From positions 1,922,001 to 1,986,000 of the forward strand of contig JBNRSN020000086.1 of NCBI GenBank assembly GCA_051313645.2: 64,000 nucleotides of DNA, in the 5' to 3' direction. Shown piece by piece: positions 1 to 64,000 of the stretch. Made by a program: the position numbers and the translations under genes. The notes below the pieces were generated by a model. It did not search any database, was not told where the DNA came from, and saw only the letters and a program-made list of their open reading frames with translations. Every line of letters starts with the position of its first letter. Within the stretch, counting starts at the first letter, position 1. The stretch is from Centroscyllium fabricii. Taxonomy: Eukaryota.

Positions 1-254
1 TCCAATATTGCGATTGGCCAGATAACATTTTGGCTAGAGCTCAGAAGTGCGAAGCTGCCACTCCTGATGGGAGTCATCTCATTCTTGCTGGATCTGGCTT
101 TGCAGGGCGAAGTCCCTCAACCAATCCCGGAAGAGATGCTGCCATCCTTTGGCCCAGCATTTACTCATTCTTCCCCCTTCCACTCCCCCCCCCCCCCCCC
201 CCCCCCCCACACCAAATAAATTGGTAGGCAAGCCCACCACCGGCACACTGTGGC

Positions 255-627
255 TGCAATGTGTACCATCTACAAGATGCACTGCAGCAACTCGCCAAGG
301 CTTCTTCGGCTGCACCTCCCAAACCCACGACCTCTACCACCTAGAAGGTCAAGGGCAGCAGACGCATGGGAACACCACCACCTCCAAGTTGCCCTCCAAG
401 CCACACGCCATCCTGAACTTGGAAATATATCAGCCGTTCCTTCATCGTCGCTGGGTCAAAATCCTGGAACTCACTCCCTAACAGCACTGTGGGAGTACCT
501 TCATCACACGGACTGCAGTGGTTCAAGAAGGCGGCTCACCACCACCTTCTCAAGGGCAATTAGGAGGATGAGCAATAAATGCTGGCCTTGCCAGCGCCGC
601 CCACATCCCATGAATGAATAAATAAAA
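255..627 (+). mobile_element. 3' end of a CR1-clade LINE (decayed RT C-terminus plus tail)
   Basis: Translates across a frameshift to YKMHCSNSPRLL...SKSWNSLPNSTVG...FKKAAHHHLLKGN* and ends in a GAATGAATAAA tail. The same tail occurs at about 3030-3105 and 34255-34395. Confidence 0.75.
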
Positions 628-1424
628 TGCTACACTATTTAACCATGTACAGACAACAGCAGGGAACGGGTCCTGTTCCTTGAGAGAGTTTCCTCTCCAC
701 GCTGAATGTGGTGCTGACTATCCTGTCAGTCCAAAGCGATGCCTCTTGTTAGTGGACGCTGAAACTGAATCAGGCAGTGATGGAGATGCCAGACTGTCCC
801 TGTGCTGCCCTCTGAGAAGAGGAATGCTGTGCTGGCGATGACCTCTGAGGTGAGATTAGATTCATTGCTTGAGGAAGCAGTAGCGTCAGCGGTAGGATGC
901 TGAACCTGGTCACTGGAAATCATGATATCATGTCCACGGCTGCTAAAATTCGACTGGCGTCATTAGCTGTTTCACCAGTCTCGAGTTGGGCTACTTGTTA
1001 TTTGGGGAAATTGGACGAGCATGACCAGATCGATCGCAAATTAATTATCGGACTATAGTCGAGTAACAGACAAAAAAGAAGAACATGGTGCCCAATATAT
1101 TAATTCATCAATTGTGCTTTAATGGACTGAATGCACTTCCAAAAACACTCAGGACTGCAGTCACCGGAGAAGAATGGGTTAAGGTGGGAATCTAATCGAT
1201 GTTTGTGAAGGAGGATAGTGAGCTGGTTGTTGAATCAGTAACAATGGTCCATAGACTCGGGATATATTAACCAAAGGGGCGATGAGAACAATTTCCTCTA
1301 CACGGTGCGTCGTTGTGATCTGGAATGCGCTGCCGGAAAGGGCAGTGGAAGCAGATTCAGCAGTAACTTTCAAAAGAGAATTGAAAAGTTAAAATTTGGC
1401 GGGGCAACGGGTAAAGAGTGGGGC

Positions 1425-2086
1425 CAACATCCCTGCTAAGCTGCGCAGCCGCACTGCTGTCTGGAGGTCCCGCGCTGTTAACTCACTCACTCTGTGAGGA
1501 GGATCCACCCTAGCCTGGGGGTCTGGGTTCCTACTTTAGGAGACTAAACACGTTGGTCAGTCTGTCACTTTCTCAGTAATACACAAAGTCAGAGACTGTA
1601 AAATAATTAAAGTTTATTACCCAGTACTTCACTCTGAGAGACCCCTTGTGTTTGCCCACAAGCATAGCAACCCAGAAGTGCGCCCCGCTCGCTCTGAAAC
1701 TGCAATTATTTAAACAATACATAAATGCAAAAAGACCTTGCAAAAAGATTAAACGTACATGCTCAGCGAATAATTCTGAAAAACGAAAACAACTAATGAA
1801 AAAAAATAGAGACAGTACAAACCCAATTAAATGTCAACATCTTTGTGTTGACTCCTCCTTATCTTTGCAGCTGCAGCTTTGTTATGAAAAAGAGAGAAAG
1901 TGAAGATCTCTATGTAGAGACAGCCTGTCGCTATACTTCACCTCTTTGCTTCCAAACTTTTAACCCATGTCAAACTGTAGTAAAGCAATCTAGAATTAGC
2001 CAAAGTTTATCAGTGCAGCCCGGGACCCACTTTTCAAATCGGGAGATTGTGCGCATGACCCCATAAAAAAATTAGGGGGAACATTG
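1425..2086 (-). mobile_element. Non-autonomous hAT-type element inserted in a CR1 3' fragment
   Basis: Imperfect TIRs caacatccctgctaag / ttagggggaacattg. 8-bp TSD agtggggc (1417-1424) / agtgggac (2087-2094). Ends match the MITE at 32828-32990. Confidence 0.7.
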
Positions 2087-2279
2087 AGTGGGACTGATTT
2101 GGATAGCTCTATCCAAGAGCCAACATAGACACAATGGGCCAAATGGCCTCCTCCAGTGCTGTAAGAATCTATAATTACTAGAAGCACAACAGGAGGAGGT
2201 AGAAGCAATTTTTTCATTTTAAAACATTATTAGAGTATGGATTGTGTAAACTTAAGAGCGGCAGCAAAGGACTGAAGGG

Positions 2280-3105
2280 AGTGTTACGGCAGTGTAGCAG
2301 TTATGTAACTGGACTAGTACCCAGAGAACGTGAGTTTAAATCCCACCATGGTAATTTGAGAATTTGAATTCAATTTGTTTTTAAATCTGAAATCAAGAAC
2401 TGGTATCAGTAAAAGTGACCACAGAGCTGTTGGATTATCCTAAAAACCCAACTAGTTCACAAATGTCCTTTAGGGAAGGTAGCCTGCTGTCCTTACCCAG
2501 TTTAGCCTCTACAGCCCTCTGGATTCAACATAGAGTTCAACAATTTCAGATCATAACCTCGGCCCCTATCACATATATATATTTTCGTTTTTTATCCACA
2601 CTTTGTTTGGCCTTTTTTTCTTCCCTCCCACATGGCAGCTGTCCTTCGTTCTGCCAGCGCAATTCACACTTCATCTGGAGCCATCCTCTCTGTTCCTTAA
2701 CCTGTCCCATTGCTGCCTCCTCTTGCCTTGAATATCTCTTACTGTCTCTCAATGTCTCTCAATCTCTCCTGCTTTCTATCCTATCGCTGACCTTCCCTTT
2801 TGTTCTTTCATCCCCTCCCCCCATTCCCCAGCCCCTAACCTTGCTTTCCATTTCCCGTTTTTTTCCAGTTCTGACGAAGGGTCTTCGACCTGAAACGTTA
2901 ACTCTGTTTCTCTCTCCACCGATGCTGCCCTGGCCTGCTGAGTTTTTCCAGCGTTTTCTCTTGTTATTTCGGATTTCCAGCATCCGCAGTATTTTGCTAT
3001 CGTATTAGCCTCAATGTGCCTCCATCTTCCTCAGGGCAACTAGGGATGGGAATTAAAAGCCGAACCTGCCAGTGACACCCGCCTCCCAAGAATGAATAAG
3101 AAAAA
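2280..3105 (+). mobile_element. tRNA-derived SINE with CR1-type tail, interrupted by a Penelope-type terminus (about 2520-3005)
   Basis: Degenerate A/B-box head (gtgagtttaaatccc). The tail gggcaactagggatggg...gaatgaataag is shared with the LINE at 255-627. Confidence 0.55.
2867..2903 (+). ncRNA. Minimal type I hammerhead ribozyme motif in a Penelope-like terminus
   Basis: agtt-CTGACGA-ag-ggtc-ttc-gacc-t-GAAA-cgtt-aact: stem I agtt/aact, stem II ggtc/gacc, palindromic AACGTT in place of stem III. Confidence 0.65.
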
Positions 3106-3662
3106 AGTTAGGAGAATTTTTTTCGACACAGAAGGTTGTCGGAACATGCAACGATCTACCAAAACCTGCTGGAAGCAAAATCTATAAAAGCTTTTAAGAA
3201 GAAAAAGTTAAAAGGTCACAGGAAAAGGGCAGGACATTGAGACTAAATGGATAGCTCTTTCAGAGAGGCAGCATGGATATGGTGGGCCTTCTGTGCTGTC
3301 TGATTCTACATGTCTATTGAAGACAATTTAATCACAAGATTTAACGAAGAATCAGATAAACACTTAAGGAGAAAAATGTTAACGGTTACAGGGAAAGGGC
3401 AGCGAAGAGTAGGATTAGAGTAGGCAGTTCCAGTGGGGGAGATGACACGACGGGACCTAATGGTGTCCCTGTGCACCTTTCATGAAGAGCCATATTTTAG
3501 ATATCTACACCAAGGTAAAGGCATCAAGGGATATGGAACAAAGTTGAGTAAGTGGAATTGAGGTGCAGACCAGCCATCAGCGGAACATGCTCGAGGGACT
3601 GAATGGTCCACTCGTCTTCCTATGTTCCTACACAGACAGTTGTCCGCCTAATACTGAGTGAG

Positions 3663-4035
3663 AAACATAGAAGATAGGAGCAGGAGTAGGCCATTCGGCC
3701 CTTCGAGCCTGCTCCGCCATTCAATGAGATCATGGCTGATCATCCAAACCCAGTATCCCGCCCCTGCCCTCTCCCCATATCCCTATTGAGCCTGCACCGA
3801 CACATATCCCACCCTATCCCCGTAACCCCACATATTCAATCCTCCTAACACTAAGGGTCAATTTATCATGGCCAATCAACCTAACCCGCACATCTTTGGA
3901 TTGTGGGAGGAAACCGGAGCACCCGGAGGAAACCCACGCAGACACGGGGAGAATGTACAAACTCCACACAGATAGTGCCCGAGGCTGGATTTGAACCCGG
4001 GTCTCCAGTGCTGTAAGGCCAGTGCTCCAGTGCTG
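3663..4035 (-). mobile_element. HE1-like V-SINE (5' truncated)
   Basis: V-domain (gtggagtttg...ccgggtgctccggtttcctccc) and CR1-derived tail ending (atgtttct). Confidence 0.85.
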
Positions 4036-4716
4036 AGAGTACGAGTGTGCATAAGAGCGGGCGAGTGTGAGCTGGTGCCTGTGTCTTCTCAATAACAGGG
4101 GATCTCATAAAGGCCTCAATTACCCGGACAGCTACCTTCAGTGTTGAGTGGAATATGATCTCTAGAAAATAAATTCCATGTGGTTACAATTGCAGGAATT
4201 ATTGGGTGAAAAATTCTACAATGACTTTGGCAGTGCAGTACTGAATTAGCTGGCTGGCTCTGTGAGTATTAGACATATGGGCGAGTTAACCTCTGAAACA
4301 AATTAGCTTTTCACTAGCTTGATTAGCCACAGCATGAGAACTGTCAGAAAAATGTAATCTTTATATCGGTGAATTCGTGTAAAGAGCCTTGACAATCCAG
4401 TGTATTTTTTGTATGTCTGCATCTTCAGGTTTTCCGAACACACCCCGCCGCTCATGAATTTACATCTACTTCAGTGACAAGTAGCGGCTCCTTTGATGGT
4501 ACACGAAAAAACAAATCAAAAATGAAGGGGAATTAGAGTAGGTTTCAGACAGTAGACAGACTAATGATAAAAGAAAAACTGAACCTGGATTAAAAACAGA
4601 ACGTTCTGGAAATAACCAGCAAATGTCCGTCTGCATCTGAAAAGAGCAGAGGCAAGTTAACATTTCTGGTGGTAGGGGGCTACACCGGAAATGTTGCCCT
4701 TTCCCGAGACCCCGTC

Positions 4717-5110
4717 TGCGGCACGGTGGCTCAGTGGTTAGCACTGTTGCCTCACAGCACTGGAGACCCGGGTTCAAATCCAGCCTCGGGTACTATCTGT
4801 GTGGAGTTTGCACATTCTCAACGTGTCTGCGTGGGTTTCCTCCGGGTGCTGCGGTTTCCTCCCACAGTCCAAAGATGTGCGGGTTAGGTTGATTGGATAT
4901 AATAAATTGACCCTTAGTGTTAGGGGGATTGAATATGTGGGGTTACGGGGATAGGGTGGGATATGTGTCGGTGCAGGCTCGAGAGGGATATGGGGACAAG
5001 GCAGGGGCGGGGTACTGGGTTTGGATGATCAGCCATGATCTCATTGAATGGCGGAGCAGGCTCGAAGGGCCGAATGTCCTACTCCTGCTCCTATCTTCTA
5101 TGTTTCTATG
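4717..5110 (+). mobile_element. HE1-like V-SINE inserted in a DeuSINE
   Basis: tRNA head gcggcacggtggctcagtggttagc...gggttcaaatcc, V-domain and CR1-type tail. The flanks join to DeuSINE sequence (ccccgtctg|ctctctcagg). Confidence 0.85.
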
Positions 5111-5146
5111 CTCTCTCAGGTGAATGTAAAAGATCCCACAGCACTA

Positions 5147-5425
5147 CAGGTTGTGCACCGTTAATCCAGCACCGTCGGGACCAGGCCGGTGCCGGACTAG
5201 TGAAAAATCCGAAAGACTGAAGGTTCGGCGCGCGCATGCGCAGACCATTCAAAATGGCCGCCGCACATGCGCAAACCATTCAAAATGGCCGCTACACATG
5301 AACAGACCATTCAAAATGGCCGCTGCACATGCGCAGACCAGTCGGGGAGAGGCTGCCAGACGAATTCGTGCCGGACCACTGAAGGTGCTGAATTATCGGG
5401 TGCCGGATTAACGGTGCACAGCCTG
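5147..5425. mobile_element. Tigger/pogo-like MITE
   Basis: TA TSD and about 25-bp TIR caggttgtgcaccgttaatcc. Internal gcgcatgcgc / caaaatggccg repeats. Confidence 0.85.
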
Positions 5426-5844
5426 TATTATGAAGAAGAGCAGGGGAGTTATGACTGGTGCCCTGGCCCTAAATCTGTCCCTCAATCAACATCACTAAAA
5501 ACAGATTATCTGCTCATTATCTCGTTGCTGTTTGTGGGATCCTGCTGTGCGCAAATTAGCTGCCGCGTCTTCCCTGCATTGCAACAGTGACCACACTTCA
5601 AAACGAACTTGATTCTAGTTGTTTCTTTCTGCTCTCTTCAGGCGTTAACGGACCTTCTGTGCCGTTCCAAAATATTCTACCGTTTATTTTGTAGTTGGGA
5701 ACTGATCTCTGCTCCCCGTGACAAGGTGCGTCGGCCTCTTATTGGACGAATCCAAGAGCGGAGCACGGAAGAGCCCGCAAGATTGAAACTCTCAGCCTCC
5801 CAAATAAGGAGAGGGGTGAGGGTCAGACAGGGAGTGAAATCATG

Positions 5845-5944
5845 GAATAAAATCAGAACATTATTGGGAACACTCAGCAGGTCAGGCAGCATCTGTGGAG
5901 AGAGAAACAGAGTTAATGTTTCAGGTCGGTGACCTTTCGTCAAT
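5845..5944 (-). mobile_element. Penelope-type terminus with degenerate hammerhead motif
   Basis: Reverse complement of the 2870-2965 module. The core reads TTGACGA...GAAACATT. Confidence 0.6.
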
Positions 5945-6373
5945 GGAATAATGGAGCCTGCATTGTAGCAGGTCCTTCAGCTAACCCATGTGGAAGAGCT
6001 AACCATTCATGAAAGCCTTCGATTTTTTTTAACAATCCTTTTTTTAAGACTGGGAGTAGTTCTGTTCTCTGTCGCTGTTTGATTAACATTAAAGCAGAGG
6101 ACTCGGTGCCGTATTTCCTGCCCCATTTGCCCCCCTGCCCCGCTAACATCCCTTCTCTAACACCAGCTTTAAAAAATATATATTAAGAAAGTGCTAGAAT
6201 AGAAAGGAATACATAAAAGAAAAACTGAAATCAAACATTGTAAGAAAGTTGTAAGTGAGGACCACCTAACTTGTTTCACTTTGTTTTATTCTCCCTCATT
6301 CTTACTTTTCTGTCAGTCTTGTTTATGTCTTCTCTCTCTTTCTCTACCTCTGTGCATCTCTATATTCTCTATA

Positions 6374-6820
6374 CAGGTCCGGCACCATTAATCCGGAAAC
6401 TTCAGTCGTCCGGAACGAATCCGGCCGACTGGTTTGCGCATGCGCAAAATGGCCACCGCGCTTGTCTGCGCATGCCCGGGCCTCTGCCTGACTGGTCTGC
6501 GCATGCGCAAAATGGCCACCGCGCTTGGCTGCGCATGCCCGGGCCTCTCCCCGACTGGTCAGTGCATGTGCAAAATATCCACCGCGCATGCCCGGGCCTC
6601 TCCCCGGCTGCCCGACTGGTCTGTGCATGTACAAAGTGGCCACTGCGCTTGGCTGCGCATGCCCGGGCCTCGCCCCGAACGATTGATGCTTCGGCGAGCG
6701 CATGTGCAGACCATTCAAAATGGCCGTCGGCGTGCACGGCAGCCATTTGGAATGGTCTGCGCATGCGCTCGCCGAAGCCTCAATCGTTCGGGTTTTTCCC
6801 TAGTCCGGCACCGGTGTCGG
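6374..6820. mobile_element. Tigger/pogo-like MITE with internal tandem repeats (right end truncated)
   Basis: Left TIR caggtccggcaccattaatccgg after TA. About 60-bp internal repeats containing TGCGCATGCGCAAAATGGCC. Confidence 0.75.
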
Positions 6821-6849
6821 ACCTGCTAAATCCCAACCAGTCAGCTCAG

Positions 6850-7700
6850 CAGTGACATTGGGGCCGTCTCACTCTGGACATTGTCTCTCCAGCTCTTCAT
6901 TGGTCTTCCTCGGCTTCTTGTTCTTGCTGGCCTATGCTAGCTCCCGATCTAACAACACCTCAATTTTAAAATTCTCATCCTTGTCTTCAAATCCCTCCAT
7001 GGTCTCGCCCCCCCCCTCCCTATCTCTGTAATCTCCTCCAGCTCTACAATCCTCTGAGATCTCTGCAATCCTCCAATTGTGGCCTCTTGTGCATCCCCGA
7101 TTTTAATCGTTCCACCATTGGCGGCCGTGCCTTCAGCTGCTTAGGCCCTAAGTTTTGGAATTCCCTCCATTAACCTCTTTACCTCTCGCTCCTCATTTAA
7201 GATGGTCATTGAAACCTACCTCTTAGACCAAGCTTTTGGTCACCTGTCCTGATAGCGCCTTCTCTGGAAAAATGTTTTTATTGACTCTTGTTAAGCGCCT
7301 TGGGACGTTTTGCTACGTTAAAGGTGCTATATAAATGCAAGTTGTTGTTCTACCTCTGTGTACAGGGCCACAAAAGGTATTCTTGCCATTTTCAATCTTG
7401 TAAAGTGCCCAAACCATCACTGTAGCCTTTCTTGGACCTTCTGTATAAGCATTCTTTCTTGTCCAAGTCAAGTTCTGCTTGTATCATTCTTGATTCATTG
7501 CCTCCTGGATAGTCCCTAATATTCCTCTCAACCGACTCATCTCTGCCTTTGGTATCTTGTGTCCGTCCACTTTTCTTATGTTCCAGCACTCGGATCTGTA
7601 TAATAATATGGGGAGGAAATGTTAATATGTAATGCAAATGTTCTGCTTTCCACTTGCACGTTGTCAGTTAGTCTCTGACTCAGAAGTTGCTGTAAGGACA
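6850..7700 (-). mobile_element. Decayed RTE-clade LINE fragment interrupted by an L2 3' end (6955-7350, + strand)
   Basis: Minus-strand motifs WFGHFTRL and RSRGRPMKSWRDNV, typical of the RTE C-terminus. The L2 tail ends aaatgcaagttgttg. Confidence 0.55.
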
Positions 7701-9272
7701 TTTTGTTTGATACCGTCCTTTGAAGCACTTTGGGGCTTCTTACTACGCTAAAGATGCTATATAAATGAAAGTTGTTGTTGCTGGAAGTGACCGCTGGTTC
7801 TTCAGAGGACCGAATGGTTGTTGGGATCCGTGAGCCAGCTTGGCTCGGTTGTTGGTACGTAGCACTGTGCCCGCTCTGGGCTGGGAGTTCAAGCCCCAAG
7901 GCATTGCTTCAAAAACTCTTATATTTTACCAAAGTATCTTTTGCCTTCTATATCTTGCTCCATCTTCCAAAAGCATAGAGTTATACAGCACAGAAAGAGG
8001 ACCTTCGGCCCATCGTGTCCACGCAGGGCAATCAAGCCCTGTCTATTCTAATCCCATTTTCCAGCACTTGGTCCGTAGCCTTGTATGCTATGGTGGTTCA
8101 AGTGCTCATCTAAATGCTTCTTGAATGTTGTGAGGGTTCCTGCCTCTACCACCCTTTCAGGCAGTGAGTTCCAGATTCCAACCACCCTCTGGGTGAAAAA
8201 GCTCCTCCTCAAATCCCCTCTAAACCTCCTGCCCCTTGCCTTGAAACTATGCCCTCTGGTTATTGACCCCTCTACCAAGGAGAAAAGTTCCTTTCTATTT
8301 ACCCTATCTATGCCCCTCATAATTTTGTACACCTCAATCAGGTCCCCCCTCAGCCTTCTCTGCTCTAAGGAAAACAACCCCAGCCTGTCCAGTCTTTCTT
8401 CATAGCTGAAGCACTCCAGCCCAGGTAACACCCTGGTGAATCTCCTCTGCACCCTCTCCAATGCAACCACATCCTTCCTATAGTGCGGCGACCAGAACTG
8501 CACACAGTATTCCAGCTGTGGCCTAACTAGTGTTTTGTACAGCTCCATCATAACCTCCCTGCTCTTGCCTTCATTAGCCGAGGCATAGAATATAAGTATC
8601 CCATATGCCTTTTTAACCACCTTGTCTACCTGCCCTGCTGCCTTCAGGAATCTATGTACATGCACACCAAGGTCCCTCTGATCCTCTGTCTTTCCTAGGG
8701 TCTTACCATTCATGGTGTACTCCCTTGCCTTGTTAGTCCTTCCAAAATGCATCACCTCACACTTTTCAGGGTTACATTCAATTTGCCACTGTTCCGCCCA
8801 TCTGACCAACCCATCTATATCGTCCTGTAGGTTGAGGCTTCCCTCCTCGCTATTTACCACTCCACCAATATTCGTGTCATCTGCGAACATACCTCCTACA
8901 TTCATATCTAAATGTGCACTACAAACAGCAAAGGACCCAGCACCAATCCCTGCGGTACACCACTGGACACAGGCTTCCAGTCACAAAAACAACCTTCTAC
9001 CATCACCCTCTGCCTCCTGCCACTAAGCCAATTTTGGATCCAATGTGCCAAATTGCCCTGGATCCCACGGGCTTTTACCTTCTTGACCAGTCTCCCATGC
9101 AGGACTTTGTCAAAAGCCTTACTGAAGTCCAAGTAGACTACAGCAACTGCACTACCCTCGTCCACACGCCTAGTCAACCCCTCGAAAAATTCAATCAAGT
9201 TGGTCAGACATGATCTTCCCTTGACAAAGCCATGCTGACTATCCTTGATTAATTGTTGTCTCTCCAAGTGAA

Positions 9273-9364
9273 TCTCGTCACTTCACCTGAGGAAGGAGCA
9301 GCGCTCCGAAAGCTTGTGATAAAACTGTTGGACTATAACCTGGTGTTGTGTGACTTCTTACAAT
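9273..9364 (+). mobile_element. 92-bp Penelope-type terminus insertion carrying a hammerhead motif (9283-9319)
   Basis: 12-bp TSD tctccaagtgaa (9261-9272, 9365-9376). Motif tcac-CTGAGGA-a-ggagc-agc-gctcc-GAAA-gctt-gtga. Confidence 0.75.
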
Positions 9365-9937
9365 TCTCCAAGTGAAGACTAATTCTGTCCCTCAGAATTT
9401 TTTTCAATAATTTCCCGACCACTGATGTTAGGCTCACTGGTCTGTAATTCTCTGGTTTATCCCTACTACCCTTCTTGAACAATGGTACTACATTAGCTGT
9501 TCTCCAGTCCTCTGGCACATCCCCTGTGGCCAGAGAGGTTCTGAAACTTTGTGTCAGAGCCCCTGCAATCTCCTCCCTTGCCTCACACAGCAGCCTGGGA
9601 TACATCTCGTTTGGGCCTGGGGATTTATCCACTTTTAAGCCCACTAAAACTGCGAGTACCTCCTCCCTCTCAATACTAATGTATATCACAATCCCCCTGC
9701 CTGATTTCTATGCCTACATCGTCCTTCTCCATAGTGAACACAGATGCAAAATATTTATTTAAAACCCCACCTACATCTTCCGGCTCTACACACAGATTGC
9801 CACTTTGGTCCCTAATGGGCCCTACTTAGGGTTGCAAAATTCCGGGAATTTTTAAAAGAGGAAACTTTCAATGGGAAATTATGGGAATTTTTGAGTTTTT
9901 TTGCACACTGATGGTTTTTGTCTCTGACCCTTATAAT

Positions 9938-10671
9938 GGCCCAGAAATTCGGGTCGGAGGCTTCCCGTGGGTGCGAGCCTCCAACCTCCACTTAACTAGC
10001 GCGCCGGCCGTTGAGCTGTGGGCCCGCGTGGAATTCCAATGCGGGGCCTTCCTCAACTGCCGGCGCGCAGTGCTCGCGTATCCCAGCGGCGCAGTTAGTG
10101 TGAGGGATCGTGTGGGATCACGGGGAGCAAATCGGAGCACAGAATGCTCCATTCATAAGTTTGACAGAAAGACCTGTCAAAAGTATGAAAACTACAAGCC
10201 CCAAAACATCACTAAATCTTCAACTAAATTTTTTTTTAAATCACATTTTATAAAAATAACTATCAATTACATTAAATAACTATTTAAAACAAGAATTTAA
10301 ATTTTTGAAAAAATTCTTTATTTTTCCTAACGGGGCTAAAAAAAACCTTACCTTTCATTAAAGTATTTAAAAATAATAAACCTGTGGAAAAAGTGGTTTA
10401 ATTTGAATTAATTCACCACTTACCTTGTTAAAACCAGGCTTTGCACATTAAAATATCAGCCGTAACTTTTCATACTTACCCGGACACAGAATCTTATATA
10501 AAATATTGCGCACACGCTGCCGCTCCCGCGCACGCGTTCCAACCTCTGAACCCTTCTGTCAGGGGATCGGAAGTGCTGGTTTCGCGCGCATGCACGAAAC
10601 CGGCACTTTGGATGGGCCTATGCAGGAGTACCCAGCACGTACTCGCGCGTTGGGACCCAAATTTCTGGGCC
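9938..10671. mobile_element. Harbinger-like MITE nested in the hAT element
   Basis: TIR ggcccagaaattcgggtc / gacccaaatttctgggcc (extends to ataat/attat). GC-rich arms, AT-rich centre, no ORF. Confidence 0.7.
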
Positions 10672-10886
10672 ATTATCTTTGTCATCAAAATAGACATACT
10701 GTTCCATACAAATAAAAACAGGCTTTGAAAACTTTATTTAGGTTATAATTTTGGACTTTATTGAACCCTCACAAAAAAGACCCGTCAAAAATAGAATAAA
10801 AGAGCGTCAGCGTATTTAGCCTGTAATTTGCCCTTATTTTGACCCTTTGAGTCTTCTACTCATGAGTTTTCTGAGTCTTCTACTCA

Positions 10887-12682
10887 TCATTGCTCCTCCT
10901 GATTCTCTGACTCTGGCTCTGACGTGTCCATTTCCTCCTCTGTGTCACTGTCTAGCTGTGTGGTGGACACTTCTGTATTTGGCTCAATAAGTTGTAGGTT
11001 CGCCCGGATAGCCACCAGTTTCTCCACTCTCTTGTCAGTCAGCCTGTTGCGCACCTTTGTATGCGTATTCCCAAAAAGTGACCAGTTTCGTTCAGAGGCC
11101 GCTGATGAAGGTGGGATTTGGAGTATCACTGATGCAATGGGTGACAGGGCCTCAGATGCACAAAGTCCCTTCCACCAGGTATGTGCACTGATATGCTTGC
11201 ATGATTCCCATATCCTGTCCCCATTCCAAAGACCTTGCTTGGTAGGGAACTTTGCCAGACTTCCCGGAACTTTGCCCACATCCAGATTGAGATGGTGTGA
11301 GAGGGTAGAAATCACACTGCAAGCGCTGTTGGTCTGTTCTCCAGAAAGTATTGGTCTCCCAACATGCTTTGGGTCCAGCATGTATGCTGCAGCATGAATC
11401 GGCTTGACACAAAATTCTTGGCGCGTCTGTATGAATTGAACAATTGCCTTCTTTGCTTTGAGCAGCAGGGATGTGGGTGGGCCAATGCTGATTTGTTCTT
11501 TTAAATCAGCAAAAAGCCTGAGAACTTCTGACAAGACAGCGTCATCTCCTTCAATCTGAGCAATTGCAGATGCTACTGGAGAGAGTAGTTTAAGGCTGCT
11601 AACCACTCTCTCCCAAAACACATCATCCAGCAGTATTTTCTTGATGGTGGTTTCCATATCCCCAGACTGGGATATTGCCATTTCTTGCAGCGACTCCTTA
11701 CCCTCCAGAAGGCTGTTGTACATTATGACAACGCCGCCCCATCTAGTGTTGCTGGGCAGCTTCAGTGTGGTGTTCTTGCTCTTTGTCGTTTGCTTGGAGT
11801 TGTAGGTTGCTGCAACTACCTGTTTTCCCCTGACATACTTAACAACTTGCTTGGCTCTCTTGTACAGTGTTTCCATGGTTCTCAAACCCATGATGTCCTT
11901 GAGGAGCAGGTTGAGCCCATGAGCTGCGCACCCAATAGACGTACTATGAGGGTAGGCCTCCTCCACTTGAGCCCAAGCAGCCTTCATATTCGCAGCATTG
12001 TCAGTAACTACTGCAAAGACCTTATGTGATCCAAGATTTCAGCTCATCAGCAATGTCTGTGTCTGTGTGTCTGTTGTCCTTTGTGTCTGTGCTCTTAAAG
12101 AACACTGGGAGAGGAGTGGAGGCGATGTAGTTTATGATGCCTTCCCTCGTACATTTGACCACCCATCTGAGATAACTGCAACACAGTCTGCCATCTCTAT
12201 CATTTCTTTGAGTTGTCCTTGGGCTCTGTTATACTCAGCCTCCAGCAAATAAGTAGACAAAGCATGTCTGGTGGGAGGACAGTATGCAGGGCGAATAACA
12301 TTGAAAAATCTCTTCCAGTACACATTGGCTGTGAGCATGAGGGGTGAGCCTGTCACATATACAGCTCGAGCAAGGCACTCATCTGCATTCTTCTGGCTAT
12401 GGTTATCCATTGTATCAAAGAACCTTCCAAGTGGGCAGGAGTTGCTGATGATAAGGAGCCTGATGCTGAATGTGAACCATCATCTTCTTGATTGGAAGCA
12501 GAGAAACTCTGGGCTGACTGCTGTGAGCTTCGAGTGAAGTTGTTGCATTTGGATAAATACTGCTACATCTTTGTGGCATTCTTTACATATGGCTTTGTAC
12601 AGTGTTTGTATATGTACACAGTCTTTCCATCTTCAATGCCTGAGGTAAAATGCTTCCACACATCCGACGGTAAACGTGGCAT
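10887..12682 (-). pseudogene. hAT transposase (BED finger, DUF659-like core, C-terminal dimerisation domain), disrupted
   Basis: MPRLPSDVWKHF...KHC (BED finger), ISDGWSNV, GCAAHGLNLL, NTRW, AYMLDPK, IPPSSAASERNWS. Premature stop at about 12563 plus frameshifts. Confidence 0.9.
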
Positions 12683-14229
12683 TGTTCTATGCAGAAAAAT
12701 AAAGGGCATTCGTCTCTGTGTTGAACTGCGGTCGATCAGCACGATTGCAACAGGGTGAGTAAAGTTTTCCTGATGCTCCATGTGATGGAAGCATGACCTG
12801 TGCACGCACGATGCTACATCACCAATAGAGGGAGCTAATCGCTCAATCATCGAACCAATCAGGACACATTTGTTCACAGTCACACACAAAACTTGTAATT
12901 ATTAAAACAAGCCAAGAAGATAAACATGTATTGATTAAGAAATTTCTTAATGATTAAGATTCCATCTCTGTTACTAATTTTAAGAGAGGACCTGTGAAAA
13001 AAAATGGGAGAAATACAAAAAAAACCAATAATATGCTAGCATGTACTTTTTTGGGCAAAATTCCCAAGCTAAACTTCCCGTGGAAAATTTCCTGGAAATT
13101 TACCGGAAACTTTCCACCCCTTCGCCATCCTGGCCCTACTATTTCCCTGGTTATCCTTTTGCCCTTAATATACTTATAAAGCACCTTGGGATTTTCCTTT
13201 ATTTTGCCTGCCAGTGTTTTTTCATGCTACCTCTTCGCTCTCCTAATTTCTTTTTTAAGTTCTCCCATGCACTTTCTATACTTCTCTAGGGCTTCCACTC
13301 TTTTTAGACCTTTGTATCTGCCAGAAGCCTCCCTTTTTTTCCTAATCCATTCTTGTATATCCCTTGACATCCAGGGTTCCCTGGGCTTGTTGGTCCCACC
13401 CTTGACCTTCACGGGAACATGTTGGCATTGTACTCTCTCTATTTTCTTTCTGAAAGACTCCCACTGCTCTGATGTGGATTTTCCTACAAGTAGCTGATCC
13501 CAGTCCACTTTGGCCAGATCCTGCCTTATATTAAAATCAGCCTTCCCCCAATTTAGAAGCTTTGGGGGGAATTTTCATGTGGCCGTGAGGCGGGTGTTCG
13601 AGCGGGTCGGCGGTGAAAATCACTGCTTTGGTGGTCCCCGCCCCGCCAGAGCCCCGCCGATTTCCAATTTTCGGGCGGCCTGATTCCCCGGCCCGACTCG
13701 GGCCCGCCGGAGGCCAGCGGGGATGGTTGTTAAGGTCATTAAGGGCCCTTAATTGGCATCCATAATGCCATTTTAAGGGCCCTTAGCCATTTTCATGTGT
13801 TTCCCACCCATTCCCCGTCATCTGCAAACCCCGCCGCTGAAACCTAGCGGGAAGACAATCGGATTGCTGAGTATCTGCGGCAGGTCCCTCATTGAAGCTT
13901 CACATTTAAGCAACCATCAATGGCATTCGCACCGACATTGTTGTCTCAGGCCTGGCGATACTTGCTCCAGGCTTCACCACACCTGTGGAAGGTTGGATCC
14001 TCACACACTTCTGCAGTGTGACCTGGGAAAGTCCTCTCTGCACCCTCACTGAGGCTGCCAGCACAGCCATGGGAGGCCTTTTCTTCCTTCCCTTCCTGGC
14101 GTTAGATGATCTCCAGCAGGAGCAGTTGTGACAACAGCAGCAGCATCAGCAGCAGCCACAACATGAGCCACAGGCTCCTGCTCACCCTCCGGAAGCAGCA
14201 CGGGCCAGAAGGCATCAGCGCATGGAAGC

Positions 14230-15303
14230 TCGTCGCCGTAGGAGATAACCCACAAACAGGGTCTACAGAGCCAGGGCCACCTACCTCAACATGAGTGAGC
14301 GGTGGTGCCAAATGTGGCTCCGACCTTCCTGAGAGGCAGTCACAGACATCTGCGCCATGCTACAGCAAGAGCTGGAGCCTGAACACCAGGTAGACATGCC
14401 TTACCAGTGGCCCTCAAAGTCACCACCGCAGTCAGCTTCTTTGCCTCGGGTTCATTCCAGGGATCATCAGCAGACATCAGCGGCATTTCCCAGTCGGCCG
14501 CACACACTTGCATCACGCAGGTAACCGATGCCCTTTTCTCCCTCGCCCCCAATTTCATCCATTTCACCAGGGATCATGCAAGTGTGAGGGGGCGAGCGAT
14601 TGGATTAGCTCATCTGGCAGGCTTCCCAAGGGTGCAGGGCATCATTGACTGCACACATGTGGCCCTTAGGGCACCCACCAACAACCCAGTTGTTTTTGTC
14701 AACCGCAAGGGCTTCCACTCGCTCAATGTTCAGCTTGTGTGTGACCACAAGAAGGAGATTTTGCATGTGTGTGCCAGGTACCCTGGCAGTTGCCATGACT
14801 CCTTCGTCGTGCGCCACTCAACGTTGCCTGAGCTCTTCACTCCGCCAGACGAAATTCCGGGATGGCTACTTGGCTGCTATCCCCTCCGGACTTGGCTTAT
14901 GATGCCAGTGAGGAGGCCAGGCAACGTGGCTGAGGAGAACTACAACTCCAGACACACCTCCACCAGATGCATTATAGAGCACACCATCGGCTTGCTCAAG
15001 ATGCATTTCAGATGCTTGGACAGATCAGGTGGAGCCCTGCAATACTCACCAGCCAGGGTCTCCAAAATGGTAGTGGTTTGCTGTGCACTTCACAACATGG
15101 CACAGCGTCGTGGCTTGCAGATTCCTGACCAAGACCTGGCTCCTCGCATACCGTCCTCGGAGGAGGAGGAGCAGGAGGAGGAGGATGAGGAGGAGGAAGA
15201 CAACGAGGTGCCTCCAGCGCGACATCAGCCACCGGCAGCGTTACGCGAGAACATTGCCGCACGGCAAGCAAGGCATGAGCTCATCCTTGCAAGATTTCAT
15301 TAG
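14230..15303 (+). pseudogene. Harbinger DDE transposase (HARBI1-like), disrupted
   Basis: [64 protein letters not shown]. The usual LGDxGYP motif reads LGCYP, so the second catalytic Asp is missing. N-terminus frameshifted. Confidence 0.9.
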
Positions 15304-16753
15304 CCTACTCAAGGCAGCTTCTGTAACTATCAGCATCTTAACTGCGCATCCTGATTGGCAAACACCATGCGCTTCCATACCTCATGGCTCCATGATCCAC
15401 AGTATTCCAAGAAGTTGTGAGTGTCGGGGGTGGCCTTGTGGGGGTCACAATTGTCTCTGAGTGCCTTCAGCGCTTGCAGAGGCTCCCAGGCCCCTGAGAC
15501 TGCGCACAGTACACTGAGGCTCAGGTTCTCCATCCATCAGAAGCAATGGTTTCCAGCTTAGCCGCTGCAAAGCTGGTTTAAGGGCAAAGAGCAGCATCAC
15601 ATGAAATCATGTACACAGAATCATTAAACGGTGGCATTCTTATATAAAGTTTAATAACAAAATACAGCAACCATGGGGTTAGGGTTATCTGATCCCAACC
15701 ATCACACCTAGCTACAGGCAGCTGTGAAAGTTCACAGATTCAATCTGAGCACTGCAGAAGTTCAGCCAGTCCAGTTTTGAGATTGCATTTTGCTTTCGGT
15801 TGTCCTTCAGGGTCTCCCGCTGTCACGTGCTCCCCCTCCCTTTTCAACTGCGCGATACCTTCACAGCACCCATCTGCTTCTGCTCTGGTGGTCTCAGAGA
15901 CTTCGTGGCTACAATCAACCCTCTCAAAGTTCCTCCAGCGACTGAGGGCTTCACTTTGAACTCTTCCAACTACTTCCTTCATCCTCTCCTGCTCCAGAGA
16001 TGTACCGCACAGTCCTGCTAGCGCTGTCGTGTTTCTTTTTCAAACTTTCCTGACTGTGCCTTAAACTGTCGTGGAGGTGTTTCAGGGCTGCCCATCCCCT
16101 CATCTACGACGACATACTTAACACAGTTCTCACAGCTTTTTGGAGAGGCCTGGTTGGACCATAATCTTCAGAAGCGAGGCATGCTGCCTCCATCGCTGAT
16201 TCGCCCTGTCCTTCAGGGTGATGTGTTGTGGGGGGGCCAGCTGCACAATGCAAATGTTGGATGCGTGGTCAGTTTGCACCTTTAATCGTTATCCACGTTC
16301 ATCCTTATGAAGTTTAGTTATGTTCAGTGTTTATCCTTATGATGTTTGGTTCTGTTCAACGTTAATCGTTATGATCTTTGGTCGCTCTCCAGTGTGTTGG
16401 TTCTGATGGTTGGATTGTTCCCAGCTTCATTGTTGTGCTCGCTGGTGTGTCCGTTCTTTCAGGTAAGTCACATTCAATGACCTTCAGCCTTCACCATGGG
16501 CCTCCTGTCTGCTTTGGAACCTTCTGCCTTTTGCTGTAACTCCTTCTGTTAACGTGCGGCTGCATCATTGCACAACTGTGAGGGCTTAGTGAGTGTTGGC
16601 CAGCCTGCATAAGGCGTCAATGTGGAATGGCCATTCGTGAGGTTCCAGACGTGCCAAGTGCATGAGGTCCCATGACCCTTCGTGGGCGATGCTAATAAGT
16701 GACTAAACCCTTAATTAAACCATATCCTATCACCTAAGTGACTCCCCTTGTGC

Positions 16754-18757
16754 CTAATAGTGCTTCATTTTTCTCTTGCGCGTGCTTCTACGTGGTGCTG
16801 GCCCTGTGGTGTCAGCAAATGTGGAGGCCCCCTGCTCAGTTTCCTGCTGCTCCTGTGTCGACACCTTTGGCGGGCGTCCTCTGGGGCGGCGAGCCTGTGA
16901 GGACTCGCCACCAATCTGCTGCTCCTGCGACTGGGCAGGGGATGAGACTTCCATCTCAGTTGGATGGGGACTCCAGCGGGCCTCTGGCCGAGGGCGCTGC
17001 AGTGGCATGGAACTGGGAGCGCTTGGAGAGGAGCCCCCACTTCCTGCAGGTGTGCCACCAACCTCCCTCTCATGGGTCAGGTCCCCCTCAGCGCCTGCAA
17101 GTGGCTGGACAGCACCTTGCTGCACATCAGGGGGGCCATGGGGACCCGTATCTGCACTGGAAGTCCTACTCAGAAGGACTTCCATGAAGGTCTGGTTCTT
17201 GTGTTCAATAGATGCCCATCGCTCCTCAAGAGATGTCACTCTATCCTGAACACTCACCATGTTTTCCATACACTGGTGACTTATCTCCTCCATGGCCGTA
17301 GCCATCCTCTCCTCCACTGTAGCCATCCTTTCCATGGAGGTTGCCATCCTTCCCATGGTGATGCGGTCATGCGCCAATGACTCCAGAAAGGCTCTGCTCA
17401 TGTTCGCTACGGACTCCTCCATTCGCTTCACACTCGCAGCTACCTCAGAGACAAAACCTGCCAGAGACTCCTGCATCTCTGTATGGAGTCCCATCAGCTG
17501 TACTCTGCCGGATGGACCCAGAGGCAGAGGGTCCACATGCAGCTGAGCTAAGCTGGCAGAGTCCTGCGCCCTCCGACTAGGACTCTCCAATACTGTCCCT
17601 GTCTCCACAATCTGCTGAGGCTCACTTGTGATTTGTGATTCAACCGGTGACAATACTAAGCTATGTCTCGAGGGTCCCACCGAGGTGCAAGTATCTGCGC
17701 TGGTGCTGCGTGCCCTCAGTGCTGCTGATGCTGCGCCCTTAGAGGTTGGCGCTTCCTCTGAGGATTCCAACTGGGCAGGCTTTTCAGCTGAAACACTGGT
17801 CACCTGCTCTGCCGATGGTCCTGTGGGGCAGTAAAGGAAGATGTTAGAGATGTGCTACCAAGGTTACATTCACATAGCATTTAGCAGATGAGCACAAGTC
17901 CATCTGATGTACTTTTAGATTCATTGTGGCCGACTCATGTGATAGCTATGATAGAGATTTTAAACAGTTCTGTCACCAGCTTGCGACACTGCCCCTGCCT
18001 CTCCTTCTCCCACTCCCGACGCATCTCCATCCCCCACAGTCTCGAGAACTCCTTCCTCCCAGGGGGTGAGCTGGGTGATGGAGGGTGGGCCTCCTCCGGT
18101 CCTGGCTCGGTCCTGGCTCTCTCCCGCGTGTTGCTGTCTCTCTTTTGCTGCAATGAGGGAGACAAGTGGCGGTTGAGTGACAATGAAGGAGCTTGTGCAC
18201 AGCAAAGATAGTTGGAGGGAGAGAAAGATGGAGTAAGGCTGCAAGACCAAGGGCTCTCCCTGTGTGCTGTCAGATGTGCTGCAAGCATCAGAGTGAGAAG
18301 GAGTGAGAGGGCTGCATGGTCGAAAAGGCCTGTGAATGTGAGCATAGAGAGAAAGGGAATGGGTAAGGGTGCTTGGATGTGATAGTGAAGTGGGATGTGG
18401 AGGAAGGGATTGGTGAAGCTAAGTGATGGTGAGGGAAGGCGAGGGGATCAGAGTGAGGGTGAATGGAACTTCATACTTACTTTAGCAGTCCCATGCAGGT
18501 CATGGAATCTCTTCCTGCACTGGATCCATGACCGTGGTGTGAGGCCCACGGAGTTAAGCCCCCTCAGCCACCTGCAGTCAGGCAGCCTTCGTCTGGGAGG
18601 GAGGTCTCTTCCTCCCTGAGGAGGGGAAGAGAACCTCCCCGTTGGCCCGAGCCCCCTCTAATAAGGAATCTAAGGAAGCCTCGTCGAATTTGGGTGCGGG
18701 TCGTCCCCTCCCGCTGCCCGATGCAGCATCCTCACGCTCTGCTATCCTGCTGAACGT
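16754..18757 (-). pseudogene. Harbinger Myb/SANT DNA-binding protein, 3 exons (about 18757-18481, 18147-17977, 17820-16754)
   Basis: APKFDEASLDSLLE...RSWIQCRKRFHDL|GTAAGT. Exon 2 has RARTGGGPP. Canonical AG/GT sites. The 349-aa terminal ORF has a coiled-coil-like segment, RPRGRPPK and a basic C-terminus. Stops and frameshifts in exons 1-2. Confidence 0.8.
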
Positions 18758-19604
18758 TAGCAGAAGGCTGAGGAGTGCGGGAGGCGAGCTGTGTGCATTA
18801 AAAGAAACGGGAATGCTGACGTCAAACTGTGCGACTTTCTGACTGGAAATCCTAGATTGAGAAGGCTTCCCACACGCGGGAATTTAATTGGGTACTTTGC
18901 CCAAAATACCGTGGGACTCGCAGACACTTTAGCGGGCGGGCCAGAAAGCTGAACCGCCCCAAACCCGACAATTTCCTGCACTTCCGGCAAAATTCCCCCC
19001 TTTATTTTCTGGTCTATCTTTGTCCTTTTCCATGACTACCTTAAATCTCACCAAACTATGGTCACTGTCACCAAAATGCTCTCCTACTGACACATCTACC
19101 ACTTGCCCGGCTACACTCACTAGAATTAGGTCCCGTACCGCCCCCTCTCTTGCAGGACTTTCTACATGCTGGCTCAAAAAACTCTCCTGGATGCACTTTA
19201 AGAATTCCGCTCCCTCTAAGTCTTTCACACTCTGACTACCCCAGTTAATATTGGGGAAGTTGAAATCCCCTACTATTATTACCCTATTATTTTTACACTT
19301 CTCTGAGATTTGCCGACATATCTGTTCCTCTATCTCCCCCTGACTGTTTGGGGGCCTATAGTACATTCCCAGCAATGTGCTTGCCCCATTTTTGTTTTTA
19401 AGTTCTACCCATATGGCCTCATCAGAGGAACCTGCTAAGATATCATCCCTCCTTACAGCAGTAATTGACTCCTTGATTAATATTGTGACACCCCCTCCTC
19501 TTTTACTCCCCCCTCTGTCTCGCCTGAAGATTCTATACCCCGGAATATTGAGCTGCCAGTCCTGCCCCTCCCTCAACCATGTCTCTGTGATAGCAACAAT
19601 ATCA

Positions 19605-20606
19605 TAATAATAATAATAATAATAATTCAACTTTATTGTCATTATACAGGTTGAGCACCGTTAATCCGGTAACCGAATAGCCGGCAGCTTCAGTCTGCCG
19701 GCACAAATTGCCCCGACTGCACTGCGCATGCGCAAAATGGCAGCCGCCATCGTGGCTTCAACGAATGATCTGCGCATGCGCTCGGCGCATGCGCAGATCA
19801 TTCAAAACAGCTGCGGGTGTTTTGAATGATCTGCGCATGCGTCGCCGGAAGGTTAGCGCATGCGCAGATAATTCAATACGGCCGCCGGTTATTTTATCGA
19901 TAACTGTAATTGAAGCCATGATGTGGAGGTGCTGGTGTTGGACTGGGATGGACAATTGTAAGAAGCCACACAGCACCAGGCTGTAGTCCAAAAGTCCCAC
20001 TCGAAATCACAGGGCCTTCGGAGCGCTGCTCCCCCATCACCTGACGGGGAAGCGGCGCTCCGAAAGCCCGTGACCCCAACTAAAACCGTTGGACCACAGC
20101 CTGGCGCCGTGTGACCTCTTACAGAGCAAAACGGGATTGGATAAATTCCCCGCGCCACCCTCCTTTCCCCCCCCCCCCCCCGGACCCGCGCCTTCCTCCT
20201 CCCCCCCCGGACCCGCGCCACGCCACGCCACCCTCCTGCCTCCCCCCGCAAGACCGGCCTTTCACTGCTGCCCGACAGCCCTAAACGGAACGCCACAAAA
20301 GCCTGAGCCCATCAAAAAACTTCGCGGCGGCCAATATTGGACGATCTGCGCATGTGCGCGCCAGCCAATACCAATGTTGCGCGCATGCGCGCTGCCATTG
20401 TGACTGGTGCGCATGCGCAGTGTCCAAACTCGTTCTCCCGGTTTTTTCCATTTCCCGGCACGGGCCTGGTCCCGCCCGTGCCGGATTAACGGTGCTCAAC
20501 CTGTACAATGTACAAGTACATAAACAACGAAATGTGATCTTGCAAGCTCCCAAGAGTCCAGCAAAGCCGCTGCGTCTGTGCGCGCCGCCATTCCATCTTT
20601 CCATCT
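19605..20606 (-). mobile_element. Very short Rex1/Babar-derived non-autonomous retroelement, split by a MITE
   Basis: The minus strand reads atggcggcgcgcacag...gggagcttgcaagatcacatttcgttg...tgta[MITE]taatgacaataaagttgaa(tta)n. It is homologous to the Rex tail at 25260-25330. Possible tcata TSD within the CR1 endonuclease. Confidence 0.6.
19647..20503. mobile_element. Tigger/pogo-like MITE containing a Penelope-type palindrome (19912-20123)
   Basis: TA TSD and perfect TIR caggttgagcaccgttaatccgg. Confidence 0.88.
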
Positions 20607-21249
20607 TCATACTCCCATGTGTTCATCAACACCTTCAATTCATCTGCCTTACTTGCAAGACTCCTTGCATTAAAATAAATGCCATCCAGCCTTGCCATAC
20701 TCCCTTGTGCCGTTACATATTTGCTCTGCCTTTCAGACTGACTTGGTTTTTTCCTCTATATTTGGCTGTGCATCACCCCCTGCTATAGCTTCACTCCATA
20801 GCCCAGCAGCAGAAGCGTATTCAATACTTTCGTTGATGTCTCCTTCACAACTCCCACTCTCTGCCACTAACCCACCAAGGAACACAGGAACGGGATTAGG
20901 CCATTTAGCCCCTTGAATCTGTTCTGCTATTCAGTGAGATCACGGCTGATATCTAAACCCCTCCTGACAGCGCTCCTCCGAGTATAATTGGGGAGTCTAA
21001 GACTAGAGGGCATAGCCTAAAAGTTAGAGCCAAGCTTTTCAGGAGTGAGGTTAGGAACCACTTCCACACGCAAAGGGTGGTTAGAAGTTCTGCAAACAGC
21101 AGTCGATGCTGGGCCAATTGTTAACTTTAATACTGAGCTTGATACATTTTTGTCAACCAAAGGTATGAAGGGATATGGGGCAAAGGTGGGTATCTGGAGT
21201 TAGGTCACAGATCAATCAGGATCTCATTGAATGGCGAAATGGACGTTGT

Positions 21250-21625
21250 TTCAAGCTCCACTCCCGAGAGTTAAGAACAACAATCCAGGCTGACGCTCCA
21301 GTGCAGTGCCGAGGGAGTGCTGCCGTTTTTCGGATGAGATGTTAAACCGAGGCCCCGTCTGTCCTCTCAGGTGGACCTAAAAGATCCCATGGCCGCTATT
21401 TCGTAGAAGAGCAGGGGCGTTCTCCCTGGTGTCCTGGCCAATATTTGTCCCTTAATCAGCATCACTAAAACAGATTATCTGGACATTATCACATTTGTGG
21501 GAGCTTGCTGTGCTGTGCGCAAATTGGCTGCAGCGTTTCCAACATTACAACAGTGACTACACTTCAAAAGTATTTCATTGACTGTAAAGCGCTTTTGGGG
21601 CATCCTGAGTTTGTGAAAGGCACTA
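21250..21625 (+). mobile_element. SacSINE1-like DeuSINE
   Basis: Deu-domain sequence (ccgaggccccgtctg...aaagatcccatgg...gaagagcagggg) and L2-type tail. Confidence 0.75.
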
Positions 21626-22280
21626 TGGGGGAAACATTGGGTGGCTTGCGCCAGCCGTTAGCGCCCTAAGAGGGCTGCTAATGGGGCGCAAGGCACCTAG
21701 TGCCTGGGCTGGCGCCTCCCGCGATATTCAACGGGGTGCTGACGGCAGCCAGTAGCGCCCTGTGGCACTGCGCCGTTAGCGATGAAGTCATCACCGTGCG
21801 CAGCGCCTCGCTTGCGCTCCGGCCACGAACCTCAGTCGCGCCCCCTGACTTAGCGCCGGACACTGTCACCAACAGGGTCAGGGGGACGCAGTTGCAGCCG
21901 GGCCAGCGCTACCGTCCCCGGCCTTCCCCGATGCGCCCCCCCCCCCCCACCGCGGAGTGCCGGCTGTACTCCGTGAGCCCGGCACTTCCCTCGAGTACCG
22001 GGCTCCTTTGCCGGCACTCCGATCCCCGGATGCCCAGCGGGGCTCTGGGCCGCGCCGCGCTAGGCCACTCCCCTTTAAGAAGGGGAGGGAGGCCTGCAGT
22101 ACCGCGGCGCGGCGTGCTGCAGAGCGTGGCCCGAATTTCCGTTGTTGCGCCCAAGGAACGAGGTGGGGACGCCTGCAGTAGCGCCCCACCTCCGACTTGG
22201 GGCGCTAAAACCCAATATAAGGCGCAACGGCGCTAACTTTTTCGGGGCGCTACTTTCTGAGGTTAACGCCCCAAAAGTCA
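21626..22280. mobile_element. GC-rich Harbinger-like non-autonomous fragment
   Basis: Starts gggggaaacattggg. Internal tagcgcccc/ggggcgcta repeats. Right TIR not found. Confidence 0.45.
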
Positions 22281-22703
22281 TTCTTTTTACAGGCTCGAGG
22301 AGCTAAATGGCCTCCTCCTGTTCCTACGTTGCTATAATCTGCACATCATCCTGATGCTTCCCAAATGACATGACCTTTGTCTTTATGTTAATGTGTAACA
22401 CATTTTCTACTTTCCACTTACACCTTGTCAGTTAGTCTCCGCTAATCTGATTTAGATGTTGCTATAAGGTCAATGTCATTGGCAAATCTGAGATTGCTTA
22501 AAATCTTGGCACTTAAAAAGAATCCTCCAATATCATCGAATTTACAGTGCAGAAACAGGCCATTCGGCCCAGCAGGTCTATGCCAGTGTTTATGCTCCAC
22601 ACGTGTCTCCTCTCCCTTTATTTACTTCATCTCACCCGATCAACATATCCTTCTATTCCTTGGCTGTAAAGCGCTTTATTTTTACCTATAGCTTCCTCTT
22701 AAA

Positions 22704-23100
22704 TGGGCGGCACGGTGGTATAGTGGTGAGCACTGTTGCCTCACAGCACTGGAGACCCGGGTTCAAATCCAGCCTCGGGTGACCGTCTGTGTGGAGTTTG
22801 CACATTCTCCCCGTGTCTGCGTGGGTTTCCTCCGGGTGCTCCGGTTTCCTCCTACAGTCCAAAGATGTGCGGGTTAGGTTGATTGGCCATGATAAATTGA
22901 CCCTTAGTGTTGGGGGGATTGAATGTGTGGGGTTGCGGGGGGTAGGGTGGGATATGTGTCGGTGCAGGCTCGATGGGGATATGGGGAGAAGGCAGGGACA
23001 GGGTGCTGGGTTTGGATGATCAGCCATGATCTCATTGAATGGCGGAGCAGGCTCGAAGGGCCGAATGGTCTACTCCTGCTCCTATCTTCTATGTTTCTAT
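22704..23100 (+). mobile_element. HE1-like V-SINE, full length
   Basis: tRNA head, V-domain and CR1-type tail. Confidence 0.88.
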
Positions 23101-23303
23101 AATGTGGAGGTGCCGGTGTTGGACTGGGGTGGACAAATGCAAGAAGTCACACAACACCAGATTATAGTCCAACAGTTTTATTTTAAATCACAAGCTTTCG
23201 GAGCTTTTGCCCCTTCGTCAAGGTGAAAGAGAGACTCTTTCACCTTGACGAAGGGACAAAAGCTCCGAAAGCTTGTGATTTAAAATAAAACTGTTGGACT
23301 ATA
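23101..23303. mobile_element. Penelope-type inverted terminus (hairpin) with a hammerhead-like motif in each arm
   Basis: Near-perfect palindrome 23163-23303 centred on gaaagagagactctttc. Arm motif tcac-cttgacga...ctccGAAAgcttgtga. Confidence 0.75.
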
Positions 23304-23309
23304 CTATGT

Positions 23310-24630
23310 TTCTATGTATCTTTTAGTGCGAGGTTCATTACTGCTTCCAGTACTAGATTAAATAAATCTGGTGATGGTGTGCATCCTTGTCTCACCCCAA
23401 CTGGTGATCTAAAGCAACATGTTGGTTTCCTATCCACTCTAACAGCGCACAGGGATTTGTTATAGGTGTTTTCTATCAGACTCAACAAGTTTCTCAGGAA
23501 TACCATACATCCTCAAGACATGCCATATCGCACCTCGCCATACCTTGTCAAAGGCCTGCTTCAACTCTTATGAAGTTGTTGTAACAATGGATGTTGTGTT
23601 CTGCAAATCCCTCTGAAATCTGTCGTAGCACAAACAGTTGACCTATTGTTCTTTGTCCTGGTATAAATCCAGCTTGTTCTTCATGCCGTACTGTCTCTAC
23701 ATCTTTTCATTCTCCTCTCCAGTATCCTCGGAAATACTTTACCAGAGATACCCAATAAACTGATGCCTCTGCGGTTGCTCTTGTTTCCTTTATTTGTGAA
23801 TGTTGCTATTACTGTCGTCTCTCCCCAGTCTTTGGGTACTTGCTCCTTTTCATTAGTTTTGTTAAACAGCACTTGCATCACTTTCACAGTATGTTTCTCA
23901 CCCTGTTGCAACAACTCTGCAGTTATAGAATCGATACCAGGAGCCTTGTTCTTTATTTCAAGCTATCAATAGAAATCTTCACTTTGTCTTTCAAGAAATC
24001 CAGCATCAACTCAACAAGAACTTGCATTTATATAGCATCTTTAATGTCGTAAAACATCCCAGGGTGTGTCACAGGAACTTTTTAATCAAAATTTGACACC
24101 GAGCGACATAAGGAAATATTAGGACAGATAACCAAAAGCTTGGTCAAAGAGGTCGGTTTTAAGGAGCATCTTAAAGGAGGAGAGAGAGGCGGAGAGGTTT
24201 AGGGAGGGAATTCCAGAGCTTAGGGCCTTGGCAACTGACGGCTTGGACGCCAATGGTGGAGTGACGAAAATCGGGGATGTTCAAGAGGCCAGAATTAGAG
24301 GAGCGCAGATATCTCGGAGGGTTGTGAACTTGTGGGGCTCCACTTGTACAGGGCGGTTTCTCCAGAGCTGATTCGTCGTCCATGCTCTGTACAGATCTTC
24401 AAAACCTGTTCGTCCTCAATTATCTGAACATTTTGGTTTTTCACCGTAGCCATTTTAAGTTTATAAGCTTTTAAGCTTTCTTCGTTCTTCACTCAACTCC
24501 AGCACCGCTTCCCTTATTCATTTCTGTTTCTTAGTGTTATTTTGAGACCCAATACTTCTTCTGTCGTTCTTCATATTTCATTTTTGATGGTGTTCCATGT
24601 CTCTTCCCTGTCCATTTCTTCAGTTATTGC
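23310..24630 (-). mobile_element. Decayed RTE-clade LINE RT fragment interrupted by an L2 3' end (about 24010-24330)
   Basis: VPKDWGE...RGISLLGISGKVF, QAGFIPGQRT and VGVRQGCTPSPDLFNL on the minus strand. Confidence 0.75.
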
Positions 24631-24635
24631 GGGTA

Positions 24636-24818
24636 CAGGTTGAAGTTCGTTAATCCGGCACCCGAAAAACCGGCAACTTCAAAAGTTCGGCAATAATTTC
24701 ACGGCGGCCATTTTGAATGGTCTGCGTATGCGCTCGCCGAAACTTCAATGGTTGGGGATTTTCACTTGTCCGGTACGGGCCTAGTCCCGCCCGTGCCGGA
24801 TTAACGAACTTCAACCTG
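24636..24818. mobile_element. Tigger/pogo-like MITE (shortest copy)
   Basis: TA TSD. The variant TIR caggttgaagttcgttaatccggcac is present at both ends. Confidence 0.85.
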
Positions 24819-24989
24819 TCCAATGTTTCTCACTGCACCATCTTCGTTCCGTGTGCTCCCAGCATATTATTTGTTCTTGCTCCTCTTGGTTAGGTACACA
24901 CTGTGTCTCTCACTTTGTGCCTGTGTCCACCTGTCACTTTCTGTGCATGTAACATCATTATCCCAGCCACAGACTGTTTGCCCCCCCCC

Positions 24990-25330
24990 CCCCTGCCATC
25001 TGGGAGGCGCTACAGATTCATTCGAGCCCGCACGACCAGGCTCAGGAACAGCTTCTTCCCCAGGGCTGTTACCCAGCTGAACTCTGTCACTCACCACCAA
25101 CTCTGCCCACCATCGGCCCCCCTCCCCCCCACACACTGCACTATCCGCCCATTTGCTCCCCAGCCCTTGCTCATCTGCTCTTTGACTAGCTATTTGCACT
25201 CTTTATTTATTTATTTATAACTCTGTATGCTTTGTGACTTGATGACTGTTTACGCCGTGTCATGGGAGCTTGCGAGCTCACTTTTCGTTGCGCTGTGCTT
25301 GTGGACTGTGCAATGACAATAAAATTGACT
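24990..25330 (+). mobile_element. Rex1/Babar LINE 3' end
   Basis: LPSGRRYRFIRARTTRLRNSFFPRAV followed by a 3' UTR ending caatgacaataaa. Confidence 0.8.
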
Positions 25331-25359
25331 GTCTATGAGCACCTTTCTTTCTGTATGTG

Positions 25360-25800
25360 TTTGTGTGTCTATTCTGACACAGATTGTCCATCTGCTCTGT
25401 GTGTGTGTGTCTATTCTGACACGGATTATCTGTCTGCTCTGTGTATGTGTCTATTCTGACATGGATTGTCTGCTCTGTGTGTGTGTCTATTCTGACACGG
25501 ATTGTCTGCTCTGTGTGTGTGTGTCTATTCTGACACGGATTGTCTGTCTGCTGTGTGTGTGTCTATTCTGACACAGATTGTCTGCTCTGTGTGTGTGTCT
25601 ATTCTGACACGGATTGTCTGTCTGCTCTGTGTGTGTGTGTGTGTGTCTATTCTGACACGGAGTGTCTGTCTGCTCTGTGTGTGTGTCTATTCTGACACGG
25701 AGTGTCTGTCTGCTCAGTGTGTGTGTCTATTCTGACACGGATTGTCTGTCTGCTCTGTGTGTGTGTGTGTCTATTCTGACACGGATTGTCTGTCTGCTCG
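25360..25800. repeat. Compound minisatellite: tctattctgacacggattgtctg(tctg)ctc + variable (TG)n
   Basis: About 11 tandem units of roughly 35-48 bp. Confidence 0.9.
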
Positions 25801-26683
25801 GTCGGTGTGTGTGTGTGCTGCTATCTCTTTCACAGATTGTGTGTGCCTGCTCTTGCACAGATTATAAATCTGCTCTTTGTGTGTGCCGACTCTCGTTTCA
25901 GACAATGTGTGTCTTCCCTCCGATTGTAAATCTGCTCCCTCTCACTCACTCGGTTTATCTCTTCCTGTGTGCGTTTCTCTCTCTCTCTCTCTCTTGTCAG
26001 TCTCTGTCTCCCTCTTCCTGGCCACAGAAGGGAGTAAAAAGATTGGAAGGAGCATAAATCAAAAACGAAATTAATGGCACCACCTTTCTTTATAAATTGC
26101 TTGTGAAATTATATTCCACTTCAAAAAGGTAGCTTGCTTTGGACTGAACATTTTTTTCCTCTTCTAGTTAGTCAAGACAATTTTGCTGTACTGATGGGAT
26201 ATATATAACAAACAGCGTTTGTTTAAAAGCTGTGATTTAAAATTTATGGCAGAAGATTGACAGCATGAATGAAGAGGCTTGCTCTGTCGCTTTGAAGAGG
26301 AATGGAGAATCACGAGCCTGTTCCTGCTCTTGGAATCGTTTCAGAACAGTCAGAGCTTTCACTTCCAGCCTTTTATCAGGAGTCTCAGGAAATATTTTAA
26401 AAGTTAATAAATAGTGGCCCTGCTCTGATGTGCACTGCGAGCGGTTGCTATGGAGCAGAGTGTTGGAGGAGCCGAGGGAGATGTGCGGGCAGCAGTGATG
26501 TGGCAGATAAAAAGATTTCCAAGTGTGAAACCGGTGTGTGCGCTCCGCGGGAAACCAGGCTACTGCTTCGTAAATGTTCTCTTTGCTTTTGTGAAACATC
26601 ATCATCTTTGAGAAACACGTTGCTTTTCGATTCTTGCCCCCTTGCTAATCTGCAGTGGCCCGGTTAACGTGCGGTATTTGCTG

Positions 26684-26697
26684 GTTGCCAGGGTAAC
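26684..26697. promoter_or_regulatory. RFX X-box motif (candidate)
   Basis: GTTGCCAGGGTAAC matches GTNRCC-N0-3-RGYAAC. A weaker site GTTGCTATGGAGC lies at 26444. Both are in non-repetitive DNA. Confidence 0.4.
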
Positions 26698-26709
26698 TCG
26701 CGGTGTTGT

Positions 26710-27920
26710 CTGTAACCTCCTCCAGCCCTACAACCCTTTGCGCTCCTCCAATTATGGCCTCGAACGCATCCCCGATTTTCATCGCCCCCCATTGGCGGCC
26801 ATGCTTTCAGCTGGCTAGGCCCTAATCTCTGGAATTTGCTCCCTAAAGCTCTTCACCTCTCTCTCCTCCTTTAAGTTTCTCCTTAAAACCAATCTCCTTG
26901 ACCAAGCTTTTGGCGCTTCACAAACATAGAAACATAGAAACATAGAAAATAGGTGCAGGAGTAGACCATTCGGTCCTTCGAGCCTGCACTGCCATTTAAT
27001 GCGTTCATGGCTGAACATAAGAACATAAGAAATAGGAGCAGGAGTAGGCCAATCGGCCCCCCGAGCCCGCTCCGCCACCCAATAAGATCATGGCTGATCC
27101 TACCCTAACCTTCATACCACTATCACCCTTCATCCCACCCAAAGAACCATGTGATCTCCTGGGAGAGGCGAAAAACCGGATAAAAACCCAGGTCCAATTT
27201 GGGGGAAAAAATCCGGGAAATTCCTCTCCGACCCCAATCTAGGCGATCGAAACTTGTCCAGGAGATCACTCAGGTCTTACTATACTAACAATAGCTCAGG
27301 TCCACTTCCCTGCCCGCTCCCCGTAACCCCTAATTCCCTTGTCTGCTAAAAAACAGTCTATTTCCGTTTTAAATTTATTTAATGTTCCCGCTTCCACAGC
27401 TCCCTGAGGCAGCGAATTCCATAGATTAACCAAGAGTGTTATTAAACAAAAAATTGACACTGAGCCACATAAAGAGAAATTAGGGCAGATGACCATAAGC
27501 TTAGTCAAAAAGGTAGGTTTTAAGGAGCGTCTTACAGGAGGAAAGAGAGGCGGAGAGGTTTCGGCAGGGAATTCCAAAGATTAGGGCCCAGGCAACAGAA
27601 GGCACAGCCACCAAAGGTTGAGCGATTACAGTCAGGGATGCTCGAGGGCAGAATTAGAGGAGCGCGGGGGGGGGGGGGGGGGGGGGGGGGGTCTTGTGGG
27701 GCTGAAGGAGATTACAGAGATAGGGAGGGGCGAGAGGCCATGGAGAGATTTGAAAACAAGGATGAGAAATTTGAAATCGAGACGTTGCTTAACCGGGAGC
27801 CAATGTAGGTCAGCGAGCTCGGGCGATGGGTGAACGGGACTTGGTGCGAGTTAGGACACGGGCAGCCGAGTTTTGGATGACCTCAAGTTTACGTAGGGTA
27901 GGGCGTGGGAGGCCAGCCAG
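26710..27920. mobile_element. Cluster of L2 (+, 26710-26915), CR1 3' ends (-, 26920-27430) and L2 (-, 27430-27920)
   Basis: Matches to the L2 and CR1 3' sequences seen elsewhere in the window. Confidence 0.75.
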
Positions 27921-29147
27921 GACACACACATATACTATATACATATATATCTATATATATGCAGAGGTACACACACAAAATCAGCGGGGATCTTTCACCC
28001 ATGGGAAGGGGGAGAGGGAGGGGGAGCTTGTGCAGAGGCTGCTGTCCAAGGGAAGGGCGGATTGTTGGAATGCAAGGTGCTCTGTGTCGCTTGTGTGTAT
28101 TTCCCAGCGTCTGCTTCAATAGAGCGGGCCTAGAGTTGGCTGCTGGTGATATTACAGTAGTGGGCGCACTTTGACACGTAACACAATTACGTGTAGGTGA
28201 GCCTTAAGACAGCGGACGGAGAAAACTCATATAAATTAATTAGGCATTAATTTGCTAAGAGGCTTTCAAATTCACTGTCATCCCTCAGCTTTTGTTACTT
28301 GCCTCCTGTGTACTCCTGCCTGGGCTGGGGGAGGGCGAGAGGGGGCTGGCGAATAAATATTTCAACGGGTTAAAGTAATAAAGCAAACTCTTGCCTGAAT
28401 CAATCGTGAGCCCTTCCTGGAAAGCACAGAGGTTTACAGTGATCGTAAATAGGCTGGAATTTTTCTGGTAGACGATAATTAACCTTTGCTGCCGAGCGGT
28501 TGATGTTGCTGACGGGGACATTGGAAGCATCCTGTTGGAAATCAGACGCGTGCTTTTATTCGGCATTACATAAGAAAATGGCGCTGCTGTGTTATTGCTT
28601 GTTGCAAATTTCCCAAATGGAAAATATTAATTTTTAAGTAACACTCCGAAGACAGGCTCACAACCTAGGTTAGAGGTTTTTGTGAATGTGTTTTGGAGAC
28701 GGGTTGCCTTGACTTGATGTGCTGGGGACTGCGAGGAGGAGTGAGTTGTATTTATGGGGCGGGGGGCAGTTGGTGGTAGGATGCTTAGTCTTCCGACAGA
28801 TTCTGCGTGTGGGGGCAGGAGGAGTCATAGGAACAGCAGGAGGCCATTCAGACCCTCGCGCCTGTTCCGCCGTTCAGTTAGATCATGTCTAATCTGCTTT
28901 TTAGCTCCATTTGCTTGCCTTTGTTCCATATCCCTTGATACGCTTACCTAGCAAAAATCTATCATTCTCAGTTAATTACCCCGGCATCCACAGCCTTTTA
29001 TGAGAGCGAGTTCCAGATTTGCACTACTCTTTGGGTGAAAGATCCCAGCTGTTTTATTGTGTGTGTGTATATGTCTAATATGTGTCTATATTTTATGTGT
29101 ACATCATGTATATGTATATATACATAATATGTATCATATATGTATAT

Positions 29148-29452
29148 CCATCATCTTGAATGGAAGCAGAGAAACTCTGGGCTGACTGCTGTGAGCTTCG
29201 AGTGAAGTTGTTGCATTTGGATAAATACTGCTACATCTTTTTGGCATTCTTTACATATGGCTTTGTACAATGTTTGCATTGTACAAAGCCGGGGATAGGG
29301 TGGGATATGTGTCGGTGCAGGCTCGATAGGGATATAGGGAGAGGGCAGGGGCGGGGTACTGGGTTTGGATGATCAGCCATGATCTCATCGAATGGCGGAA
29401 CAGGCTCGAAGGGCCGAATGGCCTACTCCTGCTCCTAGTTTCTATGTTTCTA
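29148..29452 (+). mobile_element. Chimeric insertion: 130-bp hAT transposase fragment + 3' half of an HE1 SINE
   Basis: 29148-29278 is nearly identical to 12478-12610. It is followed by an 11-nt inverted copy and then the SINE body and tail. Confidence 0.8.
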
Positions 29453-29484
29453 TATATATGATATGTATAATTGCATTATGGTGT

Positions 29485-29942
29485 GTCGGCTGTGGCTCAG
29501 TTGGTAGTGCTCTTGCCTCTGAGTCAGAAGGTTGTCGGTTCAAGTCCCACGGCAGAGATTTAAGTACAAAAATTCAGGCCGGCACACTCGTGCAGTACTG
29601 AGGGAGTGCTGCACTGTCAGAGATGCCAACTTTCGGATGCGATGTTAAACCAAGGCCCCGTCTGCTCTCAGGTGGATGTAAAAGAACCCGTGGCACTATT
29701 TTGAAGAAGAGCAGGGGAGTTCTCCCCGTTGTCCTGACCAATATTTATCCCTCAATCAACACAACAAAAACAGATTATCTGGTCATGTATCACATTGCTG
29801 TTAGTGGGAGCTTGCTGTGCGAAAATTGGCTGTCGTGTTTCCCACATTACAACAGTGACTACACATCAAAAGTACTTCATTGGCTGTAAAGTGCTTTGGA
29901 CCGTCCTGAGGTCGTGAAAGGTGCTATAGAAATGCAAGTCTT
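29485..29942 (+). mobile_element. SacSINE1-like DeuSINE, full length
   Basis: A box gtggctcagttgg, B box ggttcaagtccc, Deu domain, tail aaatgcaagtctt. Confidence 0.85.
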
Positions 29943-30335
29943 CAAAATCTTGCTATATTATATGTACATACATTACATGAATATATTGTGTGTGTGTTCA
30001 GGGTGGTTAATCAATGCCCAGGCTTGAAGGGGTGTAGGGAGATGCGTTCTCTCTTGAGTTGTGTGTGCATTTAGTTGAACGCTATGAGGTTAGGGTAACT
30101 GACAGGGTTAACTATGCCTGGGAAAGTATGCCACAGGCCACAATTCTCACAAACAGAAGAGATTTACTGGCCATCTGCCGCTCCCTTCTATCATGTCATT
30201 GAGACGGAGGTGAGGGACTCCTTGTCCTGTGATGGTGGTGCGGTGGGGATGACTTTCAACAGGTAGTCTGTAGCAGTTCCATCTCGCTCCACCAGTTGGT
30301 TTGTGACAAAAAGAGAGGCGGGTTATCCCAGGCTA

Positions 30336-31530
30336 CCCTCAGTACTGCCCCTCCGACAGTGCAGCACTCCCTCAGTACTGCCCCTCCGACAGTGCAGCAC
30401 TCCCTCAGTACTGCCCCTCCGACAGTGCAGCGCTCCTTCAGTACTGCCCCTGCAACAGTGCAGCGCTCCCTCAGTACTGCCCATCCAACAGTGCAGCACT
30501 CCCTCAGTACTGCCCCACCGACAGTGCAGCGCTCCTTCAGTACTGCCCCTGCAACAGTGCAGCGCTCCCTCAGTACTGCCCCTCCGACAGTGCAGTGCAC
30601 TCTCAGTACTGCCCCTCCGACAGCGCAGTGCACTCTCAGTACTGCCCCTCCGACAGTGCAGCACTCCCTCTGCGCTGCCCCACCGACAGCGCAGCGCTCC
30701 CTCAGTACTGCCCGTCCGACCGTGCAGCACTCCCTCATTGCTGCCCCTCCGACAGTGCAGCACTCCTTCAGTACTGCCCCACCGACAGTGCAGCGCTCCT
30801 TCAGTACTGCCCCTCCGACAGTGCAGCGCACCCTCAGTACCGCCCCTCCGACAGTGCAGTGCACTCTCAGTACTGCCCCTCCGACAGTGCAGCACTCCCT
30901 CATTGCTGCCCCTCCGACAGTGCAGCACTCCTTCAGTACTGCCCCTCCGACAGTGCAGCGCACCCTCAGTACCGCCCCTCCGACAGTGCAGCGCACTCTC
31001 AGTACTGCCCCTCCGACAGTGCAGCGCTCCTTCAGTACTGCCCCTCCGACAGTGCAGTGCACCCTCAGTACTGCCCCTCCGACAGTGCAGCGCACTCTCA
31101 GTACTGCCCCTCCGACAGTGCAGCGCTCCCTCAGTACTGCCCCTCCGACAGTGCAGCGCTCCCTCAGTACTGCCCCTCCGACAGTGCAGCACTCCCTCAG
31201 TACTGCCCCTCCGACAGTGCAGCACTCCCTCAGTACTGCCCCTCCGACAGTGCAGCACTCCCTCAGTACTGCCCCTCCGACAGTGCAGCACTCCCTCAGC
31301 ACTGCCCCTCCGACAGTGCAGCACTCCCTCAGTACTGCCCCTCCGACAGTGCAGCACTCCCTCAGTACTGCCCCTCCGACAGTGCAGCGCTCCCTCAGTA
31401 CTGCCCCTCCGACAGTGCAGCACTCCCTCAGTACTGCCCCTCCGACAATGCAGCACTCCCTCAGTACTGCCCCTCCGACAATGCAGCACTCCCTCAGCAC
31501 TGCCCCTCCGACAGTGCAGCGCTCCTTCAG
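30336..31530. repeat. 33-bp minisatellite (about 36 units) amplified from a DeuSINE segment
   Basis: Unit cagtactgcccctccgacagtgcagcactccct. It runs directly into a minus-strand DeuSINE tRNA head at 31530-31650. Confidence 0.95.
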
Positions 31531-31724
31531 TCCTGTACTGGGAGTGTCAGCCTAGAGTTTTGTGTTCAAGTCTCTGGAATGCGACTTGAACCCACAACCT
31601 TCTAACTCAGAGGCGGGGATGCTACCAACTGAGCCACCAGCTGACACACTATAGCGGAAAAGGACCTGAACATAGGTTTCACTATACTTATATTTCATTG
31701 TACACGGATTTCACTGTACATAAT

Positions 31725-32170
31725 AACTTGCATTTATATAGCACCTTTAACATAGTAAAATGTCCCAAGGCGCGTCACAGGACGTAATCAGACAGAATTT
31801 GACGCCAAGCCACGTGAAATATTAGGACAGGTGTCCAAAAGCTCGGTCAAAGAGGTAGTTTTTAAGGAACATCTTAAAGGAAGGGAGAGAGGCGGAGAGG
31901 TTTAGGGAGGATTATCCAGAGCTTAGGGCCGAAGCAGCTGAAGGCACGGCTGCCAATGGTGGAGCGATGGAATTCGGAGGGGTGTAGGGCTTGAGGGGGT
32001 TACAGAGATAGGAAGGAGCGAGACCATGGAGAGATTTGAAAACAAGGATGAGAACTTTAAATTTGAAACGTTGCCAGACTGTAGGTCAGCGAGCACAGGG
32101 GTGCTGGGTGAACAGGACTTGGTGCGAGTTAGGACACGGGCAGCAAAGTTTTGGATGAGCTCAAATTTAT
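31725..32170 (-). mobile_element. L2 LINE 3' fragment
   Basis: Homologous to 45081-45600. It interrupts a degenerate (g/a)tttcactgtaca repeat. Confidence 0.75.
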
Positions 32171-32827
32171 GGAAGGCGGAACATTGAACACAGGAGCTGG
32201 TTTCTGTGCACAGATTTCACTAGTACACATATTTTTTCATACACAGGAGCGGATTTTACTTTACATGGACCGGTTTCACTGTACATCAATTTCATATACA
32301 TAGCAGATTTCACTGCACTGTATACAGGGACAGGTTTCACTGCACTGTTCACAGGGACAGGTTTCACTGTACACAGATTTATTCAGGTTGGCATGCCTTC
32401 AAATAATCAATCTTTGTTGGTTTCCTGCCAGTCACATGGCAGCCCAGGGTCACTGAAGTTCAAGGTCAGCAGCAAATATGGTCAACTGACTAACAAACGA
32501 CACTGAGATGGCGGTCAGCTCCCAGCAGGAGTGGACGACTCACTCATCTACAGTGACAGGCCTGGCATCATTTCATAATGTGCCTGGTTTCAACTACACA
32601 AACAAAGCTATGCAGATTAGTAAGATTGGATATTAACATAAGTATGAGATAATGCGGCTATGAAGAGGTATCAGGTAGTTAAATTACACTGACAGCAGTG
32701 AGTCAGAGTCCAGGATTCTAATTGGCTGAAATACTGGGTTAAAATGCAGTGTGTTATATGCAAGAGCATCACGATGTGTAATACACAGGAGGGCCACAGA
32801 GTGTAATATACACAGGAGGGTCACAGT

Positions 32828-32990
32828 CAATGTTCCCCCTAATTTTTTTTTGGTTGCACGGTCCTTTTAAGGGGCTGCGCGGCCCACTCAAAATTTCACG
32901 CATGCGCGAAATCGCCCATCCAAAAGTTGGTACGTTGCCGGCGCAGGATCTCCAGAGGGCTGTGCGGCCACGCAGCTTAGCGGGAACTTG
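32828..32990 (+). mobile_element. 163-bp hAT-type MITE
   Basis: Perfect 8-bp TSD gtcacagt. TIR caatgttccccctaa / ttagcgggaacttg. A related copy lies at 34096-34243. Confidence 0.85.
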
Positions 32991-34557
32991 GTCACAGTGT
33001 GTATTACGGACAGCGAGTCATATTGGTAAAAGCAGCCGCCTGTGCAATCTTCCAAATGTTTGCAGCTCCTTTCCTTGGCACTGTATTCGATCATGCCCCA
33101 ATCCCATTTTGACCATAACTCTCTTATTTGACCTTGACCCTCTCGCTCACATCTTCTGACAAATCAACCTGTATCCGTTGAGGCATATTTGAAGTTCAGG
33201 AGACAAGGAAACAGAAATGTTTATGTGAATGGCTTGGTATGGACACGTGGGCTGAGCCTGAGAGAGTTGGTACTGAGGTGGCCACTGATGACTGTGTTAC
33301 GAGTGTCGTTGTCAGGAATCAGCAGGCACTTCAGAGAAGCTGTTGAATTTTATGTTTGCTGGTTTTAGATTAGGACATTCAGGCGAGCCTTAGCATCATA
33401 GAAAACATTCGGTCCATTGAGCCTTTGCTAGCCCTTCAACAGAAGCTGCCTGGTCTAATCCCATTTACCTACCTTTGCCCCGTATCCTTTTGAAATGCAT
33501 ATCCAATTCCCTTTTAAGCGTTGTTATAATCTCTGCCTTGATATCCACTTGTGACAAAGCATTGCCTGCATGAACCTTCCTTCTGACTTCCCCCTTCGTT
33601 CTCCTGATGATAATCTCCGCGGTGGAGCCCTCCACCCTCCATGTCACCCAGAACTGAAGGGAGCTGGGCTCTTTGAAGGCTTGCTGTGTCAAATGAGTGT
33701 GCCACTTCCATGGGTAGCTGCAGGGAAGCGGAGAGAGAGGCTGTAAGTCCTACGTGGCGAGGGCAGGTTTTCATTGCCGTGTAAATTGTATTTCGTATAA
33801 AACCCTCCTGATTTAATATAATTTAATCGAGTTACTGCGTTGCCAAATCCCAGTGTAGCCTCTCCGATAGTACCTGTAGTGACAGCTTAACTCCGGTGCT
33901 AAGGCTATGTTTATGATTTATATTCAACCTTTACAGCCTGCCTGCTGTGACTGACTGGCAAATGAGCAGGTTTGCTTTCACAGTACATTCAATCCTCTGC
34001 TCCTGTAGACCTTGCCTACCTTTCCCGCTGTTTTTCTCCCTCTCTGGAAGATGCTGACTTTATCGTGGCTGGGTCAAAATCCGGGAACTCCCTGCCAATG
34101 TTTGGCCCACACGGCCCCTTTAATGGGATGCACGGGCCATTCAAAATTCCGCGCACGCGCGGTTTTTCTGTTTAAAAGCCGGCTCACCGGCTGCGTGGGA
34201 CCGTCAGAGCACTGCGTGGGCGCGCAACTTAAAGGGAAGATTGCTCCCCCCGTAGCAGCACTGTGGGAGTACCTTCACCGCACGGGACTGCGGCGGTTCG
34301 AGAAGAAGGGCCACCACCACCTTCTCAAGGTCAACTAGGGATGGGCATTAAATGCCGGCCTTGCCAGTGACGGCCACATCCTGAGAATGAACAACCGAAG
34401 GGGGAATGGGCTGGGAGATCTGGGCAGCGCAACCTGGTCCAAGTGACCAGTCTCTTCGTGGAAGTCTCATTTTCCCCTCACCCCCCTCTCCCCAAAGCCC
34501 ACTGTGGCATCTCAGCTGTTGTCCTGGGTGACATCAGCCAACTTGGGGTTTGAACCT

Positions 34558-35425
34558 AGAACATAAGAACATAAGAAATAGGAGCAGGAGTCGGCCAATC
34601 GGCCCCTCGAGCCTGCTCTGCCATTTAACAAGATCATGGCTGATCTGATCCTAACCTCAATTTTATTTTTACTCTCCACCCCGCCCAGACCCATGTGATC
34701 ACCTGGGAGAGGCGAAAAACCAGATTAAAAAAACCAGTAGCCAATTTGGGAGAAAAAAATCAGGAAAATTCCTCTCCGACCCATCTAGGCGATCGAAAAC
34801 TGGTCCAGGAGATCACATGGCCGATCTGAACCTAGCCTCACGTCCACTTACCTGCCCGCTCACCATAACCCCTAATTCCCTTTAATTCCAGGAAACTGTC
34901 TATCTCAGTTTTAAATTTATTCAACGTAGTAGCTTCCACAGCTCTCTGGGGCAGCAAATTCCACAGCCCCACCACCCTCTGAGTGAAGAAGTTCCCCCTC
35001 ATCTCAGTTTTGAAATGGCAGCCCCTTATTTTAAGATTATGCCCCCTAGTCCTAGTCTCACCCACCATTGGGAACATCCTCACCGCATCCACCCGATGAA
35101 GCCCTCTCACAATCTTATATGTTTCAATAAGATCGCCTCTCATTCTTCTGAACTCCAATGAGTAGAGGCCCAATCTACTCAGCCTCTCGTCATATGTTAG
35201 CCCCCTCATCCCCGGAATTAATCTAGTGAACCTTCTTTGCACTGCCTCGAGAGCAAGTATGTCCTTTCTTAAATAGGGATACCAGAACTGCACGCAGTAT
35301 TCCAGGTGTGGTCTCACCAATACCCTGTACAACTGCAGCAAGACCTCCCTGCTTTTATATTCCATCCCCTTAGCAATAAAAGCCAACATTCCATTGGCCT
35401 TCATGACCACCTGCTGCACCTGCAT
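34558..35425 (-). mobile_element. CR1 LINE 3' portion
   Basis: 195-aa ORF (LVRPHLEYCVQFW...RGDLIETYKI), 3' UTR and (atgttctt) tail. Confidence 0.9.
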
Positions 35426-35900
35426 GTGTCCTTATTTTTTAAAGTGGAGGTTAATATCGGATCCGAGATCGGGTGAAATCTGATCTTTTTTCCCCCTCAG
35501 TATCAATTGGCTGACTCGCCTGTGACAGATCGGTGCCAGCGACAATCCACATTAGCGCACCCCAAATTCGTGGCTCAGTGGGACGCCCTCTCGCCTCCGA
35601 GTCAGAAGGTCATGGGTTATGGAATGCTTCGCCACAAGGTACACGCCCTGCCTGACATCATCCTGTTTGTGTAACCGATCATGTGCTATCATTGGAAATG
35701 ATGTGGCACGTGGCACTATAACCTCATAGAATCATACAGCATAGAAGGAGACCATTCGGCCCATCGTGCCTGTTCTTTGAAAGAGCTCTCCAATTAGACC
35801 CACTCCCAATGCTCATTCCTCACAGGCCGGCAAACTTTTCCTTTTCAAGTATTTATCCAATTCTCTTTTGAAGGCTGCTGTTGAATCTGCTTCCGCCGCC

Positions 35901-36166
35901 NNNNNNNNNNNNNNNNNNNNNNNNNNNNNNNNNNNNNNNNNNNNNNNNNNNNNNNNNNNNNNNNNNNNNNNNNNNNNNNNNNNNNNNNNNNNNNNNNNNN
36001 NNNNNNNNNNNNNNNNNNNNNNNNNNNNNNNNNNNNNNNNNNNNNNNNNNNNNNNNNNNNNNNNNNNNNNNNNNNNNNNNNNNNNNNNNNNNNNNNNNNN
36101 NNNNNNNNNNNNNNNNNNNNNNNNNNNNNNNNNNNNNNNNNNNNNNNNNNNNNNNNNNNNNNNNNN
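35901..36166. other. Assembly gap
   Basis: Run of N. Confidence 1.
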
Positions 36167-36529
36167 ACACAAGTAAGACAAATATAGATACAAAATAATA
36201 AACAAATAAGCAACACGAGTACAATTAACAGTTCAATAGGCGCACTGCCTGTGGGTAGTTTGTGAACAGTTGGTGATTGAGGTCATTCAAAAATAAACAA
36301 CAGCAATGGTCAAGCAGCGACAGTGAGGCAGGTAAGTCCAGGGGCGAGGCCCCAAATGGCGGCAGCAACGGCGGAAGACGAGGCGGCCAAGCAACGATGG
36401 TGAGGCAGGTAGGTCAGAGGCGAGGCAGCCAGGCGCCCAAAGCGGCGGCAATTTCAAAAATAGACCTCGACAACGGGAGACGAGGCGGCCAAGCAGCGAA
36501 GGTGAGGCAGGTAGGAACACAAGAACTTG

Positions 36530-37770
36530 CTGCATGAAAATGTTTCTGCTCATCTCTCCTCTTTTTCTTTTGTCAATGACCTTAAATCTGTGTCCTCTGG
36601 TTACTGACCCTCCTGCCAGTGAAAACAGTTTCTCCTTATTTACTCTATCACAATCCTTCATAATTTTGAACCCCTCTATTAAATCTCCGTTTAACCTTCT
36701 CTGCTCCAAGGGGAACAATCCCAGCTTCTCCAGTCTCTCCACATAACTGAAGTCCCTTATCCCTGGCATCATTCTAGTAAATCTCCTGTGCAAACATTAA
36801 AAGGCTTTGATATCGTTCCTAAGGTGGTGCCCAGAATTGGTCACAATACTCCGGTTGGGGCCTAACCAGTGATTTATAAAGGTTTAGCATAACTTCCTTG
36901 TGTTTGCACTCTCTGCCTCTGTTTATAAAGCCAAGGAATCCCATATACTATTTTAACAACCTTCTCAACTTGTCCTGTCACCTTCAAAGATTTGTGTATG
37001 TACACCCCAAGTCCTCTCTGTTCCTGCACCCCCTTTAACATTGTACTATTTAGTTCATATTGCCTCTCCCCATCTTTACAAAATGTATCACTTCACACTT
37101 CTCTGCGTTAAATTTCATTTGCCATGAGTCTGCCCATTTCCCCAGTCTGTCTATGTCCTCCTGAAGTCTGTTACTACCCTCCTCACTGTTTTACTACATT
37201 TCCGAGTTTCGTGTCATCTGCAAACTTTGAAATTATGCCCCCAACATCCAAATCCACTGTATTAATATACAGATTGAGCACCGTTAATCCGGCACCCTCG
37301 GGATCAGGCCGGTGCCGGACCATTGAAAATTCCGAACCCCTGAAGGTTCGGGGGGAGCGCGCGGTAGAACACTCCCCGGGTCCCGGAGCGCGCGGTAGAA
37401 CACTCCCCAGGGCCCGGAGCGCGCGGTAGAACACTCCCCAGGGCCTGGAGTGCGTGGTAGAACACTCCCCGGGAGAGAGCCCGGGGATAGAACAGTTAGA
37501 GAACCTAAAAAAACAGAAACCCAAACGCCCGACGACTTCAGCGTTCACTCACCTTTCGCGGGAAACGGCGGCGCCGCCGAGCGGCTGCTCCGCAAAATGA
37601 AGCTGCCCGACCATCGGGTGCCATATTACCGGTGCTCAACCTGTATATTGAACAGAGCAGTGGTCCCAAAACCGACCCCTTGGAGACACCACTGTATACT
37701 TCTCCCCAGTCTGAAAAACAACCATTCACCACTCCCCTCTGCTTTCTGTCTCTTAGCCAATTTTGTATCC
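36530..37770 (-). mobile_element. CR1 RT fragment interrupted by a MITE
   Basis: SGVSKGSVLGP|ISKFADDTKL...RRLNGDLIE. Confidence 0.85.
37270..37643. mobile_element. Tigger/pogo-like MITE with a different internal 30-bp repeat
   Basis: TA TSD and TIR. Four copies of ggagcgcgcggtagaacactcccc. Confidence 0.8.
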
Positions 37771-38059
37771 ATTTGGCTTATTTGCATATTATTCTTACTT
37801 GGCAGATCTAATATAATGGAATCAGTACAGCTATCTCAAGGGGATTGTTGCAATTCTCCTTGAATTATTTAATGCTTTTTCTTTATAAACAGTGCAGCGT
37901 GTGAGCTGCTAGCTACAAGAGCTAGCTAACTGCACCGTGCGTGGCATTTAGTCTGGCAAGTTGTTTGGGTTAAAGGTTAAGCAGGGAGCGACGGTCTGAC
38001 AATACATTTCCATTGTCAGCGGACTAGGTTCCAGCCTGCGATTGGCTGGCTAGGTCGAT

Positions 38060-38490
38060 GGTGTCATCTGTGGCTCAGTGGGCAGCACTCTCACCTGTGA
38101 GTCAGAAGGTATGAGAGATCAAGTCCCACTCCAGAGCACATAATCTAGACCAACACTCCCGGTGCTGTACTGAGGGATGCTGTACTGTCGGAGGTGCCGT
38201 CTTTCGGATGAGACATTAAACTGAGGCCCCGTCTGCTCTCTCAGACGATCCCATGGCTATTTCGAAGAAGAGCAGGGAGGTTATCCCTGGTGTCCTGACC
38301 AACCTTTATCCCTCAACCAACACCACTAAAACAGATGATCTGGTCATTATCACGTTGCTGTTTGTGGGAGCTTGTTGCGTTTCCTACATTACAACAGTGA
38401 CTACACTTGGAAAAGCACTTAATTGGCTGTAAAGCACTTTGGGACATCCCGAGATTGTGAAAGGCACTGTATAAATACACGTCTTTTACT
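38060..38490 (+). mobile_element. SacSINE1-like DeuSINE
   Basis: tRNA head plus Deu domain. Confidence 0.8.
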
Positions 38491-38544
38491 TCTTTCTGAC
38501 TGGCTGCCAACTTAGATTCACAGCCAAGATTCGTACCAGCGCTT

Positions 38545-39172
38545 GGATGCCACGGTAAACCTCAATACTTGGTTGGCGAGGTACACCTTAATACTTGGTT
38601 GCCGAGATACACCTCAATGCTTGGTTGCCGAGGTACACCTCAATGCTTGGTTGCCAAGGTACACCTCAATGCTTGGTTGCCAAGGTACACCTCAATGCTT
38701 GGTTGCCGAGATACACTTCAATACTTGGTTGGCGAGGTACACCTCAATACTTGGTTGGCGAGGTACACCTCAATGCTTGGTTGCCGAGGTACACCTCAAT
38801 ATTTGGTTGGCGAGATACACCTCAATACTTGGTTGGCGTGATACACCTCAATGCTTGGTTGCCGAGGTACACCTCAATACTTGGTTGGCGAGATACACCT
38901 CAATATTTGGTTGCCGAGGTACACCTCAATACTTGGTTGGCAAGGTACACCTCAATACTTGGTTGCCGAGGTACACCTCAATACTTGGTTGCCGAGGTAC
39001 ACCTCAATACTTGGTTGGCGAGATACACCTCAATACTTGGTTGGCGAGGTACACCTCAATACTTGGTTGACGAGATACACCTCAAGACTTGGTTGGCGAG
39101 GTACACCTCAATATTTGGTTGCTGAGGTACACCTCAATACTTGGTTGGCAAGGTACACCTCAATACTTGGTT
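38545..39172. repeat. 26-bp minisatellite, left part (about 24 units)
   Basis: Unit gaggtacacctcaatacttggttgcc with variants. Confidence 0.95.
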
Positions 39173-39578
39173 AAACATAGAAACATAGAAACTAGGAGCA
39201 GGAGCAGGCCATTCGGCCCTTCAAGCCTGCTCCGCCATTCAATGAGTTCATGGCTGATCATCCAAACCCAGTATCCCGCCCCTGCCCTCTCCCCATATCC
39301 CTCGATCCCTATCGAGCCTGCATCAACACATATCCCACCTTATCCCCGTAACCCCACATATTCAATCCCCCTAACACTAAGGGTCAATTTATCCTGGCCA
39401 ATCAACCTAGCCCGCACATCTTTGGACTGTGGGAGGAAACCGGAGCACCCGGAGGAAACCCACGCAGACACGGGGAGAATGTGCAAACTCCACACAGATA
39501 GTACCCGAGGCTGGATTTGAACCCGGGACTCCAGTGCTGTGAGGCAACAATGCTAACCACTGTGCCACCGTGCCGCCC
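39173..39578 (-). mobile_element. HE1-like V-SINE, full length
   Basis: Complete head to (atgtttct)n tail. Not hypermutated. Confidence 0.9.
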
Positions 39579-41780
39579 TGCGTAGGCAATGGTATCATTA
39601 AAACAGATCCGGAAAGACCTCGCCCGCCCCAGGAGCTCCCTCCACCCAACAATCCGGCCCCCCTACGTCGGGCCCTCGGTCCGCCCGTACACTACGCCAA
39701 ATGGACTCCCAACCCCCCAGACAAAATTCAACCCCTACTGAACGCCAGAACATCTCCGCTGGGAACAGTGGCCGCCGCAGCCTTCAACCCCCTCAAAAAA
39801 CAGTCGGAGAAAGCGACTCCCCACCCCATCAACGAGGACCCCCCCCCCCGTAGTCGAATGCGACGCCCCGGAGGTGGCGATCCCGGCCACTGTAAACCAG
39901 CAAGGCCGTCCTGCAGCACCCATGTCCAGGACCCCACAAGGCGCCGAGATACACCACCCCCCGGCCGAGAAGAAAGCCACAGCCATCACAGAGGTGGCAC
40001 GGAAGTGGAACCACTTCCCAGCTCGCCGGCACCCCACACTAACCACGGACCAGCGTCCAGCCGCCCCCACGCTCGACAACCGAAAGTGAACCAAAATCAA
40101 GAACAACAAAACACAGCTTCGGAGGACGGAACTGGCCCCCCCCAGCTACACCACCCACCATCGACCTGGCAAGGAGAACGCGACCCGGATACCCCCACAC
40201 GAGCACTCCGCTCCGCTACGTCACCCTCCACTCCCACAGACATCCACGATGGACCGTGCCATCCCGGCGCGACTCGCATGCCACACTTCATGCGATCACG
40301 GAATCTCCCACTCTCCACCGGAGACACGAAGAAAATGTGCTCCGAGTGCCGAACCCGTGCAGAACCGAAACCCCAGCTCCCCTGCCCCCCAGATGGTGCG
40401 CTCACACACGCAACCCAACCGATGCAACGACCCAGCACCGACTCCAAGGGCCCACCGCCCTCCTCAACACGGAACACACGTCTGCTCACCATGATCGACG
40501 AACATCCACGATCTCCGTCCGCCCTCCCCCGCTCCAACACGCCGGCATCCACAGCAACCAACTGCCCCGAGCAAGCACTTTCTCTCTGTGGCATGGCGGC
40601 CCACACCCACCCAGATCGGGGCCCATCCCCCACGCCAAGCGAACTCAAGGACTACCCCTCAGAACGGGGAACCGCGACAAGCAAAACAACGCCACACCAT
40701 CCCATCGGAAACGGACAGGCAGAGAGACACAACAGCACCACCTGGAATTCCGTACGTCCTGCCCCAAGATCCCAGGGCCCACCAAACCAGCAATGGGAAG
40801 CAGTGCCCCCAGATGCACCGCACTCCCCACGGTCCCCTCCCTCCACAGCCACAAACACGACACCGCACGAACGGCTCCCCAGACTCCAGCGTCGCTCATC
40901 CCACGGGGCATCTCCTCCGCCACGGCTAACCACTCCCGGACCCGCACCGCTCCGAAGATACGCCCGGACATCCAAAGATGACCCCCTCGTGGACGAGATC
41001 GAACTAACCGATGTCAACCCCACCTATGCCCACATACGTTATCCCGACGGTCGAGAGTCTACCGTATCATTACGGGACCTGGCACCCTGCCCACCAGGAC
41101 CTAGAGGGACACCAAGTGTTAATATCCCACCAGGGGCCTCCAGGGACCCACCGGGCACCACCCTCCAGGACCGCGACCTGACACCAACCAACCCTGCGCC
41201 GGTAGAATCCCACACCCGAAGCCACGACCCGCCAAGCACCCCCCTCCAGGACACTGACCAGACCCCAACCGACTCCAAGCCCGCGGGGGCCCGCACACGG
41301 AGCCATGATCCTCCCGGTGCCCCACGCCAAAGCGCCAACTGGCCGCAGACCAGCTCTGCGCCTCCCCCCGACCAGGGACAGACCAGCCCTGCGCCAACCG
41401 GAGCTCGCACGCGGAGCCATGATCTCCCCGACCCCCCACAGGGCAATCCAGGCCACGCAGGTTCCGACCAGTGGCCAACAGCAGGCAAACTGTCCAGAGA
41501 CCCAGACACCGTCCAAATGGGCAGACCATCGACCCAGCAACGAGAACTCAAACGGGTGCGACGACTCCTTGTTCGGCCACTCCGGAATAAAAAGAAGATT
41601 CCCGCCTTCCAATTTTGTAGGAGGGAAGAATGTGGTGATACCGAACAAACATTCGGGGGAAGGCTGAATGGTGAACTCTGTACATGTCACTTCCTGTGCC
41701 CAGATAGCATAAATACTGGAACTGCTCAGTATGGGGTGGATGCTTCACCTGGAAGCATGGTAAAACCCACCTCTGCAAAT
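39579..41780 (+). pseudogene. Ty3/Gypsy pol fragment (RT end, RNase H, integrase) + PPT + start of 3' LTR; T->C hypermutated
   Basis: Restoring C->T recovers RRALGLF..YYAKWIPNF, ECDAS, EKKATAI, TDQ, IDFKGP, HSDRG and TPYHPIGNGQVER. NPTYAHIRYPDGRESTVSLRDLAP is intact. PPT aggagggaagaa is followed by TG at 41631. Confidence 0.9.
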
Positions 41781-42704
41781 TGTGACAATATAGTGGATTA
41801 CAACTTTACTTTAAAGTTATTGATGTATAAGACTCATCTATCACATCAATACCCATGCTGATGGAATAGATGGCATGTGAAATTGAGACGGCAGAAGCAT
41901 TCGGTCAATGGTGAGAGAGGTAATGAGGTCAGACTGGATGAAAATTTGTGTAAATAATTGCAGCATGGTGAATCTGTTGTGAAAATGCAGTGAGGAAGAG
42001 CTTGTGGCTGAGGGAAGATATCTCTAAGGTGGGAGCTTTTACTTTACATTTGAAGCTGTCAACTCAACAGCTGATTCAATGGTCACTGAACTCATGCCTC
42101 AGCTTGACAAACATGGTCCACGACAACCTGGACCCCATGGGTGAGCTGTCAAATGCAAAAGGTAAGCTGAAAATCATTTTTAAGTGGCTCTAAGCAAGCC
42201 ACTAATTATCTGAATTGGATCCCCTGCCACTGCGTGTCGGATCTACTCAGCGCTGACAGACCCGACATTGGGAAAGTCGTGTGGCGGTGGGTTCACAGCA
42301 GTGTCGCAACTCACTGCGGGAAAAAACACTTTCCCACCCGGCTCGCCACCGATCGCACCCGCTGACCCCCAGAAAATTCCGCCCTAAGTAATTACTCCCC
42401 AAGTCACAATGATTGATATGGCTATCTCAGAACACTACCTCGTCTCCCTTACTATTCACAGCTTCCTGGCTCCAACTCTGCTGACTTCACCCTCCCCCCT
42501 GGAAAATATTCCACACCTAGCCACTTCACCAATACAATCTGTATTCACCTCTCTTCACCCCTCCAGACATCGCTTGGCCGTTGACTAACTGAACAGCATC
42601 CTTTTTTGTCTTCAATACACTAATTCCTGCCAAGTCACTCACTATCTCTTAGCATCATTATTCACCATATTCCCTCCTTTGCACGACTGAGTTTGAGAGC
42701 CACA

Positions 42705-43183
42705 TTGGTTGGCGAGATACACCTCAATACTTGGTTGCCGAGGTACACCTCAATACTTGGTTGGCGAGGTACACCTCAATACTTGGTTGGCGAGATACAC
42801 CTCAATACTTGGTTGCCGAGGTACACCTCAATACTTGGTTGCCGAGGTACACCTCAATGCTTGGTTGGCGAGGTACACCTCAATACTTGGTTGCCGAGGT
42901 ACACTTCAATACTTGGTTGCCGAGGTGCACCTCAATACTTGGGTGCCGAGGTACACCTCAATACTTGGTTGGCGAGGTACACCTCAATGCTTGGTTGGCG
43001 AGGTACACCTCAATACTTGGTTGGCGAGATACACCTCAATACTTGGGTGCCGAGGTACACCTCAATACTTGGGTGCCGAGGTACACCTCAATACTTGGGT
43101 GACGAGGTACACCTCAATACTTGGTTGCCGAGGTACACCTCAATACTTGGTTGGCGAGGTACACCTCAATGCTTGGTTGCCGA
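42705..43183. repeat. 26-bp minisatellite, right part (about 18 units)
   Basis: Same unit and orientation as 38545-39172. Confidence 0.95.
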
Positions 43184-43387
43184 GAAAGGCACTATTTCTT
43201 GGCTGTCAAGGTTCGGACTTGCCGGGAGGGGGGTGCAAGATGATGGCTATGATTAGCTGTGAGTGTGTGACGGAGAGAAACATAATAAACCTGAGTGATG
43301 TTCTGTGAAATACGAGGCTCCATCACCTGAGTGCCATTGGAGGCTAAGTATGATTTTAACCCAAGAGCGCATAATGCGTTTGTATGA

Positions 43388-44630
43388 ATCGTGCCTGACC
43401 AACCTGATAGAATTCTTTGAAGAGGTGACCAAGTGTGTGGATGAGGGAAAGGCGGTTGATGTCATATATATGGACTTCAGCAAGGCGTTCGACAAGGTCC
43501 CGCACGGTCGACTCATGAAGAAAGTAAGGAGTTGCGGGGTAAACAACGAAGTGGTGGGATGGATTGAGAACTGGTTGGCTCAGAGGAAGCAAAGGGTAGT
43601 GGTAGAGGGCCAATACTCGGGTTGGAGACCGGTCACCAGTGGGGTACCACAGGGGTCGGTGTTGGGGCCACTACTATTTGTAATCTTTATCAATGACTTG
43701 GAGGAGGGGACTGAGGGGTGGGTCAGCAAATTTGCGGATGACACAAAGATTGGGGGAGTAGTGGATGAGGAGGAAGGAAGTAGAAAGATTCAGAGGGATA
43801 TAGATAGGATGCAGAGCTGGGCTGAAGAATGGCAAATGGAGTTCAACACGGGGAAATGCGAGGTGATGCACTTCGGTAGGGCAAATAGGAAGAGGGAATA
43901 TAGGGTCAACGGCAGGGTTCTGAGTGAAGCAGAGGAGCAAAGAGATCTGGGAGTATATGTACACAGATCATTGAAGGCTGCCACCCAGGTGGACAAGGCA
44001 GTAAAAAAGGCCTATGGTGTACTGGCCTTCATCAACAGGGGAATAGAGTTTAAGAACCGGGAGGTCATGCTGCAGCTGTACAGATCACTGGTGAGACCAC
44101 ACTTGGAGTACTGTGTGCAGTTCTGGGCACCGTACTACAGGAGAGATGTGGAGGCGCTGGAGAGGGTGCAGAGGAGATTCACCAGGATGTTGCCGGGAAT
44201 GGGGGGAAAGTCGTACGAGGAGAGGTTGAGGGAGCTGGGACTCTTCTCCCTGGAACGGAGAAGGAAGAGGGGGGACTTAATAGAGATGTTTAAAATGATG
44301 AAGGGGATCGATAGAGTAAACGTGCAGAGACTGTTTCCCCGGGTGGGAAGAATGACAACAAGAGGGCACGAGCACAAGATTCAAGGAGGAAGATTCAGAA
44401 GGGATGGCAGGGGCAAGTTCTTTACGCAGAGAGTGGTCGGGGAATGGAATAGGCTACCATCTGAAATAGTGGATGTGGACAGTCTGGGTGCTTTTAAAAG
44501 GATGATAGATAGGTACATGGAGGGGAAGGAAGAGTAGGGGGGACAGGAAAAATCAGAGACAGACTAAGCGCGGCACTACATTGAGGGCCCAAGGGCCTGT
44601 ACAGTGCTGTATGTTCTATGTTCTATGTTC
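43388..44630 (+). mobile_element. Young 5'-truncated CR1 LINE (uninterrupted RT ORF to 44537)
   Basis: [13 protein letters not shown]...FADDTK...MEGKEE* and (atgttct)n tail. Confidence 0.93.
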
Positions 44631-44999
44631 CCTTGTTTGCCATTTTAACGGAGTTGAATCCCGGACCAACTCGTTCCCTGTGGCGTGCTTGCGAGGGCAA
44701 AGGTGACTGGACCTATGGTTCCCAAAGCTCCCCAGCACTGGGGCTTTTCTTCTGTAGTAGACCAATTGATAGAGATTGATTGCTACGGTTGCAAACACAC
44801 AAAATAGACAGGCAGATCCATCGAGCCTGCCCCGCACCCTGATGGCCGGAGCATCGTGGCTGAACACTTTATGGCCAAAATGAGTTTTTTTTTTGATGAA
44901 ACGCATGAAGATGTAACAGATCATCAGACTGGGCAGAAGCTCATTGACTACACTGGATACTCCCGTGTGCAAATGGACTCGGGGTCCAGGTTCATAGAT

Positions 45000-47250
45000 C
45001 ATTAAAATATCATGAACAGGTACAGAAAATAATCAAAAGGGCTAATGGAATGCTGGCCTTTATATCTAGAGGACTCGAATACAACAACAAAAGCTTATAT
45101 TTATACAGTGACTTTAATGTAGTAAAACATCCCGAAGTGCTTCACAGGCGTATTATAAGACAAAAAATTGACACCGAGGCACATAAGAAATTAGGGCAGA
45201 TGAGGAGGTAGGTTTTAAGGCGCATCGTAAAGGAGAAATGAGAGGCAGAGAGGTTTAGGGGGGAAATTCCAGAGCTCGGGGCCCAGGCAGCTGAAGGCAC
45301 GGGCACCAACGATTGAGTGATTATAATCAGGGATGCTCAAGCGGGCAGAATTAGAGGAGCGCAGATATCTCGGGGGAGTGTGGGGGGTGCTCGTTGTGGG
45401 GCTGAAGGAGATCACAGAGATAGGGAGGGGTGAGGCCGTGGAGGGATTTACAAGCAAGGATGAGAATTTTGAAATCGAGGCGTTGCTTAACCGGGAGCCA
45501 ATGTAGGTCAGCGAGCACAGGGGAAATGGGTGAACGGGACTTGGTGCGAGTTAGGACAAGGGCAGCCGAGTTTTGGACGACCTCAAATTTACGTAGGGTG
45601 GAATGTGGGAGGCCAGCCAGGAGTGCATTGGAATAGTCGAGTCTCGAGGTAACAAAGGCACGGATGAGGGTTTCAGCAGCGGATGAGCAGAGGCAAAGGC
45701 AGAGACGGGCGATGTTACGGAGGTGGAAATAGGCGGTCTTAGTTATGCCACGGATATGTGGTCGGAAGCTCATTTCAGGGTCAAATATGACACCAAGGCT
45801 GCGAACAGTCTGGTACAAGGGGGTAGAAGTTATGCTCCAGCTATACAAAGCCCTGGTTAGACCACACCTGGAGTACAATGAGCAGTTCAGGGCACCACAC
45901 CTCAGCAAGGATATATTGGCCTTGGAGGGAGTGCAGTGTAGGTTTACCAGAATGATACCCGGACTCCAGGGGCTAATTTATGAGGAGAGATTACACAAAC
46001 TGGGGTTGTATTGCCCAGAATTTAGAAGGTTAAGGGGTAATTTGATTGACGTTTTCAAGATATTAAGGGATACAGGTTGTGCACCGTTAATCCGGCACCT
46101 GATAATTCAGCACCTTCAGTGGTCCGGCACGAATCTTGCTGGCCGGCCCACGTGATCCCAGGGACGCTCGAGATGCGCGGGCCTCTCTCCGGCAGCACCC
46201 CGCGATGCGCGGGCCTCTCCCCGGCAGCACCCCGCGATGCGCGGGCCTCTCTCCGGCAGCACCGGAGAGTCCCAGGACCGCAAATCCCATTCCCTCACTC
46301 TTTAACTGGTCTGCGCATGCACAGTGGCCATTTTGACTGGTCTGCGCATGCGCAGCAGCCATTTTGACAGGTCTGCACATGCGCAGTGGCCATTTTGACT
46401 GGTCTGCGCATGCGCAGTGGCCATTTTGACTGGTCTGCGCATGCGCAGTGGCCATTTTGACTGGTCTGCACATGCGCAGTGGCCATTTTGACAGGTCTGC
46501 ACATGCGCAGTGGCCATTTTGACTGGTCTGCGCATGCGCAGCAGCCATTTTGACTGGTCTGCACATGCGCAGTGGCCATTTTGACAGGTCTGCACATGCG
46601 CAGTGGCCATTTTGACTGGTCTGCGCATGCGCAGTGGCCATTTTGACTGGTCTGCGCATGCACAGTAGCCATTTTGACTGGTCTGCACATGCGCAGTGGC
46701 CATTTTGACTGGTCTGCGCATGCGCAGCAGCCATTTTGCCAGGTCTGCGCATGCGCAGCAGCCATTTTGACTGGTCTGCACATGTGCAGCGGCCATATTG
46801 ACTGGTCTGCGCATGCGTAGCGGCCATATTGACTGGTTTGCACATGCGCAGCGGCCATATTGACTGGTCTGCGCATGCGCTCCCCGAACCTTCAGTGGTT
46901 CGGCATTTTCAGTAGTCCGGCACCGGCCTGGTCCTGAGGGTGCCGGATTAACGGTGCACAACCTGTATTAACCGCTGGTTACTGAGTCTAGGACTACGGG
47001 GCATAGTCTAAAAATTAGAGGCAGGCCTTTCAGGTGTGAAATTAAGAAACATTTCTACACACTAAGGGTGATAGAAGTTTGGAACTCTTTTCTGCAAACG
47101 GCAATTGATAGATCAATTGTTAATTTAAAATCTGAGACTGCTAGAATTTTGTTAAGGGATATGGGACAAAGGCGGGTATATGGAGTTCGGTCGCAGATCA
47201 GCCCTGATCTCAGTGAATGGCGGAACAGGCTCGAGGGGCTGAATGGCCTA
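45000..47250 (+). mobile_element. Older CR1 3' fragment interrupted by L2 (-, 45081-45810) and a MITE
   Basis: ANGMLAFISRGLEY|KGVEVMLQLYKALVRPHLEY. The L2 carries AFVTSRLDYSNALL...LHWLPV. Confidence 0.85.
46073..46965. mobile_element. Tigger/pogo-like MITE with about 18-19 x 31-bp internal array (46303-46880)
   Basis: TA TSD and perfect TIR. Unit gactggtctgcgcatgcgcagtggccatttt. Confidence 0.92.
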
Positions 47251-49661
47251 CACTCTGTGTTCTTTTAAGCACCGGTATGTCCTTGCAGAACAAAAGGCTG
47301 TCGACGCAGCACACCCAAGCTCACCCCGAGCTCTCTCCCCAACACACGACCTCACCACGACCTCTCTCACCAACACACCTGAGCTCAGTTGGTAGCACTC
47401 TCGCCTCGGAGTCAGAAGGTTGTGGGTTGAAGTCCCACTCCAGAGACTTGAGCACAAAATCTAGGCTGACACTTCAGTGGGCTGGAGCGTTTCAGCTATG
47501 AAGAGAGACTGGACAGGCTGGGGTTGTTTTCCTTGGAGCAGAGAAGGCTGAGGGGGGACCTGATTGAGGTGTACAAAATTATGAGGGACATAGATAGGGT
47601 AGATAGAAAGGAACTTTTCCCTTAGTAGAGGGCTCAATAACCAGGGGGCATAGCTTCAAGGTAAGGGGCAGGAGGTTTAGAGGGGATTTGAGGAAGAACT
47701 TTTTCACCCAGAGGCTGGTTGGAATCTGGAACTCACTGCCTGAAAGGGTGGTAGAGGCAGGAACCCTCACAACATTCAAGAAGCATTTAGATGAGCACTT
47801 GAAATGCCATAGCATACAAGGTTACGGAGCAATCGCTGGAAAATGGGATTAGAATAGACAGGGCTTGATGGCCGGCGCCGACACGATGGGCCGAAGGGCC
47901 TCTTTCTGTGCTGGATAACTCTGTGACTCTGCAGTACTGAGGGGTGTGCCGTCTTTCGGATCTGAGGCACCATCTGCTCTCTCAGGTGGACATAAAAGAT
48001 CCCATGGCATTTTTTCGAGGAAGAGCTTGGGTAGTTATCCCCGGTGTTCTAGCCAATATTTATCCCTCAATCAACATCGCTAAAACAAATTATCTGGTCA
48101 TTATGACATTGCTGTTTGGGGGAGCTTGCTGTGCGTAAATTGGCTGCCGCGTTTCCTACATTACAGCAGTGACTACACTTCAAAAAAAGTACTTAATTGG
48201 CTGTAAAGTGCTTTGGGACGTCCAGTGGACGTGAAAGGCGTTATAGAACATAGAACATACAGCACTGTACAGGCCCTTGGGCCCTCAATGTCGTGCCGCG
48301 CTTAGTCCGTCTCTGATTTTTCCTGTCCCCCCCTACTCTTCCTTCCCCTCCATGTACCTATATATCATCCTTTTAAAAGCACCCAGACTGTCCACATCTA
48401 CTATTTCAGATGGTAGCCTATTCCACTCCCCGACCACTCTCTGTGTAAAGAACTTGCCCCTGCCATCCCTTCTGAATCTTCCTCCTTGAATCTTGTGCTC
48501 GTGCCCTCTTGTTGTCGTTCTTCCCACCCGGGGAAACAGTCTCTGCACGTTTACTCTATCGATCCCCTTCATCATCTTAAACATCTCTATTAAGTCCCCC
48601 CTCTTCCTTCTCCGCTCCAGGGAGAAGAGACCCAGCTCCCTCAACCTCTCCTCATACGACTTTCCCACCATTCCCGGCAGCATCCTGGTGAATCTCCTCT
48701 GAACCCTCTCCAACGCCTCCACATCCCTCCTGTAGTACGGTGCCCAGAACTGCACACAGTACTCCAAGTGTGGTCTCACCAGTGACCTGTACAGCTGTAG
48801 CATGACCTCCTTAAACTCTATTCCCCTGTTGATGAAGGCCAATACACCATAGGCCTTTTTTACTGCCTTATCCACCTGGGTTGCAGCCTTCAATGATCTG
48901 TGTACATATACTCCCAGATCCCTTTGCTCCTCTGCTTCGCTCAGGACCCTGCCGTTGACCCTATATTCCCTATTACTATTTGCCCTACCGAAGTGTATCA
49001 CCTCGCATTTCCCCGTGTTGAACTCCATTTGCCATTCTTCAGCCCAGCTCTGCATCCTATCTATATCCCTCTGAATCCTTCTACTTCCTTCCTCCTCATC
49101 CACTACTCCCCCAATCTTTGTGTCATCTGCAAATTTGCTGACCCACCCCTCAGTCCCCTCCTCCAAGTCATTGATTGTTGAGGCCTGCAAGGCTGAAGGA
49201 CCACGCTGGACACAGAGAGGTTGAATGCAGAGTTTTTATTAACTACTTGTTACAGCTAGGGCCAGGTAGGGAGAAAGAGAGAGAGCCACCTGGCTCTCAG
49301 ATATTTAAAGGTCCCGCGGCTGGGGACGTCACTGCCGGCTGGCCTCCTGGTGACGTCATCACGTCGGGGAAGTCCGTGCGTCCTCCGACGGGCGGGGCCG
49401 CTTTGCAGCCTTCCCAGCGCGGGTTCGTGGCTGCCGGTGGGCGTGTCGCCACACAGCTCCCCCCCAGAATCCGCGAGGGGAAGTGTAGTTTCCTAGAGGA
49501 GAGGGAGACAAAAAGGAGAGCAGACACACATTTCGATTACACACAGAATGTCCGACAGTTTGCCGCAATGGCCTGGTGTTGTGGCCGGCAGGTGTTGTGT
49601 GCTGTTCCGTGGTTCGAAAGATGGTGTTGTGGCGGGCCGTCTATGCTCTGCCCGTGTCGCC

Positions 49662-52600
49662 TCAGGCGAGGCGCTTGGGTGGCCTGATGGTACGGCCGGC
49701 ACGTGTGATGTGTTGCTTGTTGGTCTGTGTGGGAGTGTGGGCGGGTTTTGGTGCGGTAGGGCGGCCGCGTTTAGGTGGTTGTGCGGGGACTGTTGTCTCG
49801 CCCGCCATTACGTGTGCTGGTTTGAGCCGGTCAATGGATACGGTCTCAGTTCTGTTGCCCATTTGAATGTCAAAAGTCTTGGGTCCCGCCCGAAGCACTC
49901 TAAATGGCCCGTCGTACGGTGCCTGCAGCGGTGCTTTGTGAGAGTCATGGCGGACAAACACGTACTTGGCGTCCTGAATGGTGTTGGGGACGCGTGTCGC
50001 CGGTTGACCGTGGCGGGCCACCGGAAGTGGTTTGAATTCTGCTGCCTGGTTGTTGAATTCCCTGAGGCAGCGCTCGGCCGACCAGGGTTCGTTTGTTTCT
50101 GCGACGAACTCGCCTGGTACGGTTAGTGGTTGGCCGTAAACGAGTTCGGCTGCCGAGGCGTGTAGATCTTCTTTGGCCGCTGTGCGGAGGCCGAGCATTA
50201 CCCAGGGCAGGCGGTCCGTCCAGGTTGCGTCCTGGAGGCTGGCCCGCAGGGATGTTTTAAAAGTTCGGTGGAACCGTTCGCAGAGGCCGTTGGCTTGCGG
50301 GTGGTAGGCAGTGGTTCGGTGCAGGGTTACCCCAAGGTCGTGAGCGATGGTTGACCATAGAGTTGAAGTGAATTGGGGGCCCCTGTCTGAAGTAATGTCG
50401 TTGGGGACGCCGAAGCGGGCGACCCAGGTGGCGATGAAGGCCCTGGCCAGTTCGGCGGTGGTGGTCGTGTTGAGGGGGACCGCTTCAGGCCAGCGGGTGG
50501 TGCGGTCGACCATTGTGAGGAGGTACAAGTGTCCACGTGATGGGGGTAGTGGTCCAACCAGGTCGATGTGCACGTGGCTGAAGCGTCTGGCTGGGATGGC
50601 GATTGGTTGGAGCGGTGCTTTGATGTGTTTGTGCACCTTGGCTCGCTGGCAGGCATTGCACGAGGTGGTCCAGGCGCGGACATCTTGTTTTAGGCCGCGC
50701 CAAACGAATCGCGCAGAGATGAGCTTGGTGGATGCGCGGACGCCGGGGTGGGAGAGGCCGTGGAGGGTCTGGAAGATGTGCTGCCTCCACGCGAGGGGCA
50801 CCACGGGCCTGGGTTGGGGCAGGGTGACGTCGCAGCGGACCGCCGTGGCTGTGGGTCCGTGTGCTACGGTGGCCAAGAGTAGGCCGGGAAGTTTGTTGGT
50901 GGGGTCGAGGAGGTCGGGATCGCTGAGTTGGTCGGCCGCCATTTTGACGTAGTCGACCGCGGTCTGGACAGTGTTGGTGGTTGGGAATGCGCAGCAGTGT
51001 GCGCAGGCGCGGTTGGTGGCTGGGGTTGGGGGGTGGTCGGCGGTTTGGGTGCCGGTTGTGCCTGCGCTGCTGATGGCGGGGCCCGCGGGGTGGTCGGGGT
51101 TGGGCTTGTGAATGGCGGGTCGTGAGAGGCAGTCGGCGACCACGTTGTCGCGGCCGGCAATGTGCTGGATGTCGGTCGTGAACTCGGACACGGCCGCGAG
51201 CTGGCGCTGCTGCCTGGCCGACCAGGGTTCGGAGAGCTTAGCCATTGCGGAGACTAATGGTTTGTGGTCCACAAATGCTGTAAAGTGGCGGCCCTCTAAA
51301 AGGAAGCGGAAGTGGCGCACTGCGAGGTAGAGAGCGAGTAGCTCCCTATCGAAGGCACTGTACTTGACCTCTGGGGGCCGGAGGCGGCGGCTGAAAAAGG
51401 CCAGTGGTTGCCATGAGTCGCCCGACCACTGCTCGAAGACTGCTCCGACAGCGTGGTCGGAGGCGTCGGTGGTGAGGGCTACTCTGGCGTTGGGCCTGGG
51501 GTGGCTGAGGAGGGTGGCTTTGGCAAGGGCCGTTTTGGTTGCGGTGAAAGCGGTGGCGGCTTCGGCCGTCCACTCGACCGCGGTCTTGTTGGATTGCCCG
51601 TGGGTGGCCTGGTAGAGGGGGGCCATGAGGGCGGCTGCGCCGGGGATGAAACGGTTGTAAAAATTAACCATTCCAAGGAATTCCTGCAGCCCCTTGATGG
51701 AGTGCGGGCGGGGGAATTCCTGGACCGCCTGCACCTTGGAGGGCAGGGGTATGGCCCCGGTGTGGGAGATGTGGTGGCCGAGGAAGTCAATAGCCTCGAG
51801 GCCGAATCGGCATTTGGAGGGGCTTAATATGAGGCCGTGGTCGGCCAGGCGTTTAAAAAGGGTTCTGAGGTGGATGAGGTGTTCCCGGGGGGAGGCGCTG
51901 GCCACCAGGATGTCGTCGAGATAGACGAATGTGAACTGGAGGTCCCGGAGGACTGAGTCCATGAGGCGCTGGAAAGCCTGGGCCGCGTTTTTGAGTCCGA
52001 AGGGCATCCGGAGAAATTCAAATAGGCCGAATGGGGTGATGACGGCTGTCTTAGGGACATCCGCCGGGTGCACTGGAACTTGGTGGTAGCCCCGTACCAG
52101 GTCGATCTTTGAAAAGACCGTGCAGCCGGCTAGCCTCACGGAAAAATCCTGGATGTGGGGGACTGGGTACCTATCCGGGGTGGTGGCGTTGTTGAGGCGG
52201 CGGTAGTCTCCGCAGGGGCGCCAGCCGCCATCGGGTTTAGGGGCAATGTGGAGGGGGGGAGGCCCAGGGGCTGCTGGAGCGGCGGATGATGCCGAGCTGT
52301 TCCATGATGTGAAACTCGGCTCGAGCGATCTCTAGCTTGGCCGGGTCCAGCCTGCGTGCGTGGGCGTGGACCGGGGGGCCTGTGGTGGTGATGTGGTGCT
52401 CTACGCCGTGCTTGGCGGAGCGGGCTGTGAAGGTGGGGTTGGTTAGGGTGGGGAACTCGGCGAGCAGCGTGGCGTACGTGTCGGAGTTGCGGGCCCGGCA
52501 GTGAGCTGCCGCGTGGGTCTGGTGTGCTGGGGCTGTGGAGCCCGGAATGGTCGACATGATTTGGATGTCGACCAGGCGGCGCCGGGTAACATCGACAAGG

Positions 52601-52985
52601 AGCCCGTGGGCGCACAGAAAGTCGGCTCCGAGTAGGGGCGTGTTAACCTGCGCGGTGATGAAGTCCCACGTATACCTGTGGCCTGCTAGTTTAATGGTAA
52701 GCTGGCGGGTACCGAACGTGAGTATCTCGGAGACGTTTGCGGCTTCGAGTGGTGGGCCTTGGGTGCCCTGCTTGGATTCTGCGGGGGAGGCTGGCACGAT
52801 GCTGTGCTGCGCGCCTGTGTCGCAGAGGAAACGGAGGCCTGAGACACTGTCTGTAACGAAGAGCAGCGCTCCGGAGCGGCCGACGCACATGGTGGGGCTG
52901 GGGCAGGTTTGGGGTTTGAAGTTGCAGGGCGGAACGCAGCGCTGCGCTTTGGCCTCAAACCTGGTATGGTAGTAGCACCAGCCGG
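49662..52985 (-). CDS. pol: Gypsy NC-protease-RT-RNase H-integrase polyprotein (one frameshift in a C-run at about 52255)
   Basis: LCDTGA, YLDD, TDAS, HHCC zinc finger, HIDLVGP, SDRG, ERF, GPF. Confidence 0.92.
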
Positions 52986-53506
52986 TTGCCGCGGTGCGTG
53001 GCTTTAATGAGCTTGTCTGCCTCCTGAGCTAGCTGCCTGTTTGAGAGGTGCTCCAAGACCGTCAGTGTCGGTCTGATGGAGGGCGGCAGCTTAAGGAGGT
53101 AGAGGGCGCGCTTAAGGGTGTCTGAGTCGCGATTAAGCGCCTCGAACTGGGCCCACAAGTCGGTGGGGTCTGCATCTCCCAGGTCGGGGAGGTTAATGAC
53201 CTGGCAATCGCGCTCGAAAATGGTTGGGGTAAATTTTGCGAGCAGCGCGGCCTTTAGCGATTCGTACCTGCCAGCAGAAGTGTCTTCCTCGATGGTGTCC
53301 CACATTCTGTCGATGGTGGACTGTGCGAGGGCTGCGAAGAGCAGGCTGTAGCGGTCGTCTGCGTGCACGCCATGAATGCGGAAGGTGTTCTCGGTGTTGC
53401 GAAACCAAGCCGCTGGACGGAGCTCCCAGAATTGTGGTATGGTTGGGACCGGGAGGTAAACTTGGCCCCGTCTGCCTTGGCGTGCTGAGTCGGTTGCTGC
53501 TGGCAT
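52955..53506 (-). CDS. gag: Gypsy gag capsid region
   Basis: IPQFWELRPAAWFRNTE...YESLKAALL...LGDADPTDL, typical of CsRn1-type gag. Confidence 0.85.
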   Translation of the reverse strand: MPAATDSARQGRRGQVYLPVPTIPQFWELRPAAWFRNTENTFRIHGVHADDRYSLLFAALAQSTIDRMWDTIEEDTSAGRYESLKAALLAKFTPTIFERDCQVINLPDLGDADPTDLWAQFEALNRDSDTLKRALYLLKLPPSIRPTLTVLEHLSNRQLAQEADKLIKATHRGNRLVLLPYQV

Positions 53507-55256
53507 GGTGGTATCGATTCGGCTGCGGCAGCTTGTCCCTCAGTCCTGCAGTGGCTGCTTCATTGTTCACCTGAGAAACGTCTCAGGTATCGGGGTCACC
53601 AGTGTTGAGGCCTGCAAGGCTGAAGGACCACGCTGGACACAGAGAGGTTGAATGCAGAGTTTTTATTAACTACTTGTTACAGCTAGGGCCAGGTAGGGAG
53701 AAAGAGAGAGAGCCACCTGGCTCTCAGATATTTAAAGGTCCCGCGGCTGGGGACGTCACTGCCGGCTGGCCTCCTGGTGACGTCATCACGTCGGGGAAGT
53801 CCGTGCGTCCTCCGACGGGCGGGGCCGCTTTGCAGCCTTCCCAGCGCGGGTTCGTGGCTGCCGGTGGGCGTGTCGCCACATGATAAAGATTATAAATAGT
53901 AGTGGCCCCAACACCGACCCCTGTGGCACCCCACTGGTGACCGGTCTCCAACCCGAGTATTGGCCCTCTACCACTACCCTCTGCTTTCTCTGAGCCAGCC
54001 AGTTCTCAATCCATCCCACTACTTCGTTGTTTACCCCGCAACTCCTTACTTTCTTCATGAGTCGACCGTGCGGGACCTTGTCGAACGCCTTGCTGAAGTC
54101 CATATATATGACATCAACCGCCTTTCCCTCGTCCACACACTTGGTCACCTCTTCAAAGAATTCTATCAGGTTGGTCAGGCACGATTTGCCCTTAACGAAT
54201 CCGTGCTGACTGCTCCTGATTAATTTGCCCCTTTCTAGATGGTCGTAGATCCTGTCCCTCAGGACCCTATCCATCACCTTTCCGACCACCGAGGTAAGGC
54301 TGACTGGTCTGTAGTTCCCTGCCACGTCCCTGCTCCCCTTTTTAAATATGGGAACCACATTCGCCTCTCTCCAGTCCTCAGGGACTATCCCCGAGGATAG
54401 CGAGGAACTAAAGACAGTTATATGAATGCAAGTCTTTATTTCTTTCTCTCCCCGAGTTCTCTCTCTACCCCAACACACCTGAGCCTGGCCTCACTCTCCA
54501 GATCACGATCTGGATCCCAAGTCCAACTCCAGCCTTTCTGCACTCCGACAATCTCGAGCCAATCATCCTTGAGCCAGCAGAAGAAGATGTTTGCAATTAG
54601 TGTATTGTGCCAATCATCCAGATACCATCAATAATGCATCAGTGTGGTCTAATTATTAGCATAACACAGTGCGTTGGCACCCAGTGCTGGCAATTATAGC
54701 CCCTCGTTGGCTGCTAGATATTTGCTGATTACTACATTTTAAGCGGCGCCAGTTAATCGTGTTTTATGACCAGTCTATTACCGAGCTAACAAAGGTTACT
54801 TTTATTTATTTCCCCCAGCCCCACCACCCCTCTTGCTTCCCTCTTAATGAAACTCTCCTAAAATTGCATGAAAAGCATTTTGGGGAAAGTGCACTCGGCT
54901 GCTGCCCTCCGGCTACAGATTAGCGCACAGTCTGAACCCATGAATCTTTCATGTGCTCACTGCTGCGTGTGATGGTACTCCCGATGCGAAGCAGCCACAC
55001 AGAGCTGACGGGAACAGGTGACTTGAAGTTCATGTTTTATTCAGTTCAAGCTGGTATTTTTGATTTTTTTTTTTTGCGGGGCGCAGGTAGGACTAATTCA
55101 GGTCAGGGCGCCCACTTCCGACATCCTTCGCTCGCGGGCCTTTTGGTGAATGATGCAGCCATGATACCGAGTCAGCAAGGAGAGGTGAACTGGCTCTGAT
55201 GGTGCGAATTGGAGTCACGTTCAACTTGTTGTTTCATGACATAGAGCTACACAGTA

Positions 55257-55710
55257 CAGGTTGAGCACCATTAATCCGGACACCGAGTGTCCGGCAACTT
55301 CAAACGTCTGGCACGAATCTGGCCGACTGGTGCGCGCATGCGCAAAATGGCCGCCGCGCTTGGCTGCGCATGCCCAGGCCTCTCCCCGACTGCCCTGCGC
55401 ATACGCAAAATGGTGGCTGCGCATGTGCAGACCAATCGGGGAGGCCTGTACCTGTACCAATATGGCCGCCACGCTTGGCTGCGCATGCCCGGGCCCCTCG
55501 GCGAGCGCATGCGCAGTCCAATCGGGGAGGCCTGTACCTGTACCAATATGGCCGCCGCGCTTGGCTGCGCATGCGCATACCATTCAAAATTTCGCAGCGG
55601 CCATTTTGAATGTTCTGCGCATGCGCTCGGCGAACTTCAATCATCCGGGTTTTTCAAGGATTCGGCACGGTCCTGGTCCCAACCATGCTGGATTAACGAA
55701 GCTCAACCTG
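55257..55710. mobile_element. Tigger/pogo-like MITE
   Basis: TA TSD, TIRs, and internal gcgcatgcgc / aatggccgcc repeats. Confidence 0.85.
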
Positions 55711-56087
55711 TAATTTACGGCACAGAAACAGACCATTTGGCCCATGCCGGTGTTTATGCTCCACACGAGCCTCCTCCCACCGTACTTCATCTCATCCTGT
55801 CAGCATAACCATCTATTCCTTTCTCTCTCGTGTATATATCGCTTGCCCCTTAAATGCATCTGTGCTATCCACCTCAACTACTCCCTGTGGTAGCAAGTTC
55901 CACATTCTCACCATTCTCTTGGTAAAGAAATCTTGCCTGAATTCATTGTTGGATTTATTCGTGACTCTGTTATATTTCTACTTCTTTTGTTTTTATTTCG
56001 GGTAAGACATGACAGCAAGCCTGTTCGTCGGAGCTGCATCTGAAAGAGGCTCTGCTGTTCCCCAGACACTACGCTGCGAGTGTTTCA

Positions 56088-56101
56088 GTAACCATGGCAA
56101 C
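56088..56101. promoter_or_regulatory. RFX X-box motif (candidate)
   Basis: GTAACCATGGCAAC, a near-perfect palindromic X-box, in non-repetitive DNA. Confidence 0.45.
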
Positions 56102-56454
56102 TAAACCTGTCCCCTGCTGTCAGTAACTTTTGAAGTCTGCTGCCGGTAGCAGCAAGCCCGAAGAACAAGAGGTTCGGAGATGGGGTGGGGGGGGCGGAGT
56201 TTAAAGTTCAGGTGGAACGCTGCCATCGCTTTGGTAATTTAGTTCGGCCGGAGCCGGTCATGTTTTCGAAACGATCCGCGAAAGAAACAAATGGATCAGC
56301 TGTCTGAGTGGGTCCGGAATCAGGGACATGAACACCAACTCCCAGTGACGGGGAGGCTGATGTAGATTCTCTCGTCAGTTCGACGCCCGTGTCGTTTTTG
56401 CAGCATCTGACACCGTTTTGATGAAAGATAAAACCACAAATGTTTGCAAGCCAG

Positions 56455-56920
56455 GAATGAAAAAGACTTGCATTTATATAGTACCTTTCATGACCAGCAA
56501 ATGTCCCAAAGCGCTTTACAGTCAGTGAAGTACTTTTTGAAGCGTAGTCACTGTTGTAATGTAGGCCACGCGGCAACCAATTTGTGCACGGTAAAGTCCC
56601 ACAAACAGCAATGTGATATTGACCAGGTAATCTGTTTTTTGGTGATGTTGGTTGAGGGCCAAATATTGACCAGGACACCGGGGATAACTCTCCTGCTCTT
56701 TTTCAGAATTGTGCCATGAGATCGTTTACGTCTGCCTGAGAGAGCAGACGGGACCTCGGTTTAACATCTCATCCGAAAGATGGCACCTCCGACAGTGCAG
56801 CACTCCCCCAGTCCTGCACTGGAGTGTCAGCCGAAATTATGTGCTGAAGTCTCTGGAGTGGGACTTGAACCCACAACCTTGTGACTCTGAGGCGAGGGTG
56901 CTACCCACCGAACCACAGCT
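56455..56920 (-). mobile_element. SacSINE1-like DeuSINE, full length (a degenerate + copy follows at 57030-57330)
   Basis: Reverse complement of the 29485-29942 family. Confidence 0.85.
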
Positions 56921-58787
56921 GAAGTTGTCTGGAAAACTCAAAGCCAGGCACAAGTCAAGTCAGCCACTGGAAGGGAAACGGCATGCTGATGTTTGGGTGG
57001 GAGCTTTCCCCAGGTTTTGGCCTGCCCCTCGCGCTTCTGAATCAGGAGGTCGTGGGTTCGAGCCCCTGCTCCAGAGGCTAGAGCGCATAATCCAGGCCGA
57101 TACTCCCAGTGCAGGGGAGTGCTACCCGACGTCCTGGCCAATATTTACCCCTCAACCAACACATAAAAACAGATAATCTGGTCATTATCGCTGTTTGTGG
57201 GGCCATGCTGAGTGCAAAGTGGCTGCCCCGTTTCCTATATTACAACAGTGACTACACTTCAAAAAGAAAATTCTTAATTGGCTGTAAAGTGCTTTGGAAT
57301 GTCCTGAGGTTTTATAAATGAAAGTCCTTTTTTCATTTCTAGTATGTTGTTTGTTTATGGTTCATGTTATTCTCCAATCTTTCCTCACATTATCTCTCTG
57401 TGTCTCTGCACTGTCCTACTCAGGGCAGGTAGTCCAGATGGGAACAGCTGCATAGGTGTCAACCTAGGTTGATCCAACGAGTGAGAACCTGTACGGATTG
57501 TGGGCAAGGAACTTCTGTCCTGGTGACCTCCCTTAAGATTGGCGCCCTTCACACTCCCCCGCCCCCAACCTTTCAGCCCACCTTAGCAACGCTCCAATAT
57601 TAATTTCAGATGAGGCAGGGATTTGGATTCAGGTCCCCCTTGTGCTCTGGCTGCTGCATCGCTCTCTTTGAATATTTGAATAAAATTATCACAATGATCC
57701 AAAACATTGCTCACTGACATGGTCTCATCAGCAGCTCTCCACGTCCCCCATTCCAACCCCCCCCCCCAATAATAGACCATCATCTCTCCACTAACCTCCC
57801 ACCGACAGCCACTATAAGACCCTCGGTCGGAGGGGCTTTGCTTTGGAAAAATGGCTATTTGAAACTGTCCAAACAATGCTTCAAACACGCACAGTGCAAC
57901 AGTCAGGAAATCTCATCCAGCCAACAGGCAGATTCTAATTGCGAAACAGCAAGTGGCATTATGCTGCGTTATGTTAATAATTAGGCCAATGCTGATACAT
58001 TATTGATGGGGATCTGTATAATTGGCACAATATGCTAATGCTCTTCATTACATTGCACAGAGGGGGCCTCACTCAATCAGAGTGCTGCGATCTCAGTCAG
58101 CTGATACCGGTGCCTCTAAGCCTGCTGTTTTTGCTGCCCCTCCAGTCAACCAGTAGTTGAAGAGTATTCACATCATCTCACCATGCCAATAAACCAATGT
58201 TGGGTTCGGTTCAACAACTAAATTATCTTAATGTATTCAAAATATTGTTCCCATCAAATTTCACTGCACAGGAGAAACACATTCACCAATCTAACAACTA
58301 CAAGCTCATACTGTTTTCAACTACCTCTAAATGCTTCAATACTGGAGATGGTAAAACTCTTAAGTGATGCAATGAACTGCAACAACAGTGTGACAGACTT
58401 TAAGAGGCCACTCGGCATTAAGGCCATTAGTCACCGACTTCGCTGACTGACCTGCGGGAGTAGTTTTTCCTATTTACTGCAGGATAAACACAGCTGCTCA
58501 AAGAAAGAAGGAACTTGCATTTATATAGCGCCTTTCACGACCTCAGGGCGTCCCAAAGGCCTCCCTGACACTGCAACGATGAGAGCAGAAACTTGAAGTT
58601 ATCCTCGGATAATGACCCTTTGACACATTAGGGTAGTTGAGCACTGTAAATCTTTGGGTATAATATGCACTTTCCCTCATCCCAACAAAAAATTATGTTA
58701 AAAGGTTTACGCAAACAAACTACTAAATAACCATTTATCAATTTGTTTAGTTCACTACTAGGCTTGAATCCAAATCCCAGCTTCTAA

Positions 58788-58930
58788 AATGTAAGAAGTC
58801 ACACAACACCAGGTTATAGTCCAACAGCTTTATTAGAAATGAGTGATTTCTAATAAAGCTGTTGGACTATAACCTGGTGTTGTGTGACTTCTTACATTTG
58901 TCCACCCCAGTCCAACACCGGCATCTCCAC
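58788..58930. mobile_element. Penelope-type inverted terminus (perfect hairpin)
   Basis: About 54-bp perfect arms around a gagtg loop. Same family as 23101-23303 but lacking the ribozyme core. Confidence 0.8.
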
Positions 58931-58939
58931 CTCCACAGG

Positions 58940-61900
58940 ACGGTGTGACCATGAGTGAGGCAGGTAGTGGGAACCAGGAGGTAGTGTTGGAGGAGCCGCA
59001 GCCCCTGCTCCTGTCCAACAGGTTCGAGGTTCTTACTCCCTGTGGTGACAGGAGCAGGGACTGCAGGGAGGATGAGCAACCTGGCCACAGCACCGTGGAA
59101 CGGGGGGCCATTCAAGAGGGGGGAATAAGTAGAAACGTTGTAGTGGATAGTATTATTAGGGGGATAGATAGAGTTCTCTGCAGCCGAGAGCGAGAGTCCC
59201 GAAGGCTGTGTTGCCTACCCAGTGCCAAGGTTAAGGACATCTCCTCTGGGCTGGAAAGAAACTTGCAGTGGGAGGGGGTGGATCCAGTTGTTGTGGTCCA
59301 TGTTGGAATAAACGACGTAGATAGGACTAGGAAAGAGGTTCTGTTAAAGGAGTATGAGTAGTTAGGGTTAAATTAAAAAACAGAACCTCAAGGGTAATAA
59401 TCTCTGGATTACTACCTGAGCCACAAGCAAATTTGGCAAGGACAAATAAAATTAGAGAGTTGAATGCGTGGCTCAAAGACTGGTGTGGGAGAAATGGGTT
59501 TTGCTTCCTGGGACACTGGCACCAGTACTGGGGCAGGAGGGAGCTGTACCGTTGGGACGGGCTCCACTTGGCCAGTGCTGGGACTACAGTCCTGGCGAAT
59601 CATATGTAACCCTTTCACGGTTCTTTAGATATATGTGAGATGTGGTCTCTGTTATATGCAGTATTCTATAGTCCAGTAAGGAGGTCACTTACTACAATGG
59701 CTTAATTCTAATTATCTTACTTTATAGTTTTAACATCAAACAGTATAAGAAGATTACAGGTCAATGAACTAAATTAGACATTTGTGTACATTGGAATGAA
59801 TCTAGACATAATAAACATACATTCCCCATTTACATGGATTCAAAGGAGAATCTGTCCCTGTGTCCAAATTTGAGTGCACTCTAGAATTTGTTCAATTAAC
59901 ACAACCTGTATCAGGCCTCTTTCGTTGGCGCGCTTAAGTTGGAGCTCATGGTATGTATAATGTCTGCAAGACTTATGACTCCGAACCCCTTCGTTGAATT
60001 CTCTTCACGATCACTGGATCCCACTTTGAGTTCTGGATGCAGAGCACACATCAGCAGCTGGAGTTGGTGACTCTCTCTCGCACGACGATCCCCCGGTACT
60101 GGTGACTTGCAGCCGGCCAGTTCAGGATGCAGTGCTACTAATAAGAAGGGCGGCGACCGAGTTTGGAAGCCCGGGACAGGATGCAGCAGCCATTTGCCTC
60201 CTGAACCCTCTTCAGAGCTCCTGTCCTCTCCTCTTCCAGTCTGTGTCTCCAGCTCTGGCCGTTGTCTCTCCGCCCCCAAAATGTAACCCCGAGGGTCACA
60301 TGGGGCCTGTTTTTCCCGCCGAAACAGGTCAGCTGTCCTAGGGTTGCTGCTGGAGACTGCAACAGTTGCACATTGTGTTCTTAAAAGTTCTTGCTGTACT
60401 TTCACATTGGCAACTTTAACCCAGGGATTTATAGCAATGATAATAGTGTCTAAGTTAAACATTTATAATGTAACATTTTCAGTGGGTATTACATATAACT
60501 AGGGCTGTAGAGAGGGCTATAAACTAACTAGTGTGGGGGGGGAGGTTCCTGGAGAGCAAATAATAAAAATAACAGAGAAGGTCATAGAGTTAGGTAGCAG
60601 TGGGGAAGTTAAAATCCAGAGCGTGTCAGGAAGGGACAGAAGGTATGGAGTAAAAGGTAAAGTAATAAAAAAGGAAAAAGCAGGAACAAAGTGTCACAAA
60701 ACATATTTGAAAGTTCTCTATTTGAATGCACGTAGCATTCGTAACAAAATAGACGAGTTAATGGCAGAAATAACTACATATGGGTATGATCTTGTGGCCA
60801 TTACAGAAACATGGCTGCAGGGTAGCTATGCCTGGGAATTAAACATACCAGGTTATTTAACGATCAGGAAGGACAGGAAGGAAGGGGAGGTGGGGTGGCT
60901 ATGTTAATAAAGGAAGGAATCACTGTAATACAGAGAAATGATATTGGGTCAAAAGATCAGGATAATGAAACAGTTTGGGTGGAGATAAGGAACAATAAGG
61001 GGGAAAAAACACTAGTTGGCGCAGTCGATAGGCCTCCAAACAGTTGCAACTCTGTTGGATGGAGTATCAATCAAGAAATAGTCGAGGCTTGTAATAAGTG
61101 AACATCTATAATTATGGGGGATTTTAACTATCATATAAATTGGACAAATCAAATTGGGCAGGGCTGCCTTGAGGAGGAGTTCATTGAGTGTATTAGGGAT
61201 GGGTTTCTTGAGTAGTATGTAACTGAACCGACCAGGGGGCAAGCAACCTTAGATCTGGTCCTGTGTAATGAGACAGGATTAATTAAAAATGTCCCAGTAA
61301 AGGATCCCCTTGGAATGAGTGACGATAACATGGTTGAATTCCATATTCAATTAGAGAGTGAGAAGGTTGGATCTCAAACAAGCGTGCTAAGCTTGAATAA
61401 AGGAGACTATGAAGGTATGAGAGAGGAATTGATTAGAGTGGATTGGGAAAACAGATTAAAGGGTAAGACGATACACGATCAGTGGTGTACATTTAGAAAG
61501 TTACTTTACAACTTCCAAAAAATATATATTTCACTGAGAAGAAAAGGGTGTAAAAGAAAAGACAGCCATCCGTGGCTAAGCAACAAAATTAAGGATAGTA
61601 TTCGACAAAAAACAAGGGCATATAAGGTAGCCAAAACTAGTGGGAGGATAGATGATTGAGAAAACTTTAAAAGACAGCAAAAACAACAAAAAGATTGATT
61701 AAGAAAGGGAAGATAGATTATGAAAGTAAATTAGCAAAAAATATAAAAACAGATAGTAAGAGTTTCTATAGTTATACAAAAAGAAAAAGTGTGGCTAAAG
61801 TAAATGTTGGTCCCTGAGAGGATGAGACTGGGAAATTAATGGTGGGAAATATGGAGATGGCAAAAACACTAAATGAATATTTTGTATCAGTCTTTACAGT

Positions 61901-63737
61901 AGAGGACACTAAGAATATCCCAACACTGGACAAACAGGGGACTATAGGGGGGGAGGAGCTAAACACGATCAAAATCACTAAGGAAGTGGTACTCGGTAAA
62001 ATAATGGGGCTCAAGGCGGATAAATCACCTGGACCTGATGGCTTGCATCCTAGGGTCTTGAGGGAAGTAGCGGTAGGGATTGTGGATGCATTGGTAATCA
62101 TTTTCCAAAACTCCCTGGTCTCAGCAAAGATCCCGGCAGACTGGAAAACTGCTAATGTAACACCCTTATTTAAAAAGGGCAGTAGACAGAAGGCTGGAAA
62201 CTATAGCCTAACATCTGTCGTGGGTAAAATTTTGGAGTCCATTATTAAGGAGACAGTAATAGGACATTTGGATAAACATAATTTAATAGGACAAAGTCAT
62301 CATGGTTTTATGAAGGGGAAGTCTTGTTTGACAAATTTGTTGGAGTTCTTTGAGGAAGTAACATATAGGGTGGATAAAGGGGAACCCGTGGACATAGTGT
62401 ATTTAGACTTTCAAAAGGCATTTGACAAGGTGCCACACAAAAGATTATTGCTTAAAATAAAAAATCACGGAAGTGGGGGTAATATTCTGGCATGGATAGA
62501 GGATTGGCTATCTAACAGAAGGCAGAGAGTTGGGATAAATGGTTCATTCTCAGACTGGCAATTGGTAACTAATGGTGTTCCGCAGGGGTCAGTGCTGGGT
62601 CCCCAACTCTTTACAATCTATATAAACAATTTGGAGGAGGGGACCGAGTGTAACATATCAAAGTTTGCAGATGATACTAAGATGGGAGGGAAAGTAGTGA
62701 GGGAGGAGGACATAAAAAACCAGCAAGGGGACATAGACAGGCTAAGTAAGTGGGCAGAGATTTGGCAGATGGAATACAATACTGGAAAGTGTGAGGTTAT
62801 GCACTTTGGCAGGAAAAATCATAGAGCAAGTTGTTATCTTAATGGCAAGAAACTGGAACGTACTGTAGTACAAAGGGATCTGGGGGTCCTGGTGCACGAA
62901 ACTCAAAAGGTTAGTATGCAGGTGCAGCAAGTGATTAAGTGATTAAGAAGGCCAATGGAATGTTGGCTTTCATTGCTAGGGGGATAGAATATAAAAATAG
63001 GGAGATATTGCTTCAGTTGTACAAGGTATTGGTGAGACCGTACCTGGAATACTGCATACAGTTTTGGTGTCCATACTTAAGAGAGGACATACTTGCTCTC
63101 GAGTCAGTACAAAGAAGGTTCACTTGGTTAATCCCAGGGATGAGGGGTTGGACATATGAGGAGAGGTTGAGTAGATTGGGACTCTACTCATTGGAGTTCA
63201 GAAGAATGAGGGGCGATCTTATTGAAACATATAAGATTGTGAAGGGGTTGGATCGGGTGGACGCGGGGAGGATGTTCCCAATGATGGGTGAAACTAGAAC
63301 TAGGAGGCATAATCTTAGAATAAGGGGCTGTTCTTTCAAAACTGAGATGAGGAGAAACTACTTCACTCAGAGGGTAGTAGGTCCATGGAACATGCTGCCC
63401 CAAAAATCTGTAGAAGCTACATCATTACATAAATTTAAAACAGAAATAGACAGCTTCCTAGAAGTAAAAGGGAATAAGGGTTACGGGGAGCGGGCATGAA
63501 TTTGGACATGAGTCTAGGTTCAGATCGGTCATGGCCCTGTGGGTAGTGGAGCGGGCCCAGGGACCGTGTAGCCTGATCCTGCTCCTATTTCGTGTGTCTA
63601 ATTCTGTTAGATTCAGGAGATGGTTCTGTGATAGTAGATTGGTGGTTAGGATCAGATCAGCCATGATCTTATTGAATGGCGGAGCAGGCTCGAGGAGCCG
63701 ATTGGCCTACTCCTGCGCCTATTTCTTATGTTCTTAT
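58940..63737 (+). mobile_element. Near-full-length CR1 LINE: ORF1 esterase-like domain + ORF2 (APE-RT), disrupted
   Basis: ORF1 DSIIRG...CCLPSAKV...VHVGIND...DGLHL. ORF2 YLNARS, ITETWL, GDFN, SDDN, QSHHGF, FADDTK. Several stops and frameshifts. 3' tail. Confidence 0.92.
59605..60493. mobile_element. 889-bp TG..CA-bounded insertion in CR1 ORF1 (solo-LTR-like, unclassified)
   Basis: Ends tgtaac...attaca, flanked by TA. Removing it restores the ORF1 frame (aat cat ata act agg). Confidence 0.6.
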
Positions 63738-63849
63738 CCTCTAAAATTCATATTGGAGCTTTACTGAGATGGTGGGAGGAACCCCAATCTCAAAGGAGAT
63801 TTCCTCCAACGATCAGGTTTCTGCCCAGCCACGGTACTGAAACGGCCCT

Positions 63850-64000
63850 TATCAAAGTCACAAGTGACACCCTATGTAACTGCAACCATGGTAAACTATC
63901 CCACCTTGTCCTTCCCGACCTGTCTGCAGCCTTTGACATGGTTGACCACACCATCCTTCTCCAACGCCTCCCCTCCATCGTCCACTTGGGTGATTTTTAT
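63850..64000 (+). mobile_element. L2 LINE RT fragment
   Basis: STETALIKV...LVLPDLSAAFDMVDHTILLQRL. Confidence 0.8.

Follow-up and report, generated by a model that had tools for sequence, protein, structure and literature searches.

A hyper-edited Gypsy segment in a minisatellite of Centroscyllium fabricii, probably a retrocopy of an ADAR-edited read-through RNA ending at a SINE tail

How a Gypsy fragment crowded with A>G changes came to lie, joined to a SINE, inside a 26-bp minisatellite is the question raised by this locus in the window (the whole 64-kb stretch of Centroscyllium fabricii DNA that was analysed). The first-pass annotation had described the minisatellite as interrupted with TTGGTT on both sides, and this was borne out by the junctions as read from the assembly sequence: excision of the block plus one hexamer leaves a unit identical to other units of the array, for example that at 38999 (Table 1). 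Neither insert junction shows filler or microhomology, and TTGGTT is not present next to the corresponding segment at the source locus described below. As the target is periodic, the apparent 6-bp duplication is indistinguishable from a 20-bp target deletion. No tRNA gene was found by ARAGORN within the 64-kb window, Rfam gave no match in 39510-43300, and a genome search for a second full-length copy of the flank at 37700-38560 found none. The contig that carries the insert, C1444, is small (3.5 Mb).

Table 1. Features of the interrupted minisatellite and its insert (positions within the window)
Feature	Position	Strand	Remarks
26-bp minisatellite, left arm (target site)	38542..39172	+	
TTGGTT, left copy of apparent 6-bp target-site duplication	39167..39172	+	
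405-bp SINE, HE1-like, unedited; (CTATGTTT)n tail is the insert 3' end	39173..39577	-	
Gypsy RNase H/integrase region and 3' tail, hyper-edited (A>G on minus)	39578..41630	+	
96-bp unedited gap within the edited zone	41032..41127	.	0/19 sites
Whole 218-bp 3' LTR, TG...CA, lightly edited	41631..41848	+	8/69 sites edited
Source flank, the insert 5' end	41849..42704	.	T>C at 1/222 sites; 99% to source
TTGGTT, right copy of apparent duplication	42705..42710	+	
26-bp minisatellite, right arm	42705..43184	+	

Read on the minus strand, the insert (39173-42704) consists of flank (42704-41849), LTR, antisense Gypsy RNase H/integrase sequence and the SINE, the tail of which ends at the minisatellite junction. 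The LTR, initially called partial, proved to be whole and followed by ATACC, and 41780-41848, initially taken for miscellaneous DNA, belongs to it. It matches both LTRs of the source element, where the source Gypsy's own ATACC duplication comes next. The flank begins with this ATACC duplication; as far as about 42390 it then belongs to the right-hand portion of a multi-copy host repeat, beyond which lies further flanking DNA. The SINE may be HE1-like. A 'Harbinger-like' end of the flank was not supported, six sibling copies showing no constant TAA flank.

The block had been proposed to be a single retroposed RNA, and this was supported by one source locus with which the entire insert is colinear (G000:C1044:226179577-226183108), at 91.5% identity over 3533 columns with two 1-bp gaps. 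The sought second copy of 41780-42704 was found there at 99% identity, so that the segment is not single-copy; its neighbour at that locus is an unedited Gypsy, into which the SINE is set at the junction seen in the insert. This source element is complete and houses the SINE, which had entered with an 8-bp target deletion; all components of the insert (SINE, Gypsy part, whole 3' LTR and flank) already stand at the locus. Genome-wide, the SINE-Gypsy junction is present at exactly two places, the source and the insert, which contradicts a separate insertion of the SINE at the target; the SINE insertion into the source Gypsy predates the insert, and the SINE was carried along within one molecule. 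The host repeat is split by Gypsy at the source locus only. Because both LTRs, the ATACC duplication and both host-repeat halves are retained there, this locus is the donor, distinct from the target and lacking its sequence, as in a CR1-type retrocopy or 5' transduction. The copy shares 30 of the 33 source-private non-T letters, and at two sites a T private to the source itself became C in the copy. Where the first-pass annotation had left a choice between 5' transduction and a template jump, transduction of one continuous transcript fits, and a jump is excluded by the colinearity of copy and source. Gypsy integrase insertion and LTR-mediated retrocopying were rejected, the ends being the SINE tail and host flank and not LTR parts.

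Copy and source show 299 differences; minus-strand A>G accounts for 275 of them, an excess far above chance, and the next class for 6. All but one of these changes (274/275) lie inside Gypsy sequence, the Gypsy part having edited sites at 0/8, 222/369 (the core of the edited zone), 5/14, 0/19, 35/63 and 4/26 by segment. None of the 75 editable sites in the SINE was changed (it has 4 other differences from the source), and A>G change is absent from the 440 bases copied first and the 810 copied last. Adenosines were edited more often after U (75/120, 62%) and A (90/138, 65%) than after C (60/150, 40%) and G (50/159, 31%; p 2e-10); by 3' base the edited share was 53% for G, 55% for A, 44% for U and 39% for C (p 0.03), a weak preference for G. 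A dense one-strand A>G cluster with 5' G depletion is characteristic of ADAR hyper-edited RNA, and from this observed signature ADAR likely made the 275 changes. The source T is the Gypsy-family letter at 261/274 sites, and the changes in the copy are therefore derived. Substitution spectra were symmetric at the own-subfamily loci (46 examined, 45 distinct), no second edited copy was found with the edited core among 40 scored of 3502 candidates, and A_deamin loci number five in the genome. The placing of the A>G changes on the SINE's strand was also upheld, the edit polarity agreeing with the SINE RNA strand; the Gypsy part would be antisense to the proposed RNA. On the Gypsy sense strand, 275 T>C stand against 5 G>A, and APOBEC-type G>A editing was rejected.

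ADAR hyper- and ultra-edited inverted-repeat RNAs, as described in the available text of three studies (PMC3197674, PMC526178, PMC2873906), are alike in dense one-strand A>G, 5' G depletion, a nearby inverted partner and A-C sites. Those cases, however, were observed in RNA or cDNA. Here the edited sequence has become part of the genomic DNA, and its partner, unlike theirs, is a 78% identical LTR element with kilobase arms. APOBEC DNA-edited LTR retroelements similarly preserve a deaminase scar on a vertebrate-genome retroelement, but in the accessible part of that work the changes are sense-strand G>A in LTR copies, with A>G selected against, whereas here they are antisense A>G in an insert not bounded by LTRs (PMC4866542).

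At the source locus, the Gypsy faces, head-to-head at a distance of 2.7 kb, an inverted Gypsy that belongs to a sister subfamily and is 74-80% identical (about 78%). Edits were restricted to sequence with this inverted partner, ceasing at the Gypsy end and thinning out where the neighbour aligns worse. ADAR prefers A-C mismatches. This preference is matched here: adenosines facing a partner C were edited at 47/57 sites versus 152/276 facing U (p 1e-4 to 3e-4, computed within codon-position and neighbour strata), and at near-invariant family sites only the figures were 40/48 and 133/255. Seven unrelated Gypsy copies used as mock partners gave no A-C excess; sites with C in several own-subfamily copies were likewise edited more often (15/20). 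As the SINE is unedited, the element's own sense RNA would be ruled out as the partner.

It was also considered that, by an otherwise identical route, the partner of the RNA was supplied in trans by sense transcripts of the abundant sister subfamily. Sister copies are 97-98% identical to the inverted neighbour, so that the A-C signal does not discriminate between cis and trans pairing, and partner-private sites at editable positions are few. The neighbour is possibly as young as the copy, its LTRs differing at 2/248 positions and the copy having 24 non-edit differences in 3532, which makes its presence at the time of editing compatible, not proven; moreover, a transcript finishing at or near the SINE tail, as may apply under trans pairing, would avoid internal priming. 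Trans pairing was nevertheless judged unlikely: the own subfamily, 92-96% identical, would be expected as partner more often, yet the mismatches track the 78% sister type inverted next door, and intermolecular Alu editing amounts to ~1% or less in the available text of one study (PMC526178). The same text describes ADAR as favouring A-C mismatches and editing of human Alu pairs as dropping steeply with distance (PMC526178); here 14-18 kb separate the paired parts at the source, though the arms start only 2.7 kb apart.

The final ~80 bases of the SINE align closely to the 3' ends of three CR1 LINEs, and within a locus of many kilobases the insert stops within 2 nt of the SINE tail end, as a CR1-type retrocopy would. 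It is this end at a shared tail that suggests copying by a CR1 reverse transcriptase. The LINEs are presumably CR1, a label taken from motifs in their translations, since a Pfam search with the C-terminal frame gave no match. Alternatively, endonuclease-independent or repair-linked reverse transcription, instead of canonical target-primed CR1 insertion, might have patched the edited RNA into a double-strand break in the minisatellite. With a minisatellite as target, a duplication that could equally be a 20-bp deletion, and no duplication >4 bp in any of nine sibling SINEs, this has some appeal, but tail recognition is indicated by the position of the end and the junctions lack filler and microhomology, and such patching was considered distinctly improbable. 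V-SINE HE1 with its HER1 partner is alike in a SINE 3' tail common to a CR1-type LINE, at which the insert ends; in the accessible text the template is the SINE transcript, whereas here it would be a long read-through RNA in which 3.1 kb precede the SINE (PMC3747384).

We therefore hold it probable, with some confidence, that the block, which reproduces 3.5 kb of C1044:226.18 Mb, derives from a likely ADAR-edited minus-strand read-through RNA that was likely folded on the inverted sister Gypsy and likely reverse-transcribed from the internal SINE tail by a CR1 enzyme into a germline minisatellite; we infer the transcription, the enzymes and the cis pairing. A minus-strand transcript of at least 19 kb, for which no host gene or promoter was identified, would cross both Gypsy elements, and, as it would span both inverted elements, these could pair as a long, imperfect hairpin from which the SINE is looped out. 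Where pairing is best, ADAR would deaminate about 60% of the adenosines, and SINE and flank would escape. A CR1 ORF2 protein would then bind the looped-out tail, prime on a minisatellite nick, read inosine as G and halt 855 nt past the LTR, leaving the clean junctions and apparent 6-bp duplication that are both observed.

ADARs also accept DNA in hybrids as a substrate at A-C mismatches, and copy and source are colinear with nothing spliced out, as would also follow from DNA duplication and subsequent deamination of a DNA strand in an RNA:DNA hybrid, or from an unknown DNA mutator. This was considered very improbable, as it requires about 60% conversion along 2.2 kb of hybrid with an RNA of 78% identity, leaves the SINE-tail end and the duplication unaccounted for, and is at odds with an edit polarity that agrees with the SINE RNA strand. 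Least probable, and already largely refuted, are error-prone reverse transcription through nucleotide-pool imbalance (contradicted by the edit-free first and last copied bases and by 5' neighbour and A-C biases that are those of ADAR), a template jump between separate RNAs (the source being one continuous locus) and an assembly artefact, which the small contig might suggest but against which edited 31-mers were found in contigs of four runs (of the sampled edited-part 31-mers, 41-45% were present in four runs of two samples, and 4% of these were common to the source). Another run (X5, share 0.07) was left out of this count, and no RNA data set was listed as containing these 31-mers, which has no bearing on expression.

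The 5' transductions of SVA and L1, which depend on relaxed L1 poly(A) recognition, resemble the copying preferred here in the embedded SINE and in a LINE enzyme copying a host transcript. Alu-aided processed pseudogenes are similar in that an embedded SINE lets the LINE enzyme copy a host transcript; as far as the available text goes, these too depend on such recognition, whereas here a stringent-type CR1 tail would be used and RNA edits are present (PMC5199112). LTR-mediated retrocopies likewise arise in a non-mammal by duplication through RNA with an LTR element taking part, but in the portion available host mRNA lies between LTR-element parts through template switches, whereas no switch is involved here and the Gypsy is carried along in antisense (PMC5131818). 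The present case indicates that a stringent tail-recognising LINE would copy host read-through RNA via an embedded SINE, giving retrocopies without L1.

If the retrocopy reading is true, RNA edits became heritable DNA. To our knowledge, A-to-I editing is held to remain confined to RNA. Searches of the main texts of mostly open-access articles turned up no description of a germline retrocopy fixed from ADAR-hyperedited RNA and traced to its donor; A>G hypermutated avian retroviral proviruses are an older, virus-borne precedent. The available text of a 2016 review gives the role of ADAR editing in retroelement evolution as not yet determined (PMC4982230), and engineered L1 RNA is described in part of another study as unedited (PMC5224506). 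The donor, the type of duplex partner, the signature of editing and the handle for copying can all be read in one genome, making the RNA-to-DNA route directly testable. The source Gypsy frame matches Pfam rve (E 3.6e-17) and the edited copy gives no match, so that the insert is probably neutral, editing having erased the integrase signature. The proposal that ADAR-hyperedited RNAs are recurrently written into this genome, with the CR1 enzyme grabbing long transcripts by an embedded SINE tail and some products multiplied, such as a MITE family, is evenly balanced. If it is true, RNA editing would add heritable mutations to CR1-rich vertebrate genomes repeatedly and so far without being counted, and each copy would be a single-molecule record of germline RNA folding over >10 kb. 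Edited copies may be undercounted, since they are too far diverged from their families to be recognised by ordinary repeat comparison, and G>A screens selected against them.

The unedited 96-bp gap is accounted for neither by local structure in the minus-strand RNA, whose self-folding z values of -1.4 to -2.2 are similar to those of edited neighbours, nor by poor pairing with the partner, identity there being 0.81-0.84. Gene conversion from another family copy is unlikely, as the gap carries two source-private letters. Elsewhere in the window, a second ADAR-like patch was observed in a multi-copy MITE at 19645-20506.

The 26-bp minisatellite is split by a 3532-bp insert (window 39173-42704) flanked on both sides by the hexamer TTGGTT. 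As the first-pass annotation had claimed, excision of the block plus one TTGGTT regenerated a minisatellite unit found unchanged elsewhere in the array; in this periodic target, a 20-bp deletion would look the same as the apparent 6-bp duplication. Both insert junctions were clean, with neither filler nor microhomology. The + strand frames at about 39600-41600, a strongly C-rich and T-poor stretch, are taken by us from their motifs to be the RNase H/integrase region of a Gypsy element, the integrase identity coming from a Pfam rve match on the source sequence. The LTR, previously described as partial, proved to be whole.

A search for the source locus of 41780-42704 had been proposed, and a search of the same genome returned a single other full-length match (99%, at C1044:226182183) among the best 40 of 5826 candidates, adjoining a Gypsy with the same SINE. 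The best other match of 40950-41780 was the stretch adjoining it, and the insert aligned throughout to C1044:226179577-226183108 (91.5% over 3533 columns, with two 1-bp gaps). The 405-bp HE1-like SINE (39173-39577, minus strand) lies at the same Gypsy junction in both, and the 23-letter motif spanning this junction, allowing at most one mismatch, occurred at exactly two sites in the genome, the donor and the window. The donor Gypsy is a complete element: it has both LTRs (95.5% alike) and an ATACC duplication, and it interrupts a multi-copy host repeat of which both halves are present (the left matched by 9 of 10 sibling copies, the right by 10 of 10). The SINE sits within it at an 8-bp target deletion relative to the 27 family loci listed. 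Only part of this nested arrangement is present in the window, and the direction of copying, from C1044 to the window, is clear. As one locus holds the full nest and aligns to the whole block, the template jump previously offered as an option is unnecessary. The window is not the donor's second haplotype, since the minisatellite was absent from both donor ends and no second full-length copy of the window's left flank was found in the genome.

Donor T had become window C (A>G on the minus strand) at 275 of the 299 differences, with every other class at 6 or fewer. Own-subfamily loci (46, of which 45 distinct) covered 274 of the edit sites, where T was the most frequent letter at 261, C at 11 and another at two, the last two being source-private T's afterwards changed to C; by this comparison the edits are derived, not ancestral. 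The copy also carried 30 of 33 source-private non-T letters. Edits are confined to Gypsy sequence, with none at the 75 sites of the SINE. On the minus strand, the edited fraction depended on the 5' neighbour (U 62%, A 65%, C 40%, G 31%; p 2e-10) and on the 3' neighbour (G 53%, A 55%, U 44%, C 39%; p 0.03). Depletion after a 5' G, as seen here, is a signature of ADAR hyper-editing (PMC2873906, PMC3197674), and five A_deamin loci were found in the genome (22 exon matches on five contigs). Inside the hyper-edited zone, 41032-41127 (96 bp) had edits at 0 of 19 sites, for which neither partner identity nor self-folding accounts; it could mark the footprint of a protein or a patch that conversion from the donor has restored.

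Features of the window and of further stretches of the same genome (L-numbers), with edited sites per segment
Feature	Location	Edited sites	Remarks
26-bp minisatellite, two arms	38542-39172 and 42705-43184		interrupted by insert
Gypsy segment	39619-40972	222/369
Gypsy segment	41128-41500	35/63
LTR, whole	41631-41848	8/69
Flank		1/222
MITE-like element	window 19645-20506 (patch 19913-20124); L136:523-1402; also L022		terminal inverted repeats, TA flanks; many copies, 93-97%
Dispersed hairpin repeat, ~210 bp	L066:3600-3815; L119:8839-9052; L140:3258-3456; window 23101-23303

Of 203 sampled 31-mers from 39620-41500, 41-45% were present in four sequencing runs (two samples, one study), while the donor shared 4.2% of all 31-mers of this stretch and family loci added almost none; an assembly artefact is therefore unlikely. 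As one of the two samples may be that of the assembly itself, and both may come from a single individual, the germline origin is inferred.

A duplex partner was sought in the 130 kb surrounding the donor. There, head-to-head with the source element and separated from it by about 2.7 kb, is an inverted Gypsy belonging to a sister subfamily (C1044:226163805-226171413); it aligns along most of the source element at 74-80% (78% over the entire edited zone, 70% in the LTR). If its sequence was the partner, adenosines opposite its C would form A-C mismatches, which ADAR prefers. This mismatch is described as one of the configurations favoured by the enzyme (PMC526178). Among sites of 39619-40972 where the source's own family has T, editing was found at 47/57 facing C, 152/276 facing U, 6/9 facing A and 6/9 facing G, an A-C excess with p 1e-4 to 3e-4 (20,000 shuffles within codon-position and neighbour strata). 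Seven mock-partner Gypsy copies, imperfect controls in being more distant than the neighbour (58-62% identity), gave 53-63% facing C and 59-68% facing T. The effect was also seen at sites with T in at least 95% of own-family copies (40/48 vs 133/255) and without TG contexts (33/41 vs 114/205), and editing increased with local identity to the neighbour (Spearman 0.19, p 3e-6, 50-nt windows). The edits carry the signal of a partner of the sister-subfamily type, and pairing was presumably in cis with the inverted neighbour. Counting against this reading, 15 of 20 sites where several own-family copies have C were edited; copies of the sister subfamily are 97-98% alike, so that sequence does not distinguish pairing in cis from pairing in trans; and the neighbour's two LTRs differ at only 2/248, close to the copy's age as gauged by 24 non-edit differences in 3532 (0.7%). 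Sense RNA of the source element itself cannot have been the partner, since the SINE would then have been paired as well. The surrounding C1044:226115001-226245000 is a dense Gypsy cluster in both orientations with CR1 and SINE insertions, several elements having LTR pairs 96-100% alike, and could potentially yield many long inverted-repeat RNAs.

Read on the minus strand, the insert stops no more than 2 nt from where the SINE tail repeats end, and the donor Gypsy sequence beyond this tail is absent from the copy. The SINE 3' end aligned with those of three CR1-type LINE copies, upstream of which lie frames that are presumably CR1 ORF2; a Pfam match to the C-terminal CR1-type frame was not found. 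Tail sharing between shark V-SINE HE1 and HER1, with stringent 3' recognition, has been tabulated (PMC3747384). None of nine sibling SINEs with both ends had a duplication above 4 bp, so that the duplication beside the insert is no evidence for or against CR1 insertion. ADAR would have edited A to I in a transcript which, for a duplex in cis, would need to span at least 19 kb with the SINE tail internal and looped out; CR1 priming may have occurred at this internal tail or after cleavage near it, and hyper-edited RNAs can be cut (PMC3197674). Truncation may account for the insert's 5' end. Read-through transcription could have come from LTR elements on the same strand upstream of the source, the nearest of them about 10.7 kb away. 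A CR1-type LINE fragment at window 43370-44630 (+ strand) ends in a 7-bp (TATGTTC) tail repeat, which sets it apart from the SINE with its 8-bp one.

The G>A scars that APOBEC leaves in LTR elements are well documented, and ADAR hyper-editing is known at the RNA level. One screen for APOBEC scars selected against A>G (PMC4866542), embedded SINEs have been linked to L1 retrocopies (PMC5199112), and LTR-mediated retrocopies differ in anatomy from the insert (PMC5131818). In two further sources, ADAR's role in Alu evolution is called undetermined (PMC4982230) and no editing was found in expressed L1 RNA (PMC5224506). Each component is already known; new is their combination in a case where both the donor and the type of partner are resolved, of which no report was found in the openly accessible literature searched.

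To assess recurrence, 41 further stretches (404 kb) were scanned along with the window and the 130-kb donor region, the comparison being made to 953 kb of sequence; 304,928 bases had at least two other copies. One change dominated 25 of 2435 200-bp windows: 17 in the insert, two at 19901-20200, one in L136 and five with G>A or C>T. These five (L132:3101, L134:1901, L143:7801 and two near the donor; 9-10 of 14-16 differences) probably reflect CpG decay. Those at 19901-20200 and in L136 belong to one MITE-like family, with 38 near full-length copies (93-100%) among the best 40 of 3059 candidates, which contains a 210-bp piece of a near-perfect hairpin repeat. Compared with five free copies, this piece showed T>C at 22 of 56 T and A>G at 8 of 57 A, the latter unexplained; on the minus strand, T>C sites favoured a 5' U/A (16/26 vs 6/29, p 0.003). 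The piece is probably another case of an edited RNA that became fixed in DNA, here with later multiplication. The dispersed repeat itself is predicted to fold into a near-perfect hairpin (minimum free energy -147 kcal/mol for L066) that would be an ideal ADAR or Dicer substrate.

Follow-up and report, generated by a model that had tools for sequence, protein, structure and literature searches.

A 3.5-kb insertion in the 64,000-nucleotide stretch of Centroscyllium fabricii DNA analysed here (the window) is likely to be a retrocopy of a single RNA molecule that was hyper-edited by ADAR within a hairpin formed in cis. Editing of RNA by ADAR followed by retroposition, with all variants of this reading taken together, is very likely, and RNA edits probably became heritable in this way. 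An earlier note, made from the sequence alone, had described 39579..41630 as a Gypsy fragment whose antisense strand was hyper-edited from A to G. The feature is real; however, the changes were found to extend from 39619 to 41889, reaching into the LTR, and the unit to be considered is the insertion at 39173-42704 (Table 1).

The plus strand was T-poor and C-rich, as the note had stated, with 206 T and 824 C in the 1951 bases of 39610-41560. The window mean is about 26% T, and the lowest-T 500-base windows of the whole 64 kb fall in this stretch. The reported loss of TT and TA, and the survival of TC and TG, were also borne out (TA, 0.49; TT, 0.55; TC and TG, 1.28 of expectation). A similarity search of the 7.2-Gb assembly scored 40 matches of 5401 candidates, and 29 of the 39 non-self matches listed were fetched as family copies. 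These copies differed from the window by 263 to 280 T>C changes versus 0 to 13 C>T changes, and since all 29 showed this excess, the window carries the changed copy. An intrinsically C-rich composition, considered in view of another C-rich LTR element in the window, was ruled out, as all 29 family copies carry T.

The comparison of the window with its donor (locus L002) over 3533 alignment columns gave 275 T>C, 0 C>T, and 22 other substitutions, the latter consisting of 6 A>G, 5 G>A, and 11 transversions (297 substitutions in total); two one-base indels were also present. The strand asymmetry between 275 T>C and 6 A>G was extreme (binomial p 3e-73), and this one-directional, one-strand spectrum agrees with A-to-G hyper-editing of the antisense strand. 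The signature of APOBEC was absent, with sense-strand G>A accounting for 5 of the 297 substitutions. The SINE was untouched, as the note had observed. In segment order after the SINE, the changed donor Ts were 0/8 in the first 40 Gypsy bases, 225/377 in the core, and, after the gap listed in Table 1, 33/61 and 6/33 before the LTR. All codon positions were affected (23/48, 37/58, and 35/53). In the integrase frame, each of the 60 amino acid changes over 246 codons was of the T>C kind, as the note had proposed, and the donor's reading matches exactly the expected motifs in the note's three examples. The RNase H and integrase identities were recovered by Pfam (PF17917, E 4e-9; a weak PF00665 integrase core, E 5e-4), and the donor's equivalent integrase stretch gave E 1e-17.

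TABLE 1 The insertion, its parts, and its satellite target (positions in the window)
Feature	Position	Strand	Remarks
Whole insertion	39173..42704	-	Copy of L002:1095-4626 (G000:C1044, ~226.18 Mb); putative retrocopy of a minus-strand transcript
Left part of 26-bp satellite array (target)	38542..39172	.	24.3 copies, 90% matches
Target-site duplication, left copy TTGGTT	39167..39172	+	Hexamer in satellite unit phase
SINE ending in (TTCTATG)-type repeat tail; putative priming site; unedited	39173..39578	-	0/75 T changed
Gypsy pol fragment with RNase H and integrase, plus downstream internal sequence; minus strand hyper-edited	39579..41630	+	C in the window at 266/495 donor Ts; Pfam
Nearly unedited gap within the edited stretch	41010..41115	+	2/20 T changed
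3' LTR of the Gypsy element, lightly edited	41631..41850	+	8/70 T changed
Non-Gypsy flank from the donor; probable 5' part of the transcript	41851..42704	-	1/11, then 0/210 T changed
Target-site duplication, right copy TTGGTT	42705..42710	+	
Right part of 26-bp satellite array	42705..43184	.	18.5 copies, 93% matches

The donor was identified from sequence on both sides of the Gypsy fragment, since the alignment extends past the Gypsy sequence at both ends (39173-42704). The window and L002 had in common 18 of 20 donor-rare non-T letters, and the distal flank at 41880-42704 was 99% identical to L002 alone and at most 88% identical elsewhere among the 40 scored matches. No second copy of the same donor was found among these matches. 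The donor itself is unedited and, apart from the T>C changes, differs from the window by 0.6%, thereby indicating that the copy is young. The donor Gypsy element (L002:1-1094; G000:C1044:226174103-226182253) is interrupted by the SINE and other repeat sequence; its LTRs are 95% alike, and a same-orientation LTR copy lies 7.9 kb upstream. The copied flank at 41880-42400 includes an abundant repeat, 83 to 88% alike at 38 other listed places, which is unedited.

The ends of the insertion fit a LINE-mobilized RNA. Its minus-strand end lies inside the short repeat tail of the SINE, and it is on this strand that the changes appear as A>G. The last 80 to 150 SINE bases matched CR1-type LINEs at their 3' ends, immediately downstream of ORF2 hits, at many fetched loci; the tail may be like that of the HE1/HER1 pair of sharks and rays. 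The hexamer TTGGTT occurs once per satellite unit, yet it stands on either side of the insertion in unit phase, and we therefore take it as a 6-bp target-site duplication. The end opposite the SINE carries 854 bases of donor flank, and the single LTR is internal. At the donor, which is without the target flanks, Gypsy reverse transcriptase sequence lies on one side and other sequence on the other, and the window's insertion flank is single-copy in the assembly. Two terminal LTRs with a duplication directly outside, the hallmark of Gypsy replication, were absent. The flanks of one donor, the SINE tail, and the 6-bp duplication thus upheld the view that this was not a normal Gypsy replication product. 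The copy and donor were colinear with no intron loss, which is not required for an unspliced transcript. From the SINE-tail end, the tail in common with LINEs, the 6-bp duplication, and the agreement on the minus strand, we infer that a minus-strand RNA carrying 3.1 kb upstream of the SINE was copied by target-primed reverse transcription. SINE and LINE tails in common mark recognition by the LINE enzyme (PMC3747384, PMC4176376).

The neighbours of the changed sites were those expected of an adenosine deaminase. For minus-strand adenosines, the changed fraction by 5' neighbour was 0.71 for U (72/102), 0.72 for A (87/121), 0.48 for C (58/120), and 0.32 for G (49/152) (chi-square p 2e-12). The bias expected from the ADAR order U>A>C>G was therefore present, although U and A were equal rather than ranked. 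G is the least preferred base upstream of ADAR sites (PMC3091650, PMC3197674). By 3' neighbour, the fractions were 0.58 for G, 0.60 for A, 0.50 for U, and 0.43 for C (p 0.08), with G not clearly first. Adenosine-deaminase-domain exons, which may be of the ADAR, ADAD, or ADAT type, were found at 5 genome loci.

The donor locus also holds a candidate pairing partner. In the 60 kb examined around the donor, an inverted Gypsy element of a sister subfamily, 79% identical, lies 14 to 16 kb from the donor's edited stretch. The donor and sister elements are head to head, with 2.8 kb between the sister and the donor 5' LTR, and the alignment of their arms spans about 4 kb, in four blocks. Sister sequence matches the donor to either side of the SINE but not the SINE itself, and the edits were confined to where the sister aligns, with one nearly unedited gap at 41010-41115 inside. 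None of 10 other Gypsy copies had a full inverted relative within 20 kb; one had a 434-base, 65% match. Editing fell from 260/458 to 14/103 where sister identity drops to 0.68-0.74, whereas own-subfamily identity stays at 0.94-0.95 there. No promoter or host exon was found in the 60 kb around the donor, and 5 of 114 non-repeat frames in the donor region matched Pfam, all with transposon domains.

The partner was further indicated by mismatches in the predicted duplex. Adenosines facing C in the sister were changed at 65/89 sites and those facing U at 181/363 when all sites were counted. After the removal of 33 of the 495 sites, where more than 10% of own-subfamily copies carry C, the values were 49/69 and 174/354. 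In a model that included both neighbours, the odds ratio for A:C was 2.4 (1.3 to 4.3; p 0.003), and with codon position it was 2.5. Sites facing sister A (10/21) or G (8/18) behaved like A:U pairs. The same pattern is described for human Alu elements, in which A:C mismatches are preferred ADAR targets and A:A and A:G behave like A:U (PMC3091650). Gene conversion from the sister subfamily was rejected, because the window had the sister letter at only 2 of 296 non-T differences.

Under the preferred reading, a minus-strand transcript would have run antisense through the donor Gypsy element and on into the inverted sister element, and its two arms would have paired in a hairpin of several kb from which the SINE looped out. 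ADAR would have deaminated about half of the donor-arm adenosines. The SINE tail would then have been recognised by a CR1-type LINE reverse transcriptase, which would have started synthesis within the satellite and reverse-transcribed 3.5 kb, with each inosine written as G. Such copying would be a 5' transduction, a process best known for SVA. The event would have taken place in the germline or early embryo, and the copy would have gained its own variants since. Because the sister arm is located 3' of the SINE tail, priming would have been internal, or the RNA would have been cut after editing.

Several details of the duplex were less regular. Per-site editing was weakly correlated with duplex energy (rho 0.10, p 0.016), and editing per 100 nt showed no significant correlation with duplex energy (rho -0.23, p 0.30, n 23). 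The duplex predicted for the gap at 41010-41115 ranks second in strength, and sister identity there is 0.83, yet the gap is nearly free of edits. Local self-folding did not explain this gap. Conversion from another copy was also considered for it and was not supported; there was one informative site, at which a donor-rare T was kept in the window. An inverted, 92% identical copy of part of the SINE lies at G000:C1044:226205576-226205868, 22 kb away on the donor's upstream side. Given the unedited SINE, the transcript may have begun nearer than this inverted copy, or other SINE copies may have paired with the inverted one.

The closest alternative, which we consider unlikely, retains the ADAR-edited retrocopy and places the duplex in trans: a donor antisense transcript ending at the SINE tail would have annealed to sister-subfamily sense RNA from elsewhere. 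Internal priming would then no longer be needed, and the sister subfamily is both young (96 to 98% alike) and numerous. The A:C effect was the same for all 29 sister-subfamily copies, and only 4 sites were private to the neighbouring sister; thus cis is not separable from trans by these sites. Own-subfamily copies showed the same A:C trend, with odds ratios of 1.3 to 3.8 on 17 to 29 sites. Against pairing in trans, own-subfamily RNA (93 to 96% identical) would pair better; the LTR should then have been fully edited and the A:C effect should not have been specific to the sister, and neither expectation holds. Moreover, a full inverted relative stands near the donor and near none of the 10 other copies. 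A hairpin in cis is therefore preferred.

Deamination of DNA was weighed separately. In this account, an unedited retrocopy was inserted first, and ADAR later acted on its minus DNA strand while that strand was paired with Gypsy sense RNA in an R-loop. Deamination of dA by ADARs in DNA/RNA hybrids, best at dA-C mismatches, has been described (PMC5389660), and an R-loop would likewise place the changes on the minus strand and within the Gypsy part only. However, the skew was seen in none of the other 57 Gypsy copies and in no other repeat in the 455 kb and 400 kb of fetched DNA, and an inverted partner is found at the donor of the one copy that is edited. RNA of 95% identity would also be favoured over RNA of 79% identity in an R-loop, and deoxyinosine in DNA is normally repaired. 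These points make R-loop editing very unlikely. The earlier note had left editing between RNA and an RNA:DNA hybrid; RNA is now favoured and the hybrid disfavoured.

A DNA-level mutator, whether TpA-directed hypermutation, an error-prone polymerase, or GC-biased conversion, would fit the depletion of TA and the gain of GC in the copy. It is highly improbable, because only one strand was affected, TT was changed as often as TA, TG and TC were also changed, transversions stayed at background, and the SINE and flank were spared. Editing of minus-strand cDNA in an RNA:DNA hybrid during Gypsy's own reverse transcription would give sense-strand T>C, and whether ADAR edits retroviral cDNA in such hybrids is called unknown in PMC12925331; with the LTR in the middle, the SINE and the donor flank at opposite ends, the duplication outside them all, and an unedited donor, this route is scarcely credible.

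The altered letters were also sought in sequencing data, namely four runs from two samples of one study; a further run (X5, share 0.07) was left out. The two samples presumably represent two individuals, one of which may be the source of the assembly. The four runs contained 42 to 46% of the sampled words of 39600-41500. In each of the four runs, one contig of 881 to 882 bases covered 39579-40431 (853 bases) with the edited letters and 0 to 2 other letters. The donor's letter was found in some runs at 39737 and 40056, with a difference at 39737 even between the two runs of one sample; these letters are interpreted as variants that the copy acquired once it had been inserted. The contig depth was 5.6 to 15.6, against about 10.5 to 21 on the flank shared with the donor, which fits, and does not measure, one copy versus two. 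The right junction was represented by 60-base records in two of the four runs, with 30 letters a side, below the 31-letter bridging rule. The bins 40435-40541 and 40863-40969 had zero cover in the four runs, where records are filtered, so that such holes prove nothing. No long piece was listed for the second half of the edited stretch, whose letters come from the assembly alone.

An assembly or sequencing artefact, such as edited cDNA built into the contig, would be compatible with the two empty bins and with the lack of a listed piece that bridges a junction by this rule; its probability is negligible in view of the edited-letter contigs in all four runs, which show sample-specific variants between them, the records over the right junction, and the target-site duplication in satellite phase. 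The earlier note had also called the change fixed in the germline genome. The observation is the presence of 39579-40431 in two samples of one study, and "fixed" goes beyond it. A balanced spectrum, missing neighbour bias, and unsupportive reads had been named beforehand as contrary outcomes, and none of the three was found. The one-strand spectrum, the 5' neighbour bias, and the sequencing support over 853 bases thus support the earlier interpretation.

Other repeats were observed in the window. A different C-rich LTR retroelement lies at 49176-53880 (minus strand), inserted in a CR1-type LINE; with 0 LTR differences over the 277 bases compared and a 4-bp flanking duplication, it is very recent. 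The LINE/SINE tail is tandemly duplicated at 26922-27097 with an 83-base period. Minisatellite arrays with periods of 31 to 33, 40, and 63 bases occur at 30336-31535, 46301-46880, 25358-25839, and 5231-6675.

The insertion was compared with known systems. A-to-G hypermutated retroviral sequences, in which RNA edits were written into DNA by reverse transcriptase, were reportedly described by Hajjar and Linial in 1995, Felder et al. in 1994, and Kim et al. in 1996. Those three papers are said to concern infecting viruses that used their own enzyme in cultured or somatic cells; here, a host transcript and a LINE enzyme were involved, and the result is apparently inherited. Hyper-editing of inverted repeats in RNA and genome-fixed APOBEC G>A editing are already established. 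In human ultra-edited RNAs (PMC3197674) and Alu elements (PMC3091650), ADAR hyper-editing resembles the insertion in its dense A>G on the transcribed strand, its confinement to repeats, a nearby inverted relative, the depletion of upstream G, and the favouring of A:C. Those edits exist in RNA only, whereas here genomic DNA carries them, at 275 sites over 2.3 kb and with a 79% partner. APOBEC-edited LTR retroelements (PMC4866542, PMC2873906) are likewise hypermutated copies with an identifiable source and one-directional, strand-biased changes. In contrast, APOBEC makes sense-strand G>A changes on cDNA during the element's own replication, whereas the changes here are T>C on the Gypsy sense strand of a SINE-tailed retrocopy; other mismatch types were very rare in the vertebrate APOBEC screen (PMC4866542). 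Stringent SINE/LINE pairs with a common 3' tail (PMC3747384, PMC4176376) are like the insertion in a SINE tail matching LINE ends, an end within the tail repeat, and a short duplication. They differ in that the SINE here carries 3.1 kb of upstream read-through RNA, and tail recognition would have occurred within a longer RNA. In the literature searched, mostly without subscription papers, no case was found of a host transcript that had been hyper-edited by ADAR and retroposed into a genome, and for which both donor and partner were known; the supplements of PMC4866542 may list non-G>A clusters.

No further hyper-edited segments were found in 7569 alignments over 455 kb, nor in 7323 alignments over 400 kb more (about 293 kb covered), which amounts to about 0.01% of the genome. 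The insertion is an unusually complete case of RNA edits entering genomic DNA, as a single assembly contains the edited copy, the unedited donor, the likely partner, and the mark of the copying enzyme. The preferences of a germline deaminase for neighbours and mismatches are preserved on one 2.3-kb molecule, and the case implies that Gypsy elements give rise to long antisense hairpin RNAs in the germline. A search for donor-copy pairs with one-strand A>G changes would indicate how often editing becomes heritable. Hyper-editing takes a copy to about 83% family identity in one step, so that such copies would be misdated or missed by repeat annotation. We tentatively propose, as an idea that is plausible and still rather doubtful, that SINE tails allow long hairpin transcripts hyper-edited by ADAR to be captured by CR1-type LINEs in the germline. 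Large repeat-rich vertebrate genomes would then carry unmined single-molecule RNA-editing fossils, with donor and partner readable, and editing would repeatedly give rise to clustered A>G mutations that are inherited. It may even be their richness in inosine that allows such transcripts to be copied, through opening of the duplex or cleavage of the RNA close to the SINE.

Follow-up and report, generated by a model that had tools for sequence, protein, structure and literature searches.

Intronic RNA duplexes and the inverted pair in DPH1

The editing-complementary sequences of GRIA2, GRIK2 and CACNA1D are imperfect intronic duplexes that extend over kilobases and have a coding exon as one arm. 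The inverted pair analysed here, from the 7.2 Gb genome of Centroscyllium fabricii, is likewise an imperfect duplex over kilobases, but both of its arms lie deep in an intron and neither overlaps an edited coding exon. As the nearest exons are more than 54 kb away (58 kb to exon 4 and 54 kb to exon 5), a role as editing-complementary sequence for a coding exon, raised in the original prediction, is unlikely.

The closer likeness is to the PCCRs (2021, PMC8052449), which are two conserved intronic regions less than 10 kb apart and complementary on the sense strand. The arms studied here are intronic, within one gene and on its transcribed strand, are separated by 3,294 nt, and are both conserved in four other organisms. 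Their predicted duplex of -89.0 kcal/mol lies well past the PCCR limits of at least 10 nt and below -15 kcal/mol, and it shares with group IV of the catalogue an energy far below -30 kcal/mol. The PCCR catalogue is human, whereas the present pair is found in C. fabricii, 54-58 kb from coding exons, and has the look of an inverted duplicate some 150 bases long. Five supplementary files of PMC8052449 gave no row for DPH1.

A functional precedent is provided by exon 3b of BRD2 and exon 5b of BRD3 (Petrova et al. 2024, PMC10789245), where a conserved duplex encloses a conserved stop-containing exon in its loop, as a candidate exon is enclosed here. For BRD2 and BRD3 both inclusion of the exon and its control were demonstrated with antisense oligonucleotides and compensatory minigenes; the exon described below is predicted only, and its host is a gene for a diphthamide enzyme. 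The non-repetitive duplexes of the human dsRNAome, for example in SON (Andrews et al. 2025 preprint, PMC11838218), are also long imperfect helices in non-repetitive conserved sequence. Their medians are 65 bp, 77% paired bases and 14 contiguous pairs; compared with these human duplexes the arm pair is more stable (-89 versus -42 kcal/mol) and has a longer loop (3,294 versus 233 nt). DPH1 is mentioned 0 times in the main text of that preprint, and a literature search found no published report of a conserved RNA duplex in DPH1. The Hox inverted repeats of PMC4470032 are unrelated. The arm pair is real and conserved, and we put at roughly even chances that it is a further case of a known kind of intronic RNA duplex.

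The arms, their host intron and their loop

The window, the whole stretch of 64,000 nucleotides that was analysed (C1444:1922001-1986000), is made up mostly of repeats. The host intron and the paired segments are:

1..64000, + strand, intron 4 of DPH1, 115,681 nt long and holding the entire window (flanking exon matches)
54596..54669, + strand, core of arm 1 (window self-alignment; present in organisms B, C, D and F)
54670..54730, + strand, inner extension of arm 1, with patchy pairing (alignment and fold)
57901..57963, + strand, inner extension of arm 2 (alignment and fold)
57964..58039, + strand, core of arm 2 (window self-alignment; conservation falls just beyond its edge)

Exons of a diphthamide synthase lie on the + strand of contig C1444 at 1592434, 1621254, 1918304, 2034107, 2041624 and 2179361, with exon 4 ending at C1444:1918425 and exon 5 starting at C1444:2034107. 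The contig carries matches to Pfam PF01866 and, at 2.58 Mb, an OVCA2-like gene; a PDB search backs the diphthamide-synthase family for exon 4 only, and a second such search gave 0 matches. The gene is called DPH1, and its exons are numbered, by likeness to the human exons. Since the window lies wholly within intron 4 on the + strand, that strand is the transcribed one, and this follows independently of any count of wobble pairs.

Arm 1 core matches the reverse complement of arm 2 core at 82.9% over 76 columns (E 1.1e-12, blastn within the window). On the + strand the core duplex comprises 63 Watson-Crick pairs in 76 columns, six G-U pairs, three A-C mismatches, two other mismatches and two one-base bulges, and a recount of the alignment reproduced exactly the tally given in the original prediction. 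Its longest run is 28 uninterrupted pairs, G-U counted. The energy of -89.0 kcal/mol compares with -21.4 +/- 4.5 kcal/mol for 300 shuffles of arm 2, the best of which reached -35.4. The patchy pairing that had been placed outward of the cores (gcaatta/taattgc and gttggctg/cagccaac) actually lies inward of them, between 54670-54730 and 57901-57963, where 38 Watson-Crick pairs in about 66-67 columns give -43.1 kcal/mol, a value matched by 0 of 300 shuffles. Pairing is denser in the core than in this inner extension (63/76 versus 38/66, P = 0.001). When the entire 3.6 kb was folded, the minimum-energy structure contained a helix of 116 pairs between the arms. The local fold of 54560-55060 is unremarkable (z = 0.76), and the window holds 0 Rfam matches at gathering score.

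The excess of G-U over A-C had been read as the signature of an RNA duplex and as an argument for + strand transcription. Any transition between inverted arms gives a G-U pair when one strand is read and an A-C mismatch when its opposite is; the six to three ratio in the core has P = 0.51, and the energy gap of -5.6 kcal/mol in favour of the + over the - strand was equalled in 31% of 500 simulations of decayed repeats. In the inner extension the trend is reversed, with five G-U and 11 A-C, and a SINE-like inverted pair inside the loop has 15 G-U and nine A-C. Because every transition yields G-U or A-C according to strand and the counts are non-significant, the excess is no evidence for strand or for RNA pairing and was rejected as a signature. 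The + strand itself was correctly called, as the host gene shows.

The loop between the arms holds several further elements:

55255..55712, no strand assigned, MITE-like insertion with 23-bp terminal inverted repeats and little or no cover in four relatives (window repeats and depth of cover)
55712..55977, no strand assigned, high-copy repeat fragment (window repeats and depth of cover)
56088..56101, no strand assigned, X-box-like (RFX) palindrome (motif match)
56453..56922, no strand assigned, SINE-like repeat, left member of a nested inverted pair (repeats and fold)
57028..57340, no strand assigned, SINE-like repeat, right member of the same pair (repeats and fold)

The nested SINE pair forms a helix of 261 pairs in the fold. 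Loop length has likely changed, because the MITE-like insertion has little or no cover in relatives. The description of the region as unique-looking DNA thus suits the arms and holds only in part for the loop with its MITE-like insertion, repeat fragment and SINE-like pair. The looped-out segment does contain the X-box that had been predicted, as a motif resembling the consensus.

Conservation, substitutions and alternative origins

In the 21 sequencing runs listed, none of them recorded as RNA, the share of words in common was 0.74-0.82 for organism A (four runs), 0.20-0.22 for B, C and D, and 0.09 for F. Contigs were aligned to 54420-58492 at 85% likeness from one run each of B, C, D and F, and to 57895-58055 at 80% likeness from B, D and twice from F (one sample). 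As C and D are near-identical, these amount to about three independent lineages. The arms have a depth of about 1-19, against 10^4-10^6 over repeats, and stand at single-copy depth in B, C, D and F; arm 2 at 80% likeness gave one contig per run in 4 of 4 runs. In each of B, C and D a single contig spans the block around arm 1, with 20-23 differences in about 834 positions, and a second spans the block around arm 2, with 53-54 in about 1211.

Within arm 2, B and D differ from C. fabricii at two of 161 sites, compared with 51 of 1050 over the remainder of that contig (P = 0.037), and at none of the 76 core sites, against a background of about 4%. F, the most distant of these organisms, has eight differing sites and one gap in the 155 positions aligned over 57895-58055, five of the eight being among the differences listed. 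Three of these sites fall in the 76-base core, against eight of 30 just outside it (P = 0.002, for a region picked after the data were seen); at a scaled neutral distance of roughly 14%, three or fewer in 76 has P = 0.008. Arm conservation, as originally supposed, is therefore seen in this alignment, and by these sequence comparisons arm 2 is evolving several times slower than its flanks.

The substitutions bear on the pairing itself. Taking partner bases in relatives as equal to those of C. fabricii, five of the eight substitutions among those listed make a Watson-Crick pair, one turns a Watson-Crick into a G-U pair and two remain mismatched, so that none breaks a pair on the + strand, while two would do so on the - strand; a one-base deletion in F takes away a bulge. 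Compensatory double changes number 0 among these eight, and 40 of the 221 differences over 54420-58492 are listed. A random change in arm 2 is harmless 53% of the time, giving five in a row a naive P of 0.04; the support for pairing is weaker than this figure, because changes on the C. fabricii lineage look restoring by construction. Since it separated from F, that lineage seems to have acquired five changes that weaken pairs and are uncompensated (at 54659, 57951, 57990 and 57997, and the base at 58012), and such changes are also expected from slow decay of two independently conserved copies.

This last pattern leads to the strongest competitor, in which a DNA control element, an enhancer core for transcription-factor binding, is present twice in the form of the arms, their inverted orientation being incidental and RNA pairing a by-product. 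We consider this somewhat unlikely. It fits the lack of compensatory change among the substitutions listed, and also the fact that conservation around arm 1 extends over a longer block (54543-55256, with 58 differences in 714 in F), in addition to the low divergence of B, C and D there. The arms are rich in short motifs typical of enhancers, which counts against the duplex reading. The X-box-like motif in the loop is conserved, with no shared substitution between 56014 and 56170 among those listed, while C and D lack 7 nt at 56106. Human DPH1 is moreover listed in PMC6906185 among the bystander genes of a regulatory block, with HIC1 and RTN4RL1 among its predicted targets. Against this connection, the HIC1-like gene and matches to the mir-132 family sit on contig C756, away from DPH1, and 0 of 111 BTB matches fell on C1444 when 150 of 213 candidates were scored; the separation may be a real break or a matter of assembly. 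A crude search of 270 kb upstream of exon 2 likewise returned no RTN4RL1-like motif. The conservation of arm 2, which ends where the arm ceases to match arm 1, also speaks against twin enhancers. If they are nevertheless what the arms represent, the locus would be a modest case of local enhancer duplication.

The arms may alternatively be functionless, being either the eroded terminal inverted repeats left by an ancient DNA transposon or a neutral inverted duplication within a genome that evolves slowly, an explanation to which we give little credence. Low-copy inverted pairs are common nearby (of nine low-copy pairs spaced 300-4100 bp apart within 464 kb, seven are inverted, the arm pair included), and the mismatches build up without compensation, as a neutral remnant would predict. 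Further copies are missing, however: an exact 24-base pattern shared by the arms has two matches in 7.2 Gb, both of them the arms, with 0 in the control. When up to three mismatches were allowed it matched 15 times genome-wide (control two); the 13 additional matches were discarded as homologues, as none extends past the motif and eight of them are members of a single young repeat family. Two further DNA searches recovered the query arm without its partner and are too insensitive to carry weight. A search with a profile built from both arms found the arms alone in 464 kb, blastn gave no matches to them in 1.2 Mb of flanking loci, and two metagenome scans for distant homologues returned 0 and 0, within searches that a family more than about 25-30% diverged or of fewer than about 20 copies could escape. 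The dispersed copies of a transposon's terminal inverted repeats were thus not found, and two copies genome-wide together with single-copy depth in relatives rule out a high-copy repeat, in agreement with the initial remark that neither arm resembles the repeats recognised in the window. A target-site duplication of at least 7 bases is absent at the outer ends, where the matches are just 5-6 bases long and do not abut the ends of the arms, although an old one would decay. The slow evolution of arm 2 relative to its flanks also counts against a neutral remnant.

Long, well-paired helices suit ADAR, and the length and the 28-pair run would fit a duplex kept mainly for selective A-to-I editing at A-C mismatches affecting intron processing. 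This is improbable, even though PCCRs are enriched in editing sites (PMC8052449), given that no coding exon lies near enough for recoding, that the A-C mismatch 54637/57997 is a Watson-Crick pair in F, and that conserved human dsRNAs are rarely edited, with 81 of about 1,500 having any site (PMC11838218).

A candidate poison exon inside the loop

Just inward of arm 1 the + strand carries the signals of a possible exon:

54786..54818, + strand, candidate 3' splice site with a CTAAC branch-point-like motif, pyrimidine tract and AG (signal scoring and relatives)
54819..55017, + strand, candidate frameshifting poison exon of 199 nt (signal scoring)

The CTAAC motif (54786-54790) begins 56 bases inward of the arm 1 extension, the AG stands at 54817-54818 and the donor at 55017. 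Spliced after exon 4 in phase 1, the predicted 199-nt exon would bring a stop nine codons in, and it has stops in all three frames. On our own matrices the acceptor scores 7.1, compared with 5.9-9.9 in four real exons, and the donor 4.3. In 104 kb, an acceptor, a branch point and a donor of this strength come together at two places on the + strand and at one on the - strand, with thresholds set from the candidate itself, and of the rival acceptors in or just past the loop four are stronger (8.0-9.5) and one is weaker (6.2). Among the differences listed, relatives keep the splice signals, with a C to T change in the branch motif and insertions of pyrimidines into the tract, and substitutions shared between relatives are absent from 54790-55014; as 40 of the 221 differences over 54420-58492 are listed, species-specific changes in arm 1 or in the AG or GT of the candidate exon may be among the rest. 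A cryptic poison exon named 3b, with an inclusion of 0.01, is reported for human DPH1 in PMC11632617; it was rejected as the same element, since by its name it lies in intron 3 and the candidate lies in intron 4.

The reading we prefer, to which we assign about as much belief as doubt, is that the arms form a conserved intronic RNA duplex by pairing in the DPH1 pre-mRNA. The earlier proposal of a functional pre-mRNA structure that loops out a segment keeps its intronic position on the + strand, the low copy number and the conservation of the arms, and loses its wobble signature. The arms likely arose long ago, when about 150 bases were duplicated locally in inverted orientation. They would pair co-transcriptionally in vivo, under selection for the pairing, and loop out 3.3 kb, with the nested SINE helix shortening the loop further. 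Pairing may then hold down the splicing-in of a cryptic exon that contains a stop and begins 90 bases inward of arm 1, as for BRD2 and BRD3 (PMC10789245). Within the duplex reading, this step of poison-exon suppression would be about half as probable as the duplex.

The arms offer a clean test case for separating RNA-level from DNA-level constraint in complementary conserved elements. Should the duplex be real, it would join the few conserved duplexes that control poison exons as an unusually long, stable and deeply intronic example, and its recognisable inverted duplicate would illustrate one route by which such structures arise. It would also place such control in a housekeeping gene of translation, for which we found none in print in the case of DPH1. 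The full picture remains tentative and on balance rather unlikely: a helix of about 116 pairs, which arose when part of a conserved element was duplicated in inverted orientation and which several shark-like lineages have retained, would switch a poison exon of DPH1 and so bring diphthamide synthesis in cartilaginous fishes under the control of an RNA structure far from any coding exon.

Size of DPH1 and the exon 4 donor

In C. fabricii, DPH1 extends over at least 850 kb (G000:C1444:1592434-2444857) and includes introns of 297, 116 and 138 kb; human DPH1 is about 14 kb. The donor closing exon 4, at position 6425 of the stretch L042, is very weak (-2.2 on our own matrix) and is followed by the 116-kb intron.

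Other signals and mobile elements in DPH1 intron 4

Besides the candidate poison exon and the X-box-like palindrome at 56088-56101, the window carries the following features:

5642-5725: open-frame exon candidate of 84 nt, lying in unique sequence of DPH1 intron 4; its acceptor is strong (10.5)
10887-12479: frames that we take to be a hAT-like transposase, a name based on motifs
14383-18883: mobile element, presumably Harbinger-like, whose frames are of transposase and Myb-like type, likewise named from motifs
26684-26697: another X-box-like palindrome, in unique DNA of DPH1 intron 4
49175-53880: Gypsy-type LTR retrotransposon with gag- and pol-like long frames on the - strand
55086-55087: acceptor-like AG with an immediate donor-like GT, preceded by a T run
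58787-58899: perfect palindrome, 54 bp, with a 5-nt spacer

The AG/GT at 55086-55087 lies close to the middle of intron 4 and, as judged from its sequence, resembles a recursive splice site. The Gypsy-type element is inserted in a CR1-like fragment and is bounded by two identical LTRs of 278 bp each, and an 88% copy of it is carried by L013, another stretch of DNA.

DPH1-related sequence and gene order elsewhere in the genome

A region on another contig (G000:C1155:186799450-186799672) matches positions 2-73 of the diphthamide-synthase family PF01866 contiguously and contains one stop, and is possibly a processed pseudogene. The HIC1-like gene lies on C756, as do the hits to the mir-132 family (90206344 and 90630412-90656175). 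DPH1-OVCA2 is carried by a different contig, a placement unlike the human gene order.
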